Virus record (IMG/VR): IMGVR_UViG_3300029305_003178 | Span: 32,001 to 96,000 of that record | Direction: 5' to 3' (one strand) | Length of the DNA stretch: 64,000 nt | Source of the DNA: a virus | Lineage: Duplodnaviria; Caudoviricetes | Part shown: piece after piece, positions 1 through 64,000 of the stretch | Layout of the letters: each line of letters begins with the position of its first letter | Position numbering within the stretch: the first letter of the stretch is position 1 | Made by a program: the position numbers and the translations under genes | Notes under the pieces: generated by a model | What the model saw: only the letters and a program-made list of their open reading frames with translations | Told to the model about the DNA's origin: nothing | Database searches by the model: none

Positions 1-49
1 ACTATATTAGATACATTTAAGTTTGAAGTAGTATAATAAAGGTGATTTT

Positions 50-610
50 ATGAGTAGAAAATACGAGGTAGAAATTTGCAAATGCGGTAGAATTCATTTT
101 ATTGATTGGAATGAAATTAGTACTGCATGTGATGAAGAAAAAGAGCTTCTTGTTATTTGTGGTGGTTGCGGCAAAAGAAGATATATTGGATCGAATAAGT
201 ATCCCGATTGTGATAATCCAGATGGAATTATTCACAATATGTATTCTTATGAAGGATCACCTAATGAGAATTTCTATATTACAGAAGATTATTTTAAGGA
301 TAAAAATATCTATAAAGTATTTTATAGTTATGGTATTAAAGTACCAATGATGACAGGATATTTTGCAACATCTTTTATTGATGGAAATTTCTATGATTAT
401 CATTATCCTAATACGAATGTTATTTATAGAAACAGGACATCCGTAAATTACATTATACAATATTTTACAGAGTTAGAGGATAAAATGTCGACTGTAGATA
501 TGAAATCGTTAATTGATCATTACTTAACTGATGAACAAGCTAAGGAGCTTTCTTCTTATTATATTAAAGGTCTTAATTGGTCTGGTACCAAGTATGAAAG
601 AAAGGTGTAA
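50..610 (+). CDS. hypothetical protein with Cys pairs (possible Zn-binding)
   Basis: 186-aa ORF, AAGGTGA RBS, CKCG and CGGCG motifs. Confidence 0.7.
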   Translation: MSRKYEVEICKCGRIHFIDWNEISTACDEEKELLVICGGCGKRRYIGSNKYPDCDNPDGIIHNMYSYEGSPNENFYITEDYFKDKNIYKVFYSYGIKVPMMTGYFATSFIDGNFYDYHYPNTNVIYRNRTSVNYIIQYFTELEDKMSTVDMKSLIDHYLTDEQAKELSSYYIKGLNWSGTKYERKV

Positions 611-613
611 TTT

Positions 614-1015
614 ATGAAAGAAATTAGTTATAAAGAAATTCGAAATCTTCCATTTGGTACTAGAGTAAACTATGTATCAAGTGATTCGGGTCATATTCGT
701 GAATGCGTAAAAGTTGATAATGGGCTAGTCTATAAAGATGGTAGTATGTTCGAACTTGACCAACTTGAAGCACATGAGAATTATTGTATTGAACGGCAGG
801 GCTATTCTATTTATACATATTATGTGGTAGAAGACGAAAATGCATACGAAAAAATGTGGAAACAACTAAAGAAGAAAGTAGTAAATGACAGAGATTATTA
901 TGGTAGTTCAAGATCTGTTTATAGCTGCTCAGATTACGATGAGAGAAAACATAGAATGTCGACTCTTAACGATATTATTGCTATTATGAGTAGTATAGAA
1001 AAATCACATGAGTAA
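614..1015 (+). CDS. hypothetical protein
   Basis: 133-aa ORF, AAGGTG RBS; C-terminal helix (YEKMWKQLK...MSSIE) resembles that of the next gene. Confidence 0.7.
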   Translation: MKEISYKEIRNLPFGTRVNYVSSDSGHIRECVKVDNGLVYKDGSMFELDQLEAHENYCIERQGYSIYTYYVVEDENAYEKMWKQLKKKVVNDRDYYGSSRSVYSCSDYDERKHRMSTLNDIIAIMSSIEKSHE

Positions 1016-1033
1016 ATAATGAGGTGAAATAAT

Positions 1034-1378
1034 ATGCAGAAAATGAAATTTAGAAAGAAACCAATAAGTATTGAAGCATATCAAACTGATAAAGAAATGA
1101 TTATTCATACTTTAGAAGGTGATATGTTAGCACATGTAGGTGACTGGATTATCACTGGTGTTAATGGTGAGCAGTATCCTTGTAAGCCAGACATTTTTGA
1201 AAAGACATATGAGTTCGCAGATTCTGAAAGTGTAAATACATATGAAATCATGTGGAACGATTTAAAATCTGTTATACAGAGTGTAACATCCGTGAATATG
1301 GAGCTTCATTCTATTAAAGCATACAAATCTATTTTAAACATTATGGGTGATTTTGAAATGGAAAATATTAAAAAATAA
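1034..1378 (+). CDS. conserved phage protein ([24 protein letters not shown] family; possibly an Acb4-like nucleotide sponge)
   Basis: Recognisable widespread phage motif set; GAGGTG RBS; the Acb4 link is from recall only. Confidence 0.6.
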
Positions 1379-1385
1379 AAGTAAT

Positions 1386-1424
1386 TGGGATATATGCAAT
1401 TAAGCATATATCCCATTTTTTTTT
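1386..1424. terminator. intrinsic terminator between convergent genes
   Basis: TGGGATATATGC/GCATATATCCCA 12-bp stem followed by a T run. Confidence 0.8.
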
Positions 1425-1425
1425 A

Positions 1426-1962
1426 TCATCTTAAAGCTAAAAAGAAATTTCTTGTGTAAGTTTCAAAAGAAAAATAATGTTCATTAGGAATTCCATCCAC
1501 ACTAATTAATCTCCAATCTGGATAAACATCAATTGTTGGAAAGAATGTATCCGCATTATTGTATGTATCATCAATTCTAGTAACATAGGCATCAGTGCAG
1601 TAGTCTATTAATTGTCTATAAATTTGACCACCGCCTGCTACATAAATCTGTTTATTATGAATTTTATTTAATTCATTATTTAATTCTTCTAAATTATGTA
1701 CGATTATAACATTATCTGCTTTATAGTTTTCATCTCTTGTTAAAACGATATTAATTCTATTAGGAAGAGCTTTTCCATTAGGAAAAGATTCTAATGTTTT
1801 TCTTCCTATAATAATAACATTATTAGTTGTTAATTCTTTGAATCTTTTTAAGTCTTCTGGAATTCTTTTTAAAAGATTTCCCTTGTAACCAATTCCCCAA
1901 TTGTTGTCTGCAGCAACAATAGCAATCATTTTTTTCTCTCTTAATTCTTTAATTGTATTCAT
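1426..1962 (-). CDS. folA: dihydrofolate reductase
   Basis: IAIVAADNNWGIG, PEDLKRFK, GRKT, LPNRINIVL, GGGQIY and ADTFFP motifs. Confidence 0.95.
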   Translation of the reverse strand: MNTIKELREKKMIAIVAADNNWGIGYKGNLLKRIPEDLKRFKELTTNNVIIIGRKTLESFPNGKALPNRINIVLTRDENYKADNVIIVHNLEELNNELNKIHNKQIYVAGGGQIYRQLIDYCTDAYVTRIDDTYNNADTFFPTIDVYPDWRLISVDGIPNEHYFSFETYTRNFFLALR

Positions 1963-2088
1963 TTTAATACCTCCCCCTGTAATAACAGATAATGTTATAT
2001 ATATTAAAGTTTAATCTATTATAAAAAAATAATTTTTTAAATATATATTATTGATTTGACATAATATAAATAAAGGAGGTTGTTAATT

Positions 2089-2397
2089 ATGTCTAAAAGA
2101 ATATTCATATCTGTTGGTATGCACAGTAGATCTAATCATGAAGTGGCACTTGATATAGATAGAGCATACAGAAAACTTAAAGAAATGTATAATCATGATA
2201 TTATCACTATAGTATCTAATTTATATTGTGAAGCTCCTGTAGATGCAGATAGATTGTATTATCTTGGAGAAGCTATTAAGAAACTTGGAACCTGTGATGC
2301 ATGTTATTTTGTTAAAGGTTGGGATAATAGTAAAGGGTGTTTAATTGAAGCGACAGTTTGTAAACTTTATGAAATTCCAATGATTGAGGAGATCTAA
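2089..2397 (+). CDS. DUF4406/nucleoside-deoxyribosyltransferase-like protein
   Basis: RIFIS.GM ... L..CDACYF..GW..SKGC..E pattern; ATG 9 nt after GGAGG. Confidence 0.6.
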   Translation: MSKRIFISVGMHSRSNHEVALDIDRAYRKLKEMYNHDIITIVSNLYCEAPVDADRLYYLGEAIKKLGTCDACYFVKGWDNSKGCLIEATVCKLYEIPMIEEI

Positions 2398-2399
2398 CA

Positions 2400-2663
2400 A
2401 TGGGTACATTTACAGAAATGGTTTATAGATGTAAGGATTGTAACAGTGATAAATGTAAAGACTGTACATATAATGAAGTTCATCATAATGATAATAATAG
2501 GAGGGTTAAAACTATGAAAACTAAAACTTTTAAATATCATATTACATTTAAAGACGGTAGAGAAATTGATGAAGAATTTGAAGCGGATAACGTATTAGAC
2601 GGACATTATCGTATTTATAGAAAATATGGTAGAACCTATGCTAAAGCTTATTATATTAAATGA
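2400..2663 (+). CDS. hypothetical protein (a second RBS and ATG near 2514 is possible)
   Basis: 87-aa ORF with Cys-rich N-terminus. Confidence 0.5.
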   Translation: MGTFTEMVYRCKDCNSDKCKDCTYNEVHHNDNNRRVKTMKTKTFKYHITFKDGREIDEEFEADNVLDGHYRIYRKYGRTYAKAYYIK

Positions 2664-2677
2664 GTAGGTGATACAAC

Positions 2678-3016
2678 ATGAAATTTACTGAAAGAATGGA
2701 TGAATTAAATGATACTATCAATAAAGGCAATATATTATCTCCATCTTTATCTGATAGAGAAGCTTTGTTATTTATTGTAGATTATTTACTAGGTGAAGAT
2801 TGGTGTTCTCCTAGCCCAATAAGTACCGAGCAAATAAATACTGAGATAGTTCATACTATTCTTTACAAATATTCTAAAGAATATAAAGAAGAATATGATG
2901 AATGGTCTGGTATAAATAGACAAAAAGAATTAAATTCATTGAAATATGCATTTCATGAGTTTATTGAACGTTTTAAGATAACTTTAAAAGAAAAAATTGG
3001 TATAGGAGATAATTAA
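2678..3016 (+). CDS. hypothetical protein
   Basis: 112-aa ORF, AGGTGA RBS. Confidence 0.7.
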   Translation: MKFTERMDELNDTINKGNILSPSLSDREALLFIVDYLLGEDWCSPSPISTEQINTEIVHTILYKYSKEYKEEYDEWSGINRQKELNSLKYAFHEFIERFKITLKEKIGIGDN

Positions 3017-3018
3017 TT

Positions 3019-3204
3019 ATGAATGAAAAGACATACTCAATCAAAGTAACATTTAAGAATGGTATAGTTACTACGTTTAATAATATTGTAGATCATGAAG
3101 AAAAAGATGGTAAATTATATGTAAAATGTATTAGAGAAATCGATTTTCCATTAGATGATATTAAATCTATTGAGAAAGTAGATAATAACAGAGAGGATGA
3201 CTAA
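3019..3204 (+). CDS. small beta-rich protein (paralog family 3.0-4.36 kb)
   Basis: 61 aa, GGAG RBS. Confidence 0.65.
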   Translation: MNEKTYSIKVTFKNGIVTTFNNIVDHEEKDGKLYVKCIREIDFPLDDIKSIEKVDNNREDD

Positions 3205-3700
3205 AATTATGGCAATTGTATATCCGTATGTTTGTTCTGGATGTGGTAAGCCCCCAGAATATTATTTTAGTAAAGAAGAAGATCTACATATCTTACAATG
3301 TATAACTAAAGGATGCAAATGGTATGGTATTAAATCATATTATTATGATAGCTTATGTGGTAAATCCATGGCTATCCAAATTTGGAATCAGCATCAAGAG
3401 TTTAGAAATACCATGAAAAAATTATTTGACATGATTGATTCTATCAACGATAGTAATAAAGATAATAATATAGATGATGTAAGAGGTAAGTCTGATGGTC
3501 AATTCTTTGAAATAATTCATCCAGAATATAATAGAGTTGAAATTCTTTTCACAGATAATAAGTTTACTGTGATACATAATGTGATAAGAATTAAAATTGT
3601 TGATGATACATTAGATATTATTAGATACGGTAATGATATGTACTTTAAATTATCTAATATTAAAGAATATTCTATGGGTCCGACTAGAAAAGAGGTATAA
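3197..3700 (+). CDS. Zn-ribbon (Lar-like) domain plus small beta domain
   Basis: CSGCG...C...C then IQIWN; paralog of the next gene. Confidence 0.6.
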   Translation: MTKIMAIVYPYVCSGCGKPPEYYFSKEEDLHILQCITKGCKWYGIKSYYYDSLCGKSMAIQIWNQHQEFRNTMKKLFDMIDSINDSNKDNNIDDVRGKSDGQFFEIIHPEYNRVEILFTDNKFTVIHNVIRIKIVDDTLDIIRYGNDMYFKLSNIKEYSMGPTRKEV

Positions 3701-3704
3701 AACT

Positions 3705-4184
3705 ATGGATGATAGAAATAGAAATAATGTTGGTATGAATTTATGTTACAGATGTGGGATATCTCCATATCTGTATTATATTCATAATAGTGGTGTTTGG
3801 GCTGTTTCATGTAAGAATCCCAAATGTGATGAATATCATAGACCTGTTGTTGGTATTAATGCTATTCTCGCAGAACAGGAATGGAATAAGAAACAAGAGT
3901 TTATGAAAACCACAGAAACTATTGAAAAAGTATATTCCATGATGAAAAAATTTAGTGAAAATGATGCTGATGACTGCAATGTAGCTGTAAGCACTGAATC
4001 ACATGAACCTAGAACTAATATTTTAGAAATTCATCATGACGATGATAATTATATCAAAATAGATAAAGTATTGAATTACTATTTTGATGGTAAATACTTA
4101 TGTATAAATAGAGTTATTACTGAAAAATATTCTGTCAGTCATAATATTAAAAACTTACATATGTATCCAGATAAAAAAGGGTGA
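3705..4184 (+). CDS. Zn-ribbon (Lar-like) domain plus small beta domain
   Basis: CYRCG...CKNPKC...QEWN; start moved to the ATG after GAGGT. Confidence 0.6.
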   Translation: MDDRNRNNVGMNLCYRCGISPYLYYIHNSGVWAVSCKNPKCDEYHRPVVGINAILAEQEWNKKQEFMKTTETIEKVYSMMKKFSENDADDCNVAVSTESHEPRTNILEIHHDDDNYIKIDKVLNYYFDGKYLCINRVITEKYSVSHNIKNLHMYPDKKG

Positions 4185-4188
4185 TATT

Positions 4189-4356
4189 ATGAAAATTGAT
4201 ATAAAATATAAAAAAGGTCACAAAGGAGAAAAATCATTTGCTTGTGTGAACAAATATTGGGTAGACAATAATTGTTTATATATGCAAAAGTTTTCTAGAA
4301 CGGTTGTGATTCCTTTAGATAATATAGAAAATTTCCAAGTAATTGGAAATTGGTAA
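4189..4356 (+). CDS. 55-aa small protein missing from the ORF track (paralog of 3019..3204)
   Basis: MKIDIKYKKG...IPLDNIENFQVIGNW*, GGGTGA RBS, ends at a terminator. Confidence 0.65.
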   Translation: MKIDIKYKKGHKGEKSFACVNKYWVDNNCLYMQKFSRTVVIPLDNIENFQVIGNW

Positions 4357-4405
4357 ATAAATATAGCAGTATAGGATTAATTTCCTATACTGCTTATTTT
4401 TTTTA

Positions 4406-6031
4406 TTATTTTACACTAATATCAAATACATCTTTACAAACTTCTGGCATTATTTTATCTAGCTTCATTGTATCTGTAATATCTGGATATTGTTTTTTAA
4501 TAAGATTATCCATACTAATAATATCTTCACTTGGAATACGTTCTTCACCAAATAGTGTTTGTTTTATTATGTCTGCTTTTGCTGGAGATATATCTAATTT
4601 AGGTTTACTATATATTTTAGTAAATTCAGATATAGTTCTACCAGCTTCTTCAAATACAGATTTAACCCTTGGGCATAATTCATTTAATTGCTTTTCCATT
4701 TGTTCTGTTGAGATTGCTGTCATTAGCGGATTATATTCTGCTTTTGCTATAGCCTCTTCAATATTTTTATTTATATCATCTGACATAAGTTTTTCACATA
4801 TTTTAATAAGATCTTCTTCAGAATTCTCGTGTCTAGAATCATTAATTTTCTTAATTTCTTCTTTAATTTCTCTAAGCTCAGTAAGTATAAGTTCATCCGT
4901 ATTAATAATTTCAAAGTTACCATTTTTCATATTTATATTAGTTTTACGAAATTCAAGCTCTTTATTAAAATTCTCCCATTCCGTTTTAGCTGTATCGGAA
5001 TAATTCCCTATATAATGGAACTCAAATTCATTATCATCTGTAATACTTGGTTCAAGACAGCTAGGAACTACAAATACATCTTCTCCATTATATATTGAAA
5101 GAATAGATCTAACTACATCCTGATTAGTTAGTTTTACTATTCCATTAGCTTTCATAGAATTTTCTTTATATATGATAATATATCCATTATTATTAGAAGT
5201 TTCTTCATTTGGAATATCTGGAATTCCTGGATGCATATATTTTATAGATTCTTTACGCTTCTTTTCTTTTGATTCTTTTAAAGCATCCCAGAAATTATAT
5301 CCTGTAGACTCACTAATTTCTTTGATATGTTTATCAATAGTTTCTCGTTCTTCTTTAGTTGCGTCTCTCATATCTTTTGAGATATCCTTAATACTGTCTT
5401 TTATTTTCATATAATCTTCATAAAAACTAAATCCAATTCTTTCTTTACATTTTCTAGATGCCTCTGGCAAATCGATATCGTAGACAGAACTATCAACAGT
5501 ATGCACATTATTAAAGACGGAATCAATCATTTCATACACATCATCTACGCAGAATGTTTCTATATCTGGATAATCTCTACCAGCTAAATTGCCGCCTCTA
5601 TATCTATCGATAGAATTATTTAATCTATCGATTAATTCATTTTTGAATTTAATAACTTCATCATTATTATATTTTTTAGCAACTTCTTCTGGATCTCCAA
5701 TTAATCTATCTACTGCTTCTTGAATATATGGTTCGACTTTCTTAACTCTTTCGTATCTACCAATAATTTCTTCAATAAAACTTTCCCAATGTGAGCGAAG
5801 ACCATAGCTCGGAACATACAAAACATTTGCTGGATCACAATTTAATACGCCACTCTCTGTATATGTATTAACAGATTTAATTTCCATACTACAAGGAGCA
5901 AATTCAATAAATGTGTGACATTTAGTGTCTTGGTTATTTTGTGCTAGGGCAGGTTTATCTTCCTGAACTAATCTAGGATTAGTTGGCTCTTTAAAAAATC
6001 TCTGCTTTATTTCAGCTAATAATTTACTCAT
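4406..6031 (-). CDS. hypothetical protein, 541 aa
   Basis: Long ORF, AAGGGAG RBS. Confidence 0.8.
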   Translation of the reverse strand: MSKLLAEIKQRFFKEPTNPRLVQEDKPALAQNNQDTKCHTFIEFAPCSMEIKSVNTYTESGVLNCDPANVLYVPSYGLRSHWESFIEEIIGRYERVKKVEPYIQEAVDRLIGDPEEVAKKYNNDEVIKFKNELIDRLNNSIDRYRGGNLAGRDYPDIETFCVDDVYEMIDSVFNNVHTVDSSVYDIDLPEASRKCKERIGFSFYEDYMKIKDSIKDISKDMRDATKEERETIDKHIKEISESTGYNFWDALKESKEKKRKESIKYMHPGIPDIPNEETSNNNGYIIIYKENSMKANGIVKLTNQDVVRSILSIYNGEDVFVVPSCLEPSITDDNEFEFHYIGNYSDTAKTEWENFNKELEFRKTNINMKNGNFEIINTDELILTELREIKEEIKKINDSRHENSEEDLIKICEKLMSDDINKNIEEAIAKAEYNPLMTAISTEQMEKQLNELCPRVKSVFEEAGRTISEFTKIYSKPKLDISPAKADIIKQTLFGEERIPSEDIISMDNLIKKQYPDITDTMKLDKIMPEVCKDVFDISVK

Positions 6032-6163
6032 AATAATCTCTCCCTTGTTATATGTTATCTGGGCTTAGGTGGTTTTTGTGAATTAACTTGTCTTGGATGT
6101 GAACTACTTTTTGCTATTGGTTCCATTATGATACAAAATAATTTTATTAAGATTTTTTTCATA

Positions 6164-7048
6164 TTATTCACCACTTTCTTCAGAATTAGTAATAACTAAT
6201 TCATAACCTTTGGCTTCCATATATTCTTGTGCTTGATCACTCAATGGAGAAACAAATTTTCCATTTAAATAAAAATATCCTAATACATACTCATATCTAG
6301 TTTCTTTGTCCAAATAAATAAAGTCTTTATTACCCATACCAGTATCTGTATCGAGAATGGAGACACATTGCTTGGTATCACTATCAATTTGAGCATATGA
6401 TAATTCATACTTTAATCCATCTTTTATTCGTTTATATTTTTCAGCATCGGATAGTGGTGTATAGTAAATCGGAGTTTTATAAGGTTCATCAAATACTCCA
6501 GTATTACCTTCAGGAACATCATATTCTTCTTCATTTAGAATATCGAGTTTTCTACATATTTTATCGAATTTATCAGATAACTCATTTAATTTTTTTATCA
6601 TTATACTTTTCGTATCTTCTTCTTTATTGTCGTATACATATCCTTTAGGTTTAGTATTATTTTTCTCATAACTAACACTAGAATTATCTGTAACTATATT
6701 AGAAAAACTAATTCTAAAATCAGAGTTATAGATATATTCAAAAGCTCTTGTAGAATATGGATCTACAAATTCTTCTTCTAAATAGAAATATCCAACACCA
6801 AATGGATATCTTGCTGTACTAGATATTTTTGGTAATTTAATAAAATATACTGAATCTCTAAGTTTAATATTATGCTCATACTCAGGATAATATAATCTAA
6901 AATAAATTACTTGATTTGTATCTTTTTCAATTATTGCATAAATTCTCTTACCATCTTTATTTTTATTATTTCTAAGATCATCCAAATCATCAATATGCTG
7001 ATGTAATTCCTCTCTAGAATATAAAATAATTGCTGGGTGTTTTTTCAT
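6164..7048 (-). CDS. two-domain member of the GYFYL..F..P paralog family
   Basis: FGVGYFYLEEEFVDPYS and VLGYFYLNGKFVSPLS; start placed after the AAGGAG RBS. Confidence 0.75.
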   Translation of the reverse strand: MKKHPAIILYSREELHQHIDDLDDLRNNKNKDGKRIYAIIEKDTNQVIYFRLYYPEYEHNIKLRDSVYFIKLPKISSTARYPFGVGYFYLEEEFVDPYSTRAFEYIYNSDFRISFSNIVTDNSSVSYEKNNTKPKGYVYDNKEEDTKSIMIKKLNELSDKFDKICRKLDILNEEEYDVPEGNTGVFDEPYKTPIYYTPLSDAEKYKRIKDGLKYELSYAQIDSDTKQCVSILDTDTGMGNKDFIYLDKETRYEYVLGYFYLNGKFVSPLSDQAQEYMEAKGYELVITNSEESGE

Positions 7049-7064
7049 AATAATCTCTCCTTTA

Positions 7065-7595
7065 TTATAGACCACGTCTAATACCATATAAATTTTCATC
7101 CATACTCTTCAATGTTTCATTCATTTGATGCATGAATTCTAACATATCATTTTCATATGGACTATATTTTGTCGTAATAGACTCTTCTTTAATATCATTT
7201 ACATTAGATATTGTATATCTTTCTTCAGATTCATCATCTGCAAATCTTATATTAAAATTATTAATGCGCATGTATTCGATACCCTCTTTACTATAAGGAT
7301 GAACGAACCCACAATCTAAATAAAAATACCCAATAGCGATATCAGGATAATCACAATACGCAGATGGTAAATTCATATATCTATAGTTAATACCACCATC
7401 AGGCAGCAATATATTTAATTCTTCGACAGTCTCATGATATAATTTTATAACCTGTCTTGTTTTTCTATCCAGCATAACGCTTTTATACCAAAAATATGGA
7501 TGATTATTACTATCATAGCAACGTCCCATACAGTCTTCATGACTCTTATTTATTGTATCAATTGTATAAATTATTACTGTTCCTTTATCTTTCAT
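7065..7595 (-). CDS. GYFYL..F..P paralog family protein
   Basis: IAIGYFYLDCGFVHPYS. Confidence 0.75.
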   Translation of the reverse strand: MKDKGTVIIYTIDTINKSHEDCMGRCYDSNNHPYFWYKSVMLDRKTRQVIKLYHETVEELNILLPDGGINYRYMNLPSAYCDYPDIAIGYFYLDCGFVHPYSKEGIEYMRINNFNIRFADDESEERYTISNVNDIKEESITTKYSPYENDMLEFMHQMNETLKSMDENLYGIRRGL

Positions 7596-7611
7596 ATTAA
7601 TCTATCCCCCT

Positions 7612-8079
7612 TTATTTAGTAATATTGATAAGACTTAAAGTTTCATCCATACTTTTAAGTACAGAAATTAAATCATTCTCAAATTTAGTCTTATATGAGT
7701 ATTCATTAACATCAGTTAATTTATAAGAAGAATTTTCTAATTCACGTGCTGTAAATCGGATTTCAAACTTATTAAATAATACATGCTTAAATCCAGCATC
7801 TGAATAAGGAAACTCAAATGTATTATTTAAATAAAAGAATCCTATACCAACATTTGGGTGTATTTCAGAATTTTCAATATCCATAAAGTCATAATCATCT
7901 CTATTATACATACCACTAAATATTATATCAATAATACTACGATCAATAATATTTACAACTTGTCTATTAGATTTATTTACTATAGCTGTTACATGTGGAT
8001 AATTTTTTCTCCACTCATTAGTCTTATTAACGCTATTCAGTATTTCATGAATAGAATAATAAACTACAAATTTATTCAT
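7612..8079 (-). CDS. GYFYL..F..P paralog family protein
   Basis: VGIGFFYLNNTFEFPYS; minus-strand TATATTAT near 8124-8131. Confidence 0.75.
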   Translation of the reverse strand: MNKFVVYYSIHEILNSVNKTNEWRKNYPHVTAIVNKSNRQVVNIIDRSIIDIIFSGMYNRDDYDFMDIENSEIHPNVGIGFFYLNNTFEFPYSDAGFKHVLFNKFEIRFTARELENSSYKLTDVNEYSYKTKFENDLISVLKSMDETLSLINITK

Positions 8080-8223
8080 AATAATCTCTCCCTCTATAAT
8101 AAAATTATTATAAAGTTTTCATGATAATATAAATGTAAAAATATGGTAAAATGAGCTTATTCGAATATATATTATTATCATGAATATAATAAAATAAGCA
8201 TCTTAGAGAGGAGACTTAAAAAT

Positions 8224-8664
8224 ATGAAAAACATTGACGATATTAAATATATGGCTTTGGCTGCATATAAACTGCTGCAACGAGCTAATAAACTTACCAC
8301 ATTTATGCAAACAGACGATTATCCATATATTGATTATAGTATCTGGGATAAGGTTGATGAATTATATGAGGGATCATCTAAAATCCCATACTGTACAACT
8401 TTCTGGTATCTGTTTGAAGACAGATTTACTGGAAAACGATATGCTGGATACGGTGATTTAAATAGACCATCAATGGGAGTAAGCTCTTTGATGGAACTAA
8501 TTGATGATAATTTTTATTACTATGGTGTATGTGTTCACAATACACCTTATGGAATATATTCGTGTCCTGGTCATACACCCAGATACGATAAAAGAAGATT
8601 TAAAGTAGTGCATCAAACAAAAGTAATTCGTGATAAACGCACGAATGAACAATATTGGGTGTGA
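8224..8664 (+). CDS. hypothetical early protein
   Basis: 146 aa; TATATTAT at 8168 and GAGGAG RBS. Confidence 0.75.
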   Translation: MKNIDDIKYMALAAYKLLQRANKLTTFMQTDDYPYIDYSIWDKVDELYEGSSKIPYCTTFWYLFEDRFTGKRYAGYGDLNRPSMGVSSLMELIDDNFYYYGVCVHNTPYGIYSCPGHTPRYDKRRFKVVHQTKVIRDKRTNEQYWV

Positions 8665-8670
8665 TATAAT

Positions 8671-8806
8671 TAGGTAGAGATTAGACATCTCTACCTATAT
8701 ATTTTTTTTATATGATCCGTATTTTGAGATTATTTAATTATATATTATTATCATGAATATAATAAAGATACCTATAAAAATATATCTTAGAGGAGGATTA
8801 ATTATG
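8671..8806 (+). repeat. terminator + early promoter + RBS cassette, copy 1
   Basis: About 130-bp imperfect direct repeat of 9175..9311. Confidence 0.85.
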
Positions 8807-9166
8807 AGATACGCAACATTTATTACAAAACCAAAAAGCGAAAGACGATATATTGAACAACGATTGTTCAAAGCCATGGATTCCATGAAAGATCATAAAG
8901 TATTTAACGATGTATCTGGCGAAAGCATGGATTGTATTGGCTTGGTATTTTTTAAATATGGTATCGGAGCCCTGCTCTCTACAGGATTCTATACAAGAAG
9001 AATTATCCGTATCAATCCACACGGCGCTCATCTTGAGTGTTGGGGATATGCAAGATTTGATAAAATGCTCGAGTATGATGATAGCTCGAACATTAAACAA
9101 TCACTCAAAAGCTATAATGAACGGTGCTCCGAACATGAACATGCGTTAGCATATGTTCTGTTCTAA
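8804..9166 (+). CDS. hypothetical early protein
   Basis: ATG after GGAGG within the repeat cassette. Confidence 0.7.
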   Translation: MRYATFITKPKSERRYIEQRLFKAMDSMKDHKVFNDVSGESMDCIGLVFFKYGIGALLSTGFYTRRIIRINPHGAHLECWGYARFDKMLEYDDSSNIKQSLKSYNERCSEHEHALAYVLF

Positions 9167-9174
9167 TATTTAAT

Positions 9175-9311
9175 TAGGTAGAGATGTTTAGTCTCTACCT
9201 ATATTTTTTTATATGATCCGTATTTTGAAGTTATTTAATTATATATTATTATCATGAATAAAAGAAAATACATCTATAAAAATATACATTTTAAAGGAGG
9301 ATTTAATTATG
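9175..9311 (+). repeat. terminator + early promoter + RBS cassette, copy 2
   Basis: TAGGTAGAGA-loop-TCTCTACCTA, TGATCCGTATTTTGA, TATATATTATTATCATGAATA, GGAGGA. Confidence 0.85.
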
Positions 9312-9641
9312 AGAACCATTGATACTATCTTTAACGAAATTAATGACCATATTTTTTCTACATTTTGCTATATGGATACTCTTGATAAAGATGTATTTGG
9401 TGCTTTTACGCTGTACAGGGAGTTTATGTCTCTAACTAAAACTTCATTATATAAATACGGGCGTGTTATTGAAAATGATATCACACTTGTAATTTCAGCG
9501 GTTGAAATTACAAATAGTCATGCCCGTATTATTGCAAATGGACATGAGTCTGCATTATATGGTGAAACCGTTAGGAAATTAGCCGATTCGGTTATTAAGT
9601 TTTGCTATGAACGCAAAGAAGAATTAGGTAAAGTCTTCTAA
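9309..9641 (+). CDS. hypothetical early protein
   Basis: 110 aa, AAGGAGG RBS. Confidence 0.75.
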   Translation: MRTIDTIFNEINDHIFSTFCYMDTLDKDVFGAFTLYREFMSLTKTSLYKYGRVIENDITLVISAVEITNSHARIIANGHESALYGETVRKLADSVIKFCYERKEELGKVF

Positions 9642-9679
9642 GCGTCTCTACCTATATTTATTTGAAAGGGGATTTGATT

Positions 9680-10060
9680 ATGGAATTTACAAACAATGCT
9701 ATCGAAATGATGAAAAACTGTTATACCAATGAACTCATATTTATTAAAAATGTGATAAATGGTGAATTTATCGATGAGGGTGATTTTGGTGACCCAAAGA
9801 AATGTGACATTCTGGTTATTTTAGGAGATATGACAGTAGTACCTATCGATACAACCAAAAGAGGTTACTACCCTATGCGAAAATTAAGAGTCAGATATGA
9901 TAATTCTGGAAATTCTATGGGTTATCGAGAACGCTATCAAATCTCTGATGTATTTATAAACCTTACAGGGGATATTGCTAACGATATTGAGGAGTATAAC
10001 AAAAATCATATTTCCATATATGGTGATTCAGAAAAAATCATTGCATATATCGAAGCATGA
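9680..10060 (+). CDS. hypothetical protein
   Basis: ATG after AAAGGGG. Confidence 0.7.
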   Translation: MEFTNNAIEMMKNCYTNELIFIKNVINGEFIDEGDFGDPKKCDILVILGDMTVVPIDTTKRGYYPMRKLRVRYDNSGNSMGYRERYQISDVFINLTGDIANDIEEYNKNHISIYGDSEKIIAYIEA

Positions 10061-10089
10061 CAAGATTTCATTTGAAAGGGGAATTAATT

Positions 10090-10551
10090 ATGAAAAAGAA
10101 AATTACACAGGACGAGCTCAACAAAATAGTTGAGCTTCATAAAAAATGGCTTAACACAGAAAAAGAAGGTAAACTAGCTATTTTAGACAACATGGATTTA
10201 TATAGATTAAATCTATGTGGTGCAGATCTTCGCTATGCAAAATGTAGAGGCACCAACTTTAAAAGAGCAAATCTTGTTGGTGTTAATTTTGCTAATGCTG
10301 ATTTATCTAATTCCAATTTAGCTAATGCCAATTTATGCTGTGCATATATGGCATATGCTAAAGTTGATAAAGCCAATTTTGACGGTGCAGATTTCTATAG
10401 AATTGCTGCATTTGGTGTTGATTTCACTAATTCTATTAATATGGGCACAGTTGCCAATTTCAACAATATGGAGTTGGCTAATTGGGTAGATCGTGAAGCA
10501 TTTGTACATGGTGATATGAAGACCAAAATTAAACTTGTTTCTGGTAAATAA
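10090..10551 (+). CDS. pentapeptide repeat protein
   Basis: ADLRY AKCRG TNFKR ANLVG VNFAN ADLSN SNLAN ANLCC repeats. Confidence 0.9.
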   Translation: MKKKITQDELNKIVELHKKWLNTEKEGKLAILDNMDLYRLNLCGADLRYAKCRGTNFKRANLVGVNFANADLSNSNLANANLCCAYMAYAKVDKANFDGADFYRIAAFGVDFTNSINMGTVANFNNMELANWVDREAFVHGDMKTKIKLVSGK

Positions 10552-10563
10552 TAAAAAAAGAAT

Positions 10564-10601
10564 TAGGTAGAGACTAAACATCTCTACCTATATTTTTTTT
10601 T
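10564..10601. terminator. terminator, third copy of the TAGGTAGAGA/TCTCTACCTA hairpin
   Basis: 10-bp stem plus T run between convergent genes. Confidence 0.85.
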
Positions 10602-10602
10602 C

Positions 10603-11097
10603 TTAAAATATCTTTGGTGGCACTTTTCTATAATCATCTACAATTCTAGTAATTTTCAATTTATGAAAATACTCAATTTTATCAGAATTTACATTTTCTA
10701 TTCTATTATAAGTAGATTTATGGTTAATATATGTATAAGTTTTAAAATCTTTATTATTCTCTATATCACCATAACCATTTTCATCTAAACATACAAACCA
10801 AATACAAAATGGCATATCATCATTCCATAATTCGGAGCAAATGCATGCACAATAATATCCTTTATATTCTAAATTATCAAAATTAAAATATTCATCTGGG
10901 ATACCTTGTACTTTTACTGGAACTAAATCAGTATAAATAACACCATTAAGTTCTACTTCATATTTATCTTTAATATCAAAATCTGATATAAGTTGTATAA
11001 TATTAACAAAATTATCATCATAATTATCGGAATATGTTTCTCCATCAAACAGTATGGATTTATCGGATGAAATATATTTTTTAGTATTTTCTTCCAT
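10603..11097 (-). CDS. hypothetical protein
   Basis: 164-aa ORF. Confidence 0.65.
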   Translation of the reverse strand: MEENTKKYISSDKSILFDGETYSDNYDDNFVNIIQLISDFDIKDKYEVELNGVIYTDLVPVKVQGIPDEYFNFDNLEYKGYYCACICSELWNDDMPFCIWFVCLDENGYGDIENNKDFKTYTYINHKSTYNRIENVNSDKIEYFHKLKITRIVDDYRKVPPKIF

Positions 11098-11273
11098 ATG
11101 GGATCACCCCCCCCCACAATATTTATCCATTATATTATTATATGGTTTTCATATGTAGAGTGTTTACGTAGATCTTAATTTAGTATAAGTTAATATATAA
11201 TTATATAAATAATAAGATATGAAGGTATTAGATTGATTTCTAATACCTTCATATACTTTTTAGGTATACTATA

Positions 11274-12590
11274 TTACCAGAATTCTACTAATTGCCATAC
11301 AAATGGTTGAGTTTTACTAGATGATGTTGCAGTTAAGGATAATACATTATTTGAGAGCACATAATTTGTAACTGTCACCAAACTATTTGTTGTTGTTATT
11401 GGTATCAATAATGTTTTATTGATATTTATGGAAGCTATATTTATATTATATGTGGTACTTGATGTAGCAGTAGTTAGTAAAACGCCAGTTTGTATACGCT
11501 TAATAATTTTAAGACTGTCTGCATATGCAACTGTTTTTGACATTGTTAACCAGGTACCAGCTTTAAGTTTTATAGTAATTGGTACATCTTTTGTTACACG
11601 GACTATTGCATATTTAAGAGTAACTTGAAGTTGAGTGCTGCTTATATAATTTGCACCATTATCTATTGATACTGAACCCGACAAATTATTATTATATTGA
11701 TGTGACCCAAATGCTATTAAGATATCACCGGTTTCTGTAGGAGTATATGTTGTAACAAGTTTACCGTTATCACCTTCATCTCTACTATAACCAGTTGTTG
11801 AACTTAATCTATAAAATACATTAGAAATCATAGCATAATATATAACTGTATTACCTGTGATCGCTGAGGTTGCAGAATTTGTTGCTTGCAACTTAATAAC
11901 TTGACCTTTATTAACAGGTACGGCATGCCCACCAGCATGACCGCTATAATCATTCCAAGTAGATGACGTAACTACTGAGCCATCCACCAATATTCTATAT
12001 GTACCATTTTTACTAACATAGTCAGTATTAATAGCTATAACACACACACCAGTTGAAGGTGCTGTTATCGAGCATATATCTGTATATGTTGATGGTGTAT
12101 TAGCTGGTATATTTAATGTAGTCGCTACCTTATATGAATATTGTGCATCTATAAAACTAGCATCTGCACTAGCTGTTGCAGTGGCATCTGTTAATAAATT
12201 CAGCATACTATCCATAGTTACATTGCTACTACCAATTTTAGATAAAATATCAGATGTATTAATATATGCATTATATGCATGAAGTTGTGCGTTTGATGCG
12301 TTTACAGCAGCACTGTTAGCATTAGTATTAGCACCAAATGATTGATCTATTGCGGTATTTAATTTAGCCATTATTGTGCCAGATGTAATTGTACCACCTT
12401 GATCAGATGTTGCACCAATTATACTTTTTACACTATCAACATTAGTATTAACACTTTCTACAGTATTTTTAACATTTGCAACATTACTATTTACTGTATT
12501 AACATTAGTTTTAACACTGTCTACACTAATATTAACATTATCTAATGTATCTTTATCAGCTAAATAAGTAACAATATTATTATCACTCAT
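11274..12590 (-). CDS. tail fibre / receptor-binding-like protein
   Basis: N-terminal heptad repeats (VNTVNSNVANVK), Thr/Ser/Asn-rich beta C-terminus ending FVWQLVEFW. Confidence 0.65.
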   Translation of the reverse strand: MSDNNIVTYLADKDTLDNVNISVDSVKTNVNTVNSNVANVKNTVESVNTNVDSVKSIIGATSDQGGTITSGTIMAKLNTAIDQSFGANTNANSAAVNASNAQLHAYNAYINTSDILSKIGSSNVTMDSMLNLLTDATATASADASFIDAQYSYKVATTLNIPANTPSTYTDICSITAPSTGVCVIAINTDYVSKNGTYRILVDGSVVTSSTWNDYSGHAGGHAVPVNKGQVIKLQATNSATSAITGNTVIYYAMISNVFYRLSSTTGYSRDEGDNGKLVTTYTPTETGDILIAFGSHQYNNNLSGSVSIDNGANYISSTQLQVTLKYAIVRVTKDVPITIKLKAGTWLTMSKTVAYADSLKIIKRIQTGVLLTTATSSTTYNINIASININKTLLIPITTTNSLVTVTNYVLSNNVLSLTATSSSKTQPFVWQLVEFW

Positions 12591-12766
12591 AAGTTTATTC
12601 CTCCTTATAGTATATTTAAAACAACATTTTTATGGAATATGTAACTGTACAAATAAAAGAGATTTCTAAATATTCTAGTTTCAAAATATCTCCTTCTCCC
12701 ATAAAACATTGTATAATATTATTATATAGTATAAAAATAATTAATTTAAGTTACCATTTAAATTAA

Positions 12767-13048
12767 TCATTCATTAATTGCATTCATTTCATACAAATCA
12801 GCAATAGCCATCATCATGACATACTGATTTTCTAATAATTCGTTGTTTGTTGCCTGTACTTCTTCAGGTTCTTCAGGTTCGGGCTCAATCCAAGTACCAT
12901 TGTCATAAGTCCAACCTAAAGGATTTTCACCATTTTCTAATGAAATCATATCATCACCATTTACCATTTCCGGTAAATTAGATACTGCGAAACAAACTTT
13001 AGTTTCCAAGTCAATCTGTGCATATCTATATGAAGCCATATATGTCAC
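12767..13048 (-). CDS. XkdW-like tail-fibre-associated small protein
   Basis: YAQID...LGWTYDNGTW, EPEPEEP linker, ENQYVMMMAIADLYE C-terminus. Confidence 0.6.
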   Translation of the reverse strand: MTYMASYRYAQIDLETKVCFAVSNLPEMVNGDDMISLENGENPLGWTYDNGTWIEPEPEEPEEVQATNNELLENQYVMMMAIADLYEMNAINE

Positions 13049-13180
13049 ACTCCTTATCTTATTTTATTTAATATAAATGATTTTTAAATTGCATACTTAA
13101 TATATAGTTCTAAATTATAAATATCTGGGTTATAAATATAATGGATATAGAAATTAATCTATATCCATTATATTATTTTA

Positions 13181-13510
13181 TTATAAATTCATTTCATATA
13201 AATCAGTAATAGCCATCATAAGAGCATACTGGTTGTCTTCCATAGATGTTAACTGATTTTGAATATCTTTGTTTGTTGGCTGGGGTTCTGTTATTTCATC
13301 AGACTCTGCTGTATTAATATCAAAATATTCAATACTAATTTCTCCATTGTTATATATAAAATTCTTACCTTTACCTTCAATGACTTCACCGTCAAAGAAA
13401 GAAAATTCACCATCGAACCAAACTTCATTTTTTTCTACATCTACACTCTCTTTATCTCTAGTTGTATTATAAGAAATAATATAATTTTTATCATTCAGAA
13501 ATAAAATCAT
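13181..13510 (-). CDS. XkdW-like tail-fibre-associated small protein
   Basis: C-terminus DNQYALMMAITDLYEMNL nearly identical to that of 12767..13048. Confidence 0.6.
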   Translation of the reverse strand: MILFLNDKNYIISYNTTRDKESVDVEKNEVWFDGEFSFFDGEVIEGKGKNFIYNNGEISIEYFDINTAESDEITEPQPTNKDIQNQLTSMEDNQYALMMAITDLYEMNL

Positions 13511-13525
13511 TACAATACACCTCCA

Positions 13526-14476
13526 TTACAAATCTTCATATACAAGTCCAATATAAACTGGGTGACCACCAACTGTGGTTGTAGCCGAGTTAGATGCAAT
13601 AGTACAATTGAATGTAATTGTATTATTACATGTAAATTCTATAGGTTCATATGCAGGATTTGATAGATAATCAGTGTCTGAACTTACCACCATCCACTGA
13701 CAAGGGATATTTGTTGGTGTTAAATAGTTATCAACAATATTATTATTAGTAGTAGAAACAAAATAGCTATATTTCGTTCTTAGTATATAAGTTTTACCAC
13801 CCGAACTATAACTACCAGTGCTATTATCCATTAATCTATATGTTGTACCATCAACTGTTACAGTCAAATCAAATGCACATTTGGCAGATGAATATGTTGA
13901 TAAAAGTACATTATAAATTTTTTTTGCACCAGTAAATGTGAATGAAGCTATTTTTGTATCATTAACATTAGTTGGTGTTGTATCTTTACAAAATAATACT
14001 TTTAATTTTTTTGTATCTCTAATATCTGTGGAATTCTGTGTAACTGCAATATTAGAAGTCTGATTAATAATATGACTCAATTTCTGAGATAATGTACCTG
14101 TACTAGAAGCAGTATTATTAATTGCTGTTTGTGTCGCAGCAGCTATAGCTTTTGATGCAGCTGTAGAAGAACTTGACTCAGCAGCAGATGCAAATGCATA
14201 TACCTCGTGGACATCTTCAATAATTGTACTTATACCAGTTTTTACATCGGCGACATTAGTATTTACTGTCGCTACATCAGTTTTAACTGCAGCTACATTT
14301 GTATTAATTATATTTACTAAAGATTCTATATCATCTACATTTTCATCAATTGTATCCATAGTTGTTTCAATGTCACTGATACTTTCAGCATTTGCTGAAA
14401 TACCATCTTCCATATTATTTAAATGCATAGCTTTTAATGTCTGATTTTCTACAAAGTTTTGTTTTTCATAAGCCAT
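13526..14476 (-). CDS. tail fibre / receptor-binding-like protein
   Basis: LKAMHLNNMEDGI N-terminus, heptad repeats, GTLSQKL shared with the GTIMAKL of 11274..12590. Confidence 0.65.
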   Translation of the reverse strand: MAYEKQNFVENQTLKAMHLNNMEDGISANAESISDIETTMDTIDENVDDIESLVNIINTNVAAVKTDVATVNTNVADVKTGISTIIEDVHEVYAFASAAESSSSTAASKAIAAATQTAINNTASSTGTLSQKLSHIINQTSNIAVTQNSTDIRDTKKLKVLFCKDTTPTNVNDTKIASFTFTGAKKIYNVLLSTYSSAKCAFDLTVTVDGTTYRLMDNSTGSYSSGGKTYILRTKYSYFVSTTNNNIVDNYLTPTNIPCQWMVVSSDTDYLSNPAYEPIEFTCNNTITFNCTIASNSATTTVGGHPVYIGLVYEDL

Positions 14477-14489
14477 GTGTTATCACTCC

Positions 14490-14993
14490 TTATTCTAAAA
14501 TAAAGTTACCTAATTTATCTATATCTAAAATAGAGCCAGGACGTACATCCTCTGCAGTCTTTTTATTAATAACTGTAACACCAATTGCACCAATAGATTC
14601 ATTATATGTGAATGCATAGTTTTTACCACCAGATACAAATGATGATGTGTTTGCAGCGTTTGTTACAAATGCTTTCTTATTTTGTTCATCTATCACAACG
14701 TTCACCACAGCACCTTCAACAAATGCACCTTCAATACTAGCTATAGTCATCATAGTTGAATCAACTAATTCATATAATGTATCGTTATTTGATATTTTTA
14801 AATGTGTAACAGTAGATGAATTTGCTGGTGAAATAAATGATAATTTAGCACCACTGTGTACAGATAAATCATTATCAATTACAATATAGGCATCATCTTT
14901 CCTAGCAGTAATATCCGTTTTAATTCTAGGATAAGCAACCGCATTTTTAGTTTGAGTTTTATTATAAAGTTTCATTAACTTAGGTTTAGGCAT
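14490..14993 (-). CDS. putative virion/tail protein (paralog of 15148..15627)
   Basis: KPKL.K..N...YPRI...IEG.FV.GA.VNV shared. Confidence 0.7.
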   Translation of the reverse strand: MPKPKLMKLYNKTQTKNAVAYPRIKTDITARKDDAYIVIDNDLSVHSGAKLSFISPANSSTVTHLKISNNDTLYELVDSTMMTIASIEGAFVEGAVVNVVIDEQNKKAFVTNAANTSSFVSGGKNYAFTYNESIGAIGVTVINKKTAEDVRPGSILDIDKLGNFILE

Positions 14994-15147
14994 TGGTATA
15001 TCACCTCCTAATATAAATTATCATTACTTATATGTTTTATACTAGAAGTTATGACAAATAAAAAAGTATTTAGATGTAGAATATAGTAAGAAAGATTCTA
15101 CATCTAAATACAATTATTTTTTAATTAAAAGGTTTTTATTTTAATAA

Positions 15148-15627
15148 TTACACTTTCTTAATACCAACGGCACCAACTTCTTCGTCATAAACGAATGTAT
15201 AGCCAGTACCATCGAATACAAAGGAAGGTGTAGCAGCAGCATTTTCAATAAATGCACGTTTGTTTACTTCATCAAGTCTTACGTTTACAGCAGCACCACT
15301 TACAAATACACCTTCAATTTTAGAAATATTAATAAGGGATGCGTCAACCATTTCATATAACACATCATTTGTAGGAGATGTATTATCACCTTCTACAGTA
15401 TGACATGTCAGTTTTAAATGAGTTACAGCTGTAGAGTCAGCAGGTGCAACAAATGAAACTAATGCACCATCGTGAATAAAAAATTTATTACCAGCTACAA
15501 TATGTTTATTAGCCTCATCTATAGTTACAGCGATATTTGTTGTAATTCTAGGATAGCCGATAATCATGTCTGAGCCATATTCTTCATGTGTTGTATTAAA
15601 AATTTTCAGTAATTTAGGTTTAGCCAT
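15148..15627 (-). CDS. putative virion/tail protein (paralog of 14490..14993)
   Basis: Same motifs as the paralog; lies in the late block. Confidence 0.7.
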   Translation of the reverse strand: MAKPKLLKIFNTTHEEYGSDMIIGYPRITTNIAVTIDEANKHIVAGNKFFIHDGALVSFVAPADSTAVTHLKLTCHTVEGDNTSPTNDVLYEMVDASLINISKIEGVFVSGAAVNVRLDEVNKRAFIENAAATPSFVFDGTGYTFVYDEEVGAVGIKKV

Positions 15628-15645
15628 TTTATCTCGCCTCCAATT

Positions 15646-16323
15646 TTATCCTAAATATGTGCAAGATAAGGTGTCTTCATCTTCAGCAGCATAACCTAAT
15701 AATTTAATAGATTTACTACCGTCACCATTATCTATAATTGTATATTCAAAGCCTTCTTCGATCATCAAACCATTGTGGTATACTACCAGTTTGGAATTTT
15801 TGAAACCGTTAATATCGGTAATTTCTGTAGGAATAGCAAATGTATCGATACCGTCTTCAGTAACTTCAAATCTAGCACGAGGTAAACCATCAGGAAGTGC
15901 ATAATATACGAAAGAAATTGTATCACTAATAGCAGCAGTATAGTCAATAAATTCAATTGACATACTAGCACCATTTACTACTAAATCATAGTTAAGACCT
16001 TCTTCCAGTAATAAGCCATCCTGATATACTAATAACATTGATTTATCAAAGTCAGCAATACCAGAAATTTCTGTAGGAACAGCTACAGAACTAGAAACCG
16101 CAGTTATATTTACTCTGCTACGTGTCACAGAACCTTTATTACCACCTAAGCCACTTACAATAGACTGTACAAAGGCTGTAGATGCAGCTCTATTACTATT
16201 ATCTGTGATATCGGTGCATGTACCTGTTAACAGATAACCTTCTGCATCGTATCTCGCGATAACATTGGGTTTAGGTTCACAAGCAGTTTGTTTTCTTGTC
16301 AAACCTGTATTAATAACACCCAT
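15646..16323 (-). CDS. putative tail/baseplate protein with two repeated beta modules
   Basis: LLVYQDGLLLEEGLNY and LVVYHNGLMIEEGFEY internal repeat. Confidence 0.65.
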   Translation of the reverse strand: MGVINTGLTRKQTACEPKPNVIARYDAEGYLLTGTCTDITDNSNRAASTAFVQSIVSGLGGNKGSVTRSRVNITAVSSSVAVPTEISGIADFDKSMLLVYQDGLLLEEGLNYDLVVNGASMSIEFIDYTAAISDTISFVYYALPDGLPRARFEVTEDGIDTFAIPTEITDINGFKNSKLVVYHNGLMIEEGFEYTIIDNGDGSKSIKLLGYAAEDEDTLSCTYLG

Positions 16324-16521
16324 TAGAGTCAGCTCCTTTCTTATAAAAATATTTTATATTATTGTTAAATTTAAATATTTTCACGCTTTGAATCTTAATT
16401 TTTCTTATTATATAGCATAAAAAATTATGATTAAAGTACCTAATATATTGTGCTAAAAATATTTACACTATTAAAATATTCCACTTGGTATAGATTGAAT
16501 ACCAAGTGGAATTATTATATT

Positions 16522-19500
16522 TTAGTTAATAATAGTGATATTCACAAAGAAAGAGCCTGTGGGTAAATCTACTGCATAGATTTCAGAATACCCATTATAC
16601 TCTGTGGTGTTACTAATAACAGATGCATTATTTGCAATTTCGGCACCTAAAACACCAATTACGTCCATCATAACTGTAGATGTAGATTTAATTAAGTCGG
16701 ATTTGATTGTATAAACATAATAACCTAATGTATCAAGTTTATTAACCCAACCATCTGTAGTAATTTCTACATTTTCAATTACATCTTTAGTAACGACAGA
16801 TCTATTATTCAGTAATTCATTTGTATTAGATTCAACTTCTTTGATGTATTCATACAGGTTAGTATAGTCACCACTTGTTAAGAAATCACCAAAGGAAACT
16901 TCATATTTAGTATCAATATTAGATACACCCTGGTATGTGATTCTATCGATACTTACATAACCTTCAAACCATGTATCATATTTAGGAATAATTACAATAC
17001 AAGCTCTACCAGTTTCTTCATTGTAAGTTAAGTAAATATTTTCGATATTAGCATCATTACTTGATGTAATAATTGCATTTGTCCAACTATTAGTTGCTTT
17101 ATCTAACTTACCTTCGATATGGATAGATGTTGTTGCAGGAATTTCGGTTGTTTTAAATACATGAGCATAAGGTCTAGTATCATCCTTTTCGATGAGTAAA
17201 TTTTTAGTTTCATCAAAGTCTGGACGTTTTATACTACTATTTATAATAGCATCATCTAACTTACCAGATTTAATAATAGCTAACTTACTACCTGATACTG
17301 TACCAAAGTAATATTCTTTTGGTGTACCATTTTTACAGAATAAAATATATTTACCACCGTAAATTAATTTACTCCACTGTAAAGGTACTGTAGGTAAATT
17401 TACATGTGTTGAATCGTCGATCTTTGCAATTCTATGATCAAGATTATTACCAACATCTGTTAATGTAAATACTTCTACATATGGAGCAGTATTATAAGTA
17501 ATAATCATTGTTTTAGCAGATGTATTTATCTGAATAGATGTTGGTGCTGCACCTAATGACAGACTAGTATTGTATGTTGTTTCAGGTGTAGAATATCCAT
17601 TGCTACCATCAGCATATTTAAGAATTTTAATATATGGTGATGCATTATACAGAACTACCATATAGCGTTTATAGAATGCTACATCAATAATTGTTGCATT
17701 AGGATTCCAGCCTGCACCATATTTGATATTATCTATAATTGTACCAGATGTTGTATTTGTAAGTTTGTAGAAATGGATATAATCACCATTGTTAACAATA
17801 TATGTTAACCAAGCTGTAGATTCAATATATTCGGATCTAATAAAATCTGTTACAATCATTGAGTTTATATAATCAGTAGTATTCACTAATATAAGTTTAT
17901 CAGTGGATTCTACGTATCTATAAATAGATACTCTATTTTCTGAACCACTGGCACTTGTAAATGTATGAGAAATGAACAGCATATTATCAATCCATTTAAC
18001 TGCATGAATTGTTGGATTATTAGTTGTTGTAACGCCGCTAATATTGTTTAATGGTAATTTATCTGTTTTAAAATGTAACATGCTACCATCATCTATAACT
18101 TTATAGAGATTTATTGTACCTGAAATACCATCATTACCATATGCAGATACGGACGCACAGTATTTGCCATCATTAGACATAGCAATCATTGGAGAAATAA
18201 ATGTGCCAGAAGACATAACAACGTCTTCTAAAACAATACCATTACTAATAAATGGTGTAATATTACCATGACCATTATGTAATACATAACCACAATTTGT
18301 AGTTGGAGAAATTAAAATATCTGTAACATCTTCAACATCATTTATGAATGTATGTGTTCTAGAACTATCAGCAATAACACCAGTTGCTGGATCTAAGTTG
18401 AATACCGAAACAACTCTTTTTGGTTCACCATCAGTTCTATAACCAAATCCGACTAAAGCTTCACTACCATATGTGAATGCACATGACTGATATACGACAT
18501 TATCTATAATGATATCCCTCATTCTACCAGGAGATCTAAAATTCTCAATACTATAGAATGTAAACCAGTTCTCTTGTGAGCATACGCCGACATATTTTAA
18601 ATCTTCGCTAATAGCAATATCTGTAATAGTTAACCCAATTGCTTGGAAATATACACCATAATATGATGCGGTCGCCGTTTCGCTTGTTGTGTATACAAAA
18701 ATATAGCCACCTTTTTCACCCGTAGCAAATACAAGATATTCACCGTTCTTAGATGTTATACATCGAGTTACTGAGAAGTTTGTAATTACTCCAGTAAAAT
18801 ATGTGCTGCTAATATCTGTGCATGTAATAGATGGAATAGCATCATTATATGCTGTTGTCATAGATAATGCAAAAGGTTTTAATGTATTATTATTAACACC
18901 AATAATAATATTTGGATTAGCTGTATAGCTAATAGATTTTGCGTAAATGGTAGAGATTGTATTGCTCATGTAAATAAAAATACTATCATCTGCACTTCTA
19001 TATGCAACATGAATACCAACACTATCTGCAATCAAGATACATCTATTATCTTTTGTAAAATTACATGAACGATCAGAAGTTAAATCAGTGAATGACATAA
19101 CTGTATTCATATATGTTAATTTTGTACCATTGACATTATAGACAATACCTTTACCAATAGTACCATCAGATACTTCTACATACATATATAAACCATTAGG
19201 GGACAGACAACTTCTAAGAGTTTGTGTAAATTTATCCTGTTCTGGGAAAGTACCAATAACACGCTGGTTGATATAATCAAAATTAACAGTATTGGCATTT
19301 TTAACTGTCATATCGATGTTAACAGTACCATCTTCTAAGCCTTTAGGCATATCGATAATCATATCACCGTATGTTACTGTATTAGAAGGGCTTTCACCAA
19401 CAAAAGCATCATTAATAATTGTAGTACCGCCTTCTTCACCAGTACCGTTTTCTTTACTTACAAATTTATTAGGATCCACAAAAGGTGTAAAACCTTCTTC

Positions 19501-19788
19501 AGTACCTAATTTTTCAATATCAGTTACATAGTATAAAGCATTTTTATCACCAGTAACTTTAACTACGTCCATCAACTTAACAGTAGCAACTGTTAAAGCC
19601 AATCTATCTTCATCTGTCTCTACTGTGTGCATAATACCACCAGGGGTAATAGTAGACAGATATTTTTTCAATGTTACATTATTTTCAATGTCATAATAAA
19701 CTTCATTTGTTGTATTAATAGGAAAATGAAGTCTATATGTGCCATCAGACTGCTTAATATAATTAAGAGCTACTAAAGCATTAGCCAT
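16522..19788 (-). CDS. large beta-propeller-like virion/tail protein, 1088 aa
   Basis: Repeated S..G.Y blade-like motifs (SPNGLY, SKNGEY, SEDLKY, SNDGKY); C-terminal domain resembles 19811..20197. Confidence 0.65.
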   Translation of the reverse strand: MANALVALNYIKQSDGTYRLHFPINTTNEVYYDIENNVTLKKYLSTITPGGIMHTVETDEDRLALTVATVKLMDVVKVTGDKNALYYVTDIEKLGTEEGFTPFVDPNKFVSKENGTGEEGGTTIINDAFVGESPSNTVTYGDMIIDMPKGLEDGTVNIDMTVKNANTVNFDYINQRVIGTFPEQDKFTQTLRSCLSPNGLYMYVEVSDGTIGKGIVYNVNGTKLTYMNTVMSFTDLTSDRSCNFTKDNRCILIADSVGIHVAYRSADDSIFIYMSNTISTIYAKSISYTANPNIIIGVNNNTLKPFALSMTTAYNDAIPSITCTDISSTYFTGVITNFSVTRCITSKNGEYLVFATGEKGGYIFVYTTSETATASYYGVYFQAIGLTITDIAISEDLKYVGVCSQENWFTFYSIENFRSPGRMRDIIIDNVVYQSCAFTYGSEALVGFGYRTDGEPKRVVSVFNLDPATGVIADSSRTHTFINDVEDVTDILISPTTNCGYVLHNGHGNITPFISNGIVLEDVVMSSGTFISPMIAMSNDGKYCASVSAYGNDGISGTINLYKVIDDGSMLHFKTDKLPLNNISGVTTTNNPTIHAVKWIDNMLFISHTFTSASGSENRVSIYRYVESTDKLILVNTTDYINSMIVTDFIRSEYIESTAWLTYIVNNGDYIHFYKLTNTTSGTIIDNIKYGAGWNPNATIIDVAFYKRYMVVLYNASPYIKILKYADGSNGYSTPETTYNTSLSLGAAPTSIQINTSAKTMIITYNTAPYVEVFTLTDVGNNLDHRIAKIDDSTHVNLPTVPLQWSKLIYGGKYILFCKNGTPKEYYFGTVSGSKLAIIKSGKLDDAIINSSIKRPDFDETKNLLIEKDDTRPYAHVFKTTEIPATTSIHIEGKLDKATNSWTNAIITSSNDANIENIYLTYNEETGRACIVIIPKYDTWFEGYVSIDRITYQGVSNIDTKYEVSFGDFLTSGDYTNLYEYIKEVESNTNELLNNRSVVTKDVIENVEITTDGWVNKLDTLGYYVYTIKSDLIKSTSTVMMDVIGVLGAEIANNASVISNTTEYNGYSEIYAVDLPTGSFFVNITIIN

Positions 19789-19810
19789 AGCTTACAACTC
19801 CTTTCATTTT

Positions 19811-20197
19811 TTAATTAATAATTGTGATGTCCATATTCATTGGACCGGAAGGCATTTCTGTAGCATACATTGTGATTGTACCATTACCTTCTGTTGATAC
19901 TGGTAATAAACCACATTCTACTGAAATGTCATAACTTGTAATATCAGATAATTCAATTGTTACATGAGATGTTGGTTTTACGTTTTCGTTAGTAAAAATA
20001 CATTCATAATAACCAGATGTTCTATTGAGCATAAAATTACTAATAGACTGATTCATTAATGTAATTTTTTTAACTAAAATTTCTTCTAAAGTTTCACCAC
20101 CAACTTTATCAGTAAATATTTTACTTGTTGTTGTGGCCTGACCTAAAGGTTTAAAAGAACCATCGGTCTGTTTCTGTAAAGGGACGAAGCTCGCCAT
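19811..20197 (-). CDS. putative virion protein
   Basis: 128 aa; ends MDITIIN, like VNITIIN of the neighbouring gene. Confidence 0.65.
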   Translation of the reverse strand: MASFVPLQKQTDGSFKPLGQATTTSKIFTDKVGGETLEEILVKKITLMNQSISNFMLNRTSGYYECIFTNENVKPTSHVTIELSDITSYDISVECGLLPVSTEGNGTITMYATEMPSGPMNMDITIIN

Positions 20198-20215
20198 AAC
20201 AATATCATCCTTCCA

Positions 20216-21166
20216 TTATTTATCTATATTCAGTAAATCATTATAAATCTTAGCACCATGACTATCTACAATGGTCTCTAAAATATACTGGTTATTGATA
20301 TAACCACCATTAGTCACAGACATAACATTGTAAATAAAATAAGGGAAAGATTCTAATGATAATAAGTTACTATCATAATACATTGAAATGAATGCTTCAA
20401 GATAGTTTCTAGTATTTAATCCTTTAAGATTTAATCCATATTTAGGATCAGCTATTGTTGTGATGAATGTATTGATATCATTATATGCTTCATCAGGGAT
20501 TAAATCATTAATTTCTTTTAAGCTATATAAATTACCATTAGGGCAATTTTTAATAGCATAATTGAAAGTTAATTCACTATTTTTCATACCAAGAATATTA
20601 ATCATAAAGAATTTACTAGAAAGCATTAAAATCTTATGATATTTAGTTTTATCAACATTTAATGCATATCTTTTATTCAATGTACGAGTAAACATCATTG
20701 AGTAGATTGCAGAACCATGAGTAATTAATGCTGTTCGTGTAGATAACTGGTGCTGATTTTCGTAGCATAATCTAGCTAAGTAAGCACCTTCTAATAAACA
20801 GTATAATTTTTTAGGATCAATTTTAATTGAACCGGTTTCTTTATCCATGGAACCATATGTATCTAATGCAACTACTGCAATAATAAGACCATTAGTACCC
20901 TTAGTTAAAAAGAAGGGTAAACATGTTGGAAGCTTTGCCTGTGTTGTGCAAAATTTTAATAAAATTTTACCACTATTAACAGCTTCCAACACTTTATATT
21001 TCAATGGATATTTGAAGTTCTTATTAATAATCATCAGTGGTTCATCAATCTGATCTTTTGTTACCGTAATACCATTATGTAACAAACCACTAATGTTAGT
21101 AGTTAAAGCACTTGATTTGTTTAAGTGAGTGTATATAAATGTAGATTCAAGGGATTTAAGTGCCAT
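20216..21166 (-). CDS. hypothetical late protein
   Basis: 316 aa; late promoter at 21198..21209. Confidence 0.8.
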   Translation of the reverse strand: MALKSLESTFIYTHLNKSSALTTNISGLLHNGITVTKDQIDEPLMIINKNFKYPLKYKVLEAVNSGKILLKFCTTQAKLPTCLPFFLTKGTNGLIIAVVALDTYGSMDKETGSIKIDPKKLYCLLEGAYLARLCYENQHQLSTRTALITHGSAIYSMMFTRTLNKRYALNVDKTKYHKILMLSSKFFMINILGMKNSELTFNYAIKNCPNGNLYSLKEINDLIPDEAYNDINTFITTIADPKYGLNLKGLNTRNYLEAFISMYYDSNLLSLESFPYFIYNVMSVTNGGYINNQYILETIVDSHGAKIYNDLLNIDK

Positions 21167-21254
21167 AGAATCACGAACTCCTTTCTATTAAAACTTTTAT
21201 TATATTGTTTCCAGTGTAAAAAATAGAGAGAATACGAAAAAAAAAAGAAAGTCA

Positions 21255-21842
21255 TTAAGACTTTCTTTTTACATTTCTAATTTTATATGATACTACTTGA
21301 TCTTTAGTGATTTCCCAGAATGTGGCTTGTACGTAACGACCATTCCAACAAAAATCATTTTGAAATGGTGTAATATCAAATACATCTTCCCATGAAGATT
21401 TAGTAACTTTTTCTTGCATATCTCTAGATAAAGAATCAAACCATTCTTCTACTTTCCAAAAAGATTCTTCATTCGTAGATGTATTATAAAATCTATTATT
21501 CAATACATTATGCCAAGAATTATAATCGCTTAAAACAACTTTGTCATCGGGAATTTCAAATTCTATACATACTTCAGGTTCTTTACTTTTAAAAAGTAAA
21601 GTTCTGAAGTCTGGTTTTTTATTTTCCCAATCAATCTTATACCATGCCCATAAAGGATAAAATGCTCCATAAGGAGATTCGCCAATTTTATCATACATTC
21701 TCATTACCAGCCATTTATATGCATCGAGATGTCTATGATGATTTTTATATAAATCCTCTACAATATTAGCAGGACATCTAAGTACTCCCGTTTCCATCAA
21801 TTCATTAAATGCTTCTATTGTTTGTACTGTCCATAATCTCAT
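21255..21842 (-). CDS. DUF3841-family protein
   Basis: MRLWTVQ...AYKWL...YPLWAWY...PDFR...VLSDYNSWHNVLN...QATFW. Confidence 0.75.
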   Translation of the reverse strand: MRLWTVQTIEAFNELMETGVLRCPANIVEDLYKNHHRHLDAYKWLVMRMYDKIGESPYGAFYPLWAWYKIDWENKKPDFRTLLFKSKEPEVCIEFEIPDDKVVLSDYNSWHNVLNNRFYNTSTNEESFWKVEEWFDSLSRDMQEKVTKSSWEDVFDITPFQNDFCWNGRYVQATFWEITKDQVVSYKIRNVKRKS

Positions 21843-21931
21843 TTCATATTACCCCCTTTATTAATTGTATAATATATAAATGAAAAATAGAGAGATTGGA
21901 AAATAATCCAATCTCTCTAAATATATTTAAA

Positions 21932-23281
21932 TTAAGCTTTAACAACATCTTCGAATACAACGATAAATTTACCATAGCCAACGCTAGGAATGTATACATA
22001 GTATTCATAAGAACCAGAAGCAGCTTTTTCCAGTGGTGCACCTGTATAGTTTCTAGCTTTACCAATTACATTATCAATTGTACCCAGTTTTTCCAGGGGT
22101 ACCAGACCGTAACTGATTTTACCATTTTCTACAGTTTTTGTATAACACACTGTATCTCTCATAATCTGTTCTTCACCTGCAAACAGTTCGAATGCGATGT
22201 AGGACTGACCATGTTCTCTTCTATGTGTAATGACATCAACATCACCTTCAACGGATTTGGAGATTTCATTTGCATAGCCATTTATTGTACCCAGAGCATA
22301 AACTTCACCAGCTCTCAGTACCTTACCATATTTAATACCTGCTTTGATCAGGAAATCATAACCATTTACAGTTACTTTGATATCACCATCAACTTCAGCA
22401 CTTGTAAAGATTACAGGAACTGCAACGAACAGTGTACCATCTTCTACTTTAAATGCAGGTGCAACAATAAAGCTATTATTACCAACACTCAGTCTAATTG
22501 TCTGATCTTTTGTGAATGTTAATTCACCGACTGTGATTTCATCAGCATCACTAATACCAGAAGCTACTTCTGTATAGAAAGATTCAGAAGCTTCTAATGT
22601 CTTGTTGCTACCAGATTTATTATAGTATGTGTCTTTCAGTTCAACTGTTTTAGCTGCTGTTTTTTCAGCAACTACTGCAGAGCGTTCAACTTCTGGAACA
22701 AAACCATCTACAGAGAATACTTCTCTATCGGATGTATTAAACATAATCAAACTATTTACTTTTTTCATTACTCTAGCAACGAATGTATATTCGCCGGGAT
22801 CGTTGACTGTTTCAACAGCTTCAACCAGTTCACCATTCCACATTACACAAACAGGTTTGGATGTGGATCTAAATGTTACCATTGTAGCATCTACAACTTT
22901 AATATCGGAAATAATCATATCTTCAGCAGTATCTACAGCCAGATCAACAATTTTGTCCATAGGTACTACATGAATGTCAGATGCATATACATCAGAACAG
23001 TCAACTACGATAGCTGTAGGAGTTACTTTTTTAGCAAAGATAGATTCTGTGCTGTGTTCACAATCGTTAGCAGTATTAATAACTTTTTCTGTTGTTTTAA
23101 TTACTTTAACGATACCATCGATAGTAACTTCTTTACCTTCAGCATTAACATATACTAAGTTTTTAATCAGCTGACCTTCTTTAAGTTCAACCATTTTATA
23201 GGAACCGTTTTCATAGTTAAGTTTAACTTCAACTAAAATTTTAGAAATCGGTGTAACAGATTTCAATTTTAAATTAGCCAT
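21932..23281 (-). CDS. putative virion structural protein
   Basis: 449-aa beta-rich ORF, AAAGGAGG RBS, late promoter at 23320..23331. Confidence 0.7.
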   Translation of the reverse strand: MANLKLKSVTPISKILVEVKLNYENGSYKMVELKEGQLIKNLVYVNAEGKEVTIDGIVKVIKTTEKVINTANDCEHSTESIFAKKVTPTAIVVDCSDVYASDIHVVPMDKIVDLAVDTAEDMIISDIKVVDATMVTFRSTSKPVCVMWNGELVEAVETVNDPGEYTFVARVMKKVNSLIMFNTSDREVFSVDGFVPEVERSAVVAEKTAAKTVELKDTYYNKSGSNKTLEASESFYTEVASGISDADEITVGELTFTKDQTIRLSVGNNSFIVAPAFKVEDGTLFVAVPVIFTSAEVDGDIKVTVNGYDFLIKAGIKYGKVLRAGEVYALGTINGYANEISKSVEGDVDVITHRREHGQSYIAFELFAGEEQIMRDTVCYTKTVENGKISYGLVPLEKLGTIDNVIGKARNYTGAPLEKAASGSYEYYVYIPSVGYGKFIVVFEDVVKA

Positions 23282-23352
23282 AATTATGAGCCTCCTTTAT
23301 AATAAAAATAATTATTTTTTACTTTATTGTTTCAATATTAAGAATTACTGTA

Positions 23353-23395
23353 TCCGTATTTATTAGATTTTTAAATATATATTATTATTGTGAAT
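23353..23395 (+). promoter_or_regulatory. extended early promoter TCCGTATTT-N16-TATATTAT-N5-TGAAT
   Basis: Same element at 8716, 9217 and 61993. Core TATATTAT also at 2044, 8168, 24465, 27161, 32986, 36314, 43833, 44671, 49667, 52060, 53432, 57758, 59258. Confidence 0.75.
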
Positions 23396-23731
23396 GAAAG
23401 ATGTATAATGCATTTTATCATTCAAATGTAACTAATTATCATTATTTATTAAAAGTTTTAAAATTAAAATGACACACCAAATGATTAATTGTACTATGCT
23501 AGCGGGCAATTGATCACCAAGGATTATTATTGTATCGTGCACATATAATAATATCCAGGCAATCTGGTCTCCCTATGGAGGTATATTCAAAAATCCCAGA
23601 ATATATGAACGGTGTGGTGCATTATACGTATGCATTCTAAAACCAGGGGACTAAGTAAAAGCAAGATCAGCTTTTAAGAGACAACCTAAATATGACTTCT
23701 CAATTTCGATGGGTGGTTGTCTTTTTTTTTT
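23390..23731 (+). ncRNA. candidate early structured ncRNA
   Basis: Full early promoter upstream, multiple stems, GC richer than flanks, no ORF longer than about 21 aa noted, terminator at the end. Confidence 0.55.
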
Positions 23732-23795
23732 GTTTTAAATAGTATTTTCTATCTCACATTAATTATAAGACAGAAATAGAAAGGTGGTGCTATAA

Positions 23796-24446
23796 ATGAA
23801 ATATAGTTCTCATAGCACTTATTATAATAAAGAAGGTATAGAAGTTCCTAGTGTAACTACTATACTTAAAATATTAAATAAACCAGCATTAACCACATGG
23901 GCTAATAATCTAGGCTGGAATAGAAAAAGCGTTAAAAAAGTATTAGAAGAAGTTTCTGATATTGGAACAGCTGTACATGAAATTATTAACTGTATATTAG
24001 CTAAAAAGAAATTAGAATATAGTAAATCACATATTCCATTTGATGTATTGTATCCGTATGTAATGAACTTTATGAAGTTCTATAATGATCATACATTCGA
24101 ACCAATTATATTAGAAGAATCTCTTAGTGTAGATAATTTTGGTGGCACAATAGACTATTATGGTAAATTAGATGGAAAATATACAATTATAGATTTTAAG
24201 ACATCTAAACAGATAAGAATGTCGATGTTTTTACAACTTGCTGCATATTGCATTATGTTGGAAAAGTATGGTCATACTGTAGAGCAAGTGGGTATATTAC
24301 TAGTAAATAATAAAAATGGCGGATTTAGATGTATATCTAGAGAAGAATTAGATCCATATATAGAAGTATTTAATGCTTTAGTAACTTTATTTCATTTGTA
24401 TTATAATCTTAACGAAAATGAAAATTGGCATGAAATGATTATTTAA
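23796..24446 (+). CDS. PD-(D/E)XK (Cas4-like) exonuclease
   Basis: PSVTTIL, GTAVHE, GTID, IIDFKTS, QLAAY. Confidence 0.85.
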   Translation: MKYSSHSTYYNKEGIEVPSVTTILKILNKPALTTWANNLGWNRKSVKKVLEEVSDIGTAVHEIINCILAKKKLEYSKSHIPFDVLYPYVMNFMKFYNDHTFEPIILEESLSVDNFGGTIDYYGKLDGKYTIIDFKTSKQIRMSMFLQLAAYCIMLEKYGHTVEQVGILLVNNKNGGFRCISREELDPYIEVFNALVTLFHLYYNLNENENWHEMII

Positions 24447-24498
24447 TAAAAATAAATTCAGATATATATTATATAATCAGAAAGGTTAGTGATATAAT

Positions 24499-25662
24499 AT
24501 GAAAGAAGAAAAAGTTTATATAGGAGCAGTAATCTCCGATATACATTACGGAGCTACTAATGCAGATGATTTAATGAAAGAATTAGATGAATCTTTTATT
24601 AAACATTTGAAATCATTAAAAATATTAGATTATATCGTAATTGCGGGAGATTTATTTGACTCTAAATTATCCCTCAATTCGGATCATACAAAAAATGTAT
24701 TTATTTTCATGAAGAAAATAATTGACATTTGTCGAGATAAGAACACTAAATTGAGAATCATTAAAGGAACAGAATCGCATGATAATTCTCAATTAAATAT
24801 ATTAAAATTCTTTGATGGTATTGATATGAAGATTATAGAAACTGTAACATCAGAAGAATTATTTCCTAATTTTAAAGTATTATATATACCAGAAGAGTAT
24901 GTACAGGATCAAAATGAGTATTACAAAGAATATTTTAATAATACTTATGATATGGTATATGGGCATGGTATGATTAATGAAGTATCATTCGTTAGTAAGA
25001 ATCAAGAGAGCGAAATGACTATGAATAAAGCACCAATATTTAAATCAGATGATTTATTACGAATATCTATCGGTCCTGTATTCTTTGGTCATATTCATAC
25101 GACTCAATGTATTAAGAAAAGATTTTTCTATTGTGGTTCATTCTCTAGATGGGTATTTGGTGAAGAATCTCCAAAAGGATTTTATATAGTAGCATATACT
25201 CCAAAAACAGGTAAATATAAAGTCGAGTTTATAGAAAATAAACTTGCTAAAAAATATATTACTGTAAAGGTAGAGGATGGTTCATCATTATATAAATTAG
25301 ATGGTGATAAACAATTAGAATATATTTTAGATATATCTAAAAGAATAGACTTTTATAAACTTCGATTAATCTTTAATATTCCAGAAACGTACGAGAATCC
25401 TGCAGCACTGACAGCATTAATTACAGATATATTTGCGAAACAGTCTAATATAAAGGTTATTGTAAATAATAATTCTAAAGATATATTAAAGAGAAAAGAA
25501 AATGAAGAAAAAATAAAAAATCTATTAACTGCATATGGATTCATATTTGATAAATCTGTCAACATAGATGAAAAGATATGTCGGTTTATAAAGATAAAAA
25601 ATAATAAAGATATATCTACAAAGAAAATGAGAAAGTACCTATATGAGAAGATAAATTTATGA
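24499..25662 (+). CDS. sbcD: SbcD/Mre11-like metallophosphoesterase nuclease
   Basis: SDIH, GDLFD, GTESHD, GHG, GHIH motifs. Confidence 0.85.
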   Translation: MKEEKVYIGAVISDIHYGATNADDLMKELDESFIKHLKSLKILDYIVIAGDLFDSKLSLNSDHTKNVFIFMKKIIDICRDKNTKLRIIKGTESHDNSQLNILKFFDGIDMKIIETVTSEELFPNFKVLYIPEEYVQDQNEYYKEYFNNTYDMVYGHGMINEVSFVSKNQESEMTMNKAPIFKSDDLLRISIGPVFFGHIHTTQCIKKRFFYCGSFSRWVFGEESPKGFYIVAYTPKTGKYKVEFIENKLAKKYITVKVEDGSSLYKLDGDKQLEYILDISKRIDFYKLRLIFNIPETYENPAALTALITDIFAKQSNIKVIVNNNSKDILKRKENEEKIKNLLTAYGFIFDKSVNIDEKICRFIKIKNNKDISTKKMRKYLYEKINL

Positions 25663-25692
25663 TATTCTAATATAGGGAGGGGGAATCTAATT

Positions 25693-27007
25693 ATGATGTT
25701 TAAAACAAACTCTAAAAATAATTATATTAAAGAGCATGATAAAATTCCATTGAAATTCGATATTTCAATGTTAAATATGTTTATAGGCTACTTATTTAAA
25801 AAGGCTCCTGGTATTACTAGAAAGTCTTTAAATAATATGAAAAAGCTTATAGATATTATAGATGAGACAATTTATGACGGTAATGATCAAATGAGTGAAA
25901 GATTAGAGTTTATTAAGAATGCATTAGATGCAAAACTCAATCAAGGATTTGAAAATGATGAAATGATCATCAACTATTGTCGTAGCGATATAGACAATAA
26001 AGAAAATAAAGAAATTATTGAAAATATTCCGTTATATACAAAGATAAATTATGATGAGATAACATATATCAATAAAGCAGTAGAAGATAGATTAAAATTC
26101 TTCTATTTATATTATTATAAAGATAGAATTTATAATGTTATGGAAAAATTAGATAGTGGTAATTATAAATCTTTCTTTGAAATTAATAATGAAGCAATTG
26201 ATGTATGTACTCAATTAGTTAATGCTGCAAGAAAAGTCAAATCAGTTGATGAAACGGATACATTTTCATTATCTGATGAAAATTTTGAAGATAATATTAT
26301 TGACATTGCAGAGAAATTAAAAAATCCATCAAGCATATTACAAACTGGTATACAGAAATTAAATCAAATGTTTGCACCTGGACTAATGTCTGGTAGACTC
26401 TATATGTTTCTTGGTCTCCCTGGTGGATATAAATCTGGTATACTTCTTAAAATAGCAAGAGATATTAGAAAATATAATAAAAATATTATAGGTAAAAAAC
26501 TCGGTAAACGACCATGTGTATTACTTATAACAATGGAAAATTCACTTCAAGAAACAGTAGAACGATTATTTAATATGACTATAACATCCACTAATATTAG
26601 AGATTATACTCCTAATGAAGTGGTTGATCTTATTAAAAAATCCGGAGAGTTTGAACTAACAGATGAGAACGATATAGATATAATTATTAAATATTATGCG
26701 AATAGAACTATTGATACATCTGATTTATACACCATAATAGAGGATTTATCAGATGATGGTAAAGAGGTTATAGCATTAGTATTAGACTATATCAAAAGGA
26801 TTCGTTCTTCGGAAAAATCAAAAGATGAAAAAGAAGAATTAAAAAATGTCACTAATGAATTAAAATCTATTGCTCAATATTATGATATACCTGTGATAAG
26901 TGCTTCACAGTTAAATAGATCCGGTGCATCTACAGTAGATGCGGCGTTACAGTCTAATAAAGAGGATCTCGGCAGACTATTGGGTAGATCTAATGTTGGT
27001 TCAGCCT
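25693..27007 (+). CDS. dnaB: DnaB-like replicative helicase, exon 1
   Basis: Walker A GLPGGYKS, ITMEN, VLDYI, SQLNR; exon ends at TCA GCC T. Confidence 0.85.
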
Positions 27008-27982
27008 TAAAGATTTATAGGGCTGATTAAATCTTTTTAATTGCTGGAAACTCCTTAGAGCTTAAGATACCAAAGAGTAACAATTCTTAAGATTGGACAA
27101 TCAGCAGCCAAGCTTTTGTAAAATATTGTATTAAAAAAGTATTTATTATTTATTCATTTATATATTATTTATAGGAAGGAGTTGATATTTATGAATTGCA
27201 CAATTGATATAGGTAATGAGTTATGGACTAATTTAGTATATAAAGATATTAAACCAATGTATGAAATTAGTACATATGGAAATATTAGAAATAGAAATAC
27301 TAAAAAAGTTCTTAAAAAATCAGTTAGTGAAAAAGGTTATATTCAAATTGGGTTAATGGTATATAGTAAGAAGAAAAGTAATAAGACATTTAAATTGCAT
27401 GTACTTGTTGCTCATACATTTTTATCAAAACCGCCCAATTTCTACTCAGAATACTATACTGTTAACCATAAGAATGGTAATAAGAATGATAATTCTATTT
27501 ATAATTTAGAATGGATAACATTTACTGAAAATATACAGCATTCATATAAACTCGGTCTTAATAAGCCAAGAAAAGGTTCTTTGAATGGTAGAAACAAGTA
27601 TGATGAAAAAATAATAGAATATGTATGTGAACTTATGTCTAAGAACTATAAAAATAAATATATTATAAACTGTGTGCTTGATAAATTCTCAATACAAATA
27701 TCAAAGCATGTCATTCATGATATACGACGTAAAAAGACCTGGACACATATTAGTAATAAATATTTTACAAAAGAAGGTTCAACGACTATCGAAAATTCTA
27801 ATAAAGATGAGTATCGTTATGATATTATAATCGAATTTAGAGATTAGTAGAGTACATCCAAGTGGATGGAAACGGAAGACATCTTATAATTATAAGATGA
27901 AGATATAGTCTGGTCTTTATGGAAACATAAAGAAGTTCATAAGAGAACTGCATAGAATTAACGACTCTATGTGAACATATCG
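27008..27982 (+). mobile_element. group I intron in the dnaB-like gene
   Basis: P1: exon TCAGCCT pairs with GGGCTGA (U.G at the splice site); AATTGCTGGAAA, AATCAGCAG, TTCAACGACTA and AAGATATAGTCT core elements; terminal G; splicing restores GSAWEIIENSDW. Confidence 0.9.
27191..27847 (+). CDS. intron-encoded HNH homing endonuclease (NUMOD4-HNH type)
   Basis: YEISTYGNIR, HVLVAHTF, VNHKNGNKNDNSIYNLEW; own TATATTAT at 27161. Confidence 0.9.
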   Translation: MNCTIDIGNELWTNLVYKDIKPMYEISTYGNIRNRNTKKVLKKSVSEKGYIQIGLMVYSKKKSNKTFKLHVLVAHTFLSKPPNFYSEYYTVNHKNGNKNDNSIYNLEWITFTENIQHSYKLGLNKPRKGSLNGRNKYDEKIIEYVCELMSKNYKNKYIINCVLDKFSIQISKHVIHDIRRKKTWTHISNKYFTKEGSTTIENSNKDEYRYDIIIEFRD

Positions 27983-28308
27983 GGGAAATAATAGAAAATA
28001 GTGACTGGTGCTGTATTATTAATATTGAAAGAAAGAAAGATACTGGTCAGTATTATCTTACTTTCAAGAGAGTAAAAATTCGTTATGGTGATCCAACAAA
28101 TTTAGATTACATAAATCATCCTTTTAATATGGACAATAGAATGCAGTTAATTGATGATATAGAATTAGCCCGTTCTTTATCTGAGGACAGTTTAGCATCT
28201 AATTTTGAAGGTATTGAATTATTGAATAAAAAAGGTAAAAGACATGCAGTTGAAAGAGAGACTGTAGATGATGAAGGATTATTTGATTTTTCAAAATCTA
28301 TAACTTAA
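27983..28308 (+). CDS. dnaB: DnaB-like helicase, exon 2 (missing from the ORF track)
   Basis: (W)EIIENSDWCCIINIER...YLTFKRVKIRY...FDFSKSIT*; spliced protein is 546 aa. Confidence 0.85.
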
Positions 28309-28396
28309 TAATAATTTATAATTTATATAACATAATGATAGGAGAGAAAAATATTCTATTCTCTCCTATCCATCTAAAACTTTTTATTCATTATGC

Positions 28397-28484
28397 GCCG
28401 AAATACCCAAGTGGTTGAAGGGGGCGGTCTTGAAAACCGCTAGGCGGGTTAAACCGTGCGTGGGTTCAAATCCTACTTTCGGCG
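28397..28484 (+). tRNA. tRNA-Ser(UGA)
   Basis: GCCGAAA/TTTCGGC acceptor stem, GCGGT-CTTGAAA-ACCGC anticodon arm, long variable arm. Confidence 0.92.
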
Positions 28485-28570
28485 TTCTCCTTTTCATGGG
28501 AAATTTGCTGGTCTGTATATGTGGTGGTATATATTAATATATCACCACTATATACGAATTAATTCATTTT

Positions 28571-28644
28571 GGGTCTTTAGCTCAGTTGGTTAGAGCAACC
28601 GGCTCATAACCGGTCGGTCCCGGGTTCGAGTCCCTGAAGACCCA
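28571..28644 (+). tRNA. tRNA with CAU anticodon, probably Ile2 (lysidine type)
   Basis: Cloverleaf with CTCATAA loop; body resembles Firmicutes tRNA-Ile2. Confidence 0.88.
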
Positions 28645-28685
28645 TAACATTATTTTTTAATATTAACATAACATATTTCTAATTA

Positions 28686-28773
28686 GGAGATGTACTCAAG
28701 AGGCTGAAGAGGTGCCCCTGCTAAGGGTATAGGTCGTGAGAGCGGCGCGTGGGTTCAAATCCCACCATCTCCG
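28686..28773 (+). tRNA. tRNA-Ser(GCU)
   Basis: GGAGATG/CATCTCC acceptor stem, CTGCTAA loop, long variable arm. Confidence 0.92.
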
Positions 28774-28866
28774 TTTTGCATTATATAATTAAATGCAAAT
28801 GTGATAGTTTCTTCTTTGGTGTATGGAAACAATATTGATGAGGTTGCGTGAATTCCTCATCATTAT

Positions 28867-28949
28867 GCGGCTGTGGCGGAACTGGCAGACGCGCGGGACT
28901 TAAAATCCCGTTCCAGTAAGGAGTATGGGTTCGATTCCCATCAGCCGCA
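28867..28949 (+). tRNA. tRNA-Leu(UAA)
   Basis: GCGGCTG/CAGCCGC acceptor stem, CGGGA-CTTAAAA-TCCCG arm. Confidence 0.92.
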
Positions 28950-29034
28950 TTTTTAGAAAATTCTTCTTCCAAGCAAACACCAAATTTCTTAACAATAGGG
29001 AATAGCGAAATAATCGCTATTCCCAATATTTTTT

Positions 29035-29472
29035 TTAGATTGATTCGATATATTTTTTATTTCGTCTTATATCTGGATCTTCTATAATTAATATCTCTTC
29101 TAATAATTTAATTATACCATCATCAAATACTTTAATAGTTTTTTTATTAAAGTCTAATATTGATGTCATATGATTAACTTTTAATAAAAATGACCATAAT
29201 TCTAAATTACCATAAAATTCATAACAGAATAATTTTGGTTGATATTTATATCTAAGATAATCTTTATCTGAAAATGTATATTCGATACATCTTTTCATAA
29301 GATAATCCCAATATTTATTTGGTAAGCTAGTAGTATTAATGATCAGTGCAGTATTATTAGAAGTCATTGTTAATTTATCTTTAAGATGTAATTTATGCAT
29401 AGTTATATCAACTTTATTATTATATTGACCATAGTCTGATAAACTATGGCAATTTTTAATATCTACTGCCAT
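29035..29472 (-). CDS. baseplate wedge (T4 gp53/LysM-like) protein
   Basis: YQPKLFCYEFYGNLELWSFLLKVN pattern. Confidence 0.55.
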   Translation of the reverse strand: MAVDIKNCHSLSDYGQYNNKVDITMHKLHLKDKLTMTSNNTALIINTTSLPNKYWDYLMKRCIEYTFSDKDYLRYKYQPKLFCYEFYGNLELWSFLLKVNHMTSILDFNKKTIKVFDDGIIKLLEEILIIEDPDIRRNKKYIESI

Positions 29473-29485
29473 AATATTTCACCTC

Positions 29486-29848
29486 TTATACAGAGTCTAT
29501 AATATTTAAATCTCTTATATTATTATTCATACAGTTACAAGTTAATTGTAAATTTTTATATACCCAACCATACTTATCAGCTTTATGTTGTAAACTACAG
29601 TTTGGTGATCTTGGTATAGTTATATATCCTTGTGTAGATACACTATTTGATACAGATGGTTTGCAAGCGTCATCATTAATAAAAATATTTTTATTAAATG
29701 TTTTTCTTGAACCACTCTGTGGAACTTTAGGCATTAGTTTAGGAACTCTTACTTTAAAATTTCTTGCATAATATTTTTGTTTTTCATATAGATAACAGTA
29801 TTCACCTTGATTAATAATCAAATCTTTTAAGTTTTGTATAGTTTTCAA
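29486..29848 (-). CDS. hypothetical late protein
   Basis: Probable TTG start after GGGGTGA; late promoter at 29872..29883. Confidence 0.65.
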   Translation of the reverse strand: MKTIQNLKDLIINQGEYCYLYEKQKYYARNFKVRVPKLMPKVPQSGSRKTFNKNIFINDDACKPSVSNSVSTQGYITIPRSPNCSLQHKADKYGWVYKNLQLTCNCMNNNIRDLNIIDSV

Positions 29849-29956
29849 ACAATCACCCCACAATTCTGTATTAAATAAATGTTAAACTACTTAAATTATA
29901 GATAATATAAGATGAAACATAAATAAATAAGACTAAATAGAAAGATGTGATGCTTA

Positions 29957-32218
29957 ATGGGACTAACTCTAACTAAGCAACAACGAGAAGGTTTGATATT
30001 GGCTAAATTATGGTGGCCTAATAGATATAAAAGACAAGTATTTGAAATTTCTGGTGCTGCTGGTACAGGTAAAGCGCAACCAATAACTACTAAAATTCCA
30101 ACACCGAATGGTGTTATTGAATTAGGTAAATTAAAAGTTGGTGATTATGTATTTAATAGACATGGTAAACCTGTAAAAGTATTAGGTGTATTCGATCAAG
30201 GTGAATTAGATGCATATAAAATAACATTCGATGATGGACGAAGTACGATATGCAATGATGAGCACTTATGGTCTGTATATGATTCACATAAACCTAATAA
30301 AAAAATAAAAACTCTAACTGTCAGAGATATGTTAAATAAAGGATTATTTAAAAACGATGGTACTCATAGATATCGTGTGCATATGAGTAAAGCAGTTGAA
30401 TATGATGAAAAAGAATTACCAATTGATCCATATGTCATTGGAGCATTTATAGGAAATGGTTGCTGTACTGAAAACATATTATCATTTTCATCTAATGATA
30501 TAGAAGTAGTTGATAGTATAAGTAAATTAATTGGTGCTAAAGGTTATTATAAATTACCATCAAATAATTATACGTATGTATTTTTATTGAATGATAATGA
30601 GAGAGGTCACAAGAATCGTAAATATTACCAAACAGAATCATTTTTTAGGGATGTCCCAGAATTAATAGGATATTCATATACAAAACGAATACCTAAAGAT
30701 TATTTATATTCTAGTATTGAACAGCGTTGGGCGTTGGTTCAAGGATTGTTTGATACAGATGGTTCGATATCATGTAATTCCAGATTCAATATTTCATATT
30801 CTAGCATTAATTTAGGATTGATATTAGATATTCGCGAATTATTATTTAGTTTGGGCTATGCGTCAACTATTAGTATAGATAAACGAAAAGATAAGTATAA
30901 AAAAACTGGTGCATGTTATACATTATATGTTAAAGCGGATAATCAAATTAAACCAAAATTTTTTAGATTAACTAGAAAGCACAAATTTGCAGAAATTGCT
31001 AAAGATATTAAAAAACGACATGATTATAGTTTAACTTATATTCATAACATTGAAAAATTAGATTATAAGACAAAAATGCGCTGTATATATGTAGATGACC
31101 AAGAACATCTTTATTTAACAAATGATTATATAGTAACTCATAATACAACCTTGATATATCATTTAATTGATGAATTAGGATTATCTGAACGAGATGTATT
31201 ATTCGTAGCATATATTGGTAAAGCAGCATTACAGATTACACTAAAAGGTAATTCAGCGCAGACAATACATTCTGCAATATATAATAGAATTGAAGTACCA
31301 TTAATGGAAGGTGATAAACCTGTTCTTAGTAATGGTAGACATGTTACTAGATTTGAATTTGTTAAAAAGGAAACATTAGATTATCCATATAAATTGATAG
31401 TAGTTGATGAAGCCGCAATGGTTCCAGTCAATATTGCCGAAGATTTAAAATCATTCGGTGTACCAATCATTGCATTAGGCGATAAAAATCAGTTACCACC
31501 AATATTTGGTAAATCTTATTTTCTAAATAAACCAGATATCCATTTATCTGAGGTAATGAGACAATCTGCAGATTCACCAATAATTAAATTAGGGCAATTT
31601 GCAATGCATGGTAAACCTATAAAAACTGGAGATTATGGTGATTCTAAAGTAATATATAGAAGTCAATTAACTGATGAAATGTTATTAGATGCAGATGTTA
31701 TATTATGTGGTAAAAATAATACTAGGCAAAATATAAATAATCATGTAAGAAACGATATATTAAAACGGACAAAAGATTATCCATGTATAGGAGATAAATT
31801 GCTCTGTAAGCAAAATAATTGGCAGAAATTTGTTTGTGATAATATTTATCTTGTTAATGGTATGCTGGGATATTGTACAGATGTATACTTGGACTCATTT
31901 AATGGAAAATCTTTAGATATAGATTTTATGCCAGAATTTTTATCTGATGAATATTTTAAAAAACTAAAAATAGATTATAATCATCTATTAAATCCACAAG
32001 GACTATTGACAGCAAATAAAAGAAGTTTTTATAATAAATTTGAGTATGGGTATGCAATAACAGTGCATGCCGCTCAAGGCTCGCAATATAATAATATACT
32101 AATATTTGACGAAGTTCTTGGTGCAGAAAGTTTTCATAGAAAATGGTTATATACTGCAATAACGAGAGCTAGTGAAAAATTAACGCTGGTTGTACCAGAC
32201 GAACTTAATTGGTGGTGA
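29957..32218 (+). CDS. Dda/RecD-like SF1 helicase containing an intein
   Basis: GAAGTGK|intein|TT, VVDEAAMV, GDKNQLPP, YAITVHAAQGSQY, YTAITRA. Confidence 0.9.
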   Translation: MGLTLTKQQREGLILAKLWWPNRYKRQVFEISGAAGTGKAQPITTKIPTPNGVIELGKLKVGDYVFNRHGKPVKVLGVFDQGELDAYKITFDDGRSTICNDEHLWSVYDSHKPNKKIKTLTVRDMLNKGLFKNDGTHRYRVHMSKAVEYDEKELPIDPYVIGAFIGNGCCTENILSFSSNDIEVVDSISKLIGAKGYYKLPSNNYTYVFLLNDNERGHKNRKYYQTESFFRDVPELIGYSYTKRIPKDYLYSSIEQRWALVQGLFDTDGSISCNSRFNISYSSINLGLILDIRELLFSLGYASTISIDKRKDKYKKTGACYTLYVKADNQIKPKFFRLTRKHKFAEIAKDIKKRHDYSLTYIHNIEKLDYKTKMRCIYVDDQEHLYLTNDYIVTHNTTLIYHLIDELGLSERDVLFVAYIGKAALQITLKGNSAQTIHSAIYNRIEVPLMEGDKPVLSNGRHVTRFEFVKKETLDYPYKLIVVDEAAMVPVNIAEDLKSFGVPIIALGDKNQLPPIFGKSYFLNKPDIHLSEVMRQSADSPIIKLGQFAMHGKPIKTGDYGDSKVIYRSQLTDEMLLDADVILCGKNNTRQNINNHVRNDILKRTKDYPCIGDKLLCKQNNWQKFVCDNIYLVNGMLGYCTDVYLDSFNGKSLDIDFMPEFLSDEYFKKLKIDYNHLLNPQGLLTANKRSFYNKFEYGYAITVHAAQGSQYNNILIFDEVLGAESFHRKWLYTAITRASEKLTLVVPDELNWW
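30074..31144 (+). mobile_element. intein (357 aa) with LAGLIDADG endonuclease, Ala1/WCT class 3-type
   Basis: AQP start within Walker A; ICNDEHLW; GAFIGNG and GLFDTDG; MRCIYVD; IVTHN|T. Confidence 0.9.
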
Positions 32219-32225
32219 TAAAATT

Positions 32226-32531
32226 ATGAGTGCAAAAACATATAAAGTACTTCAGAGAAAATTAATAGAAACTGTATTAGAAGAAGCTGCGTGTCCTAAA
32301 TGTGATAATGAAATGCTATATATTAAAGATTTATATTTCGATCCAGATAATTTAATTATTGCTGGCTATGAACATATATGTCCAGTTTGTGGACATGTTG
32401 ATATATTACCATTACGATATCCTAGAAAATTTGAGAGATATTCTGCAAATGGTGAAATTGTTGAATATGCAGATTATGATGGATCCGATGTTGATGAGCG
32501 AGGTGTTATTGTATGTACAAAGATACAATAA
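32226..32531 (+). CDS. Zn-ribbon protein
   Basis: CPKC...CPVCG; GGTGA RBS. Confidence 0.7.
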   Translation: MSAKTYKVLQRKLIETVLEEAACPKCDNEMLYIKDLYFDPDNLIIAGYEHICPVCGHVDILPLRYPRKFERYSANGEIVEYADYDGSDVDERGVIVCTKIQ

Positions 32532-32671
32532 ACAAATTATTATCTGATACATTAGATGATGCTAAAGAATCATCTAAATTTAAACTTATGGATAATAAAG
32601 AAAAAGCACAATATATTAAATCTAAATTTAATCTTACTCATGGGAAAGGTAAGAGAAAAAAGAAAGGATGA
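32513..32671 (+). CDS. 52-aa basic protein missing from the ORF track
   Basis: GAGGTG RBS; MYKDTINK...GKGKRKKKG*. Confidence 0.5.
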   Translation: MYKDTINKLLSDTLDDAKESSKFKLMDNKEKAQYIKSKFNLTHGKGKRKKKG

Positions 32672-32677
32672 TTATAA

Positions 32678-32965
32678 ATGACAGGTGCTGAATTTAAAGC
32701 AGTGATTAATAAATATGGTGAAGAAAATGTATTGAGTATTGGTTTCGACAACAGTGCATCATCTATGATGTTTAGAGATGAATCACCATTTTCATTTTCT
32801 AATAACTATGTAGAAGAAATCGAATGTTTACAATTCTTCCAGTTTGATAGATCTGGTCTGCCTTATTTGGTAGTTAAACATGTTGAAAATGTACAATCTA
32901 TTATTTTCAAATCCTCTAAAGAGCATACACTTAGTCAGTATGACAATTTCTCTATTAGAGGATAA
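32678..32965 (+). CDS. hypothetical protein
   Basis: 95 aa, AAAGGA RBS. Confidence 0.7.
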   Translation: MTGAEFKAVINKYGEENVLSIGFDNSASSMMFRDESPFSFSNNYVEEIECLQFFQFDRSGLPYLVVKHVENVQSIIFKSSKEHTLSQYDNFSIRG

Positions 32966-33070
32966 TTTAAATCAATTTTCAATTATATATTATATGGGTA
33001 TCAACAAGAAATTAATGTTGGTAAAACAATTAATTTAATTTATTTTTAAAACACCATAGGAGGTAAGATC

Positions 33071-33607
33071 ATGGGTAAAAAAGACAAAAATAAAAACAAA
33101 GGTAAAGAGTACAATTCTGCAGAAATTATGGATTTCATTAGATCTAAGAATTGGGATATTGAAGATGTACAGACAGTTCTTGAAGAAATCGAAATGTCTA
33201 AGAAAATCTCTTGCTCTCACACAAACTCTGAGGGTAAAGTAAAAATTAAACCTATCGGTGACAGCGGTTACCTGTACAAATGTACAAAATGTGGCACTGT
33301 AATCGATCTGCGTCCTATTGATGAGCAGACAGCTAAAAAAGCAATGGAAACAGTCATCAATATGATCAACCAGGTTAAACTGTTTACAGCTGATCCTCAT
33401 GCTGATCAGAGACCTATTAAAGAACTGGGTCGTTGCATTCAGAATATCAGCAGAGCTAAGAAAGTTTATGAATCTATTGCTCCTGGTAAGAAACTTAAAA
33501 AGAATAAAAAGAAAAATAAACATAAAGGTTACAACAACGGTGGCTCTGATCTGCAGGGCGGTATGGGTATTCACTTCATGGATGCATCCAAAAAACATCG
33601 TAGATAA
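33071..33607 (+). CDS. basic Zn-finger-containing protein
   Basis: CSH...CTKC, Lys-rich ends, AGGAGGT RBS. Confidence 0.75.
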   Translation: MGKKDKNKNKGKEYNSAEIMDFIRSKNWDIEDVQTVLEEIEMSKKISCSHTNSEGKVKIKPIGDSGYLYKCTKCGTVIDLRPIDEQTAKKAMETVINMINQVKLFTADPHADQRPIKELGRCIQNISRAKKVYESIAPGKKLKKNKKKNKHKGYNNGGSDLQGGMGIHFMDASKKHRR

Positions 33608-33613
33608 TCATTG

Positions 33614-33755
33614 ATAGTAAACTTATAATACACATTATTTAAAAACAATGAATTTCGCTCAAAGTTTTTAAAGACTACCTTTATAAAAGTTCTCCCCTTA
33701 AGTTAAATGTGTCAGAATAGTTCTCCAAGAACATAAAGTATTATAAGTTTATTAT
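33614..33755 (+). ncRNA. candidate structured RNA or structured 3' UTR
   Basis: 18-bp closing stem (one G.U pair), internal hairpins, followed by a terminator at 33759..33810. Confidence 0.4.
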
Positions 33756-33913
33756 ATAGCATGGAAGTATATTCGACTGTCACTCGATATACTTCCATGT
33801 TTATTTTTTTATTATATTTTTTATACGAGTATATACTGGGTATAAATATTATTTTAAAATTATTTTAACAATTATATGAAATATAATCTATAAAATGAAA
33901 GGATGTGAATACG

Positions 33914-36304
33914 ATGTCAAATAAATATAAAGATGACATCATAGAACATATCGAGAGTGATATAGAGAAGATACAAACTAAACCTAATATGTATATTTCA
34001 TATTTAGGTAGAAGAGGTGCATTGCATTTATGTAAAGAATTAATCAATAATGCAATTGACGAATGTACCAATCCAAATTCCCCCGGTAGGAACATAGACA
34101 TTTTATTAGATGAATGTGAAAATACAATTTATGTTGGTGATGATGGTAGAGGTATTCCATTTGAATCAATGCTTATCGTATGTACAACTTTACAATCTGG
34201 CTCTAAAATGTTTAGAGAAGTCGGTGGTGGTAGTGCAGGCGAAAACGGCGTTGGTTTGACAGCGTGTGCAGCATTAGCAGATTTATTTGAAATAATTTCA
34301 TTCAGAAATGGTGAAAAATCTAAAATTAGTTTAAGGCAAGGTGTACTAACAGAACCTCAGAAATATTCTAAGGTTACTAAAAAAGATAAACATGGTACTA
34401 CGTTTGTATTAAAGCCGAGTCCATTATATATGACAGAAGACTGCGAAATTGATTCTGAAGAATTAATGAATTGGTTAACTAAAATCGGTTATTTAATTCC
34501 AAATAATATTAAGATCAAATTATCAATTAAGAAAAAAGGTAAAGAGTCTTTAGTGTATAAAACATATACAAATAAAAATGGTCTTGCCGATTATATTGAT
34601 ACATTATGTAAGAAACAATTAGTATCTCCAATCCATGTTATGGAAACTACTAATTTAGTTGAAGAAATTCATGATAAATCTTTTGATAGATTTTTGGGAT
34701 TAGAATTTGCATTCACATATGATACTAATAATACCGAATTCATGTCAGATTCTTTCTGTAACTTTATTAATACAATTGACAATGGTGTCCATGTTGATGC
34801 GGTTAAACAAGCAATTATGCAGTATTTAGTAAAGAAGACTAAAGAAGGATTATCTGAAAGAGATGCTAATAAAATCGATATTTTATTTACAGACGCATCT
34901 AATGGTTTAGTATTGACAGTATATATCATGACTAACTATAATATTCAATTTACTGGTCAGACAAAGGAGAAAATCTCTGCAATGGGTATTTTTAAACCTA
35001 TTAGAGATATGACTTATAAAGCATTGATTGAATATTTTAATAATAATCCTAAAGAATTAAAGAAAATTACAGATAGAATTAAAGCTAACGCAAAAGCAAG
35101 AATTGAATCTACTAAAATCAGAAATTCTGTTATTAAAGGTGAAACTAATAACTTTAATGAATTTATGATGACAAACTTTGAACCCGCCAATAATCGTGGT
35201 AGAAATGAATATAAAGAATTATTTATCATTGAAGGTAAATCAGCAAAAGGTACTGCAAGTGCAGGCAGATTCGATCGTGATACACAAGCTATATTTAGTA
35301 TTAGAGGTGTTCCTCTTAATGCATGTGGATTGAAACTTGATAAAGTTTTAATGAATGATGAATTCAGAACCCTGATTCAAATTTTAGGTACAAATGTTGG
35401 TTCTAAGTTTGATATATCTAAAATGAAATATAATAAGATTATTCTACTTGCAGACTCGGATTCTGATGGATTCAATATCACATCTTTATTATGTGCTTTC
35501 TTTATGACACATTTACCTGAATTGGTTAAGAAAGGTTATGTGTATAAAGCAGTTTCTCCATTATATAAAATTAAGAGTAAATATAAAAAGTTTGTTCTTA
35601 ATAAACAAGAATACGTAGAGGTGTTCGAAAAGAATATTCGTAGTAATATGAGAATTTATGATTCTAAAACAGATGTAGTTTACACAGATAAACAGCTTCA
35701 GAAAATTTTATTAGATAATAGAACTTACCTAGAAGAACTATATAGAGTATCTACACATCTGTCTATCGATCCAACTATTGTGGAATTTTTAGCTATTCAT
35801 AGAAAAGATAAAGATTTCAATAAGAAATTTAAGAAGAAATTCCCTGAATTGACTATTGATGAAGATAAAATTTTATCTGGTATTTATGATGGTAAATTCC
35901 AAATTGTAACTATGGATAAGATATTTGATAAGAAAATTGCATCTATAGAATACTTAGTTCATGACGTTAACAAAGATAGTGTATACTTTAGAGTAACGGA
36001 ATTAAATAATAAAGAAGAGATTGATAAAGGCATAATGACTTTAGGTGATTTCTTAGCATTATCTCAAAAATATCAGCCAGTTATCGAAACTCGTTATAAA
36101 GGGGTTGGTGAGTTAAGAGCTGAAGAACTTAGAGATAATACATTAGACCCTAATAATAGAATATTAATTAGATTGACAATTGACGATATTGAAAAAGATC
36201 TTGAAACATTTAATATTCTTCATGGTTCTAATACGAATGCAAGAGATGAACGTAAGTTTATGATGCAGAACTTTAAAATCAATCGTGATGACTTAGATAA
36301 CTAA
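33914..36304 (+). CDS. gyrB: type IIA topoisomerase B subunit (GyrB/ParE-like)
   Basis: ELINNAIDE, DDGRGIP, GENGVG, EGKSA, DSDSDG, RYKGVGE. Confidence 0.92.
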   Translation: MSNKYKDDIIEHIESDIEKIQTKPNMYISYLGRRGALHLCKELINNAIDECTNPNSPGRNIDILLDECENTIYVGDDGRGIPFESMLIVCTTLQSGSKMFREVGGGSAGENGVGLTACAALADLFEIISFRNGEKSKISLRQGVLTEPQKYSKVTKKDKHGTTFVLKPSPLYMTEDCEIDSEELMNWLTKIGYLIPNNIKIKLSIKKKGKESLVYKTYTNKNGLADYIDTLCKKQLVSPIHVMETTNLVEEIHDKSFDRFLGLEFAFTYDTNNTEFMSDSFCNFINTIDNGVHVDAVKQAIMQYLVKKTKEGLSERDANKIDILFTDASNGLVLTVYIMTNYNIQFTGQTKEKISAMGIFKPIRDMTYKALIEYFNNNPKELKKITDRIKANAKARIESTKIRNSVIKGETNNFNEFMMTNFEPANNRGRNEYKELFIIEGKSAKGTASAGRFDRDTQAIFSIRGVPLNACGLKLDKVLMNDEFRTLIQILGTNVGSKFDISKMKYNKIILLADSDSDGFNITSLLCAFFMTHLPELVKKGYVYKAVSPLYKIKSKYKKFVLNKQEYVEVFEKNIRSNMRIYDSKTDVVYTDKQLQKILLDNRTYLEELYRVSTHLSIDPTIVEFLAIHRKDKDFNKKFKKKFPELTIDEDKILSGIYDGKFQIVTMDKIFDKKIASIEYLVHDVNKDSVYFRVTELNNKEEIDKGIMTLGDFLALSQKYQPVIETRYKGVGELRAEELRDNTLDPNNRILIRLTIDDIEKDLETFNILHGSNTNARDERKFMMQNFKINRDDLDN

Positions 36305-36381
36305 GAATAAATATATATTATATATGAGATAGAATAAAATATTCTATCTCATATATTTTATTATAAAAGGAAGTGTAAACA

Positions 36382-37017
36382 ATGTCTAGAAAACTAAAAA
36401 TTACTAGAGATCCATTATATGAAGATGATTTCTTATATAAGAAATCTTATATAACATTTGAAGAAGGTGTTACTATACTTGTTGGTTGTAACGGATCAGG
36501 AAAATCAACTCTTTTAAAAGAGTTGGAAAGTAAATTTAAAAAAGATAATACTCCTTGTATTAGATATGATAATTTTACTCAGGGTGGTTCTCATAGTAGA
36601 AGTGAGCAAGCATTTTTTGAAAATTATTCATTTCTTGCAACTGCTATGTGTTCTTCCGAAGGTGAAGAGGTTATGCTCAATCTTAAACTTAAAGCTGCGG
36701 CTATCGGTAAATATGTCCATGACAATCCAGATATTAAAGAATTATGGATTCTCATGGATGCTATTGATGGCTTATCTATTGATGCTATTGATGATTTAAA
36801 AACATATCTTTTTAAAACTGTCTTAGAAGATGAAAGATTAAAAGATATTTCTAAATATATTATTGTATCCACTAATGTATATGAAATGGTTCGTGGTGAA
36901 AAATGCTTTGATGTTGTTGAAGGTAAGTATATTACTATCAATGATTACGAAGATTACAGAAAAGCTATTTTTAATAGTAGAAAATATAAGGATGAAAGAT
37001 ATTCTAAACAGAATTAG
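36382..37017 (+). CDS. ABC-type ATPase
   Basis: GCNGSGKST, SEGE signature, ILMDAIDG. Confidence 0.8.
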   Translation: MSRKLKITRDPLYEDDFLYKKSYITFEEGVTILVGCNGSGKSTLLKELESKFKKDNTPCIRYDNFTQGGSHSRSEQAFFENYSFLATAMCSSEGEEVMLNLKLKAAAIGKYVHDNPDIKELWILMDAIDGLSIDAIDDLKTYLFKTVLEDERLKDISKYIIVSTNVYEMVRGEKCFDVVEGKYITINDYEDYRKAIFNSRKYKDERYSKQN

Positions 37018-37060
37018 AATTAAAAATCACTAGAACCATTATATATACGAGGTGATTAAA

Positions 37061-39454
37061 ATGGCAAAAGAAATAAAAAAGAATAAAAAATTTGCTGATT
37101 ATAATAAAGGTATAGAAGAAACAAATATTAGTGAAGCATGTACTGAGTATATGAAGATATTCGGTGCTAATACAAATCTTATGAGACATCTTCCTGTAGT
37201 GATGGACGGACTTAAACCAGGGGCGAGACGCATATTATACACAATGTATAAATTAGGTTTAAGTTATAAATCACCATATATGAAATCCGCATCAATCGTT
37301 GGTAAAGTAATGGAATATCATCCACATGGTTCTACACCAATTTATGAAACTATGGTGAAATTGGCACAGCCTTGGAATAATATTCAACCAACAGTAGATG
37401 GTTCTGGTAACTTTGGTGACATTACAGGTAATGATGCTGCTAATGAAAGATACACTGAAGCGAGATTAACATATTATGCATATAAATGCTTTTTTGAAGA
37501 ATATAATGATAATATCGTAGATACAAAGCCAAATTATCTTAATAATAAAATCGAACCAGAATTTCTTCCTGCAAGATATCCAAATGTTTTAATTAACAAT
37601 GCCATTGGTATCGGATATGGTTTATCAACAAGTATTTGTAATTATAATCTTAAGGAAGTCTTAGAAGCAACAATTAAACTTATTAAAGATCCAGATTGTG
37701 ACGATATTGTTTTATATCCAGATTCTCCAACTGGTGCATATATTATCGATGAAGGGCAATTCCCTGAAATTTGTAAAACTGGTAAAGGTAGATTTAAAAT
37801 GAGAGGTGTTATTAAGATAGATGAAGAAAATAATGCTTTAGATATTTTATCTACACCGATTCAGACATATTGGGTAACAGTAAAATCTTCAGTAATTCAA
37901 TTACTTAATGAAGCTAAATTACTTAAAGTAATTGAAGATAAATCTGATTTGAATTATATGCATTATAAATTGTATCTGAAGAAAGAGGTTGATCCTATTG
38001 CAGCAATGCATATGATTTATTCTCAAACTCAGATGGAGAAAACAATGGCAGTAAACTTCAAATTGATTGAAGATTATGCAGATAATGATTATACATTAAA
38101 AACAATTCTTACAACTTGGCTTGATTTCAGAAGAGATACGAAGAGAAGAATTTATAACAGAAAGTTTGTTAAGCTTAAAGAAAGAGAACATATTCTGGAA
38201 ATTTTATTATTTATTCTTAATAAAGAAAATGGTGAAAAGACTCTTAAGATTATTAAAAAATCTCAGAATAAAAAAGAGATTATTAGTAAATTGATGAAAG
38301 AGTATAAAATCACATCTCTTCAAGCAGATATGATTGCTGAAATGAAGCTGTCTGCTTTCTCTAAAGACTCATATAAAGGATATATGGATGAAAAAGAAGA
38401 AATTGAGAAAGAAATTAAGAAATTAAATAAAATTATCCGTTCTCCTAAAATGATTGATAAAATTATTATCGAAGAGTTAGAAGAAGGTATTAAACTCTTT
38501 GGTAGTGAACGTAAAAGTCAGGTAATTACAGTAGATAATGAAGTAAAAATCAGAGATACTAATCATGTACTTGTATTTACCAATAATGGTTTTATTAAGA
38601 AACTTCCAGACAATATTGATCATGTAGGGTTCATTAATCCTGGTGATTATCCTATCGATAGTATTACAGCAAATAATACATCAGATATTTTCATCTTTGA
38701 TAAGAGTGGTAAGATCAATAAATTACCAGTTAGTAGTGTACAAGGATGCGCATTAACATCTGAAGGTGAATTACTGAGTAAATATTGTATGATTTCTGGT
38801 GGTATTGCTGCAATCAAAACAAGACCTACAAAAGATGTTATTGATGGTTTGGAAAAAACCAGTGGATTAAAAACATATTATGTTATGATAACATCAAATG
38901 GTATTGTAAAGAAAACATCTATTAATTCTTACACAAATATCAAAAATGAATTGTCTGCAATGATTCTTAAAGATGGTGATTCTTTAGTATGTGTGAAATC
39001 TTTATTAGGTGATAGAGATATTGTTATTTATACTAATACAGGTCATGGAATTAGAATGAATACATCTGCTATTAAAGAAACTAGTAGAATGACTATGGGA
39101 TTAAAATCTATCGAATTATCTGAAGATGAGTTTGTAGTTGGTATGGAGGTTATTAATGAGAATGATAAAGAGCTTCTTATTATAACTAAAAAAGGATGGG
39201 TAAAAAGATGTGAGCTTAAATCTTTTAAAACAATGGAAAGAAATTCTAAACCATTAAGAATCGTAACTCTTGATAACGATGATGATATTCTTTATGCTTA
39301 TCCTATTAGAGGAAACGAAGTATTCAATATCTATATGAAGAGTGGCATTACAACAATCAATATGGAAGACGTTCCTATATTACCTAGACTTAGTAAAGGT
39401 AAGAAACTTATTCCAGTAAAACGCGGAGATACTATTATTAGTATTAGTAAATAA
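37061..39454 (+). CDS. gyrA: type IIA topoisomerase A subunit (GyrA/ParC-like, no GyrA-box seen)
   Basis: DGLKPGARR, YHPHG, GNFG, RYTEARL, beta-pinwheel C-terminal repeats. Confidence 0.92.
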   Translation: MAKEIKKNKKFADYNKGIEETNISEACTEYMKIFGANTNLMRHLPVVMDGLKPGARRILYTMYKLGLSYKSPYMKSASIVGKVMEYHPHGSTPIYETMVKLAQPWNNIQPTVDGSGNFGDITGNDAANERYTEARLTYYAYKCFFEEYNDNIVDTKPNYLNNKIEPEFLPARYPNVLINNAIGIGYGLSTSICNYNLKEVLEATIKLIKDPDCDDIVLYPDSPTGAYIIDEGQFPEICKTGKGRFKMRGVIKIDEENNALDILSTPIQTYWVTVKSSVIQLLNEAKLLKVIEDKSDLNYMHYKLYLKKEVDPIAAMHMIYSQTQMEKTMAVNFKLIEDYADNDYTLKTILTTWLDFRRDTKRRIYNRKFVKLKEREHILEILLFILNKENGEKTLKIIKKSQNKKEIISKLMKEYKITSLQADMIAEMKLSAFSKDSYKGYMDEKEEIEKEIKKLNKIIRSPKMIDKIIIEELEEGIKLFGSERKSQVITVDNEVKIRDTNHVLVFTNNGFIKKLPDNIDHVGFINPGDYPIDSITANNTSDIFIFDKSGKINKLPVSSVQGCALTSEGELLSKYCMISGGIAAIKTRPTKDVIDGLEKTSGLKTYYVMITSNGIVKKTSINSYTNIKNELSAMILKDGDSLVCVKSLLGDRDIVIYTNTGHGIRMNTSAIKETSRMTMGLKSIELSEDEFVVGMEVINENDKELLIITKKGWVKRCELKSFKTMERNSKPLRIVTLDNDDDILYAYPIRGNEVFNIYMKSGITTINMEDVPILPRLSKGKKLIPVKRGDTIISISK

Positions 39455-39517
39455 ATATATTAGGATAGGTTATTATACCTATCCTAATATTTTTTAAATA
39501 AGAGAGGAGAATTTATT

Positions 39518-40531
39518 ATGAAAAATGAACCTAGAACTGAAAGAGAATTAAAAACACTACTTATCACACACGATGATTTAGATGGCGTATCTTGTGGTAT
39601 TGTATTAGAATCTGCTAAAGGGATTTGGTTGGCGGAAACAAATTATCTTGATTATGATGATATCGATCAGTCTATTCGTAGTTTAATTGAAAGTGGACGT
39701 CATAAAGAATTTGATAGAATCTTTATGACCGATATCTCTTTTAAGAAAAATGATGAAATTATTAAACTTATTAATGATAATATCAAAGATAAGTTTATAC
39801 TATTAGATCATCATAAAACAGCAGAATGGCTCAATGAATATGAATGGGCTACGGTTAAAACAGAATTAAACGGTAGATTAACATGTGGTACTGAATTAGT
39901 ATTTCAGTATATGAAAGACACTAATCGTATTGATATGAGTAATAATATTAAATTCTTATTTGAGGAATTTGTAGAAATGGTTAGATTATATGACACATTT
40001 GATTTCAAACGTGTGATTGCAGATATGCCTGCAGATGTAACCGCTATTGATGAAGAAATGGCTGAGAAATTTAATAGAGCTGTCGCATCCGAAGAACTAA
40101 ATACATATATGCATTTTGTAGGGACATTCAATTTTAATGATGAAATGATCGATAATATTTATTGCCAGGACATGATCATTACTCCTGAAATGGAAGGTAT
40201 TATTTCTTGTCTTAATAAACAGAAAATGGAGTATATTAAAGAGAAAATTACAGAGTATGAATATACCAATGAATTATTTGAAGGTTATTGTGTTGCATTA
40301 GTATATGCGGAAAAACATGCATCTGAAATTGGTTATAAAATTAATACTACAGATAATAATATGGATTTTGTAGCTATTGTGGATCCTTCTAAAAATACAA
40401 TCTCTTTAAGATCTAGGGATGGTGGTGTAGACGTAGGTGAAGTTGCTAAGAAATATGGTGGCGGTGGTCATAAAAATGCTGCTGGTGTTAAGTACTCTGT
40501 AATGTATCCTAGATTTGTTTTTAATCCATAA
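39518..40531 (+). CDS. DHH/DHHA1 phosphoesterase (NrnB-like)
   Basis: HDDLDG, TD, DHH, SLRS, GGGGHKNAAG. Confidence 0.9.
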   Translation: MKNEPRTERELKTLLITHDDLDGVSCGIVLESAKGIWLAETNYLDYDDIDQSIRSLIESGRHKEFDRIFMTDISFKKNDEIIKLINDNIKDKFILLDHHKTAEWLNEYEWATVKTELNGRLTCGTELVFQYMKDTNRIDMSNNIKFLFEEFVEMVRLYDTFDFKRVIADMPADVTAIDEEMAEKFNRAVASEELNTYMHFVGTFNFNDEMIDNIYCQDMIITPEMEGIISCLNKQKMEYIKEKITEYEYTNELFEGYCVALVYAEKHASEIGYKINTTDNNMDFVAIVDPSKNTISLRSRDGGVDVGEVAKKYGGGGHKNAAGVKYSVMYPRFVFNP

Positions 40532-40577
40532 TTTAAATTTAAGGAAGTATACTAAAAAGTATACTTCCTTATTTTTT

Positions 40578-41789
40578 TTATTCCATATAGTCTAATTTAT
40601 CAAAAATCTCTCTAATATCAACTCTACCTTTAAATACTCTAATACTGATGTAATTAGTCATCCATGTGAATATTCTACTAATATTAGAATTTTTATTAAT
40701 ATTTAAATATTCATTATTAATAAAGTCTTCTAATACATCAATATCTTTTTGAATTTCTTTTTTAACTCTTGGATCTAAATTTGGATCATTGATTTCTTTT
40801 TTAAGTTTGTGCAACTGTGCTGCAATTCTTGCTGATGTATGTGGATGAGGGTCAAATGCACCAATAAGTATTCTAAATAATACTTTATTGAAATCATTAT
40901 ACCAGTTAAGTACAGGTATGCTGTTAATTAATTTATTCATACCCACACCTTCCATTTTTTCAAATTTATTTAATGCTGTAGATAAAGCTGGGCCATATCC
41001 ATACGCTGTAGCGAAACTATCGGAATATTTTTCATCGGTATAGCCGAAAATATTTCCGAAAGATATAAGACTTATTAACTGTTCAGGCTTCATCAGATAT
41101 TCTATTAAATTATTATAGTTAATTACTTGTAATGACTTAAAGAATATATCAATTTCTTGAATAATATCCATAGTAATAGTTAAAAACTTTTTAGCTCCCG
41201 GACTTTCATCAAACCCACGCTCAATAGATTTATTTATTTCACTATATAATACAGGAAATTTACATACATCTAATAACATTTGTACTAAATTTTTACTTAA
41301 GAAATTAAGCGGGGATGCATACATATTATGACCAACTTCATGTAAAATGATGGCAAGTAATTCTTCTGCATTTAACTCAGCATGTCTAATTAATCCGATA
41401 TCGACATTTACACCAAATATCATACCAGTACTGTCTACACGATTTTTACTAACTTTTGGTCTAAAGAAATTAAATGCCATAGGGAATGTAAATGCATTAT
41501 CTTGAATTCTGGCGAATACACCGAATGGTAATGCTGTATATAGACATAAATAAAATTTTTCTAATTTAAACATATCCGCGAAAAGTTTTTCAACTTTTTG
41601 TACATGTTGAGAATTAGATATATTTTTTAATTTATTATCATATTTAATTTTACCAGCTGATGTATATGTCCATTCATTAATCTGATTGATAATTATTTCT
41701 AATTCTTTTTCGATTTCTTTTAATTGTTTTGTTTTACCATAATAAGCTTCATTAACAAAGCTTAAATTACTATAATCTATAAGAAACAT
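40578..41789 (-). CDS. HExxH zinc metalloprotease-like late protein
   Basis: ILHEVGH, EKYSDSFATAYGYG, HPHT; late promoter at 41821..41832. Confidence 0.7.
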   Translation of the reverse strand: MFLIDYSNLSFVNEAYYGKTKQLKEIEKELEIIINQINEWTYTSAGKIKYDNKLKNISNSQHVQKVEKLFADMFKLEKFYLCLYTALPFGVFARIQDNAFTFPMAFNFFRPKVSKNRVDSTGMIFGVNVDIGLIRHAELNAEELLAIILHEVGHNMYASPLNFLSKNLVQMLLDVCKFPVLYSEINKSIERGFDESPGAKKFLTITMDIIQEIDIFFKSLQVINYNNLIEYLMKPEQLISLISFGNIFGYTDEKYSDSFATAYGYGPALSTALNKFEKMEGVGMNKLINSIPVLNWYNDFNKVLFRILIGAFDPHPHTSARIAAQLHKLKKEINDPNLDPRVKKEIQKDIDVLEDFINNEYLNINKNSNISRIFTWMTNYISIRVFKGRVDIREIFDKLDYME

Positions 41790-41820
41790 TATATCACCTC
41801 ATTATTAATTATTTCTATAT

Positions 41821-41868
41821 TAGTAAAATGTTTTTTGTATACAAAAATGTATTAAAAACATTTAATTA
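41821..41868. promoter_or_regulatory. divergent pair of late promoters AACA-N6-TA
   Basis: Minus 41821..41832, plus 41857..41868. Same motif at 15025, 16355, 21198, 23320, 29872, 63956 (minus) and 28329, 44255, 44446, 47825, 55598 (plus). Confidence 0.75.
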
Positions 41869-41892
41869 ACGAACTAGAAAGAGGTGAAATAT

Positions 41893-43059
41893 ATGGCAGC
41901 AGCAAAAGTGCTTGTTACTGAATTATATCCTCATGTAGAAAAAGCACTATCAGATAATAATAAAAAAGCAAAAATGTTTATGCTTATTAGAGGCTTTATA
42001 GATAGTAATAATGAACAGTTATCTGCTATAGGCCCATCTACAAATATATTATTTACTGATGTTGAGAAGAATAAAATTTATGAAATTATAGGTATCACTC
42101 CAGCAGAAGTTAATAAAATTAAAGCAAAATCACCAGATATTAAATCTACTGGTATGAATTTAAAAGATCCATTTAAAGTATTAATGGCTATGGTGGTTAG
42201 ATATTTTTTAGTTACTAAAGATAAAAATTTAAGAATAGTCAATTTTTATTATGGGATGTCATTTTATCCATCAGTATTTCAAAAATATTTTAAATTTCCA
42301 ACTAATGATAATATTATGGCATATACTGTAAATAATATGTCTAATAAATATAAATTAAAACAGTCAGGTAATTTAATGGTTGCATTAGATGATACATTTT
42401 ATGGTGCATTTATGTTATATGCCGATAGAATTATTAAAGGTGAAGATAAGGATATTGTACAGTATATATTGGCTATAAGAACTCGTTTAAATAGTTTTAT
42501 GAAACATGTTAGACGAGAATATGATGTGGCTCATAAATCTGGTAAATATCTTAATTTAGAAGTATCTTCTAATGATCCAGATAATTTTAGAGAAGCAGAT
42601 TCATCTATGTATGCAATTAGTCGTCTTGTAGATAAAATATCTATGAAATTAATTGTTGATGGACCTAACTCTCGTTTAATAGCTATAGCAGCTAAAAATC
42701 CCGGTGCTAAAAATGCACAAGTTTCTGTAAATGAAACACGTAACTATATCAATACTCTTTTAGTTAATAATAGAATAGATGAAATTAAGAAATTAATTGA
42801 AGCTATATTATTTATATTCTTATTCGAAGAACGACATAGTATAGATGAAATTCGAAGTCAAGAATTTATTTTTACATGTATGGAAGTTTATAAAAGTTCC
42901 CATAGTAAAAATGAGTCTATTATTGTTATAAAGGAAATACTTGATGGTTGGTTACAAGATTTAGGCACATATAAGAAGACAAATCGAGTAGCAACTATTA
43001 ATAACTTTAGACGAGCATTATATATGTTTTTCGTATTATCTATACAGGATGGGGTGTAA
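41893..43059 (+). CDS. hypothetical late protein
   Basis: Late promoter at 41857..41868; co-transcribed with the virion-type RNAP fragment. Confidence 0.8.
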   Translation: MAAAKVLVTELYPHVEKALSDNNKKAKMFMLIRGFIDSNNEQLSAIGPSTNILFTDVEKNKIYEIIGITPAEVNKIKAKSPDIKSTGMNLKDPFKVLMAMVVRYFLVTKDKNLRIVNFYYGMSFYPSVFQKYFKFPTNDNIMAYTVNNMSNKYKLKQSGNLMVALDDTFYGAFMLYADRIIKGEDKDIVQYILAIRTRLNSFMKHVRREYDVAHKSGKYLNLEVSSNDPDNFREADSSMYAISRLVDKISMKLIVDGPNSRLIAIAAKNPGAKNAQVSVNETRNYINTLLVNNRIDEIKKLIEAILFIFLFEERHSIDEIRSQEFIFTCMEVYKSSHSKNESIIVIKEILDGWLQDLGTYKKTNRVATINNFRRALYMFFVLSIQDGV

Positions 43060-43062
43060 TAC

Positions 43063-43782
43063 ATGGCGATGAATAAAGCTAAAATGACAAAAATGAAAAA
43101 TCTCATATATACTGTATTTGATGCATTAGATCCATCTGGTGAAAATTCAGATAAGTATAGAAATATTTTTGATAAGATGAATGAGAGTCAATTTGACACA
43201 TTTTGTAAAAAATTCTTTAAAAATGAAAATGATTATCTTATATTAGATATTGTAGATTATGAGAGAGATCTTACAATGGATGCGATAGAAAAAGCTGCAA
43301 AAATATTAGGAGTTCCATTATTTGAAAGAGTTATTATTCCTTTTGCTAATATGGATAAAAATTCTCCTGAAGTAACTAAATATGAAGTGCCTGTTGGTTA
43401 TGCAAATATTAAACGCATGCAACAGTTACTTAGTAAAAAGAATACTACATCCACAGAAATATCTGAAAGATCTGCATTAACTGGACAGGTAACAGGTCAT
43501 GATAAAAATGCTAGAAGTAGTGACGTTGAAAACTTTGCATTAGTAACGATGAACGCTGAATATGCATTACGTGAACTTATGGGACCTCGTGCCGACGACC
43601 AAGTTATGAAAGCAGAAATGTATTCAGCTATTGCAGAAAAAGGCTATGTATCCATTGAAGAATTAACTAACAAAGTAGAAAATAAAACTACACTTAATAC
43701 TATTGATGTATTCATGATAGGTATGGGTATTAAAACTGATTTAGTTACAAAAGACCTTCATGTATTAAAATCATTAGACTAA
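43063..43782 (+). CDS. RNA polymerase beta C-terminal fragment (virion RNAP type)
   Basis: VPVGY..IKRMQQ..KK, RSALTGQVTG, DVENFAL, LRELMGPRADD match the RpoB C-terminal motifs VTVGY..LKL.H / SLVTQQP / EME.WAL / LQEM...KSDD. Confidence 0.75.
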   Translation: MAMNKAKMTKMKNLIYTVFDALDPSGENSDKYRNIFDKMNESQFDTFCKKFFKNENDYLILDIVDYERDLTMDAIEKAAKILGVPLFERVIIPFANMDKNSPEVTKYEVPVGYANIKRMQQLLSKKNTTSTEISERSALTGQVTGHDKNARSSDVENFALVTMNAEYALRELMGPRADDQVMKAEMYSAIAEKGYVSIEELTNKVENKTTLNTIDVFMIGMGIKTDLVTKDLHVLKSLD

Positions 43783-43873
43783 CAAAATACGCTTACACAA
43801 TGTAAGCGTATTTTTATTTTAGTTTTCATTTATATATTATAGTATTAATAAAATTGCTTAAGGGGGTTATAAT

Positions 43874-44227
43874 ATGAGTAAATATTATAATGCTATGGAA
43901 GAAAATTATGATCTTATGGAAATTGATGGTAATATAGTATTATTCACAAATTCAAGAATTGATAGAAATACAATACCTTATGGATTATGTTGTTATGACA
44001 TTAGAGAAACTGATGGAGGTTCTGGAGATCCTGCAACTGTTGAACCTTATGTATGGGTAAATCATTGGGGCACAATTATTACAAAAGTATCATTTTTAAT
44101 GAATAGTTATACTATACATGGTATGGCTAAATATTTTCATGAAATTGGAGATTATAGTTATTTAGGTGCATCTAATTTTACTATTGATGAATATGTTAAT
44201 ACAGAGGATTTTTCTGAGTACTTTTAA
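43874..44227 (+). CDS. LPD28-like domain protein
   Basis: LFTNSRIDR.T.P.GL..YDIR..D...P.TVE..V.VNHWGTIIT. Confidence 0.65.
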   Translation: MSKYYNAMEENYDLMEIDGNIVLFTNSRIDRNTIPYGLCCYDIRETDGGSGDPATVEPYVWVNHWGTIITKVSFLMNSYTIHGMAKYFHEIGDYSYLGASNFTIDEYVNTEDFSEYF

Positions 44228-44294
44228 ACCACATTATAATAAAATATTCAGTATAACAAATATGTAAATTCAAAAATTATATGAGGTGATAATC

Positions 44295-44447
44295 ATGAAT
44301 AATGAAGAACTTAATATCGTAACAGAAGTAGGAGTATTTGGTGAACTTGATATCAATGACCCTACTAAGAAAAAAGTCAAATCTAAAGAAGAAATTGACG
44401 CAATGATTCAGGAAGCAATCATTGAAAATTCTAATATAACTAGATAA
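44295..44447 (+). CDS. 50-aa acidic protein missing from the ORF track
   Basis: Late promoter at 44255..44266, GAGGTGA RBS, MNNEELNIVTEVGVFGELD...ENSNITR*. Confidence 0.65.
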   Translation: MNNEELNIVTEVGVFGELDINDPTKKKVKSKEEIDAMIQEAIIENSNITR

Positions 44448-44456
44448 CAACACCTT

Positions 44457-44646
44457 ATTGGTTAAATGAATAAGAACATCATCTTTTTACATATAGTAGT
44501 TACATTTCAATAACCTTACAGTAAATCATAGTAAGTTATCTCCATAAATAATACATTGCCTTGATAAAACATAAGCCTAACAAACAGCAATGGTTATTGA
44601 AATTTTGTACACCTCCTTTCTTTCACATATGATGTTCTTATTCATT
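44457..44646 (+). ncRNA. candidate late sRNA (6S-like rod with anti-SD bulge)
   Basis: AACA-N6-TA at 44446..44457; 18-bp perfect and 12-bp perfect nested stems; CACCTCCTTTCT in the bubble. Confidence 0.55.
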
Positions 44647-44730
44647 ATATTTTATAAATAATTTTAAATATATATTATATAGGTGTAATAATAGATAATT
44701 CAATTATTACAATAGAAAGGTTGTGCTAAT

Positions 44731-45849
44731 ATGTTAAAAGTATGCGTGATTGGTGTAGGTAACTGCGGCTCTCAAATTGCTGAATTGGCTAAAACAAAAT
44801 ATAATATTGCAGGTTTAGCATTAAATAGCTCTCAGAAAGACCTCATCAATATTAAAGCTATTCCTAAATTAGTATTAGGCGATAATTTAGGAAGTGGTAA
44901 GAATAGAGAAGAAGCAAAACGATTTGTAAAAGCTCAGATTGTAAATCTTCTTAGTCAAGAGAACTTTGTAGAATTTCTTAAAGATAATGATGTTGTATTT
45001 GTAGCATCATCTATCGGTGGTGGTACTGGTTCTGGCATGTCACCTATGCTCGTAGATATTTTATCTAGAAAATACCATAATAAAAGATTTGTATTAATAG
45101 AAGTATATCCTCCTCTTAGAGAATCTATTGCTGCTCAACAGAATAGTATTGAGTATCTTAAAGAGGTTAGAGAAAATATACCTAATGCTATTTACATGGC
45201 ATATGACAATGATAGAAGATCCGATCTTCCTACATCTGAAATGATGAAAGAGATTAATGAAGAAATCGTTGATCATATGGCTATTATCAGAGGTGATTAT
45301 CTGTATCCTACACCTTATAATAGCATTGATGAAAAGGATATGATTGCTCTGCTTAAAACACCTGGTAGATTAGCAGTATTTGAATTACCAAATATTAAAG
45401 AAAAAGATGTTGATAAAGAAACCATCGAAGATAAACTTATCAATGTTATTAAAAACAAATCTACTAATGTTGAGTTAGATAGAGATAAAATCATTAAACA
45501 GATAGGTGTTATTACAAATCTGAATTCTAAACTTGATAAACAGTTCTCTATTGCATTGACAGAACTGAAAGGATTAGTTGGTGAACCGGTAGAAGCATTT
45601 GAACATATCTACATCGGTAGAGATGAAGAAGAAAATAAAGTAGCTGTAATTTTAACAGGTTTGTCTGTTCCTGATGACAGATTAGTTAAAATTACTCAGA
45701 GAATTACCGAAGGATTGGATGATATGGGTAAAACAAAATCTAATTCTGTATTGGATGAGATGTCAATCGAATCTATTAAAGAATTAAGAAATAATTCAAT
45801 TGAATCTTCTAATGATTTAGATTTTGACGATATCTTCGGTAAGTATTAA
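44731..45849 (+). CDS. tubulin/FtsZ-family GTPase (PhuZ/TubZ-like)
   Basis: IGVGNCG, GSGK, GGGTGSG signature, IDEKD T7-like loop. Confidence 0.9.
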   Translation: MLKVCVIGVGNCGSQIAELAKTKYNIAGLALNSSQKDLINIKAIPKLVLGDNLGSGKNREEAKRFVKAQIVNLLSQENFVEFLKDNDVVFVASSIGGGTGSGMSPMLVDILSRKYHNKRFVLIEVYPPLRESIAAQQNSIEYLKEVRENIPNAIYMAYDNDRRSDLPTSEMMKEINEEIVDHMAIIRGDYLYPTPYNSIDEKDMIALLKTPGRLAVFELPNIKEKDVDKETIEDKLINVIKNKSTNVELDRDKIIKQIGVITNLNSKLDKQFSIALTELKGLVGEPVEAFEHIYIGRDEEENKVAVILTGLSVPDDRLVKITQRITEGLDDMGKTKSNSVLDEMSIESIKELRNNSIESSNDLDFDDIFGKY

Positions 45850-45902
45850 TTAGTTTGTAATATTTTTAAATATATCTTATTATAACAATGGAGGTAACAA
45901 GT

Positions 45903-46781
45903 ATGAAAGAATTTTTAAGCATTACAAAGAAAATCAACAAAATGAAGACTGCACATCTGATGGAAGAGATTTATAGATGTCAGGCTGATATCATCACATT
46001 CTATACAAGAAAGAGAAGAAAATCTCCAAAAGAATTGGACGCTCTGTATAATAGAATGAGTAATGAAAAATTTGTTAAAGCTCTTAAGAAAATTGTTAAG
46101 AGTGATGAACTGGAACTGAATCCTTGGTTTGTTGTTGTAATTACAGGATTTACAACATATGCAATGCATCTTCCTGAAGATGAAAAAGTTAGTGATGAGA
46201 TCATGGAAGATTACTCCAAGATTATTACAAAACTTCTGAAAAAAGATGTTTCTAAAATCATCAAGAAATATAATGTTTCTGAAGAAGAAGTTTATAACAT
46301 TCTGATTGAAGCACCTACAACAGAATTCATCGATGAGCCTAAATACATTATCCCTTATGCACAGAGAATGTTTAGAAAACTGTATATGAGAGCAAAAGAT
46401 GAAGATGTTGTATTCACAGCTAAAACACTTAGAAAAGTAGTTAAAGATGTATATGGTAAAGAATATGTCGAATACTTTGCGTTAGCAGCACTGCTCGAAA
46501 GAAAAGATAATATCAAACAGTTCAATGAAAGACAGTTGGCTGTTTGGAATATGATCACGGATTTCGCATTAAGTTATGTTGAAAAACAGAATAAAGATGA
46601 TATTAAAGACTTTATTATTACTTATGCTAAAAGACGTGAGTCTGATGCTAAACGTGAAAAAAGTGTAGCTGTAAGAAGACTGGAATTCTCTTCTATTAAT
46701 ACAGAAGATTATCCTAAGTTGAGAAGTGTTACAGATAAACTGAAAAATTCTAAAAAGAATAATATTGCAGAGTTTATCTAA
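45903..46781 (+). CDS. hypothetical helical protein downstream of the tubulin gene
   Basis: ATG after GGAGG; terminator follows. Confidence 0.8.
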   Translation: MKEFLSITKKINKMKTAHLMEEIYRCQADIITFYTRKRRKSPKELDALYNRMSNEKFVKALKKIVKSDELELNPWFVVVITGFTTYAMHLPEDEKVSDEIMEDYSKIITKLLKKDVSKIIKKYNVSEEEVYNILIEAPTTEFIDEPKYIIPYAQRMFRKLYMRAKDEDVVFTAKTLRKVVKDVYGKEYVEYFALAALLERKDNIKQFNERQLAVWNMITDFALSYVEKQNKDDIKDFIITYAKRRESDAKREKSVAVRRLEFSSINTEDYPKLRSVTDKLKNSKKNNIAEFI

Positions 46782-46915
46782 TTAATAATAAGAGTATACC
46801 GCATTTTATGTGCGGTATACTTTTTTTCTTGTTAATATTAATTTAATACAGGCTATACAAATAAGTAAAATAGTATTATATCTTATTATGATTTAATTAA
46901 GGGAGGAAATTACCT

Positions 46916-47773
46916 ATGATTTCAATGTTCAATAACACAAAAACAACTTGGGCAGTAGAACCAATGAGAAATGAGACTATGTCTAAAATCAAATTCACTA
47001 AAAAAATGGGTGATGATAAGACAAAATCTTTTGAACTCGTTACAAATAAATCTATTGCTTTTAATGATAAATTTACAACAATGAAAAATATGACTGAGCC
47101 AGTTACTGTGGCAACAGAAAATACAGAAGTAAGATTCCTTAAGAAAACATCTGCACCTATGATTGTACCAAATATTAATGAAAAATTTAAAAGAGACATT
47201 TTGCTGATTAGTGTTACAATGTATGGTCAGGTTCTGAAATCTATTGGTGGTAAGAATTCTTATGTACTGAATTACATGATCGCTAAAGGTGAACTGATTA
47301 TGGCGGTTTCCATCAATGGTGGTGATAATGACGATTTCAGTTTTGTCCTGCATAATACTGAAGACCATACAGAAACAACATATGTTTTTGCAAAAGATTT
47401 AGAAAACGGTGATTATGTTATGACTAAAGGCACTCACAAGTCTGAAGAAGAAATTACTGCTCCAGTATTTAAAATTAAAAAATTCAGACCTAATCAGCCT
47501 ACACATCTGATTTGTGCAGATATTAAAGATAAAAAGAAACTGGAATCTATGCCTAAAATTAAACCAGATAAATTCGATATTATCTATGCTAAAGATAGTG
47601 TTGAAGCAATTAAACATCTTGAATCCAAACTTACAGATGGTTATAAAGCTGTAACTGTATTTGGTGCAAGCAAATCTTTCTTTGGTACATATAAAGAAAT
47701 TATGGATTTCATTGATTCTAAATTTAGAATTGTAAACATTCTTCGTTATGATGGTGGTATCATGAGAAGATAA
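46916..47773 (+). CDS. hypothetical protein
   Basis: 285 aa, GGGAGG RBS. Confidence 0.8.
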   Translation: MISMFNNTKTTWAVEPMRNETMSKIKFTKKMGDDKTKSFELVTNKSIAFNDKFTTMKNMTEPVTVATENTEVRFLKKTSAPMIVPNINEKFKRDILLISVTMYGQVLKSIGGKNSYVLNYMIAKGELIMAVSINGGDNDDFSFVLHNTEDHTETTYVFAKDLENGDYVMTKGTHKSEEEITAPVFKIKKFRPNQPTHLICADIKDKKKLESMPKIKPDKFDIIYAKDSVEAIKHLESKLTDGYKAVTVFGASKSFFGTYKEIMDFIDSKFRIVNILRYDGGIMRR

Positions 47774-47880
47774 TAATATTTCCCGATGAGTATTAATTTA
47801 CTCATCGGGATTTTTAATGTAGGTAACATATAATTATCGAATCTACATTACAATAAATATTTTTTAAAGGAGGTAATTTT

Positions 47881-48384
47881 ATGCTATTCGATGAAGCTCT
47901 TGCTAGAATGAAGGAAGGATATAAAGTAAAAATGCCTGAATGGAGTGGATATTGGTACTGGGCAAACGGTACAATTATGATTCACACAAAAGAAGGCGAA
48001 ATTTTAGATTTATTTAATACTACAATGAAAGAATATACATTAGATTTCATTGCATCTGATAGATGGGAAATCGCAGCAGATACAAACACACCTGTTCTTG
48101 GCGGTGTAGCTCAGATGGATTTTGGTACTGCACTTAAACAGCTTATGAAAGGTATTCCAATGACTAGACTTGGTTGGAATGGTAAAGGTTTGCGTGTAGT
48201 ATATCAGAAGGCATATCCAGAAGGTATTAATTGTAATAAACAAACTGCAGAAGCATGGGGTTTGAATGAGGGTGATTTATTTAAATGTCAACCCTATCTT
48301 CAGATCAATACGGTAGATGGTTCTCATGCTATGTGGGTTCCTTCTATTACAGATATTTTTGCAACAGATTGGACATATGCTTAA
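47881..48384 (+). CDS. tandem DUF2829 (Tad2-like) protein
   Basis: F.EAL..MKEG.KV....W...DFIASDRW followed by MDFGTAL..L.KG....R.GWNGKG...WVPS.TDIFATDW. Confidence 0.75.
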   Translation: MLFDEALARMKEGYKVKMPEWSGYWYWANGTIMIHTKEGEILDLFNTTMKEYTLDFIASDRWEIAADTNTPVLGGVAQMDFGTALKQLMKGIPMTRLGWNGKGLRVVYQKAYPEGINCNKQTAEAWGLNEGDLFKCQPYLQINTVDGSHAMWVPSITDIFATDWTYA

Positions 48385-48410
48385 TAATTTAATAATGAGG
48401 TGAAATAATA

Positions 48411-49646
48411 ATGGCTAATACATTATTAGAAAGACTTAGATCCGATGACAAAAAAGGATTATTTGAACAGTCTCAAACATCAATTAACTATCCGACAGGT
48501 TTCATGCCCTTTGACTATCGCAATGGTTATAGAGTAGAGGTTAGAAATGATAATGAGGAATTAATTGATAATTATGCCGCAATTGGTATTCAAGGTGGTA
48601 CATTTGTTACTGTGATTGGTAAATCTGGTACTGCTAAAACAACATTTATTGCACAAGCAGCATATAATATAGTTAGACCATTCGAAGATAATGCATTTGT
48701 AATTCATTATGATTTGGAACAGGTATTAACTTATACAAGAATTAAAAATATTACAGGCGCATCACAAATAGCTCTTAAAGATAAATATATTATCAGACAA
48801 GAGAAAAACTATATTGAAGATATCTTTGATAGTATAGTTAAAATCTGTAATGTTAAAGATGCTAATAAAAAAGAGTTTATGTATGATACTGGTTTATTAG
48901 ATGAATTCGGTGAGAAAATTAAAGCTTTCGTTCCTACAGTAATTATCATAGACTCTATTCCAACATTAACATCTAAAGATTCTGATGATGAAATGAAAGG
49001 CTCCACAGAACAGATGCGTAAAGCCAAAGAACTTAAACAATTCTATTCTAAATTAATGCCTTTAATTAAGACTTATAATATTACTGTGTTTGCTGTAAAC
49101 CATATCAATGTTAAAATGGAAATGAATGCATTTACTAAAACACAGCCACAAGTAATGTACATGAAAGTAGATGAAGCTGTGCCTGGTGGTAACGCGCCAA
49201 TATACTATGCAAATAACTTATTAAAGTTTGTTTCATCTACTAAATTCAATGAAGAAGATAATGGGTTTGATGGATTCTTGATTAGAGCAGAATTCTTAAA
49301 ATCTAGAAGTAATAAAGCTGGTAAATCTATTAATATGGTTTACAATCAGCTTACTGGCTTCGATCCTATTTTAACATTATATCAATTTGCTGAAGATAAT
49401 GATCTTGTTGATGGACGTAATCCATATAGATATTTCAAGCATAATAAAGATGTTAAATTCGATAGCCGTAAATTTAGAAAAGCATTTTTAGAAAATGATG
49501 CTGTTCGTATAGCTATTACAGAAGCAACTAAACCTATATTAGAAGATATGTTATCTTTTGTAAAAGAAGATGATAAAAAAGCTGATAATTATAGTGAAAC
49601 ATTATTTAATCTGTTTAATAGCTATGAAAACGACAATACATTATAA
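48411..49646 (+). CDS. uvsX: RecA/UvsX-like recombinase
   Basis: GKSGTAKTT, YDLE, IIIDSI, VNHI, PGGNAP. Confidence 0.85.
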   Translation: MANTLLERLRSDDKKGLFEQSQTSINYPTGFMPFDYRNGYRVEVRNDNEELIDNYAAIGIQGGTFVTVIGKSGTAKTTFIAQAAYNIVRPFEDNAFVIHYDLEQVLTYTRIKNITGASQIALKDKYIIRQEKNYIEDIFDSIVKICNVKDANKKEFMYDTGLLDEFGEKIKAFVPTVIIIDSIPTLTSKDSDDEMKGSTEQMRKAKELKQFYSKLMPLIKTYNITVFAVNHINVKMEMNAFTKTQPQVMYMKVDEAVPGGNAPIYYANNLLKFVSSTKFNEEDNGFDGFLIRAEFLKSRSNKAGKSINMVYNQLTGFDPILTLYQFAEDNDLVDGRNPYRYFKHNKDVKFDSRKFRKAFLENDAVRIAITEATKPILEDMLSFVKEDDKKADNYSETLFNLFNSYENDNTL

Positions 49647-49737
49647 TTCAAAAATGTTTTAAAGTATATATTATGAGTATAAGGAGTAAGTTAATATATT
49701 TACTCCTTATACTAATTTAAAGGGATGTGAAAGTTAA

Positions 49738-51984
49738 ATGAGTAATCTAAACTTAAAAAGGGAATTAGAACTTAAAGACGAGCAGTATAATAATACCGAT
49801 CATATATTTGGTATGACATTATTAACTAGTCCAGCATACGTATCATCATCTAGATCAGTAATGTTCACAAGCCACTTACGCCAGTTCGTTAATTTGAAAA
49901 ATCCTGATTTTCCCAGAGTGTTCACAAATTATGAAAATATCGTAGGTAAGTATTCAACAGGATATTATAAAGTTAAAAATAAGTCTGTTGTAGTAGATAA
50001 AATTCCTAGATTTAATGATGGTATTAATAATAATCATTTATATTATTTATTTCTTTATGATAAGAAAAATGATAAATATGATGTTGTTGTTAAACAGAAT
50101 GTTGAAGACTTAACAGAAAAGTTCGGTTATGAATATAATAATGAAGTAATGGATTCTAAAAATCCAGGAGATATCGTACAGAAAGATGAAGTATTATATA
50201 AATCTACATCTTATGATGAGGATATGAATTACTGTTATGGTAAGAATGTTAAAGTCATGTATACAATGGATACTTATACTATCGAAGATGCTTTAGTTGT
50301 TTCAGAATCTTTTGCTAAGAGTCTTGTATCTAAAGAAATTGAAACTGTTAAAGTATCTATAAATGACAATGATATCCTCTGTAATATCTATGGGGATTCT
50401 GAAAATTATAAGTGTTTTCCTGATATTGGGGAATTTACTAAGGAAAATACATTATGTGCTAAAAGACGAATTCACAATAACCAAGCATTATATGATTTGA
50501 AAAAATCTAATCTTAGAAAGATTAACTATCAGTCTGATAATTTATTTTATATAGATGGTAAAATAACTGATATTGTTATTTATTCTAATAAAACATTAGA
50601 TGAAGTTCCTGATAATATTTTCAATAGACAGTTAAAACATTATCTAACAATGCAGACTGAATTTTATGAGAGATTATATGAAAGATGTAGACAGATTGTA
50701 GAATCTGGTTCTAAATACTCTAAAGATATATCTTTCTATATGAAAAAAGCTAAAAATATTTTAGATCCAAACATGAAATGGAAAGAAGAGAATAGTAATG
50801 TATTCTCTAATATGATAGTTGAATTCTTGGTTGAAAAAGATTCCGCACTTACAATAGGCCAGAAGATTACTGGCCGACAAGGCAACAAAGGTGTGGTTTC
50901 TGATATTAGACCAGATGATGAAATGCCATTCTTAGAAAATGGTGAAAGGGTTCAAGTAATGATTAACTCTCTTAGCGTACCTAATAGAACTAATCCAGAT
51001 CAGTTATTTGAACTTAGTAAAACTTTCATATGTAATAGAGTTTCAGAAAAGTTAAAAACTATGAAAAAACTTTCCGAAAAAGAAGAATTGTTGTTTGATA
51101 TTATTGAAAGATTCAATCCTGATGAAGCAAGAGCAGTTAAAGAATGGTATAAAAATTCAACTAGAACTGTAAAGAAAGAATTCTTTGAAGATGCTGAGAA
51201 TAATGGTATATACATTAAGAATGATGTTATGTGGGAGCATGAACCAATATTCGAAACATTAACCAAAATATATAAAGATTATCCTTGGATAAAACCTGTT
51301 GATGTATATATTAATAAATTCGGTAGAAAAATTAAGATTATGAAACCTGTTATTGTTGGTGAGCTTTATATGATTAAGCTTAAACAGACATCAAAGAAAG
51401 GCTTCTCTGCAAGATCTACTGGTGCATTATCAAAACGTGGTGTTCCCGATAAATCTTTCAAAAATAAATCTAATCAGGATCTTTATTCCACTACACCTAT
51501 TCGTATTGGTATTGATGAAAATCTTAATGCTAATATTGGTGCATCTCCAGAAATGGTTGCCAAATTACATCTATTTTATAGATCTTCTGTCATTGCAAGA
51601 AAGAGTCTTGGCACTGATTTGGCATCAACAATCAAACCTCTTAAAGACTTTACCTATGATGGAAGTTATAAGAATAGAAATGTGGAGATTCTTCAGGCAT
51701 ATCTTAAATTCATGGGTGTAAAAATTGAATTTATGGATAAGCCATATATGATTAATGTCGACTTTGGTGAAAGAAAGATTCATACACTTAAAGATGGGAC
51801 ACAGTTTGAAGGAACAACTGAAGAATTTAAAGAATTTAAGAAGCGTAGAAAGTTTGAAAAGAAATATAATAAATCCCATATGTTTATTGGTGATAAAGAT
51901 GAATATGATAAGATAATCGATGAAGCTATTGATTTAGAAAACAAGAAAAAAGAATATTCTTGCATGATTCATATTCCTAAATAA
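49738..51984 (+). CDS. RNA polymerase beta subunit, C-terminal half (non-virion RNAP type)
   Basis: EDA, GQKITGRQGNKGVV, MPF, RTNPDQ, YMIKLKQ, ARSTG, RIGIDE; early promoter at 49667. Confidence 0.9.
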   Translation: MSNLNLKRELELKDEQYNNTDHIFGMTLLTSPAYVSSSRSVMFTSHLRQFVNLKNPDFPRVFTNYENIVGKYSTGYYKVKNKSVVVDKIPRFNDGINNNHLYYLFLYDKKNDKYDVVVKQNVEDLTEKFGYEYNNEVMDSKNPGDIVQKDEVLYKSTSYDEDMNYCYGKNVKVMYTMDTYTIEDALVVSESFAKSLVSKEIETVKVSINDNDILCNIYGDSENYKCFPDIGEFTKENTLCAKRRIHNNQALYDLKKSNLRKINYQSDNLFYIDGKITDIVIYSNKTLDEVPDNIFNRQLKHYLTMQTEFYERLYERCRQIVESGSKYSKDISFYMKKAKNILDPNMKWKEENSNVFSNMIVEFLVEKDSALTIGQKITGRQGNKGVVSDIRPDDEMPFLENGERVQVMINSLSVPNRTNPDQLFELSKTFICNRVSEKLKTMKKLSEKEELLFDIIERFNPDEARAVKEWYKNSTRTVKKEFFEDAENNGIYIKNDVMWEHEPIFETLTKIYKDYPWIKPVDVYINKFGRKIKIMKPVIVGELYMIKLKQTSKKGFSARSTGALSKRGVPDKSFKNKSNQDLYSTTPIRIGIDENLNANIGASPEMVAKLHLFYRSSVIARKSLGTDLASTIKPLKDFTYDGSYKNRNVEILQAYLKFMGVKIEFMDKPYMINVDFGERKIHTLKDGTQFEGTTEEFKEFKKRRKFEKKYNKSHMFIGDKDEYDKIIDEAIDLENKKKEYSCMIHIPK

Positions 51985-52100
51985 TAATTAACCGATATAG
52001 TCATAATAGACTATATCGGTTCTTTTTTTATAAAAGCGTTTTTTAGACATATTCAAGTATATATTATAACTGTAATAAAATAGTTTAGGAGTGATTAATT

Positions 52101-52418
52101 ATGAGTTTAATTATGTTGATTATGGTGTTATGTCTTATTATTGTAGTAGGATCTATTATTACAGAATCTACATCTAAAGAGGTTGTTGAAGTAACAGAAA
52201 TTACAAACAATGAGGAATTTAAAATCGTAACGGAACATAGTAAATTTGTAGTTGAAGCTCTTAAACGAAAGGTGTTGTTGGTGTTACAAGATGAAATACC
52301 TGTAGACGATAAACCTACAGCATTGGTTCACTTAATGTGTTCATTATGGGAGTTTGTTGATACATCCGATTTTATCGATGAACATCCAGAAATTATTAAG
52401 GTCATTACTAGTTATTAG
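52101..52418 (+). CDS. hypothetical protein with an N-terminal hydrophobic segment
   Basis: 105 aa, AGGAG RBS. Confidence 0.7.
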   Translation: MSLIMLIMVLCLIIVVGSIITESTSKEVVEVTEITNNEEFKIVTEHSKFVVEALKRKVLLVLQDEIPVDDKPTALVHLMCSLWEFVDTSDFIDEHPEIIKVITSY

Positions 52419-52429
52419 GAGGGAAATTC

Positions 52430-53380
52430 ATGAAAAACAGAGAAAAGAAAATTAAGGATACAACAGTTCTTACAATCAGAAAACTGATTAAAGAACGGAG
52501 ATTGAAAACTCTTGATGCTGTTAAAAAGTGTCAGGAGTATAAAGAGTTCATGCTTAGTTCTAAAGTGAATAAGTATGAACGTGAAAAAGAAGATACCATT
52601 ATTGATGGTATTCTGAATGGTTATTCCGATGATGAAATTATTCTTATGTGCAAACCTGATATTGGGACAGTACCTGCAGCACTTATGGAAGATATCAAAA
52701 ATTTAAGCAGCAAAACTAACGAGGGGGAAAACGAAATGACTAAAGTAGTAGAAAAAAATAATGATGAATTGGCATGGTTCGAGCCTGTGAAAGATGATGA
52801 GACTGATAAAAAAGTTGAAAAAGAAACTATGCCTGATGATACAAATACTAAAGACGTGAAAGAAGAAAATGTATCTGAAGTATCTAATAACTATAAACCT
52901 ACCTATAATAATGCTATGATGGATATGTTTAATAAACTTGATAAATTTACTGAAAAATTCGATTTAAACAAAGATGATGTAAATATCGATGTGGTAAAGG
53001 AATTCCTTAAAGGTATCTGTGATGTAATGGGTGTGGATACAACTAAAGATAATACTGAAATTCCGGATGAACTTAAAGATATTATCACATCCGTGACAAA
53101 TATCATTGTCAGATTATATGATATCAATAAAGAATTAGATACTGATATCGAAAGATCTGATATTATGTGTGAGGAACTTGATATCACAGATAAGGCAGCA
53201 ACAAAAGAAGTAACAGAAATTAAATCTGAAGTGGTTAAAACAGACGTAGTCGTTGAAGATAAGAAAGTTGCTGAGGAAAAACCTAAAAAATTATTTGGTT
53301 CTACATATCTTGCAGAATTGGATGCTAAGATCGATGCTGAAATCGAATTCCTTACAAGCATCGCTAAAAAAGCTGTGTAA
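52430..53380 (+). CDS. hypothetical protein, acidic C-terminal half
   Basis: 316 aa, AGGAGG RBS. Confidence 0.75.
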   Translation: MKNREKKIKDTTVLTIRKLIKERRLKTLDAVKKCQEYKEFMLSSKVNKYEREKEDTIIDGILNGYSDDEIILMCKPDIGTVPAALMEDIKNLSSKTNEGENEMTKVVEKNNDELAWFEPVKDDETDKKVEKETMPDDTNTKDVKEENVSEVSNNYKPTYNNAMMDMFNKLDKFTEKFDLNKDDVNIDVVKEFLKGICDVMGVDTTKDNTEIPDELKDIITSVTNIIVRLYDINKELDTDIERSDIMCEELDITDKAATKEVTEIKSEVVKTDVVVEDKKVAEEKPKKLFGSTYLAELDAKIDAEIEFLTSIAKKAV

Positions 53381-53479
53381 TAATTAAAATGTGGGGTACT
53401 TTTAAGTACCCCTTTATTTTTTTTTCATTTATATATTATATATGTGAAAACAAAATGGATAAGAAAGGAAGTTGATATT

Positions 53480-55558
53480 ATGGATAAACAAAATTTACTC
53501 AATATATTAACTAAAGCTTATGAAGAGAGTATAGGTAATAAAGATTATGAGAAATATATCGAATCCTTAAACGCATTAAAGTTGATTAATTTAGTTAAAT
53601 ATTATAATAGTCAGAGCAATATAACTGATGAGAATGATATTAATATCATTAAATTCATTATTAAAATTATGCAAAATATTTATAATAACTCTTCAGTATT
53701 ACCTCCTATATCTGATGAAGAATATGATAAACTTGTAGAGATTGTAGAATCTGCAGATTTATTAACAGATGACATAGTTGGGTCAGATAATGATGGACAT
53801 GTTGTAAATCATAGATATACCGATCTTCGTGGAACATTAAACAAGATTCATTTTATCACAAATGAAGATAAAGGAAATGATAATAGAAAAAGCTTAGAGG
53901 GCTGGTTAAAATCTATAGAAAATAAGATTGGTCGTCAATTATATAATTACGAATATGAAGCTTATATATTCCCTAAGTTTGATGGTATATCAATTGTATT
54001 TGAATGTGATAAGGATGGATTTGTTCTTAGAGCATTAACACGAGGTAATACTAAATTAAATGAAGCGAAAGATGTTACAGGTATTTTTAGAGGTATTAAG
54101 TTTAAAACTATTCCTGAATGGTCAGATGAATTTGCTATAAAATCTGAAGTTATTATGACTGAAGAATCATTTGAGAAATATTGTAAAAAATATGGTTCAT
54201 TTAAGAGCAGAAGATCCGCCGTAAGCTCCATAGTTCAGCCTTTGGAAACAGATCAAGAATTATTGCAGTATATCACAATAGTACCATTGAGATCTCAAAA
54301 TTATATAACAAAAGAACAAAAGATTCATCCAGATGCATTCTCCGTATATCCTTATAAAACAGTAAATTTAAATGACATGGGCGGATTATATGAGAAGTTC
54401 ATTACTATTCGTGAAGCAATGGATAATCTTTATGGTGTTCCAACAGATGGTATAGTAATATATTTAAAAGATGAAAATCTTCATAAATTATTAGGTAGAG
54501 AAGAATCTATTAATAAATATGAAGTAGCGTATAAGTTCCCTGCAGATGAAGCAAAAACCATTCTATTAAATGTGGATTTCTCTATAGGATTATTAGGTAA
54601 TGTTGCACCAATAGCAAATGTTGAACCAGTTAAAATTCACGGTAACACAATATCTAATATCTCATTAGGTTCTATTGATAGATTAGAATCTCTTAAATTA
54701 AATATCGGAGATGAAGTTATTATTAAATATGAGATCATTCCATATCTTGTAGTTGATGATAGATGTACCATTAAAGGTAATACTCCGGTGGAAATTCCAA
54801 CAAAATGTCCATTCTGTGGTGAGGAATTAATTAAAGATCCTGTATTAAAATGTAATAATAGTTATTGCCCATCTAGGGAGATGGGTAAAATTATAAATTA
54901 TATTAGTAAAATGGATATTCAAAATATTTCTGAAGGTATTGTAACAATCTTATACAAAAATGGAATATTGAAATCTATCGAGGATCTATACAGACTAAAT
55001 GAATTTAAAACAGCATTTGTTAATATTAATGGCTTAGGATCTAAATTATTTAAAAAGATTATTGATGGTATTGAAAAGCGAAATACTGTTTATGATTATA
55101 AATTATTGGGTTCTATAGGTATTCCTGGTGTAAGTGATAAAAAATTTAAAAATATTTTAAATATATATTATATTGATAAGCTTATTGAGATATGTGATAA
55201 TTATGATATAAAATTGCTTACTAAGATTGAAGGTATTCAAGAAAAGACAGCAACTAGAATTATATCAGGTATTATACAAAATCGTGAGCTAATTCAATTT
55301 TTAAGAGAAAGGTTGATAGTTTTACATGAAGAAGATAATTATGATTTAAGAGTAGTATTCACAGGAATACGTGATAAAGAATTTGAAAAGTTCTTAAAGA
55401 AAAATAATATTGATGTATTATCATCATATAATAAAACAGTTAATATTGTTATTTGTGATGATAAAGAAAGTGGTTCTAGTAAAATAACTAAAGCCAAAAA
55501 AGATAATAAGACAATTATGACTATTGATGAGGCGTATGATTATTTCAATTATCATTAA
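53480..55558 (+). CDS. ligA: NAD-dependent DNA ligase
   Basis: SDEEYD, PKFDG, TRG, DGIV, AYKF, CPFC Zn finger, BRCT-like end. Confidence 0.93.
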   Translation: MDKQNLLNILTKAYEESIGNKDYEKYIESLNALKLINLVKYYNSQSNITDENDINIIKFIIKIMQNIYNNSSVLPPISDEEYDKLVEIVESADLLTDDIVGSDNDGHVVNHRYTDLRGTLNKIHFITNEDKGNDNRKSLEGWLKSIENKIGRQLYNYEYEAYIFPKFDGISIVFECDKDGFVLRALTRGNTKLNEAKDVTGIFRGIKFKTIPEWSDEFAIKSEVIMTEESFEKYCKKYGSFKSRRSAVSSIVQPLETDQELLQYITIVPLRSQNYITKEQKIHPDAFSVYPYKTVNLNDMGGLYEKFITIREAMDNLYGVPTDGIVIYLKDENLHKLLGREESINKYEVAYKFPADEAKTILLNVDFSIGLLGNVAPIANVEPVKIHGNTISNISLGSIDRLESLKLNIGDEVIIKYEIIPYLVVDDRCTIKGNTPVEIPTKCPFCGEELIKDPVLKCNNSYCPSREMGKIINYISKMDIQNISEGIVTILYKNGILKSIEDLYRLNEFKTAFVNINGLGSKLFKKIIDGIEKRNTVYDYKLLGSIGIPGVSDKKFKNILNIYYIDKLIEICDNYDIKLLTKIEGIQEKTATRIISGIIQNRELIQFLRERLIVLHEEDNYDLRVVFTGIRDKEFEKFLKKNNIDVLSSYNKTVNIVICDDKESGSSKITKAKKDNKTIMTIDEAYDYFNYH

Positions 55559-55635
55559 TAGTTTTAATTTACCATATTAAAAAATAATATGGGTAATAAC
55601 AAATATTTAAATTTAAATTATAGGAGGAATTTATT

Positions 55636-56022
55636 ATGAGTAAAGAAAAAGACATGGCAGAAGAAAGAATGACTGAAAAAAGAATGGAACTGATTGAGTC
55701 CACAAACAATGCAGATGAAATCAAAGCTATTGCCATTAGAACTCAGGACATGCTGAAAAACGAATACAATGCATATGTATCCGATTGGGTTGCAGTTGCA
55801 CTGGTATCTGCTACATTCATGAAAGCTGCAGCAGAATATCTGAGTGAAGAAAAATCCCCCGACGAAAATGTTATCCTGAACATGTTTGATCTGTTTGACT
55901 TCGGTGTAACTCATCGTGAAAGCGATGGTGAAAAGGATGGTAATTATACACCTTTCCTGGCACCTCGTCCTGCTCTGAAAACTCTTATGAAAGACGATAA
56001 TGACACAGAAGAAGTTGAATAA
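55636..56022 (+). CDS. acidic protein, possibly a divergent HU/IHF fold
   Basis: VILNMFDLFDFGVTHR...PFLAPRPALK resembles the HU beta-arm and last helix. Confidence 0.4.
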   Translation: MSKEKDMAEERMTEKRMELIESTNNADEIKAIAIRTQDMLKNEYNAYVSDWVAVALVSATFMKAAAEYLSEEKSPDENVILNMFDLFDFGVTHRESDGEKDGNYTPFLAPRPALKTLMKDDNDTEEVE

Positions 56023-56101
56023 GACATTCGGATGAGTTAGGATATAAGCCAGATGATTAAATTTCATCTGGCTTATTTTTTTATTAAGAAGGTGATTAAA
56101 A

Positions 56102-57748
56102 GTGAAAAAGTTTATTAGCCAATATACTAACCCTAATGAACAGCATATGAACTTTGGTCTAATAAATAGGGAATATGATGATGATTTAGTAGAATATATT
56201 ATAGACTGTTGTAAATCATTAGAAGTATTATCAAATATTAAATTTACTGGTTATGAATATATTACTGATGAGATGGAGATCAATACAAGTGAATACATTG
56301 ATGCTCGTAGTAGGGGTAAGGTAAATAAAAAAGATCCAGTAAAATATATGTATCTTACTGATAGTAGATACGGGGAATTAAAATTAAATTTTCATCTTAC
56401 ATGTAATGGTGAAGAATGTGATATAACTAAAAAGATATTAGTTCCTGTACCAGATGAGCAAGGATACTATCATATTAAAGGAACTAAATATTTCATGATG
56501 TTGCAAGTAGTTGATAATTCAACATACACTACAAGGAAATCTTTGGTTTTAAAGTCAATGATGCCGGTATCATTAAAGATGAAACAAGCAACTTATAAGA
56601 CTACCAATGGTGTAGAATATACTGCACCAACATATTTATTCAATATTTTTAGAAAAGATGCAAATATTATGTTATTCTATCTTGCAACATATGGTATAGA
56701 TAAAACATTAAAATTCTTTTCTGTTGATAAAATTATCAAATTTGTATCATCCCCAACAGATGATCCAGATAATATTTGTTTTAGTATCAGTTCTAAAATG
56801 TTTCTTGAAGTAAATAAATACTTCTTTGAAAAATACACTTATACTAAAACAATAACATTTATGTTACTTAATGTTATGACTAATAGATTAACATTTGAAT
56901 CTCTATATGATAAAGATTTCTGGATAGAATCTATTGGTGCATTAGGTACTACTAATAAATTAAATCAGTATGAAAAAGGTTTAAATACATTAACATTCTT
57001 TGATAGAATTATTGATGATACTACAAAGAAAATATTAAAAGTTCATGATTGTCATAAGAAAGATATTTATACAATTCTTAGATGGATGATTGCGAACTTT
57101 AATGAACTTAAGAAAAAAGATAATCTTAGTTTAGATAATAAAAGACTGAGATGTAATGAATATATCGCAAGCTTACTGACTAAGACATTTAGTGAGCGTG
57201 TAAATCGAATTATAAGTCTTGGTAATAAAGCAACATTAAAAAATATTAAAGAAATATTTAGATTCAATGGTGATATCTTGATCCAACAATTGCATAAATC
57301 TGGCTTGTTACGTTATGATGATCGCGTTAATGATCAAGATTTCTGGGGCAAACTTAGAGTAACTTTTAAGGGACCAAATTCTCTTGGTGGTAGTAATGAG
57401 AATAATATAGCAGCTAAGTATAGAGGTATAGATAGTTCCTTTATTGGACGTCTCGATATTAATGTTTGCGGCACATCAGATCCTGGTACTAGTGCACTAT
57501 TAACACCATTCTGTGATACAGATGGATTATATTTTAATGGTGCTATGGAACCAGAAGGATTCAAATATAACTTTGATAAAGATGTAAACGATTGGGATAA
57601 TCCTAATAATATAGGATTAAAATTTATGGATGAAGACGGCTACTATAAATATTGTGATGCCGTAGAAAATAAAGTTTTAGTTGAGAGAGTTTATGATGAA
57701 ACACATAAACCATCCCCATATATAATAGATATTAAATTTATGGATTAA
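56102..57748 (+). CDS. RNA polymerase beta subunit, N-terminal half (non-virion RNAP type)
   Basis: VPVPDEQGYYHIKG.KY, LDNKRLR, GPNSLG, YRGIDSSFIGRLD...SDPG match RpoB motifs. Confidence 0.8.
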   Translation: MKKFISQYTNPNEQHMNFGLINREYDDDLVEYIIDCCKSLEVLSNIKFTGYEYITDEMEINTSEYIDARSRGKVNKKDPVKYMYLTDSRYGELKLNFHLTCNGEECDITKKILVPVPDEQGYYHIKGTKYFMMLQVVDNSTYTTRKSLVLKSMMPVSLKMKQATYKTTNGVEYTAPTYLFNIFRKDANIMLFYLATYGIDKTLKFFSVDKIIKFVSSPTDDPDNICFSISSKMFLEVNKYFFEKYTYTKTITFMLLNVMTNRLTFESLYDKDFWIESIGALGTTNKLNQYEKGLNTLTFFDRIIDDTTKKILKVHDCHKKDIYTILRWMIANFNELKKKDNLSLDNKRLRCNEYIASLLTKTFSERVNRIISLGNKATLKNIKEIFRFNGDILIQQLHKSGLLRYDDRVNDQDFWGKLRVTFKGPNSLGGSNENNIAAKYRGIDSSFIGRLDINVCGTSDPGTSALLTPFCDTDGLYFNGAMEPEGFKYNFDKDVNDWDNPNNIGLKFMDEDGYYKYCDAVENKVLVERVYDETHKPSPYIIDIKFMD

Positions 57749-57818
57749 TTTCAATTATATATTATACTAGTATTAATAGGTGATTATATATTACCTATTA
57801 ATACTAATTAATTATTAG

Positions 57819-58547
57819 GTGGTGGTAATTATAAATAAGAAAAAAATACCTGAAAAAATAAGTAGGGTTTTATTTAGTGATAGTAATTGTATTGTTAAAA
57901 TACATGTATGGCTACATGATAACAATAATGAGTTTATGCATAAGGAGTTTAATTTAAATGGTAATATTTATGTATCATTAAATCCACGGACATGTATTAC
58001 TATAGAAAAATACAGTAAGGAGTGGGATAAGAGTAAAAACTTATTATTAAATGAGGTACAATTACAATCTGTTATAAATGGAATGAAAAAAATAATAAAA
58101 AATATATATGAAAAAAATATATTTGCTAATAAACCTAATGGTGAGATCATTATATATAGTGATGAAGCCAATAAGTGTAGTGAAATAGTTAGATTTGTCA
58201 ATAGTACTAATATATTACTATTAAAACCATCAGTACTAGTTGATGAAAATGATGTAACATATGAGGCTGTTACAATGTATATCAATAGAGTTGAGAATGA
58301 TATACAATTATCAATAGGGTCATTTGAATCATTATATAATATACTGAGTAAAATAAATTTATTTATGTATTCACAATTATTGATAAATTATGTGTTCTCA
58401 GTATATAGTGAAGATGATGAGACGAATGTTGTAGTTCATAAAACAAATAAGATAGATTTTAATAAACCTGATAGTACGGTTAGTACAAAATTTGTTAATA
58501 AGAATAATAAAACTAATATATTTGAAGGTTTATCTACTGTAGAATAG
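57819..58547 (+). CDS. hypothetical protein
   Basis: About 240-aa ORF after TATATTAT at 57758; start uncertain. Confidence 0.7.
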   Translation: MVVIINKKKIPEKISRVLFSDSNCIVKIHVWLHDNNNEFMHKEFNLNGNIYVSLNPRTCITIEKYSKEWDKSKNLLLNEVQLQSVINGMKKIIKNIYEKNIFANKPNGEIIIYSDEANKCSEIVRFVNSTNILLLKPSVLVDENDVTYEAVTMYINRVENDIQLSIGSFESLYNILSKINLFMYSQLLINYVFSVYSEDDETNVVVHKTNKIDFNKPDSTVSTKFVNKNNKTNIFEGLSTVE

Positions 58548-58558
58548 GGGATGTTAAT

Positions 58559-59209
58559 ATGCTTGATAAGATAAGAGTATTTAATGGATCACCAGTTGTA
58601 ATAATAGATGATGAGTACTACTCTGTAGATATCTATCATACTGGTAAAATCCTTGAAAAAAATGTTGCATATATGATAGGGGATTTTGTATACATTTATT
58701 ATGGTGAAGTCAAAGGCTCATTGGATGGTGCTAAACCAGGAATATATATTAAGAATGGCAGAATGAGATTTATTGATCCTAAGAAAAAAGATTCTGCTAA
58801 GTATAGTATTGATAATGTTACTACATTAGATACTGGAGAGATATTTAGAATCATCGAAGAAAATAAAGATAAATTTATTCAACCAGAAGATATTGAAATT
58901 ATCAATAATAATGCAGAAACATATATTCCAACAATCAAAGAAGATGACGATTTCTTAAAGTTTCTTGTTAAACGAATTATCATTGATAAGAAGATTAATT
59001 TAAGAAATTATAGGGATAAGTTTCCAAATGAGTATGCTTTAAATAATATGAAGAGTGGTCTAAATAGAAGCACTAAAATGACAGTAACAAATTTTAAAGC
59101 ATGGTGTGAAATTTTAGGTATTAAGTGGAGTATAACCATTGAAGATAATGGTGATGATACGATCAATCCTTTACCTGAACCTATAACAATAACAAGTAAT
59201 GATTTTTAA
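58559..59209 (+). CDS. hypothetical protein, possible C-terminal HTH
   Basis: 216 aa. Confidence 0.75.
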   Translation: MLDKIRVFNGSPVVIIDDEYYSVDIYHTGKILEKNVAYMIGDFVYIYYGEVKGSLDGAKPGIYIKNGRMRFIDPKKKDSAKYSIDNVTTLDTGEIFRIIEENKDKFIQPEDIEIINNNAETYIPTIKEDDDFLKFLVKRIIIDKKINLRNYRDKFPNEYALNNMKSGLNRSTKMTVTNFKAWCEILGIKWSITIEDNGDDTINPLPEPITITSNDF

Positions 59210-59298
59210 TTATTAGAAGAGTATATCGAAAGATATACTCTTCTTTTTTTAGTGTAGTATATTATATATTGAAAAACAGAATGATAGGGGTGATAACT

Positions 59299-61947
59299 AT
59301 GAAAATTTTATATATAAAATTAAAAAATTATGCATCTATCTATACAGGATTGCATAAAAAGGAAATAGAAATAGATTTTACAAAATGTAAAAATAATGTA
59401 ATATTGTTAGTCGGTGCAAATGGATCTGGTAAGACATCTATATTATCTACATTACATCCGTTTGCATATTCTGGTAATATGGATGTTAGATCTAATTCAT
59501 CATTAATACTACCAGAAAAAGATGGTTATAAAGAAATTCATATACAAGATAGACATAACTTGTATATAATTACCCATTTCTATAAATGGACTAAAAAAGA
59601 ATCTCTAACAGTCAAAAGCTTTATTAAAAAGAATAATGAAGAATTAAATCCTAATGGCAATGTAACATCATTTTTAGAAATAGTTAAAAATGAATTAAAT
59701 ATAGAATTAGAGTTTCTTAAATTATTAAGACTTGGGTCTAATGTAACAAATATTATTGAAATGAAAGCTACAGATAGAAAGAAATTTGCATCTGATTTAT
59801 TATCAGATATTAATGTATACACTGAGTTATATAAAAAGGTTAATGATGATAATAGAATCTTAAAAGGATTAATCAAATCCATCAGTGATAAAATTTCTAA
59901 ACTTGGTGTTGTTGACGAATCTGTAATAAAATCTGAAATAGATACAATAAATGAAAGAATTAATTTACTATCTGAGGATAAATCCAGATTGGATAGAGAT
60001 ATAGGCACAGAAATAGGTATTATGAATAGTATCTTACCAAAAGATATTAATACATATGATGAGTTATCCAATAAAGTATATAATCTCAGAATAGAATTAG
60101 ATAATAGAGCAGATGAGTTAAAAAATGTTATGGATTTCAATCAGCCAATACTGCTAGTTGGTGATTATAATGAAATCTTAAATAGTTTTTTAGATGAAAG
60201 CAGAACTATAGAAAATCAGATATCATTAAAACAACATCTATTAGAAATGACTATTGATAGATTAGATAGTGAAATTACAGATAAAGATAAATTGGATACA
60301 CAATTAAAATCTTTTACATCTATAGAAAATTTTAATGATATTAATAGTTTATATTCTGATTTAGTGTTAAAAATAAGTAATTTAGAAGAATATTTTAATG
60401 GTAATTACCCAACTGTATCTAAAGATACATTATTAATAGCATTAAATATTCTAAATGAAATATCTGAAATATCCGATAATATACATAGTTTCAATACTAA
60501 TGCGATTAAAAAAGTATTTGATCTCATTGATTCTGGTGACGATATCGGAGATTATATTAATAAAGAATCGGCTAGAATTAATACAGAAATATTCAATAAA
60601 ATGTCTGTAGATACTAAAGAATCTAAAGATGCTATGCCAATGATTATGTATATTCCTAGTGATTGTAATAATAAGAAAACATGTCCTCTTGCAGATTATT
60701 ATAATAATCTTATTTTATATCGTAATAAAGATAACAAGAGCTTACAATCGTTAGAGTATGAAAAATCTATTATAGACGATATAGGATATATTAACTCTAA
60801 TATAAATCTCATCATTCATATACTTAAATCAAATGATAATATAATTAATTCTATTAGATTAAAATATCTAAAATTTGAAAATATCATGGATTGCATAAGA
60901 TATAATAAACCTATATATGATGAGACATTATGTATGAGATTGATGAGTGATATAGAAGATTATAATTTATTATTAGATTATAAGAATAAATTAAAAGATG
61001 TAGAAATTACAATAAGTAATATACAGTCTAATGAAGCTTTTATACATTCATTATCAGAATCAATCTCTGATAAGAAAAAATCTATAGAAGAATTAAAGGA
61101 ATCTGTTTCTAAATATAAAGATGAAATATCTATTCTTAATTCTAATAAAAAATATACTGATATGCGTATAGAATCTATTAGAAAAGTGATATCATCGGTT
61201 GAAAGAATTAATACATTACGTGATGAAATTAATAGTATGCATGATAATTACAATAAACTATACGATATATTAAATACAGCAAAAGAATCTGAAAATAAAA
61301 TAAAAATGTATCAGAATCGTGTAGATACAGTGAATAGAGAAATAGACCTTTATAGACGAGATATATTTGATAAGCAGATTAAATTAGATACGTTCATTAA
61401 ACTAAATGAAGAATTAGAAATTCTATTAGAAAATTATGATGAAGTATCTATAATACGTGATGCACTATCTTCTACTAAAGGAATTCCTTTGCTATACATT
61501 CAGTTATATCTTAAAAATACTAAGATATTTGTAAATGATCTGTTGGCATCGGTATATGGTGAAGATTTTGAAATAGATGATTTTATTATAAATACAGATG
61601 AGTTTTCTATACCATATATTAAAAATGGTGTTTATGTAGATGATGTTGTTTATGCATCTCAGGGTGAACGTAGTTTCTTATCATTAGCATTATCGTTTGC
61701 ATTAATCAATCAGTCTATTAAAGATTACAATATCTTATTATTAGATGAGATAGATTCTACATTAGATACTAAAAATAGAGCAATGTTTTTAAATATCTTA
61801 GAAAATCAGATTGATACTATTAATGCTGAACAGGTATTTCTTATTACTCATAATAACATGTTTGATATGTATCCCGTAGACATTATTATGACATCTGATA
61901 TTAAATTAGATAACTATAAGAATGCTAATATAATATATAAGAATTAA
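59299..61947 (+). CDS. sbcC: SbcC/Rad50-like SMC ATPase
   Basis: GANGSGKT, coiled coil, central C...CP hook-like site, SQGE, LLLDEID, ITH. Confidence 0.9.
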   Translation: MKILYIKLKNYASIYTGLHKKEIEIDFTKCKNNVILLVGANGSGKTSILSTLHPFAYSGNMDVRSNSSLILPEKDGYKEIHIQDRHNLYIITHFYKWTKKESLTVKSFIKKNNEELNPNGNVTSFLEIVKNELNIELEFLKLLRLGSNVTNIIEMKATDRKKFASDLLSDINVYTELYKKVNDDNRILKGLIKSISDKISKLGVVDESVIKSEIDTINERINLLSEDKSRLDRDIGTEIGIMNSILPKDINTYDELSNKVYNLRIELDNRADELKNVMDFNQPILLVGDYNEILNSFLDESRTIENQISLKQHLLEMTIDRLDSEITDKDKLDTQLKSFTSIENFNDINSLYSDLVLKISNLEEYFNGNYPTVSKDTLLIALNILNEISEISDNIHSFNTNAIKKVFDLIDSGDDIGDYINKESARINTEIFNKMSVDTKESKDAMPMIMYIPSDCNNKKTCPLADYYNNLILYRNKDNKSLQSLEYEKSIIDDIGYINSNINLIIHILKSNDNIINSIRLKYLKFENIMDCIRYNKPIYDETLCMRLMSDIEDYNLLLDYKNKLKDVEITISNIQSNEAFIHSLSESISDKKKSIEELKESVSKYKDEISILNSNKKYTDMRIESIRKVISSVERINTLRDEINSMHDNYNKLYDILNTAKESENKIKMYQNRVDTVNREIDLYRRDIFDKQIKLDTFIKLNEELEILLENYDEVSIIRDALSSTKGIPLLYIQLYLKNTKIFVNDLLASVYGEDFEIDDFIINTDEFSIPYIKNGVYVDDVVYASQGERSFLSLALSFALINQSIKDYNILLLDEIDSTLDTKNRAMFLNILENQIDTINAEQVFLITHNNMFDMYPVDIIMTSDIKLDNYKNANIIYKN

Positions 61948-62101
61948 ATTTATAGGATAGATAGTATTTACTATCTATCCTATTTTCTACGTTCCGTATT
62001 TTTAAGAATTTTGATTATATATTATTAATGTGAATAAAGAAAATAATAAACTTTATTCGATAAATTACCTAATTATTTCAAACATCTAAGGAGGAATCAT
62101 C

Positions 62102-62551
62102 ATGATGAAAGATTATATTGAAATGGAAATGATCCATAGAGCAGAAATCAATGAAATGGAAGAGTCTAGAAGACGTAGACTTGAACGTAAAGCGGCAAGA
62201 ACAAGAAAAAATAAAATTAGCAGAATTAAAAATACTGCATTTGCTCTTGCGGTTATTATTGGTACTACTGGTATCGCTTACCATCTTGCACGGAATTGGG
62301 AATGCTACGATTCTGTAGCAAGAAAACAGTTACAGAACGATATTAATAATGGTGATAAAGAAGCCATTACTTTTTATCGTGATAACTACATCAACAGAGA
62401 CATCTATCTGTTTGATGGTTATCATACAATCGCAATGCTTGCTGCGAGACATGGTCTTGATGTAGAAGCTACACAGGAAGCATTTGATAATTCTGGTTAT
62501 ACACATATCCAGGATTGGTTTGATAATGAGTTAAAAGATCAGCTCAGCTGA
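62102..62551 (+). CDS. early protein with a single transmembrane segment
   Basis: Full early promoter at 61993..62035, AAGGAGG RBS, AFALAVIIGTTGIAY. Confidence 0.75.
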   Translation: MMKDYIEMEMIHRAEINEMEESRRRRLERKAARTRKNKISRIKNTAFALAVIIGTTGIAYHLARNWECYDSVARKQLQNDINNGDKEAITFYRDNYINRDIYLFDGYHTIAMLAARHGLDVEATQEAFDNSGYTHIQDWFDNELKDQLS

Positions 62552-62578
62552 TCTTTTTTGTGTCTGGGAGGTTATAAT

Positions 62579-62764
62579 ATGTTATATAGCTTTTGTTACC
62601 CTTCCATTAAGACATGTCAACAATGTCCTATGTATAAACCATATAAAGTTGTTAACAATGTATATTATGGTGTATGCAGACATACTATGGTAAAGGGTTT
62701 ACGGAATGATAACCCGGCATGTCTTTATGCTATTAAAAGGTATTATGAAAGAATCGCACAATAA
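62579..62764 (+). CDS. small Cys-rich protein
   Basis: GGGAGG RBS, TCQQC...GVC...AC. Confidence 0.55.
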   Translation: MLYSFCYPSIKTCQQCPMYKPYKVVNNVYYGVCRHTMVKGLRNDNPACLYAIKRYYERIAQ

Positions 62765-62808
62765 GAGAAAGTAGGAGACAGAAATCTCCTACTTTCTTTT
62801 TTTTTTTA

Positions 62809-63933
62809 TTAATCTTCATCATCTTCATCGTCGTCATCTTCTTCGTAATATTCATAGACATTATACATTCTACCATATTCATCGGTAGCATAATTACCAT
62901 CAGTACTGAATTTCATTTTACCGAGTTCTCTTCTTGATGGTAATGGATAATCATCTATTTCTTCATTATATTTATCAATAGCGGCTAATCTCCACTCTCC
63001 AGTGTCGATATTTTTCTTAATTACTATATTAACATTTCTATTCTCATACTCAATATATTTAGAACCAGCATTACTTCTCATTGGATTTCCATCCTCATTA
63101 AGTCGTGCTTCTAAAATATCAGTATAATCCTTTTCGGTGTCATTGACGATGAAACCATTTCGTTTAGAGTTTTCAATTTCTTCCACAATACTATCAAACT
63201 CATCTTCTTCATCGCCACCAATATGACGGATAAAATCATTACGACCATGAGATAAGATATTTTTGAAATACGCTGATGCAAGATACTCTGGACTTTTAGT
63301 TTCTCCACCAGATTTTTCTTTATTTTTAGCATCTGCTTTAATCTGCAGGTCTGCAATAGTTTTCTTAACAGAAGAAATTTCTTTAAGTATATTTAATTGA
63401 TTTTGTTTTGATGTAAGCACTAATTCTGCTAAATCATTAGAGTATTTGGAAACGCCTCTTACCCTAGAACCTCTTAAACTTTTTAAATCTTGTTCTAATG
63501 CATTTCCAAATTTTGTTGTATCATCTAATAAATTATATAACAGTGTGATTTCTTCGGCAAATTCTTTCTTAAAATCACTGCTATTCTTTTTCAACTTATC
63601 ATAATTCTTTTTTTGTTCTTTAATGATATTCTTAGGTGATCCAGAATTTTTAACACCATCAATAAATTCTTCTACATTAATCAAACCATTGCCATCATCA
63701 TATGGTTCATCATCATCGTCTAATATAAATAAAGAATCTAATTTAGATTTTTTCTTTTCTTTCTTAGACTTTTTATCTTTTGGTTTTTTATTAACCTTAT
63801 GTGTATATAATGGGGTATCATCGTGATTAGATACTGAATTTACTGGTGGTAATGTCTTTATCTGATCTATTAAAGATAAGCTATTATCTTCTTCTTTATC
63901 ATCATATCTATATTCTACTTTAATTTCGTACAA
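62809..63933 (-). CDS. hypothetical late protein
   Basis: 374 aa, GGAGGTG RBS, late promoter at 63956..63967. Confidence 0.8.
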   Translation of the reverse strand: MYEIKVEYRYDDKEEDNSLSLIDQIKTLPPVNSVSNHDDTPLYTHKVNKKPKDKKSKKEKKKSKLDSLFILDDDDEPYDDGNGLINVEEFIDGVKNSGSPKNIIKEQKKNYDKLKKNSSDFKKEFAEEITLLYNLLDDTTKFGNALEQDLKSLRGSRVRGVSKYSNDLAELVLTSKQNQLNILKEISSVKKTIADLQIKADAKNKEKSGGETKSPEYLASAYFKNILSHGRNDFIRHIGGDEEDEFDSIVEEIENSKRNGFIVNDTEKDYTDILEARLNEDGNPMRSNAGSKYIEYENRNVNIVIKKNIDTGEWRLAAIDKYNEEIDDYPLPSRRELGKMKFSTDGNYATDEYGRMYNVYEYYEEDDDDEDDED

Positions 63934-64000
63934 ATCAGCTCACCTCCAAATCGTTTATATAGGTGTTGAATGCTTGAAAAATTATATCCTGTTTTAAATA

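Follow-up and report, generated by a model that had tools for sequence, protein, structure and literature searches.

Positions 23392-23731 of the window, by which we mean the whole 64,000-nucleotide stretch analysed here (positions 32,001 to 96,000 of IMG/VR virus record IMGVR_UViG_3300029305_003178), probably form a genuine gene for a non-coding RNA in an AR9/PBS1-like jumbo phage, the transcription of which we infer from its sequence. The product of this small gene is most likely RNA rather than protein, and it is probably a small RNA of early infection, not described before, whose defining feature is a single invariant loop; the hairpin that carries this loop (23581-23606) is likely the working part of the molecule. 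An earlier sequence-only reading had proposed an undescribed early non-coding RNA in a transcription unit of its own, and this is supported by an AR9-type promoter and by pairing that four alleles conserve around one and the same loop. The importance which that reading gave to a multibranched architecture is not, since the relatives have simple strings of hairpins, 170-292 nt long, instead. Comparison of the alleles reduces the part of interest from 340 nt to a 10-nt loop, so that its function is open to direct test.

The transcription unit and its surroundings

The source record of the window is the 227-kb genome of an AR9/PBS1-like jumbo phage from the gut. The DnaB-like helicase of this phage is nearest to those of the Bacillus jumbo phages BpSp, AR9 and PBS1 (~35% identity), and Bacillota are the hosts of its closest cultured relatives. 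The RNA unit sits in a 514-bp gap between a leftward gene for a 449-aa protein and a rightward PD-(D/E)XK nuclease gene (Table 1), 3' of which lie the genes for an SbcD-like phosphoesterase and then the helicase. All of the sequence elements listed in the sequence-only reading are present where it had placed them.

The early promoter consensus of AR9 is AAATATATATTAT-(6N)-G (PMC5312081), and positions 23373-23392 match it exactly, which makes G23392 the predicted +1. The unit is in this respect like the early units of Bacillus phage AR9 itself, with an identical promoter consensus and a +1 G, and a word search of the AR9 paper (PMC5312081) gave no mention of "noncoding" or "small RNA". With this match and 11 copies of CGTATT-N14-20-TATATTA in the 227-kb genome, the assignment of an early promoter is well founded, but the promoter is not unique, being one of five such promoters in the window. 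No strong sigma70 site was found at the start of the unit. At the other end, the proposed intrinsic terminator stands as far as its stem is concerned (23677-86/23715-24, mean pair probability 0.97), and this GACA/UGUC stem shows compensatory changes across alleles, but its 28-nt loop is unusually long and a consensus scan for terminators misses it.

Table 1. Predicted features of the RNA unit and its two neighbours (window coordinates)
Feature	Positions	Strand	Evidence
Neighbour, 449-aa protein, divergently oriented	21932..23281	-	no Pfam family
Early (virion RNA polymerase type) promoter	23353..23391	+	upstream CCGTATTT element; AT-rich core 23373-23385
Predicted non-coding RNA, 340 nt, +1 G to U tract	23392..23731	+	z -3.5; no Rfam match; equivalent units in L093, L179/L005, L190
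5' arm: local 5' hairpin or 5' strand of long-range stem with 23617-23637	23392..23423	+	fold predictions
AU-rich linker, largely unpaired	23424..23472	+	pair probabilities <0.2
Allele-specific helices: 23473-78 (with 23611-16), hairpins 23482-23516, 23521-23556, 23569-23580	23473..23580	+	predicted at 0.70-0.96
Conserved hairpin, 8-bp stem, invariant 10-nt loop W-AAAAUCCC-W at 23589-23598	23581..23606	+	sole 8-mer common to 4 alleles
3' strand of long-range closing stem; alternative local hairpin 23617-23635	23617..23637	+	0.93 vs 0.06; allele-specific
Unpaired G-run, can pair with 23565-72 (-12.0 kcal/mol) or conserved loop (-6.4)	23646..23653	+	window allele only
Hairpin with A-run/U-run base directly 5' of terminator	23656..23676	+	equivalent in 4/4 alleles
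Intrinsic-terminator-like stem GACA.../...UGUC, long loop with GGGUG at 23711-15, then U10	23677..23731	+	stem 0.97; GGGUG 4/4
Neighbour outside RNA, PD-(D/E)XK / Cas4-like nuclease, 216 aa	23796..24446	+	Pfam PF01930, PF12705

Other versions of this slot were recovered by way of the neighbouring proteins. Three related phages, with proteins 73-89% identical, have an RNA unit in the equivalent slot (L093, L179 with its near twin L005/L006, and L190), and L094 and L095 are identical to the window. The four alleles fall into two lineages only, the window with L190 and L093 with L179, and they are not four fully independent tests.

The unit might instead be the 5' leader of 23796-24446, or encode a 21-codon peptide: the nuclease gene is its immediate neighbour downstream and has the same orientation, and the long-looped terminator may leak. 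In L190, however, the nuclease gene has been cleanly lost and its upstream region joined to the sbcD promoter (L190:395-497), and the promoter, motif hairpin and terminator are all retained. This argues that the unit is not a leader but, as had been proposed, a transcription unit of its own, and judging from the clean loss the nuclease appears dispensable. The 21-codon open reading frame (23575-23640) is present as first reported, but it is without a ribosome-binding site and without a counterpart in the other alleles. Both the leader and the peptide readings are very improbable on these grounds.

Among more distant relatives (50-58% nuclease identity), the slot contains tRNA genes in four cases (Pro, Leu-UAA and Gln genes upstream of the nuclease gene in L007, L010, L014 and L096), and in the remainder an unrelated structured RNA, protein genes or little else; none of them has the motif hairpin. 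The structured RNA (L008:3600-3930, in a relative with 56% identity) is a different, strongly folded non-coding stretch (z -5.0) with no Rfam match and no copy among 20 related records. Closer to the window, the first 33 nt of the L005 unit (L005:1-33) differ from those of L179 although the nuclease genes of the two are identical at 595/600 positions. These 33 nt contain a Shine-Dalgarno (SD)-like tract that would mask the anti-SD tract of L005 itself, and the start of L005, which is at a contig end, may be chimeric.

An invariant loop on unrelated stems

The 180 nt to the left of the RNA unit are 96-99% identical among the alleles and the 70 nt 3' of the terminator 71-91%. The units of the three relatives can no longer be aligned with the window allele, and the RNA bodies (138-288 nt before the terminator) give alignments at or barely above shuffle level. 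Since the four-fold degenerate sites of the downstream genes are only 46-61% identical between alleles, ordinary drift is enough to explain the unalignable bodies, and hypervariability through an arms race is an unneeded explanation where synonymous sites are near saturation. Every allele has the early promoter and an A-run/U-run hairpin before the GACA/UGUC terminator, a stem begins at +1 in 3/3 alleles with a mapped start, and each of the four bodies gives a more stable fold than expected by chance (z -2.9 to -3.6).

AAAAUCCC is the only 8-mer common to 4/4 alleles. It stands in each of them in a loop, W-AAAAUCCC-W, that is exactly 10 nt long and closed by at least 5 pairs. The stems under the loop are unrelated in sequence, with 20/20 stem cells paired across the alleles, and each of the five stem positions shows two or three types of pair; these pairs were counted by script rather than with a covariance model, because a MAFFT alignment put the four hairpins out of register. 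The loop itself has an unpaired probability of 0.95-0.99 where this was computed. That the loop is kept and its stem compensated while degenerate sites have diverged so far indicates purifying selection on the loop.

The motif was proposed from three alleles, and L190, which was recovered afterwards, fits it; 12 of 50,000 shuffles of L190 (~2 in 10,000) place the motif in a 10-nt loop on a 5-bp stem. An 8-mer with at least two G/C was common to four shuffled bodies in 0 of 20,000 trials. As controls, a stem of at least 5 bp was present at 0 of the 30 sites inspected among 43 at which the 10-mer occurs in 20 records of related jumbo phages, and at 0/138 among the matches listed by a promoter-plus-motif scan of other virus contigs.

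A second shared element is confined to three alleles. CCUUUC, a mostly unpaired tract in L093, L179 and L190 and their only other common 6-mer that contains G/C, is complementary to the GAAAGG ribosome-binding sites of the phage; the window allele is without it. Both L093 and L179 are rich in C and poor in G (CC 7 vs GG 1 and CC 14 vs GG 6, respectively), and further C-rich loops occur in all three of the other alleles.

The 340-nt RNA of the window folds better than 100/100 shuffles (z -3.5; z -3.2 for the core without the terminator). Six of the helices proposed in the sequence-only reading, terminator included, are supported at 0.70-0.97: mean pair probabilities are 0.70 for 23473-78/23611-16, 0.96 for 23482-92/23506-16, 0.93 for the 23521-23556 hairpin (as 23525-35/23543-53), 0.95 for the CUCC/GGAG hairpin and 0.86 for 23581-88/23599-606. 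Its outer helix 23449-57/23669-77 is not predicted to form (0.00), the 3' arm being taken up by the local hairpin 23656-76 (0.93), and a local UGCAU/AUGCA hairpin reaches only 0.06. The dominant long-range stem, which that reading had not listed, closes the fold through 18 interrupted base pairs of 23392-96 and 23401-13 with 23617-29 and 23633-37 (0.93). A local 5' hairpin, which in the window allele resembles that of L190, is predicted to lie 2.4 kcal/mol above this stem, to compete with it and to form first during transcription. Of the suggested pseudoknot it holds that 8 bp could form (duplex -12.0 kcal/mol), but they would compete with the CUCC/GGAG hairpin and are absent from the other alleles. 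The helices of 23473-23580 also have no counterpart there, and because neither the multibranched domain nor the possible pseudoknot occurs outside the window allele, they cannot be the conserved function.

Possible functions of the loop

The reading that we favour, if only tentatively, is by analogy an early small RNA that would use its UCCC loop to block the ribosome-binding sites of one or a few mRNAs. The virion RNA polymerase would start at G23392, as the exact match to the AR9 consensus suggests, and make a transcript that its 5'-terminal stem and its 3' terminator would stabilise. Any stable stem should then present the 10-nt loop W-AAAAUCCC-W unpaired, its conservation being observed and its folding predicted. 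The UCCC of the loop would act as a seed on ribosome-binding sites that are rich in G and have U residues after them (GGGAUUUU-like), most likely in host mRNAs, and block the initiation of translation as LhrC, RsaE and SprX do. If so, the extra C-rich single strands of the other alleles may be second contact sites, and the remaining scaffold, needing only to fold, would be free to change.

Several lines of evidence favour such a seed. The loop is invariant on stems that have been replaced, the later allele L190 fits, and UCCC is unpaired and conserved in 4/4 alleles. On sequence evidence the unit has its own promoter and intrinsic terminator and no conserved open reading frame. An unpaired loop UCCC is a documented seed of small RNAs of low-GC Gram-positive bacteria that bind Shine-Dalgarno regions (PMC4132741), and SprX is a phage-borne small RNA with a UCCC-containing loop (PMC4005690). 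The CCUUUC tract, the C-richness of L093 and L179 and the Bacillota hosts of the closest cultured relatives point the same way.

The search for a target weakens this model. No phage gene has a perfect complement of the loop at its start, and a host search through DUF3841 gave no result. The preference of the loop for start regions over coding regions is matched by that of a reversed control, and the mean energy at starts is -4.4 kcal/mol for the loop vs -9.4 kcal/mol for the true anti-SD. The best match among 234 phage starts, at a 127-aa early gene (window 9650-9680, -9.8 to -10.3 kcal/mol), is indistinguishable from chance, and even a perfect 10-bp duplex of the loop would yield only about -11 kcal/mol. 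That the window allele is without CCUUUC weakens the model further, as do the fixed loop length and four invariant A residues, which would fit a protein ligand equally well.

If the loop were instead a protein-binding site, the RNA would either titrate a host RNA-binding or defence protein as a decoy or serve as the ligand of a phage protein. A fixed loop on stems of any sequence is the pattern of protein-read hairpins, and an exactly 10-nt loop with an invariant core and non-pairing end bases (A/A or U/U) is in keeping with it, as are the early timing and the failure to find an RNA target among phage starts. AAAAUCCC also recurs as the anticodon loop and 3' stem strand of the phage's tRNA-Leu(UAA), and tRNA genes fill the slot in the four more distant relatives. 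Mimicry of a tRNA anticodon arm (5-bp stem, 7-nt loop) is nevertheless rejected, being contradicted by the 10-nt loop, by the AAAAA rather than UAAAA of the window and L190 and by a negative ARAGORN result. The loop has no candidate protein, and no match to the CRISPR repeats or type III antitoxins of Rfam was found; GGGGACUAA, which we take to resemble a Cas13 repeat, is confined to the window allele. We regard a protein site as rather unlikely, and a base-pairing seed as somewhat better supported than a decoy. The specific proposal that the loop captures a host protein of defence or RNA sensing within minutes of infection, as a 10-nt-loop decoy on an exchangeable scaffold and of a kind not yet described, is unlikely.

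Two further readings were weighed. In one, the loop would kiss that of the terminator (CCC-W with W-GGG) and so shape the RNA or adjust how much transcription runs on into the replication genes. The unusually long terminator loop contains GGGUG in 4/4 alleles, and the base before GGGUG complements the last base of the conserved loop, as A-U in the window and L190 and as U-A in L093 and L179; this covariation, however, is a single event that separates the two lineages. With no more than 4 bp, the contact would be worth about -5 kcal/mol; in the window, GGGU is in part engaged in local pairs (0.55), and the invariant AAAAU is left unexplained. In L190 there is no gene left to regulate, and sbcD is served by an early promoter of its own. 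Such an interaction is distinctly unlikely. The other reading does away with a working RNA altogether, leaving a promoter/terminator cassette like PeSL with decayed cargo, or a hairpin that acts as DNA at a nick or primase site. The promoter is of a repeated class, the body is unalignable between alleles and hairpins at +1 are fairly common among the early mRNAs of the phage. HUH nick sites, too, are marked by a conserved loop whose stem varies. Decay, though, cannot account for an 8-mer and a compensated stem preserved in four alleles, all four bodies of which fold better than chance, and the motif lies always on the transcribed strand between +1 and terminator, once per genome as a hairpin. 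A search for Y1 HUH transposases, the only family covered, found none encoded, and we consider a cassette of either sort improbable.

If the favoured base-pairing seed is correct, an early small RNA transcribed by the polymerase of a jumbo phage would bring the C-rich-loop mechanism into host takeover. C-rich-loop small RNAs have been described from the chromosomes and temperate phages of Bacillota, and to our knowledge little has been learnt of the small RNAs with which lytic phages act on their hosts. The RNA would also represent a type of family that alignment-based searches miss because everything except the loop has been rewritten. The lineage is small, with four alleles, and the phage is uncultured.

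Known systems and other elements of the genome

The unpaired UCCC in a hairpin loop is shared with LhrC, RsaE, RNAIII, SprD and FsrA (PMC4132741). C-rich-loop small RNAs of Bacillota such as LhrC also have extra C/U-rich single strands, as three of the alleles do, and a layout of 5' hairpin, linker and terminator, as in the short alleles. Unlike them, the RNA comes from a lytic-type jumbo phage under its own RNA polymerase, it has no sequence relation to them and the 10-nt loop alone is conserved; the likeness is at the level of sequence features. SprX, from converting phages of Staphylococcus aureus, is likewise phage-borne with a UCCC-containing loop, but it is conserved in sequence, belongs to temperate phages and has a proven target, spoVG (PMC4005690), whereas the scaffold of the window RNA is unalignable between relatives. 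The PeSL cassettes of T4-type phages (PMC2839356) likewise enclose a variable stretch between a repeated early promoter and a stem-loop terminator, and the promoter here is repeated too (11 copies). In PeSL, however, a sigma70-like promoter and a terminator flank swapped ORF modules (PMC2839356), whereas the RNA unit has an AR9 virion-polymerase promoter, is non-coding and contains a selected loop. GOLLD, ROOL and other large, ornate phage RNAs resemble it as structured RNAs of gut phages, in a slot that holds tRNA genes in relatives, but the RNA here is much shorter, its fold is not conserved and it has no Rfam score.

That the sequence-only reading did not recognise the RNA as a tRNA, tmRNA, RNase P, T-box or ribozyme agrees with the database searches. 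Against Rfam 15 (covering tRNA, tmRNA, RNase P, SRP, 6S, T-box, ribozymes, GOLLD, ROOL, CRISPR repeats and type III antitoxins), no family matched at the gathering threshold or, meaningfully, at E up to 10, the best hit having E 0.56 and 19.6 bits vs a cut-off of 61; the other alleles were likewise without a match, and neither a tRNA nor a tmRNA was detected in the unit. By blastn against 50,697 phage records there was no DNA similarity to the unit, and the body had no second copy in its own genome (promoter matches only) and none in 24 related virus records (AT-rich noise only). Exact-pattern scans of IMG/VR and GTDB gave chance matches or none, searches of the locus with single proteins gave no close relatives and a metagenome scan gave distant ones only. 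A literature search found nothing relevant on the motif or on similar small RNAs of lytic phages. Resemblances to RNase P ends, group I intron R/S elements, the 3' end of a Cas13 repeat, the loop of 23S helix 58 and the T-box GGGUGG were dropped, as the alleles do not share them.

The phage genome contains other non-coding elements. Outside the window, G000:C1:129996-130143 is another unit with an early promoter, about 150 nt long and built on the same plan of +1 hairpin, longer hairpin, A-run/U-run hairpin and terminator, without the AAAAUCCC loop; from its sequence it is a candidate paralogous small RNA. Long non-coding arrays of alternating 9-nt repeats, TIGR-like in appearance, lie at about 107700-108800, 113300-114500 and 200500-201100 of G000:C1. 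In the window, 33614-33755 and 44465-44646 are non-coding and, in predicted folds, closed by 18-bp stems with unpaired pyrimidine tracts that resemble an anti-SD. The helicase gene at 25693-28308 is interrupted by an HNH/NUMOD4 endonuclease open reading frame (27182-27847) followed by group I intron-like sequence, and the relative L010 has group I introns in the corresponding helicase region.

What the first reader, a model, noticed from the sequence alone, without database searches (positions are those of the whole stretch)
44446..44646. Candidate late phage sRNA: 6S-like rod displaying a perfect anti-Shine-Dalgarno sequence
Seen: this ORF-free interval holds a perfect 18-bp inverted repeat (AATGAATAAGAACATCAT 44465-44482 / 44629-44646). 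It encloses a perfect 12-bp stem (44504-44515 / 44592-44603) and apical hairpins (CTTAC/GTAAG, CATTGC/GCAATG), about 182 nt in total. A late-type AACA-N6-TA motif ends 8 nt before the first arm. The bubble between the two stems contains CACCTCCTTTCT (44610-44621). Known: that 12-mer is the 3' end (anti-SD) of Firmicutes 16S rRNA, and 6S RNAs are 180-200-nt rods with a central bubble that sequester host RNAP holoenzyme. Inference: a phage with its own RNAPs could use this RNA as a host RNAP decoy, or as a trans-acting anti-SD RNA that occludes ribosome-binding sites. On the minus strand the motif reads as a strong SD, but no well-spaced ATG follows.
Basis: partly seen in the sequence, partly recalled or inferred. 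Interest (0 to 1): 0.82.

Follow-up and report, generated by a model that had tools for sequence, protein, structure and literature searches.

The report
Phage RNA rod mimicking 16S tail
An uncultured jumbo phage and its three closest relatives keep a folded RNA of about 180 bases after a tiny gene; its open loop is an exact copy of the ribosome's mRNA-docking sequence, so it probably pairs with ribosome-binding sites, but this is untested.

Summary

Three relatives from other metagenomes carry the same element at the same locus. P1 and P2 keep pairing through compensatory changes. G·U pairs occur only on the plus strand. ACACCUCCUUUCU and UUAUCUCC are invariant and predicted unpaired.

In the 227-kb genome, the complementary 12-mer is a true ribosome-binding site almost everywhere. 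The only perfect copy is this one, which has no gene behind it.

The rod sits where more distant relatives have a plain terminator hairpin. It lies after a 50-aa gene (orf50) that has a conserved AR9-type late promoter, and before the AR9-type early promoter of the tubulin gene phuZ. It is therefore best read as a 3'-UTR/terminator domain, not a separate gene starting at 44457.

No Rfam 6S model or any other family matches, so the 6S idea is unsupported. A second, unrelated rod at 33614-33755 has the same architecture.

Most likely it is a plus-strand anti-Shine-Dalgarno regulatory RNA. Function, targets and expression are untested. Earlier notes of this scan, which I did not check, report similar anti-SD-displaying RNAs in other phages.

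The parts
44255..44266 (+). Late-type promoter AACA-N6-TA, 40 nt before the orf50 start codon. Predicted TSS is A44266.
   Evidence: The motif class is enriched 30-59 nt upstream of start codons in this genome. The AR9 late consensus is AACA-(6N)-TA/G (PMC5312081). The motif is present 35-43 nt before the orf50 homologue in all 8 relatives examined.
44295..44447 (+). orf50, a 50-aa acidic protein. Its SD, ATGAGGTGAT (44281-44290), is invariant in the four genomes that carry the element.
   Evidence: Homologues are 81-90% identical in the three element-bearing relatives.
44449..44463 (+). Conserved non-coding tail AACACCTnnTTGGTT between the orf50 stop codon and P1. It contains a second CACCU.
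   Evidence: 13 of 15 positions are invariant in 4 lineages. It pairs with the orf50 SD in the predicted MFE of the window and L010 only. It fits AACA-N6-TG, but that variant is not used before genes in this genome.
44465..44482 (+). P1, 5' arm of the closing stem.
   Evidence: Of 18 pairs, 2 show compensatory changes and 1 has G·U in two relatives.
44483..44503 (+). 5' side of the large internal loop (J1/2). It is 13-21 nt long and not conserved.
44504..44515 (+). P2, 5' arm of the inner stem.
   Evidence: The arm sequence differs in relatives (AATCCAAAC; CCAGACA) but pairing is kept.
44516..44591 (+). Variable apical domain (70-80 nt). It contains the invariant TTATCTCC at 44536-44543.
   Evidence: The motif has P(unpaired) of 0.62-0.88.
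44592..44603 (+). P2, 3' arm.
44609..44621 (+). Invariant ACACCTCCTTTCT on the 3' side of the internal loop (44604-44628). Twelve of its bases equal the 16S rRNA 3' tail that this phage's RBS consensus implies.
   Evidence: P(unpaired) is 0.73-0.86. It is the only perfect 12/12 copy in 227 kb, and it has no gene behind it on the other strand.
44629..44646 (+). P1, 3' arm.
44647..44665 (+). U-rich tract after P1, the likely 3' end of the transcript.
   Evidence: Relatives read TTTTTAT or TTTTGTAT directly after P1. No other terminator candidate lies between orf50 and phuZ.
44666..44685 (+). Early (virion RNAP type) promoter AAATATATATTAT-N6-G(+1) for phuZ (44731-45849). It lies downstream of the element and is not part of it.
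   Evidence: Exact match to the AR9 early consensus (PMC5312081). Invariant in relatives. The motif is enriched upstream of genes.
33614..33755 (+). Second rod, unrelated in sequence. It has an 18-bp closing stem (one G·U on the plus strand), exposed UUCUCCCC, and a separate canonical terminator at 33761-33800.
   Evidence: It is conserved in L131 with a different closing-stem sequence and a CUCCCC motif.

Best explanation
The interval encodes a plus-strand structured RNA domain of 163-184 nt. It forms the 3' end (3' UTR plus terminator slot) of the transcripts that carry the tiny gene orf50. Those transcripts would start at a conserved late promoter at 44255-44266, and early in infection at the promoter before the upstream LPD28 gene.

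Two long-range helices, P1 (15-18 bp) and P2 (9-13 bp), hold open a large internal loop. The 3' side of that loop is an exact copy of the last 12 nt of a Firmicutes-type 16S rRNA (CACCUCCUUUCU). A second C/U-rich motif (UUAUCUCC) sits unpaired in the apical domain, and a third CACCU lies just 5' of P1.

The most likely mode of action is base pairing of these anti-Shine-Dalgarno motifs with ribosome-binding sites. The targets could be its own mRNA in cis or other phage or host mRNAs in trans. Pairing would compete with the 30S subunit and dampen or time translation. P1 plus the U-tract would end the transcript and protect it.

Shown here: existence, conservation, covariation, strand bias, predicted accessibility, uniqueness of the motif, and promoter/terminator grammar. 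Inferred: transcription, processing, pairing partners and any effect on translation.
For: 1. Homologous elements lie at the same locus in three independent metagenomic relatives (L010, L129, L127/L128). Third-codon identity of the flanking genes is only 51-68%. Yet ACACCTCCTTTCT (13 nt), TTATCTCC, AACACCT..TTGGTT and most of P1 are invariant.
2. P1 has 94% of cells paired, 2 pairs changed on both sides and 1 G·U. P2 has different arm sequences in each lineage but keeps pairing.
3. Strand. All G·U pairs in P1 and P2 are on the plus strand and become mismatches on the minus strand. Plus-strand folding z-scores are more extreme than minus in all four sequences: -6.9/-5.0, -3.2/-2.7, -4.7/-3.0, -5.0/-3.5. 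All neighbouring genes, promoters and terminators are on the plus strand.
4. AGAAAGGAGGTG with up to 2 mismatches occurs about 40 times in the genome. Nearly all copies sit 5-8 nt before an ATG and a long ORF. The only perfect copy is this one, with no start codon after it. The phage's host therefore uses exactly this anti-SD.
5. Both C/U motifs are predicted unpaired (0.62-0.88, against an overall 0.43-0.49).
6. The slot holds plain hairpin terminators in more distant relatives. A U-tract follows P1.
7. A second, independently conserved rod in another 3' UTR has the same architecture and a CUCCCC loop, but its own separate terminator. The rods are therefore more than terminators.
Against: - There are no expression data.
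- Only four sequences are available. P1 is mostly invariant, so formal covariation is weak: 64 of 500 shuffles reach the observed score.
- No specific target emerged. Predicted cis pairing of the 12-mer with the orf50 SD is nil. Pairing with the phuZ SD appears in one of four relatives. Early- and late-class genes differ only slightly in complementarity to the motif, with late genes marginally stronger.
- The phage's own genes use strong SDs, so an unselective anti-SD RNA would hit them too.
- An 18-bp stem enclosing 146 nt is an unusual terminator and was not called by the terminator scan.
- Absolute MFE is lower on the minus strand in all four sequences.
Confidence: 0.5

Rival explanations
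1. It is only an elaborate transcription terminator and RNA-stabilising 3' structure for the orf50 unit. In this reading the C/U-rich motifs have no pairing function.
For: It occupies exactly the slot where relatives L017, L018, L130, L024, L026 and L030 have a plain hairpin followed by a T-run. A U-tract follows P1. No other terminator lies between orf50 and the phuZ promoter.
Against: A terminator needs none of the following: a 146-nt insert, an invariant 13-nt loop motif identical to the 16S tail, the invariant apical UUAUCUCC, or the invariant 5' tail. The second rod, at 33614-33755, has its own separate canonical terminator.
Confidence: 0.15
2. It is a protein decoy. The RNA would mimic the 3' end of (pre-)16S rRNA: a helix, a short linker, CACCUCCUUUCU, then a long processing-stem strand. 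It would titrate a host or phage protein that recognises that tail, such as a ribosome-targeting nuclease of a defence system or a maturation or assembly factor.
For: It is exactly identical to the 16S tail over 12 nt and invariant in four lineages. The motif is held single-stranded between two helices. P1 is conserved in sequence, not only in pairing, which would suit protein or RNase III recognition.
Against: No candidate protein was identified. The phage has no bS21 gene. The bases 5' of CACC (A, or UA) differ from the GAU of 16S. This reading is pure inference.
Confidence: 0.12
3. The functional RNA is on the minus strand. It would be a folded RNA without a start codon that shows a perfect 12-nt Shine-Dalgarno sequence and docks 30S subunits, acting as a ribosome sponge or a STAB-SD-like stabiliser. 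Alternatively it would encode a tiny peptide.
For: AGAAAGGAGGTG is the best SD in the genome. The minus strand also folds well (z = -3.9). GGAG of the second motif is followed by an ATG 10-11 nt downstream in the window and L010.
Against: - G·U pairs in P1 and P2 become A·C mismatches on the minus strand, and its z-scores are weaker in all four sequences.
- There is no early or late promoter motif on the minus strand next to the element, and no U-tract after it.
- The nearest minus-strand gene is 2.6 kb away.
- Candidate minus-strand peptides differ in length and sequence between relatives, by reading the sequences.
Confidence: 0.07
4. It is a 6S-like decoy that sequesters host RNA polymerase holoenzyme.
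For: The length of about 180 nt and the closing stem plus large internal loop plus distal helix resemble the outline of 6S. The phage carries RNAP beta-like genes and AR9-type promoters, so it could afford to shut off host RNAP.
Against: No hit to any Rfam 6S model, even at E<=10 in the window or E<=1 in the relatives. The apical half is branched and unconserved. The 5' side of the bubble is not conserved. The conserved loop motif is an anti-SD, which has no role in 6S.
Confidence: 0.04
5. It is a DNA-level element: a miniature transposon with 18-bp terminal inverted repeats, or a protein-binding or centromere-like site next to the tubulin gene.
For: It has perfect 18-bp terminal inverted repeats and lies directly upstream of a tubulin/PhuZ-family gene.
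Against: - It is single-copy in the genome, and no second copy was found in IMG/VR or the other collections searched.
- It has no target-site duplication and sits at the same locus in all four genomes.
- The P2 arms change sequence while keeping complementarity, which fits RNA pairing rather than a protein-recognised site.
Confidence: 0.03

Closest known systems
C-rich-region sRNAs of Firmicutes: RoxS/RsaE (PMC5419742, PMC8216469, PMC6158497) and the C-rich hairpin loops of S. aureus RNAIII
   Same: These are structured RNAs that expose C/U-rich motifs in loops or linkers. The motifs pair with the G-rich Shine-Dalgarno regions of target mRNAs. They carry several such motifs per RNA and occur in hosts that rely heavily on SDs.
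   Different: No sequence or covariance-model similarity. Here the main motif is a full 12-13-nt copy of the 16S tail rather than a short CCCC or UCCC. It sits in a large internal loop closed by an 18-bp stem. The RNA is phage-encoded and apparently embedded in a 3' UTR/terminator.
icaR mRNA 3'-UTR anti-SD (UCCCCUG) pairing with its own 5' SD in S. aureus (PMC3868564); also the B. subtilis hbs 5'/3'-UTR interaction (PMC5737220)
   Same: An anti-SD motif sits in the 3' UTR of a short mRNA in a Firmicutes-type system. In the window and L010, the predicted MFE pairs the orf50 SD (AGGUG) with the conserved CACCU tail just after the stop codon.
   Different: The predicted cis pairing is short (5-8 bp), is not recovered in two of four relatives and shows no covariation. 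The 12-mer itself is not predicted to pair with the orf50 SD.
6S RNA (Rfam RF00013 and related models)
   Same: Similar size, a closing stem and a large internal loop.
   Different: No model match. The apical part is branched and unconserved. The conserved loop sequence is an anti-SD, not an open-promoter mimic.
STAB-SD, a start-less SD in the 5' UTR that stabilises cry mRNAs (reviewed in PMC4113751)
   Same: On the minus strand, the element is a perfect SD with no start codon behind it.
   Different: STAB-SD sits in the 5' UTR of an mRNA on its own strand. Here no minus-strand gene or promoter is nearby, and the pairing evidence favours the plus strand.
Intrinsic terminators of AR9-like jumbo phages (PMC5312081)
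   Same: The position is the same: after the last gene of a unit and directly before the next early promoter. A stem is followed by a U-rich tract.
   Different: The stem encloses 146 structured nucleotides with invariant motifs. Canonical terminators of this genome have 3-8-nt loops.

Membership tests
6S RNA | Match to the Rfam 6S covariance models | tested here: not met
   cmscan found no 6S hit in the window region at E<=10, in the three relatives at E<=1, or at gathering threshold across the whole window.
6S RNA | Continuous rod made of a closing stem, a central bubble and a conserved terminal stem-loop | tested here: inconclusive
   The closing stem and large internal loop are conserved. 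The distal 70-80 nt are branched and have no consensus structure.
6S RNA | Binds sigma-70/sigma-A holoenzyme and templates pRNA | not testable with these tools
   This needs biochemistry.
C-rich / anti-SD base-pairing sRNAs (RoxS/RsaE type) | C/U-rich motifs that are conserved and single-stranded | tested here: met
   ACACCUCCUUUCU and UUAUCUCC are invariant in 4 lineages. Their P(unpaired) is 0.62-0.88.
C-rich / anti-SD base-pairing sRNAs (RoxS/RsaE type) | Homology to RsaE/RoxS or another curated family | tested here: not met
   No Rfam match.
C-rich / anti-SD base-pairing sRNAs (RoxS/RsaE type) | Own promoter and terminator (an independent gene) | tested here: inconclusive
The AACA-N6-TG at 44449-44460 is invariant and AR9 allows TG, but that variant is not used before genes in this genome. 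A U-tract follows P1.
C-rich / anti-SD base-pairing sRNAs (RoxS/RsaE type) | Demonstrated pairing with target SDs | not testable with these tools
   Only duplex predictions are possible. The best predicted partners are simply the strongest SDs.
3'-UTR anti-SD acting on its own mRNA (icaR type) | Lies in the 3' UTR of the regulated mRNA | tested here: met
   This rests on promoter and terminator grammar only. There is a conserved late promoter 35-43 nt before orf50 in 8 of 8 relatives, and no terminator between the orf50 stop and P1. There are no RNA data.
3'-UTR anti-SD acting on its own mRNA (icaR type) | Conserved complementarity to its own SD | tested here: inconclusive
   The tail CACCU pairs with the orf50 SD in the MFE of the window (8+5 bp) and of L010 (5+4 bp), but not in L129 or L127. 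There is no covariation.
Intrinsic terminator | G+C-rich hairpin with a short loop, followed at once by a U-run | tested here: inconclusive
   P1 is followed by UUUUU(A)U or UUUUGU in the relatives and AUAUUUUAU in the window. However, the 'loop' is 146 nt and the terminator scan did not call it.
Miniature inverted-repeat transposable element | Multiple copies and a target-site duplication | tested here: not met
   One copy in the 227-kb genome. No related copy in IMG/VR. The flanks GGTTA / ATATT are not duplicated.
STAB-SD | Start-less SD in the 5' UTR of an mRNA on the same strand | tested here: not met
   It is start-less on the minus strand, but the nearest minus-strand gene ends at 41789 and no minus-strand promoter motif is adjacent.

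The most novel reading that the evidence does not exclude
A clade of gut-type, AR9-like jumbo phages makes an RNA whose protected internal loop is a functional mimic of the free 3' tail of host 16S rRNA. It would either compete with ribosomes for Shine-Dalgarno sites or act as a decoy for a factor that recognises that tail. Together with the second rod in the same genome, it would represent a previously undescribed class of phage 3'-UTR rod RNAs that act on translation initiation.
Probability: 0.3. Interest if true: 0.8.

Novelty: new variant of a known kind. Interest (0 to 1): 0.6.

Why it matters
Regulatory RNAs of phages, and of jumbo phages in particular, are barely explored. Published jumbo-phage transcriptomes list sRNAs of unknown function (for example PMC11512511).

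This case offers a clean, conserved and easily synthesised RNA. It carries an exact 16S-tail copy held open between two covarying helices, and the phage's own genes all use the matching Shine-Dalgarno sequence. That gives a directly testable hypothesis for how a phage might tune or hijack translation initiation at the RNA level.

If the mechanism is real, it would add an RNA route to the known protein routes for acting on SD sites, such as T4 RegB cleavage of SD sequences (cited from my own knowledge). It would also show that long closing-stem rods in 3' UTRs are a recurring device in this phage group. If it turns out to be only a terminator, it is still an unusual one.

Tried and rejected
- Rfam, at both E-value and gathering thresholds, on the window and the relatives: only chance hits and four tRNAs.
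- BLAST of the region, PhuZ and a large protein against cultured phages: no match.
- Exact-pattern scans of IMG/VR, JGI metagenomes and GTDB genomes (18-mer arm; anti-SD plus arm; anti-SD plus early promoter): only unrelated RBS-type hits.
- PhuZ-based loci from IMG/VR (31 loci at up to 66% identity): none carries the element.
- Five whole relatives' genomes searched for the 13-mer: only one-mismatch copies, all true RBSs.
- Minus-strand and plus-strand mini-ORFs (8-18 aa, and 6-15 aa): not conserved in length or sequence and without proper RBS/start spacing (sequence reading).
- Cis model in which the anti-SD blocks the phuZ RBS in read-through transcripts: predicted in 1 of 4 relatives.
- Cis model in which the 12-mer pairs with the orf50 SD: no predicted pairing.
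- Idea that early and late genes differ in SD strength, so that the RNA could switch classes: late genes only slightly stronger (medians -11.8 and -12.9 kcal/mol, p = 0.015), too small for a class switch.
- Phage-encoded bS21 as a partner: absent.
- MAFFT/RNAalifold on four sequences recovers P1 and P2 but no consensus for the apical domain.
- I did not build a covariance model, because MAFFT misaligns the P2 arms and no further sequence was available to search.

Full report
**Observation.**
- Arms 44465-44482 and 44629-44646 are an 18-bp perfect inverted repeat. Arms 44504-44515 and 44592-44603 are a nested 12-bp perfect repeat.
- CACCTCCTTTCT lies at 44610-44621, between the two 3' arms.
- No ORF of 25 aa or more lies between 44454 and 44730.
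- The plus strand folds with z = -4.9 and the minus strand with z = -3.9 against dinucleotide shuffles.
- In the whole 227-kb genome, only this repeat and one other (33618-33751) are perfect inverted repeats of 14 bp or more, 50-260 nt apart, in intergenic DNA.

**Genome and transcription grammar.** The window is part of a 227,229-bp IMG/VR phage record with 29% G+C.
- It encodes RNAP-beta-like fragments. A tubulin/PhuZ-family gene lies at 44731-45849, directly downstream of the element.
- No cultured phage matches it at the DNA or protein level.
- Its promoter motifs are those described for Bacillus phage AR9: early AAATATATATTAT-(6N)-G(+1) and late AACA-(6N)-TA/G (PMC5312081).
- The early motif is the most enriched word upstream of genes. 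An exact copy stands at 44666-44678, with G(+1) at 44685. phuZ is therefore transcribed from downstream of the element.
- The late motif is enriched in intergenic DNA and peaks 30-59 nt before start codons. Its refined consensus is aAACA-(A/T-rich N6)-TAAT.
- A late promoter of this kind lies at 44255-44266, 40 nt before the 50-aa gene orf50 (44295-44447). It is present at 35-43 nt in all eight relatives examined.
- An early-type promoter (43828-43840) precedes the upstream LPD28 gene, after a canonical terminator at 43784-43814.
- The usual layout is therefore gene, hairpin terminator plus T-run, promoter, gene. The element fills the terminator slot of the (LPD28-)orf50 unit. No other terminator candidate lies between orf50 and phuZ.

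**Relatives.** PhuZ and orf50 protein searches found many metagenomic relatives.
- Three carry a homologous element at the same place: L010, L129 and L127 (L128 is identical to L127), at PhuZ 74-76% and orf50 81-90% identity. These lineages are well separated: third-codon identity of flanking genes is 51-68% in every pair.
- More distant relatives (PhuZ up to 66% identity: L011/L017, L018, L130, L024, L026, L030) have a plain hairpin plus T-run there, or nothing as in L014.
- None of five complete relatives' genomes has an orphan copy of the motif.
- The element is therefore an innovation of one small clade, built in or from a terminator position.

**Conservation and structure.** In the four-way alignments the following are invariant:
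- the tail AACACCT..TTGGTT just after the orf50 stop codon;
- most of both P1 arms;
- (G)TTATCTCC in the apical domain;
- ACACCTCCTTTCT;
- the downstream early promoter.

Everything else is about as diverged as silent sites.
- P1: 18 pairs, 94% of cells paired. Two pairs changed on both sides (A-U to U-A; U-A to C-G) and one is G·U in two relatives. With four sequences the shuffle control is weak, since 64 of 500 shuffles reach the score.
- P2 has different arms in each lineage (ATTTCAATAACC; AATCCAAAC(T); TTGGTT..CCAGACA) but always pairs with its partner. This includes U-A to C-G and U-A to A-U exchanges.
- RNAalifold recovers P1 and P2 only. The 70-80-nt apical domain has no consensus fold.
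- The internal loop is 13-21 nt on the unconserved 5' side and 16-25 nt on the 3' side, which contains the 13-mer.
- In partition-function folds, the 12-mer and UUAUCUCC are 62-88% unpaired, against 43-49% for the whole RNA.

**Strand.** Several lines favour the plus strand.
- All wobble pairs in P1 and P2 are G·U on the plus strand: one shared by L010 and L129, and two in L127. On the minus strand they are A·C mismatches.
- Plus-strand z-scores are more extreme than minus in all four sequences.
- The U-rich tract follows P1 on the plus strand only.
- Genes, promoters and terminators from 41884 to 55558 are all on the plus strand. No early or late promoter motif faces the other way next to the element.
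- Against this, absolute MFEs are lower on the minus strand. I attribute that to its G/U-rich composition.

**The anti-SD motif.** AGAAAGGAGGTG with up to two mismatches occurs about 40 times in the genome.
- Nearly every copy is followed 5-8 nt later by an ATG and a long ORF. The host ribosome's tail must therefore read CACCUCCUUUCU, and the phage relies on long SDs.
- The single perfect 12/12 copy is the one in the element. It points away from all neighbouring genes and has no start codon behind it.
- Candidate mini-ORFs on either strand differ in length and sequence between relatives and lack proper RBS/start spacing. I reject coding.

**A second rod.**
- At 33614-33755 there is an 18-bp closing stem with one plus-strand G·U, inner hairpins and exposed UUCUCCCC.
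- It lies in the 3' UTR of a 178-aa plus-strand gene and is followed by a separate canonical terminator at 33761-33800.
- The relative from the L010 sample keeps it, with a completely different closing-stem sequence, a nested second stem and a CUCCCC motif. A third relative's partial contig shows the same CUCCCC(U)UUAAG.
- The two rods share architecture, not sequence. The second one shows that such rods are not merely terminators.

**Mechanism.**
- Established by computation: a conserved plus-strand RNA structure that displays an exact 16S-tail copy and a second CUCC motif. It sits at the 3' end of a small transcription unit with conserved early and late promoters.
- Most economical function: pairing with Shine-Dalgarno regions. 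Firmicutes sRNAs do this with C-rich loops (RoxS/RsaE; PMC5419742, PMC8216469, PMC6158497), and the icaR 3' UTR does it with its own SD (PMC3868564).
- I could not identify a target. The 12-mer is not predicted to pair with the orf50 SD.
- The conserved tail CACCU pairs with that SD only in the window and L010 folds.
- Pairing with the phuZ RBS in read-through RNA appears in one of four relatives.
- Early- and late-class genes differ only slightly in complementarity.
- One suggestive point, from a single evolutionary event: the orf50 SD (AUGAGGUGAU) is invariant in the four genomes that carry the element, but is of the GAAAGGAUG type in L130 and L017, which lack it.
- Alternatives kept open: a pure terminator or stability role; a decoy for a protein that recognises the 16S tail; and, at low odds, a minus-strand ribosome-docking RNA, a 6S-like decoy or a DNA element.

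- The 6S analogy fails the only membership test available, since no Rfam 6S hit appears. It rests on outline alone.
- The promoter proposed at 44446-44457 is not conserved. An overlapping AACA-N6-TG (44449-44460) is invariant and allowed by the AR9 consensus, but this variant is not used before genes here. An independent late sRNA starting at G44460 remains possible but unproven.
- The anti-SD idea survives as the leading hypothesis.

**Novelty and verdict.**
- The element matches no described RNA family. It was found in four metagenome assemblies (L010, L127, L128, L129) besides the window's own IMG/VR record. A GenBank metagenome assembly, whose DNA could not be fetched, has the same gene order and a 238-nt gap there.
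- By likely mechanism it is a new variant of anti-SD or C-rich regulatory RNAs. It differs in carrying a full-length 16S-tail copy, in the closing-stem rod architecture, in its 3'-UTR/terminator position and in being phage-encoded.
- Earlier notes of this scan report anti-SD-displaying RNAs in other, unrelated phages. I did not test those notes and they are not independent evidence.
- The finding is real and moderately to highly interesting. Its function is unproven.

Noticed in passing
window 33614-33800: A second conserved 3'-UTR rod. It has an 18-bp closing stem with one plus-strand G·U, and exposed UUCUCCCC and GUUCUCCAAGAAC. A separate canonical terminator follows. It is kept in L131 with a different stem sequence and a CUCCCC motif.
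   Followed up: partly
window 44228-44254 (and L010, L129, L127 upstream of orf50): A conserved non-coding block, (CT)ACATTATAATAAAATA(T)T, lies between the LPD28 stop codon and the orf50 late promoter in all four close relatives. Its function is unknown. It contains a TATAAT.
   Followed up: no
window 44281-44290: The orf50 RBS ATGAGGTGAT is invariant in the four genomes that carry the rod. Two relatives that lack it, L130 and L017, have a GAAAGGATG-type RBS. This is a single evolutionary event, so the link is only suggestive.
   Followed up: partly
whole genome; window 44666-44685, 43828-43840, 36309-36324, 24460-24475 and others: This uncultured phage uses the promoter grammar of Bacillus phage AR9: early AAATATATATTAT-N6-G, and late AACA-N6-TA refined here to aAACA-(A/T)6-TAAT. 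Yet it shows no detectable DNA or protein BLAST match to any cultured phage.
   Followed up: partly
window 62766-62797: A palindromic hairpin, AGAAAGTAGGAGA-cagaaa-TCTCCTACTTTCT. Its arms resemble an SD and an anti-SD. It is probably a bidirectional terminator.
   Followed up: no
genome position 114377, minus strand (outside the window): AGAAAGGAGGAT is followed by an ATG that opens only an 11-codon ORF. This may be another strong RBS without a real gene.
   Followed up: no
window 28397-28949: A cluster of four tRNA genes on the plus strand.
   Followed up: no
L013, L014, L018, L130 upstream of the orf50 homologues; genome positions 1215, 109817, 164152: The motif GGAACATAGAAA recurs. It looks like a strong variant of the late promoter shared across this phage group.
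   Followed up: no
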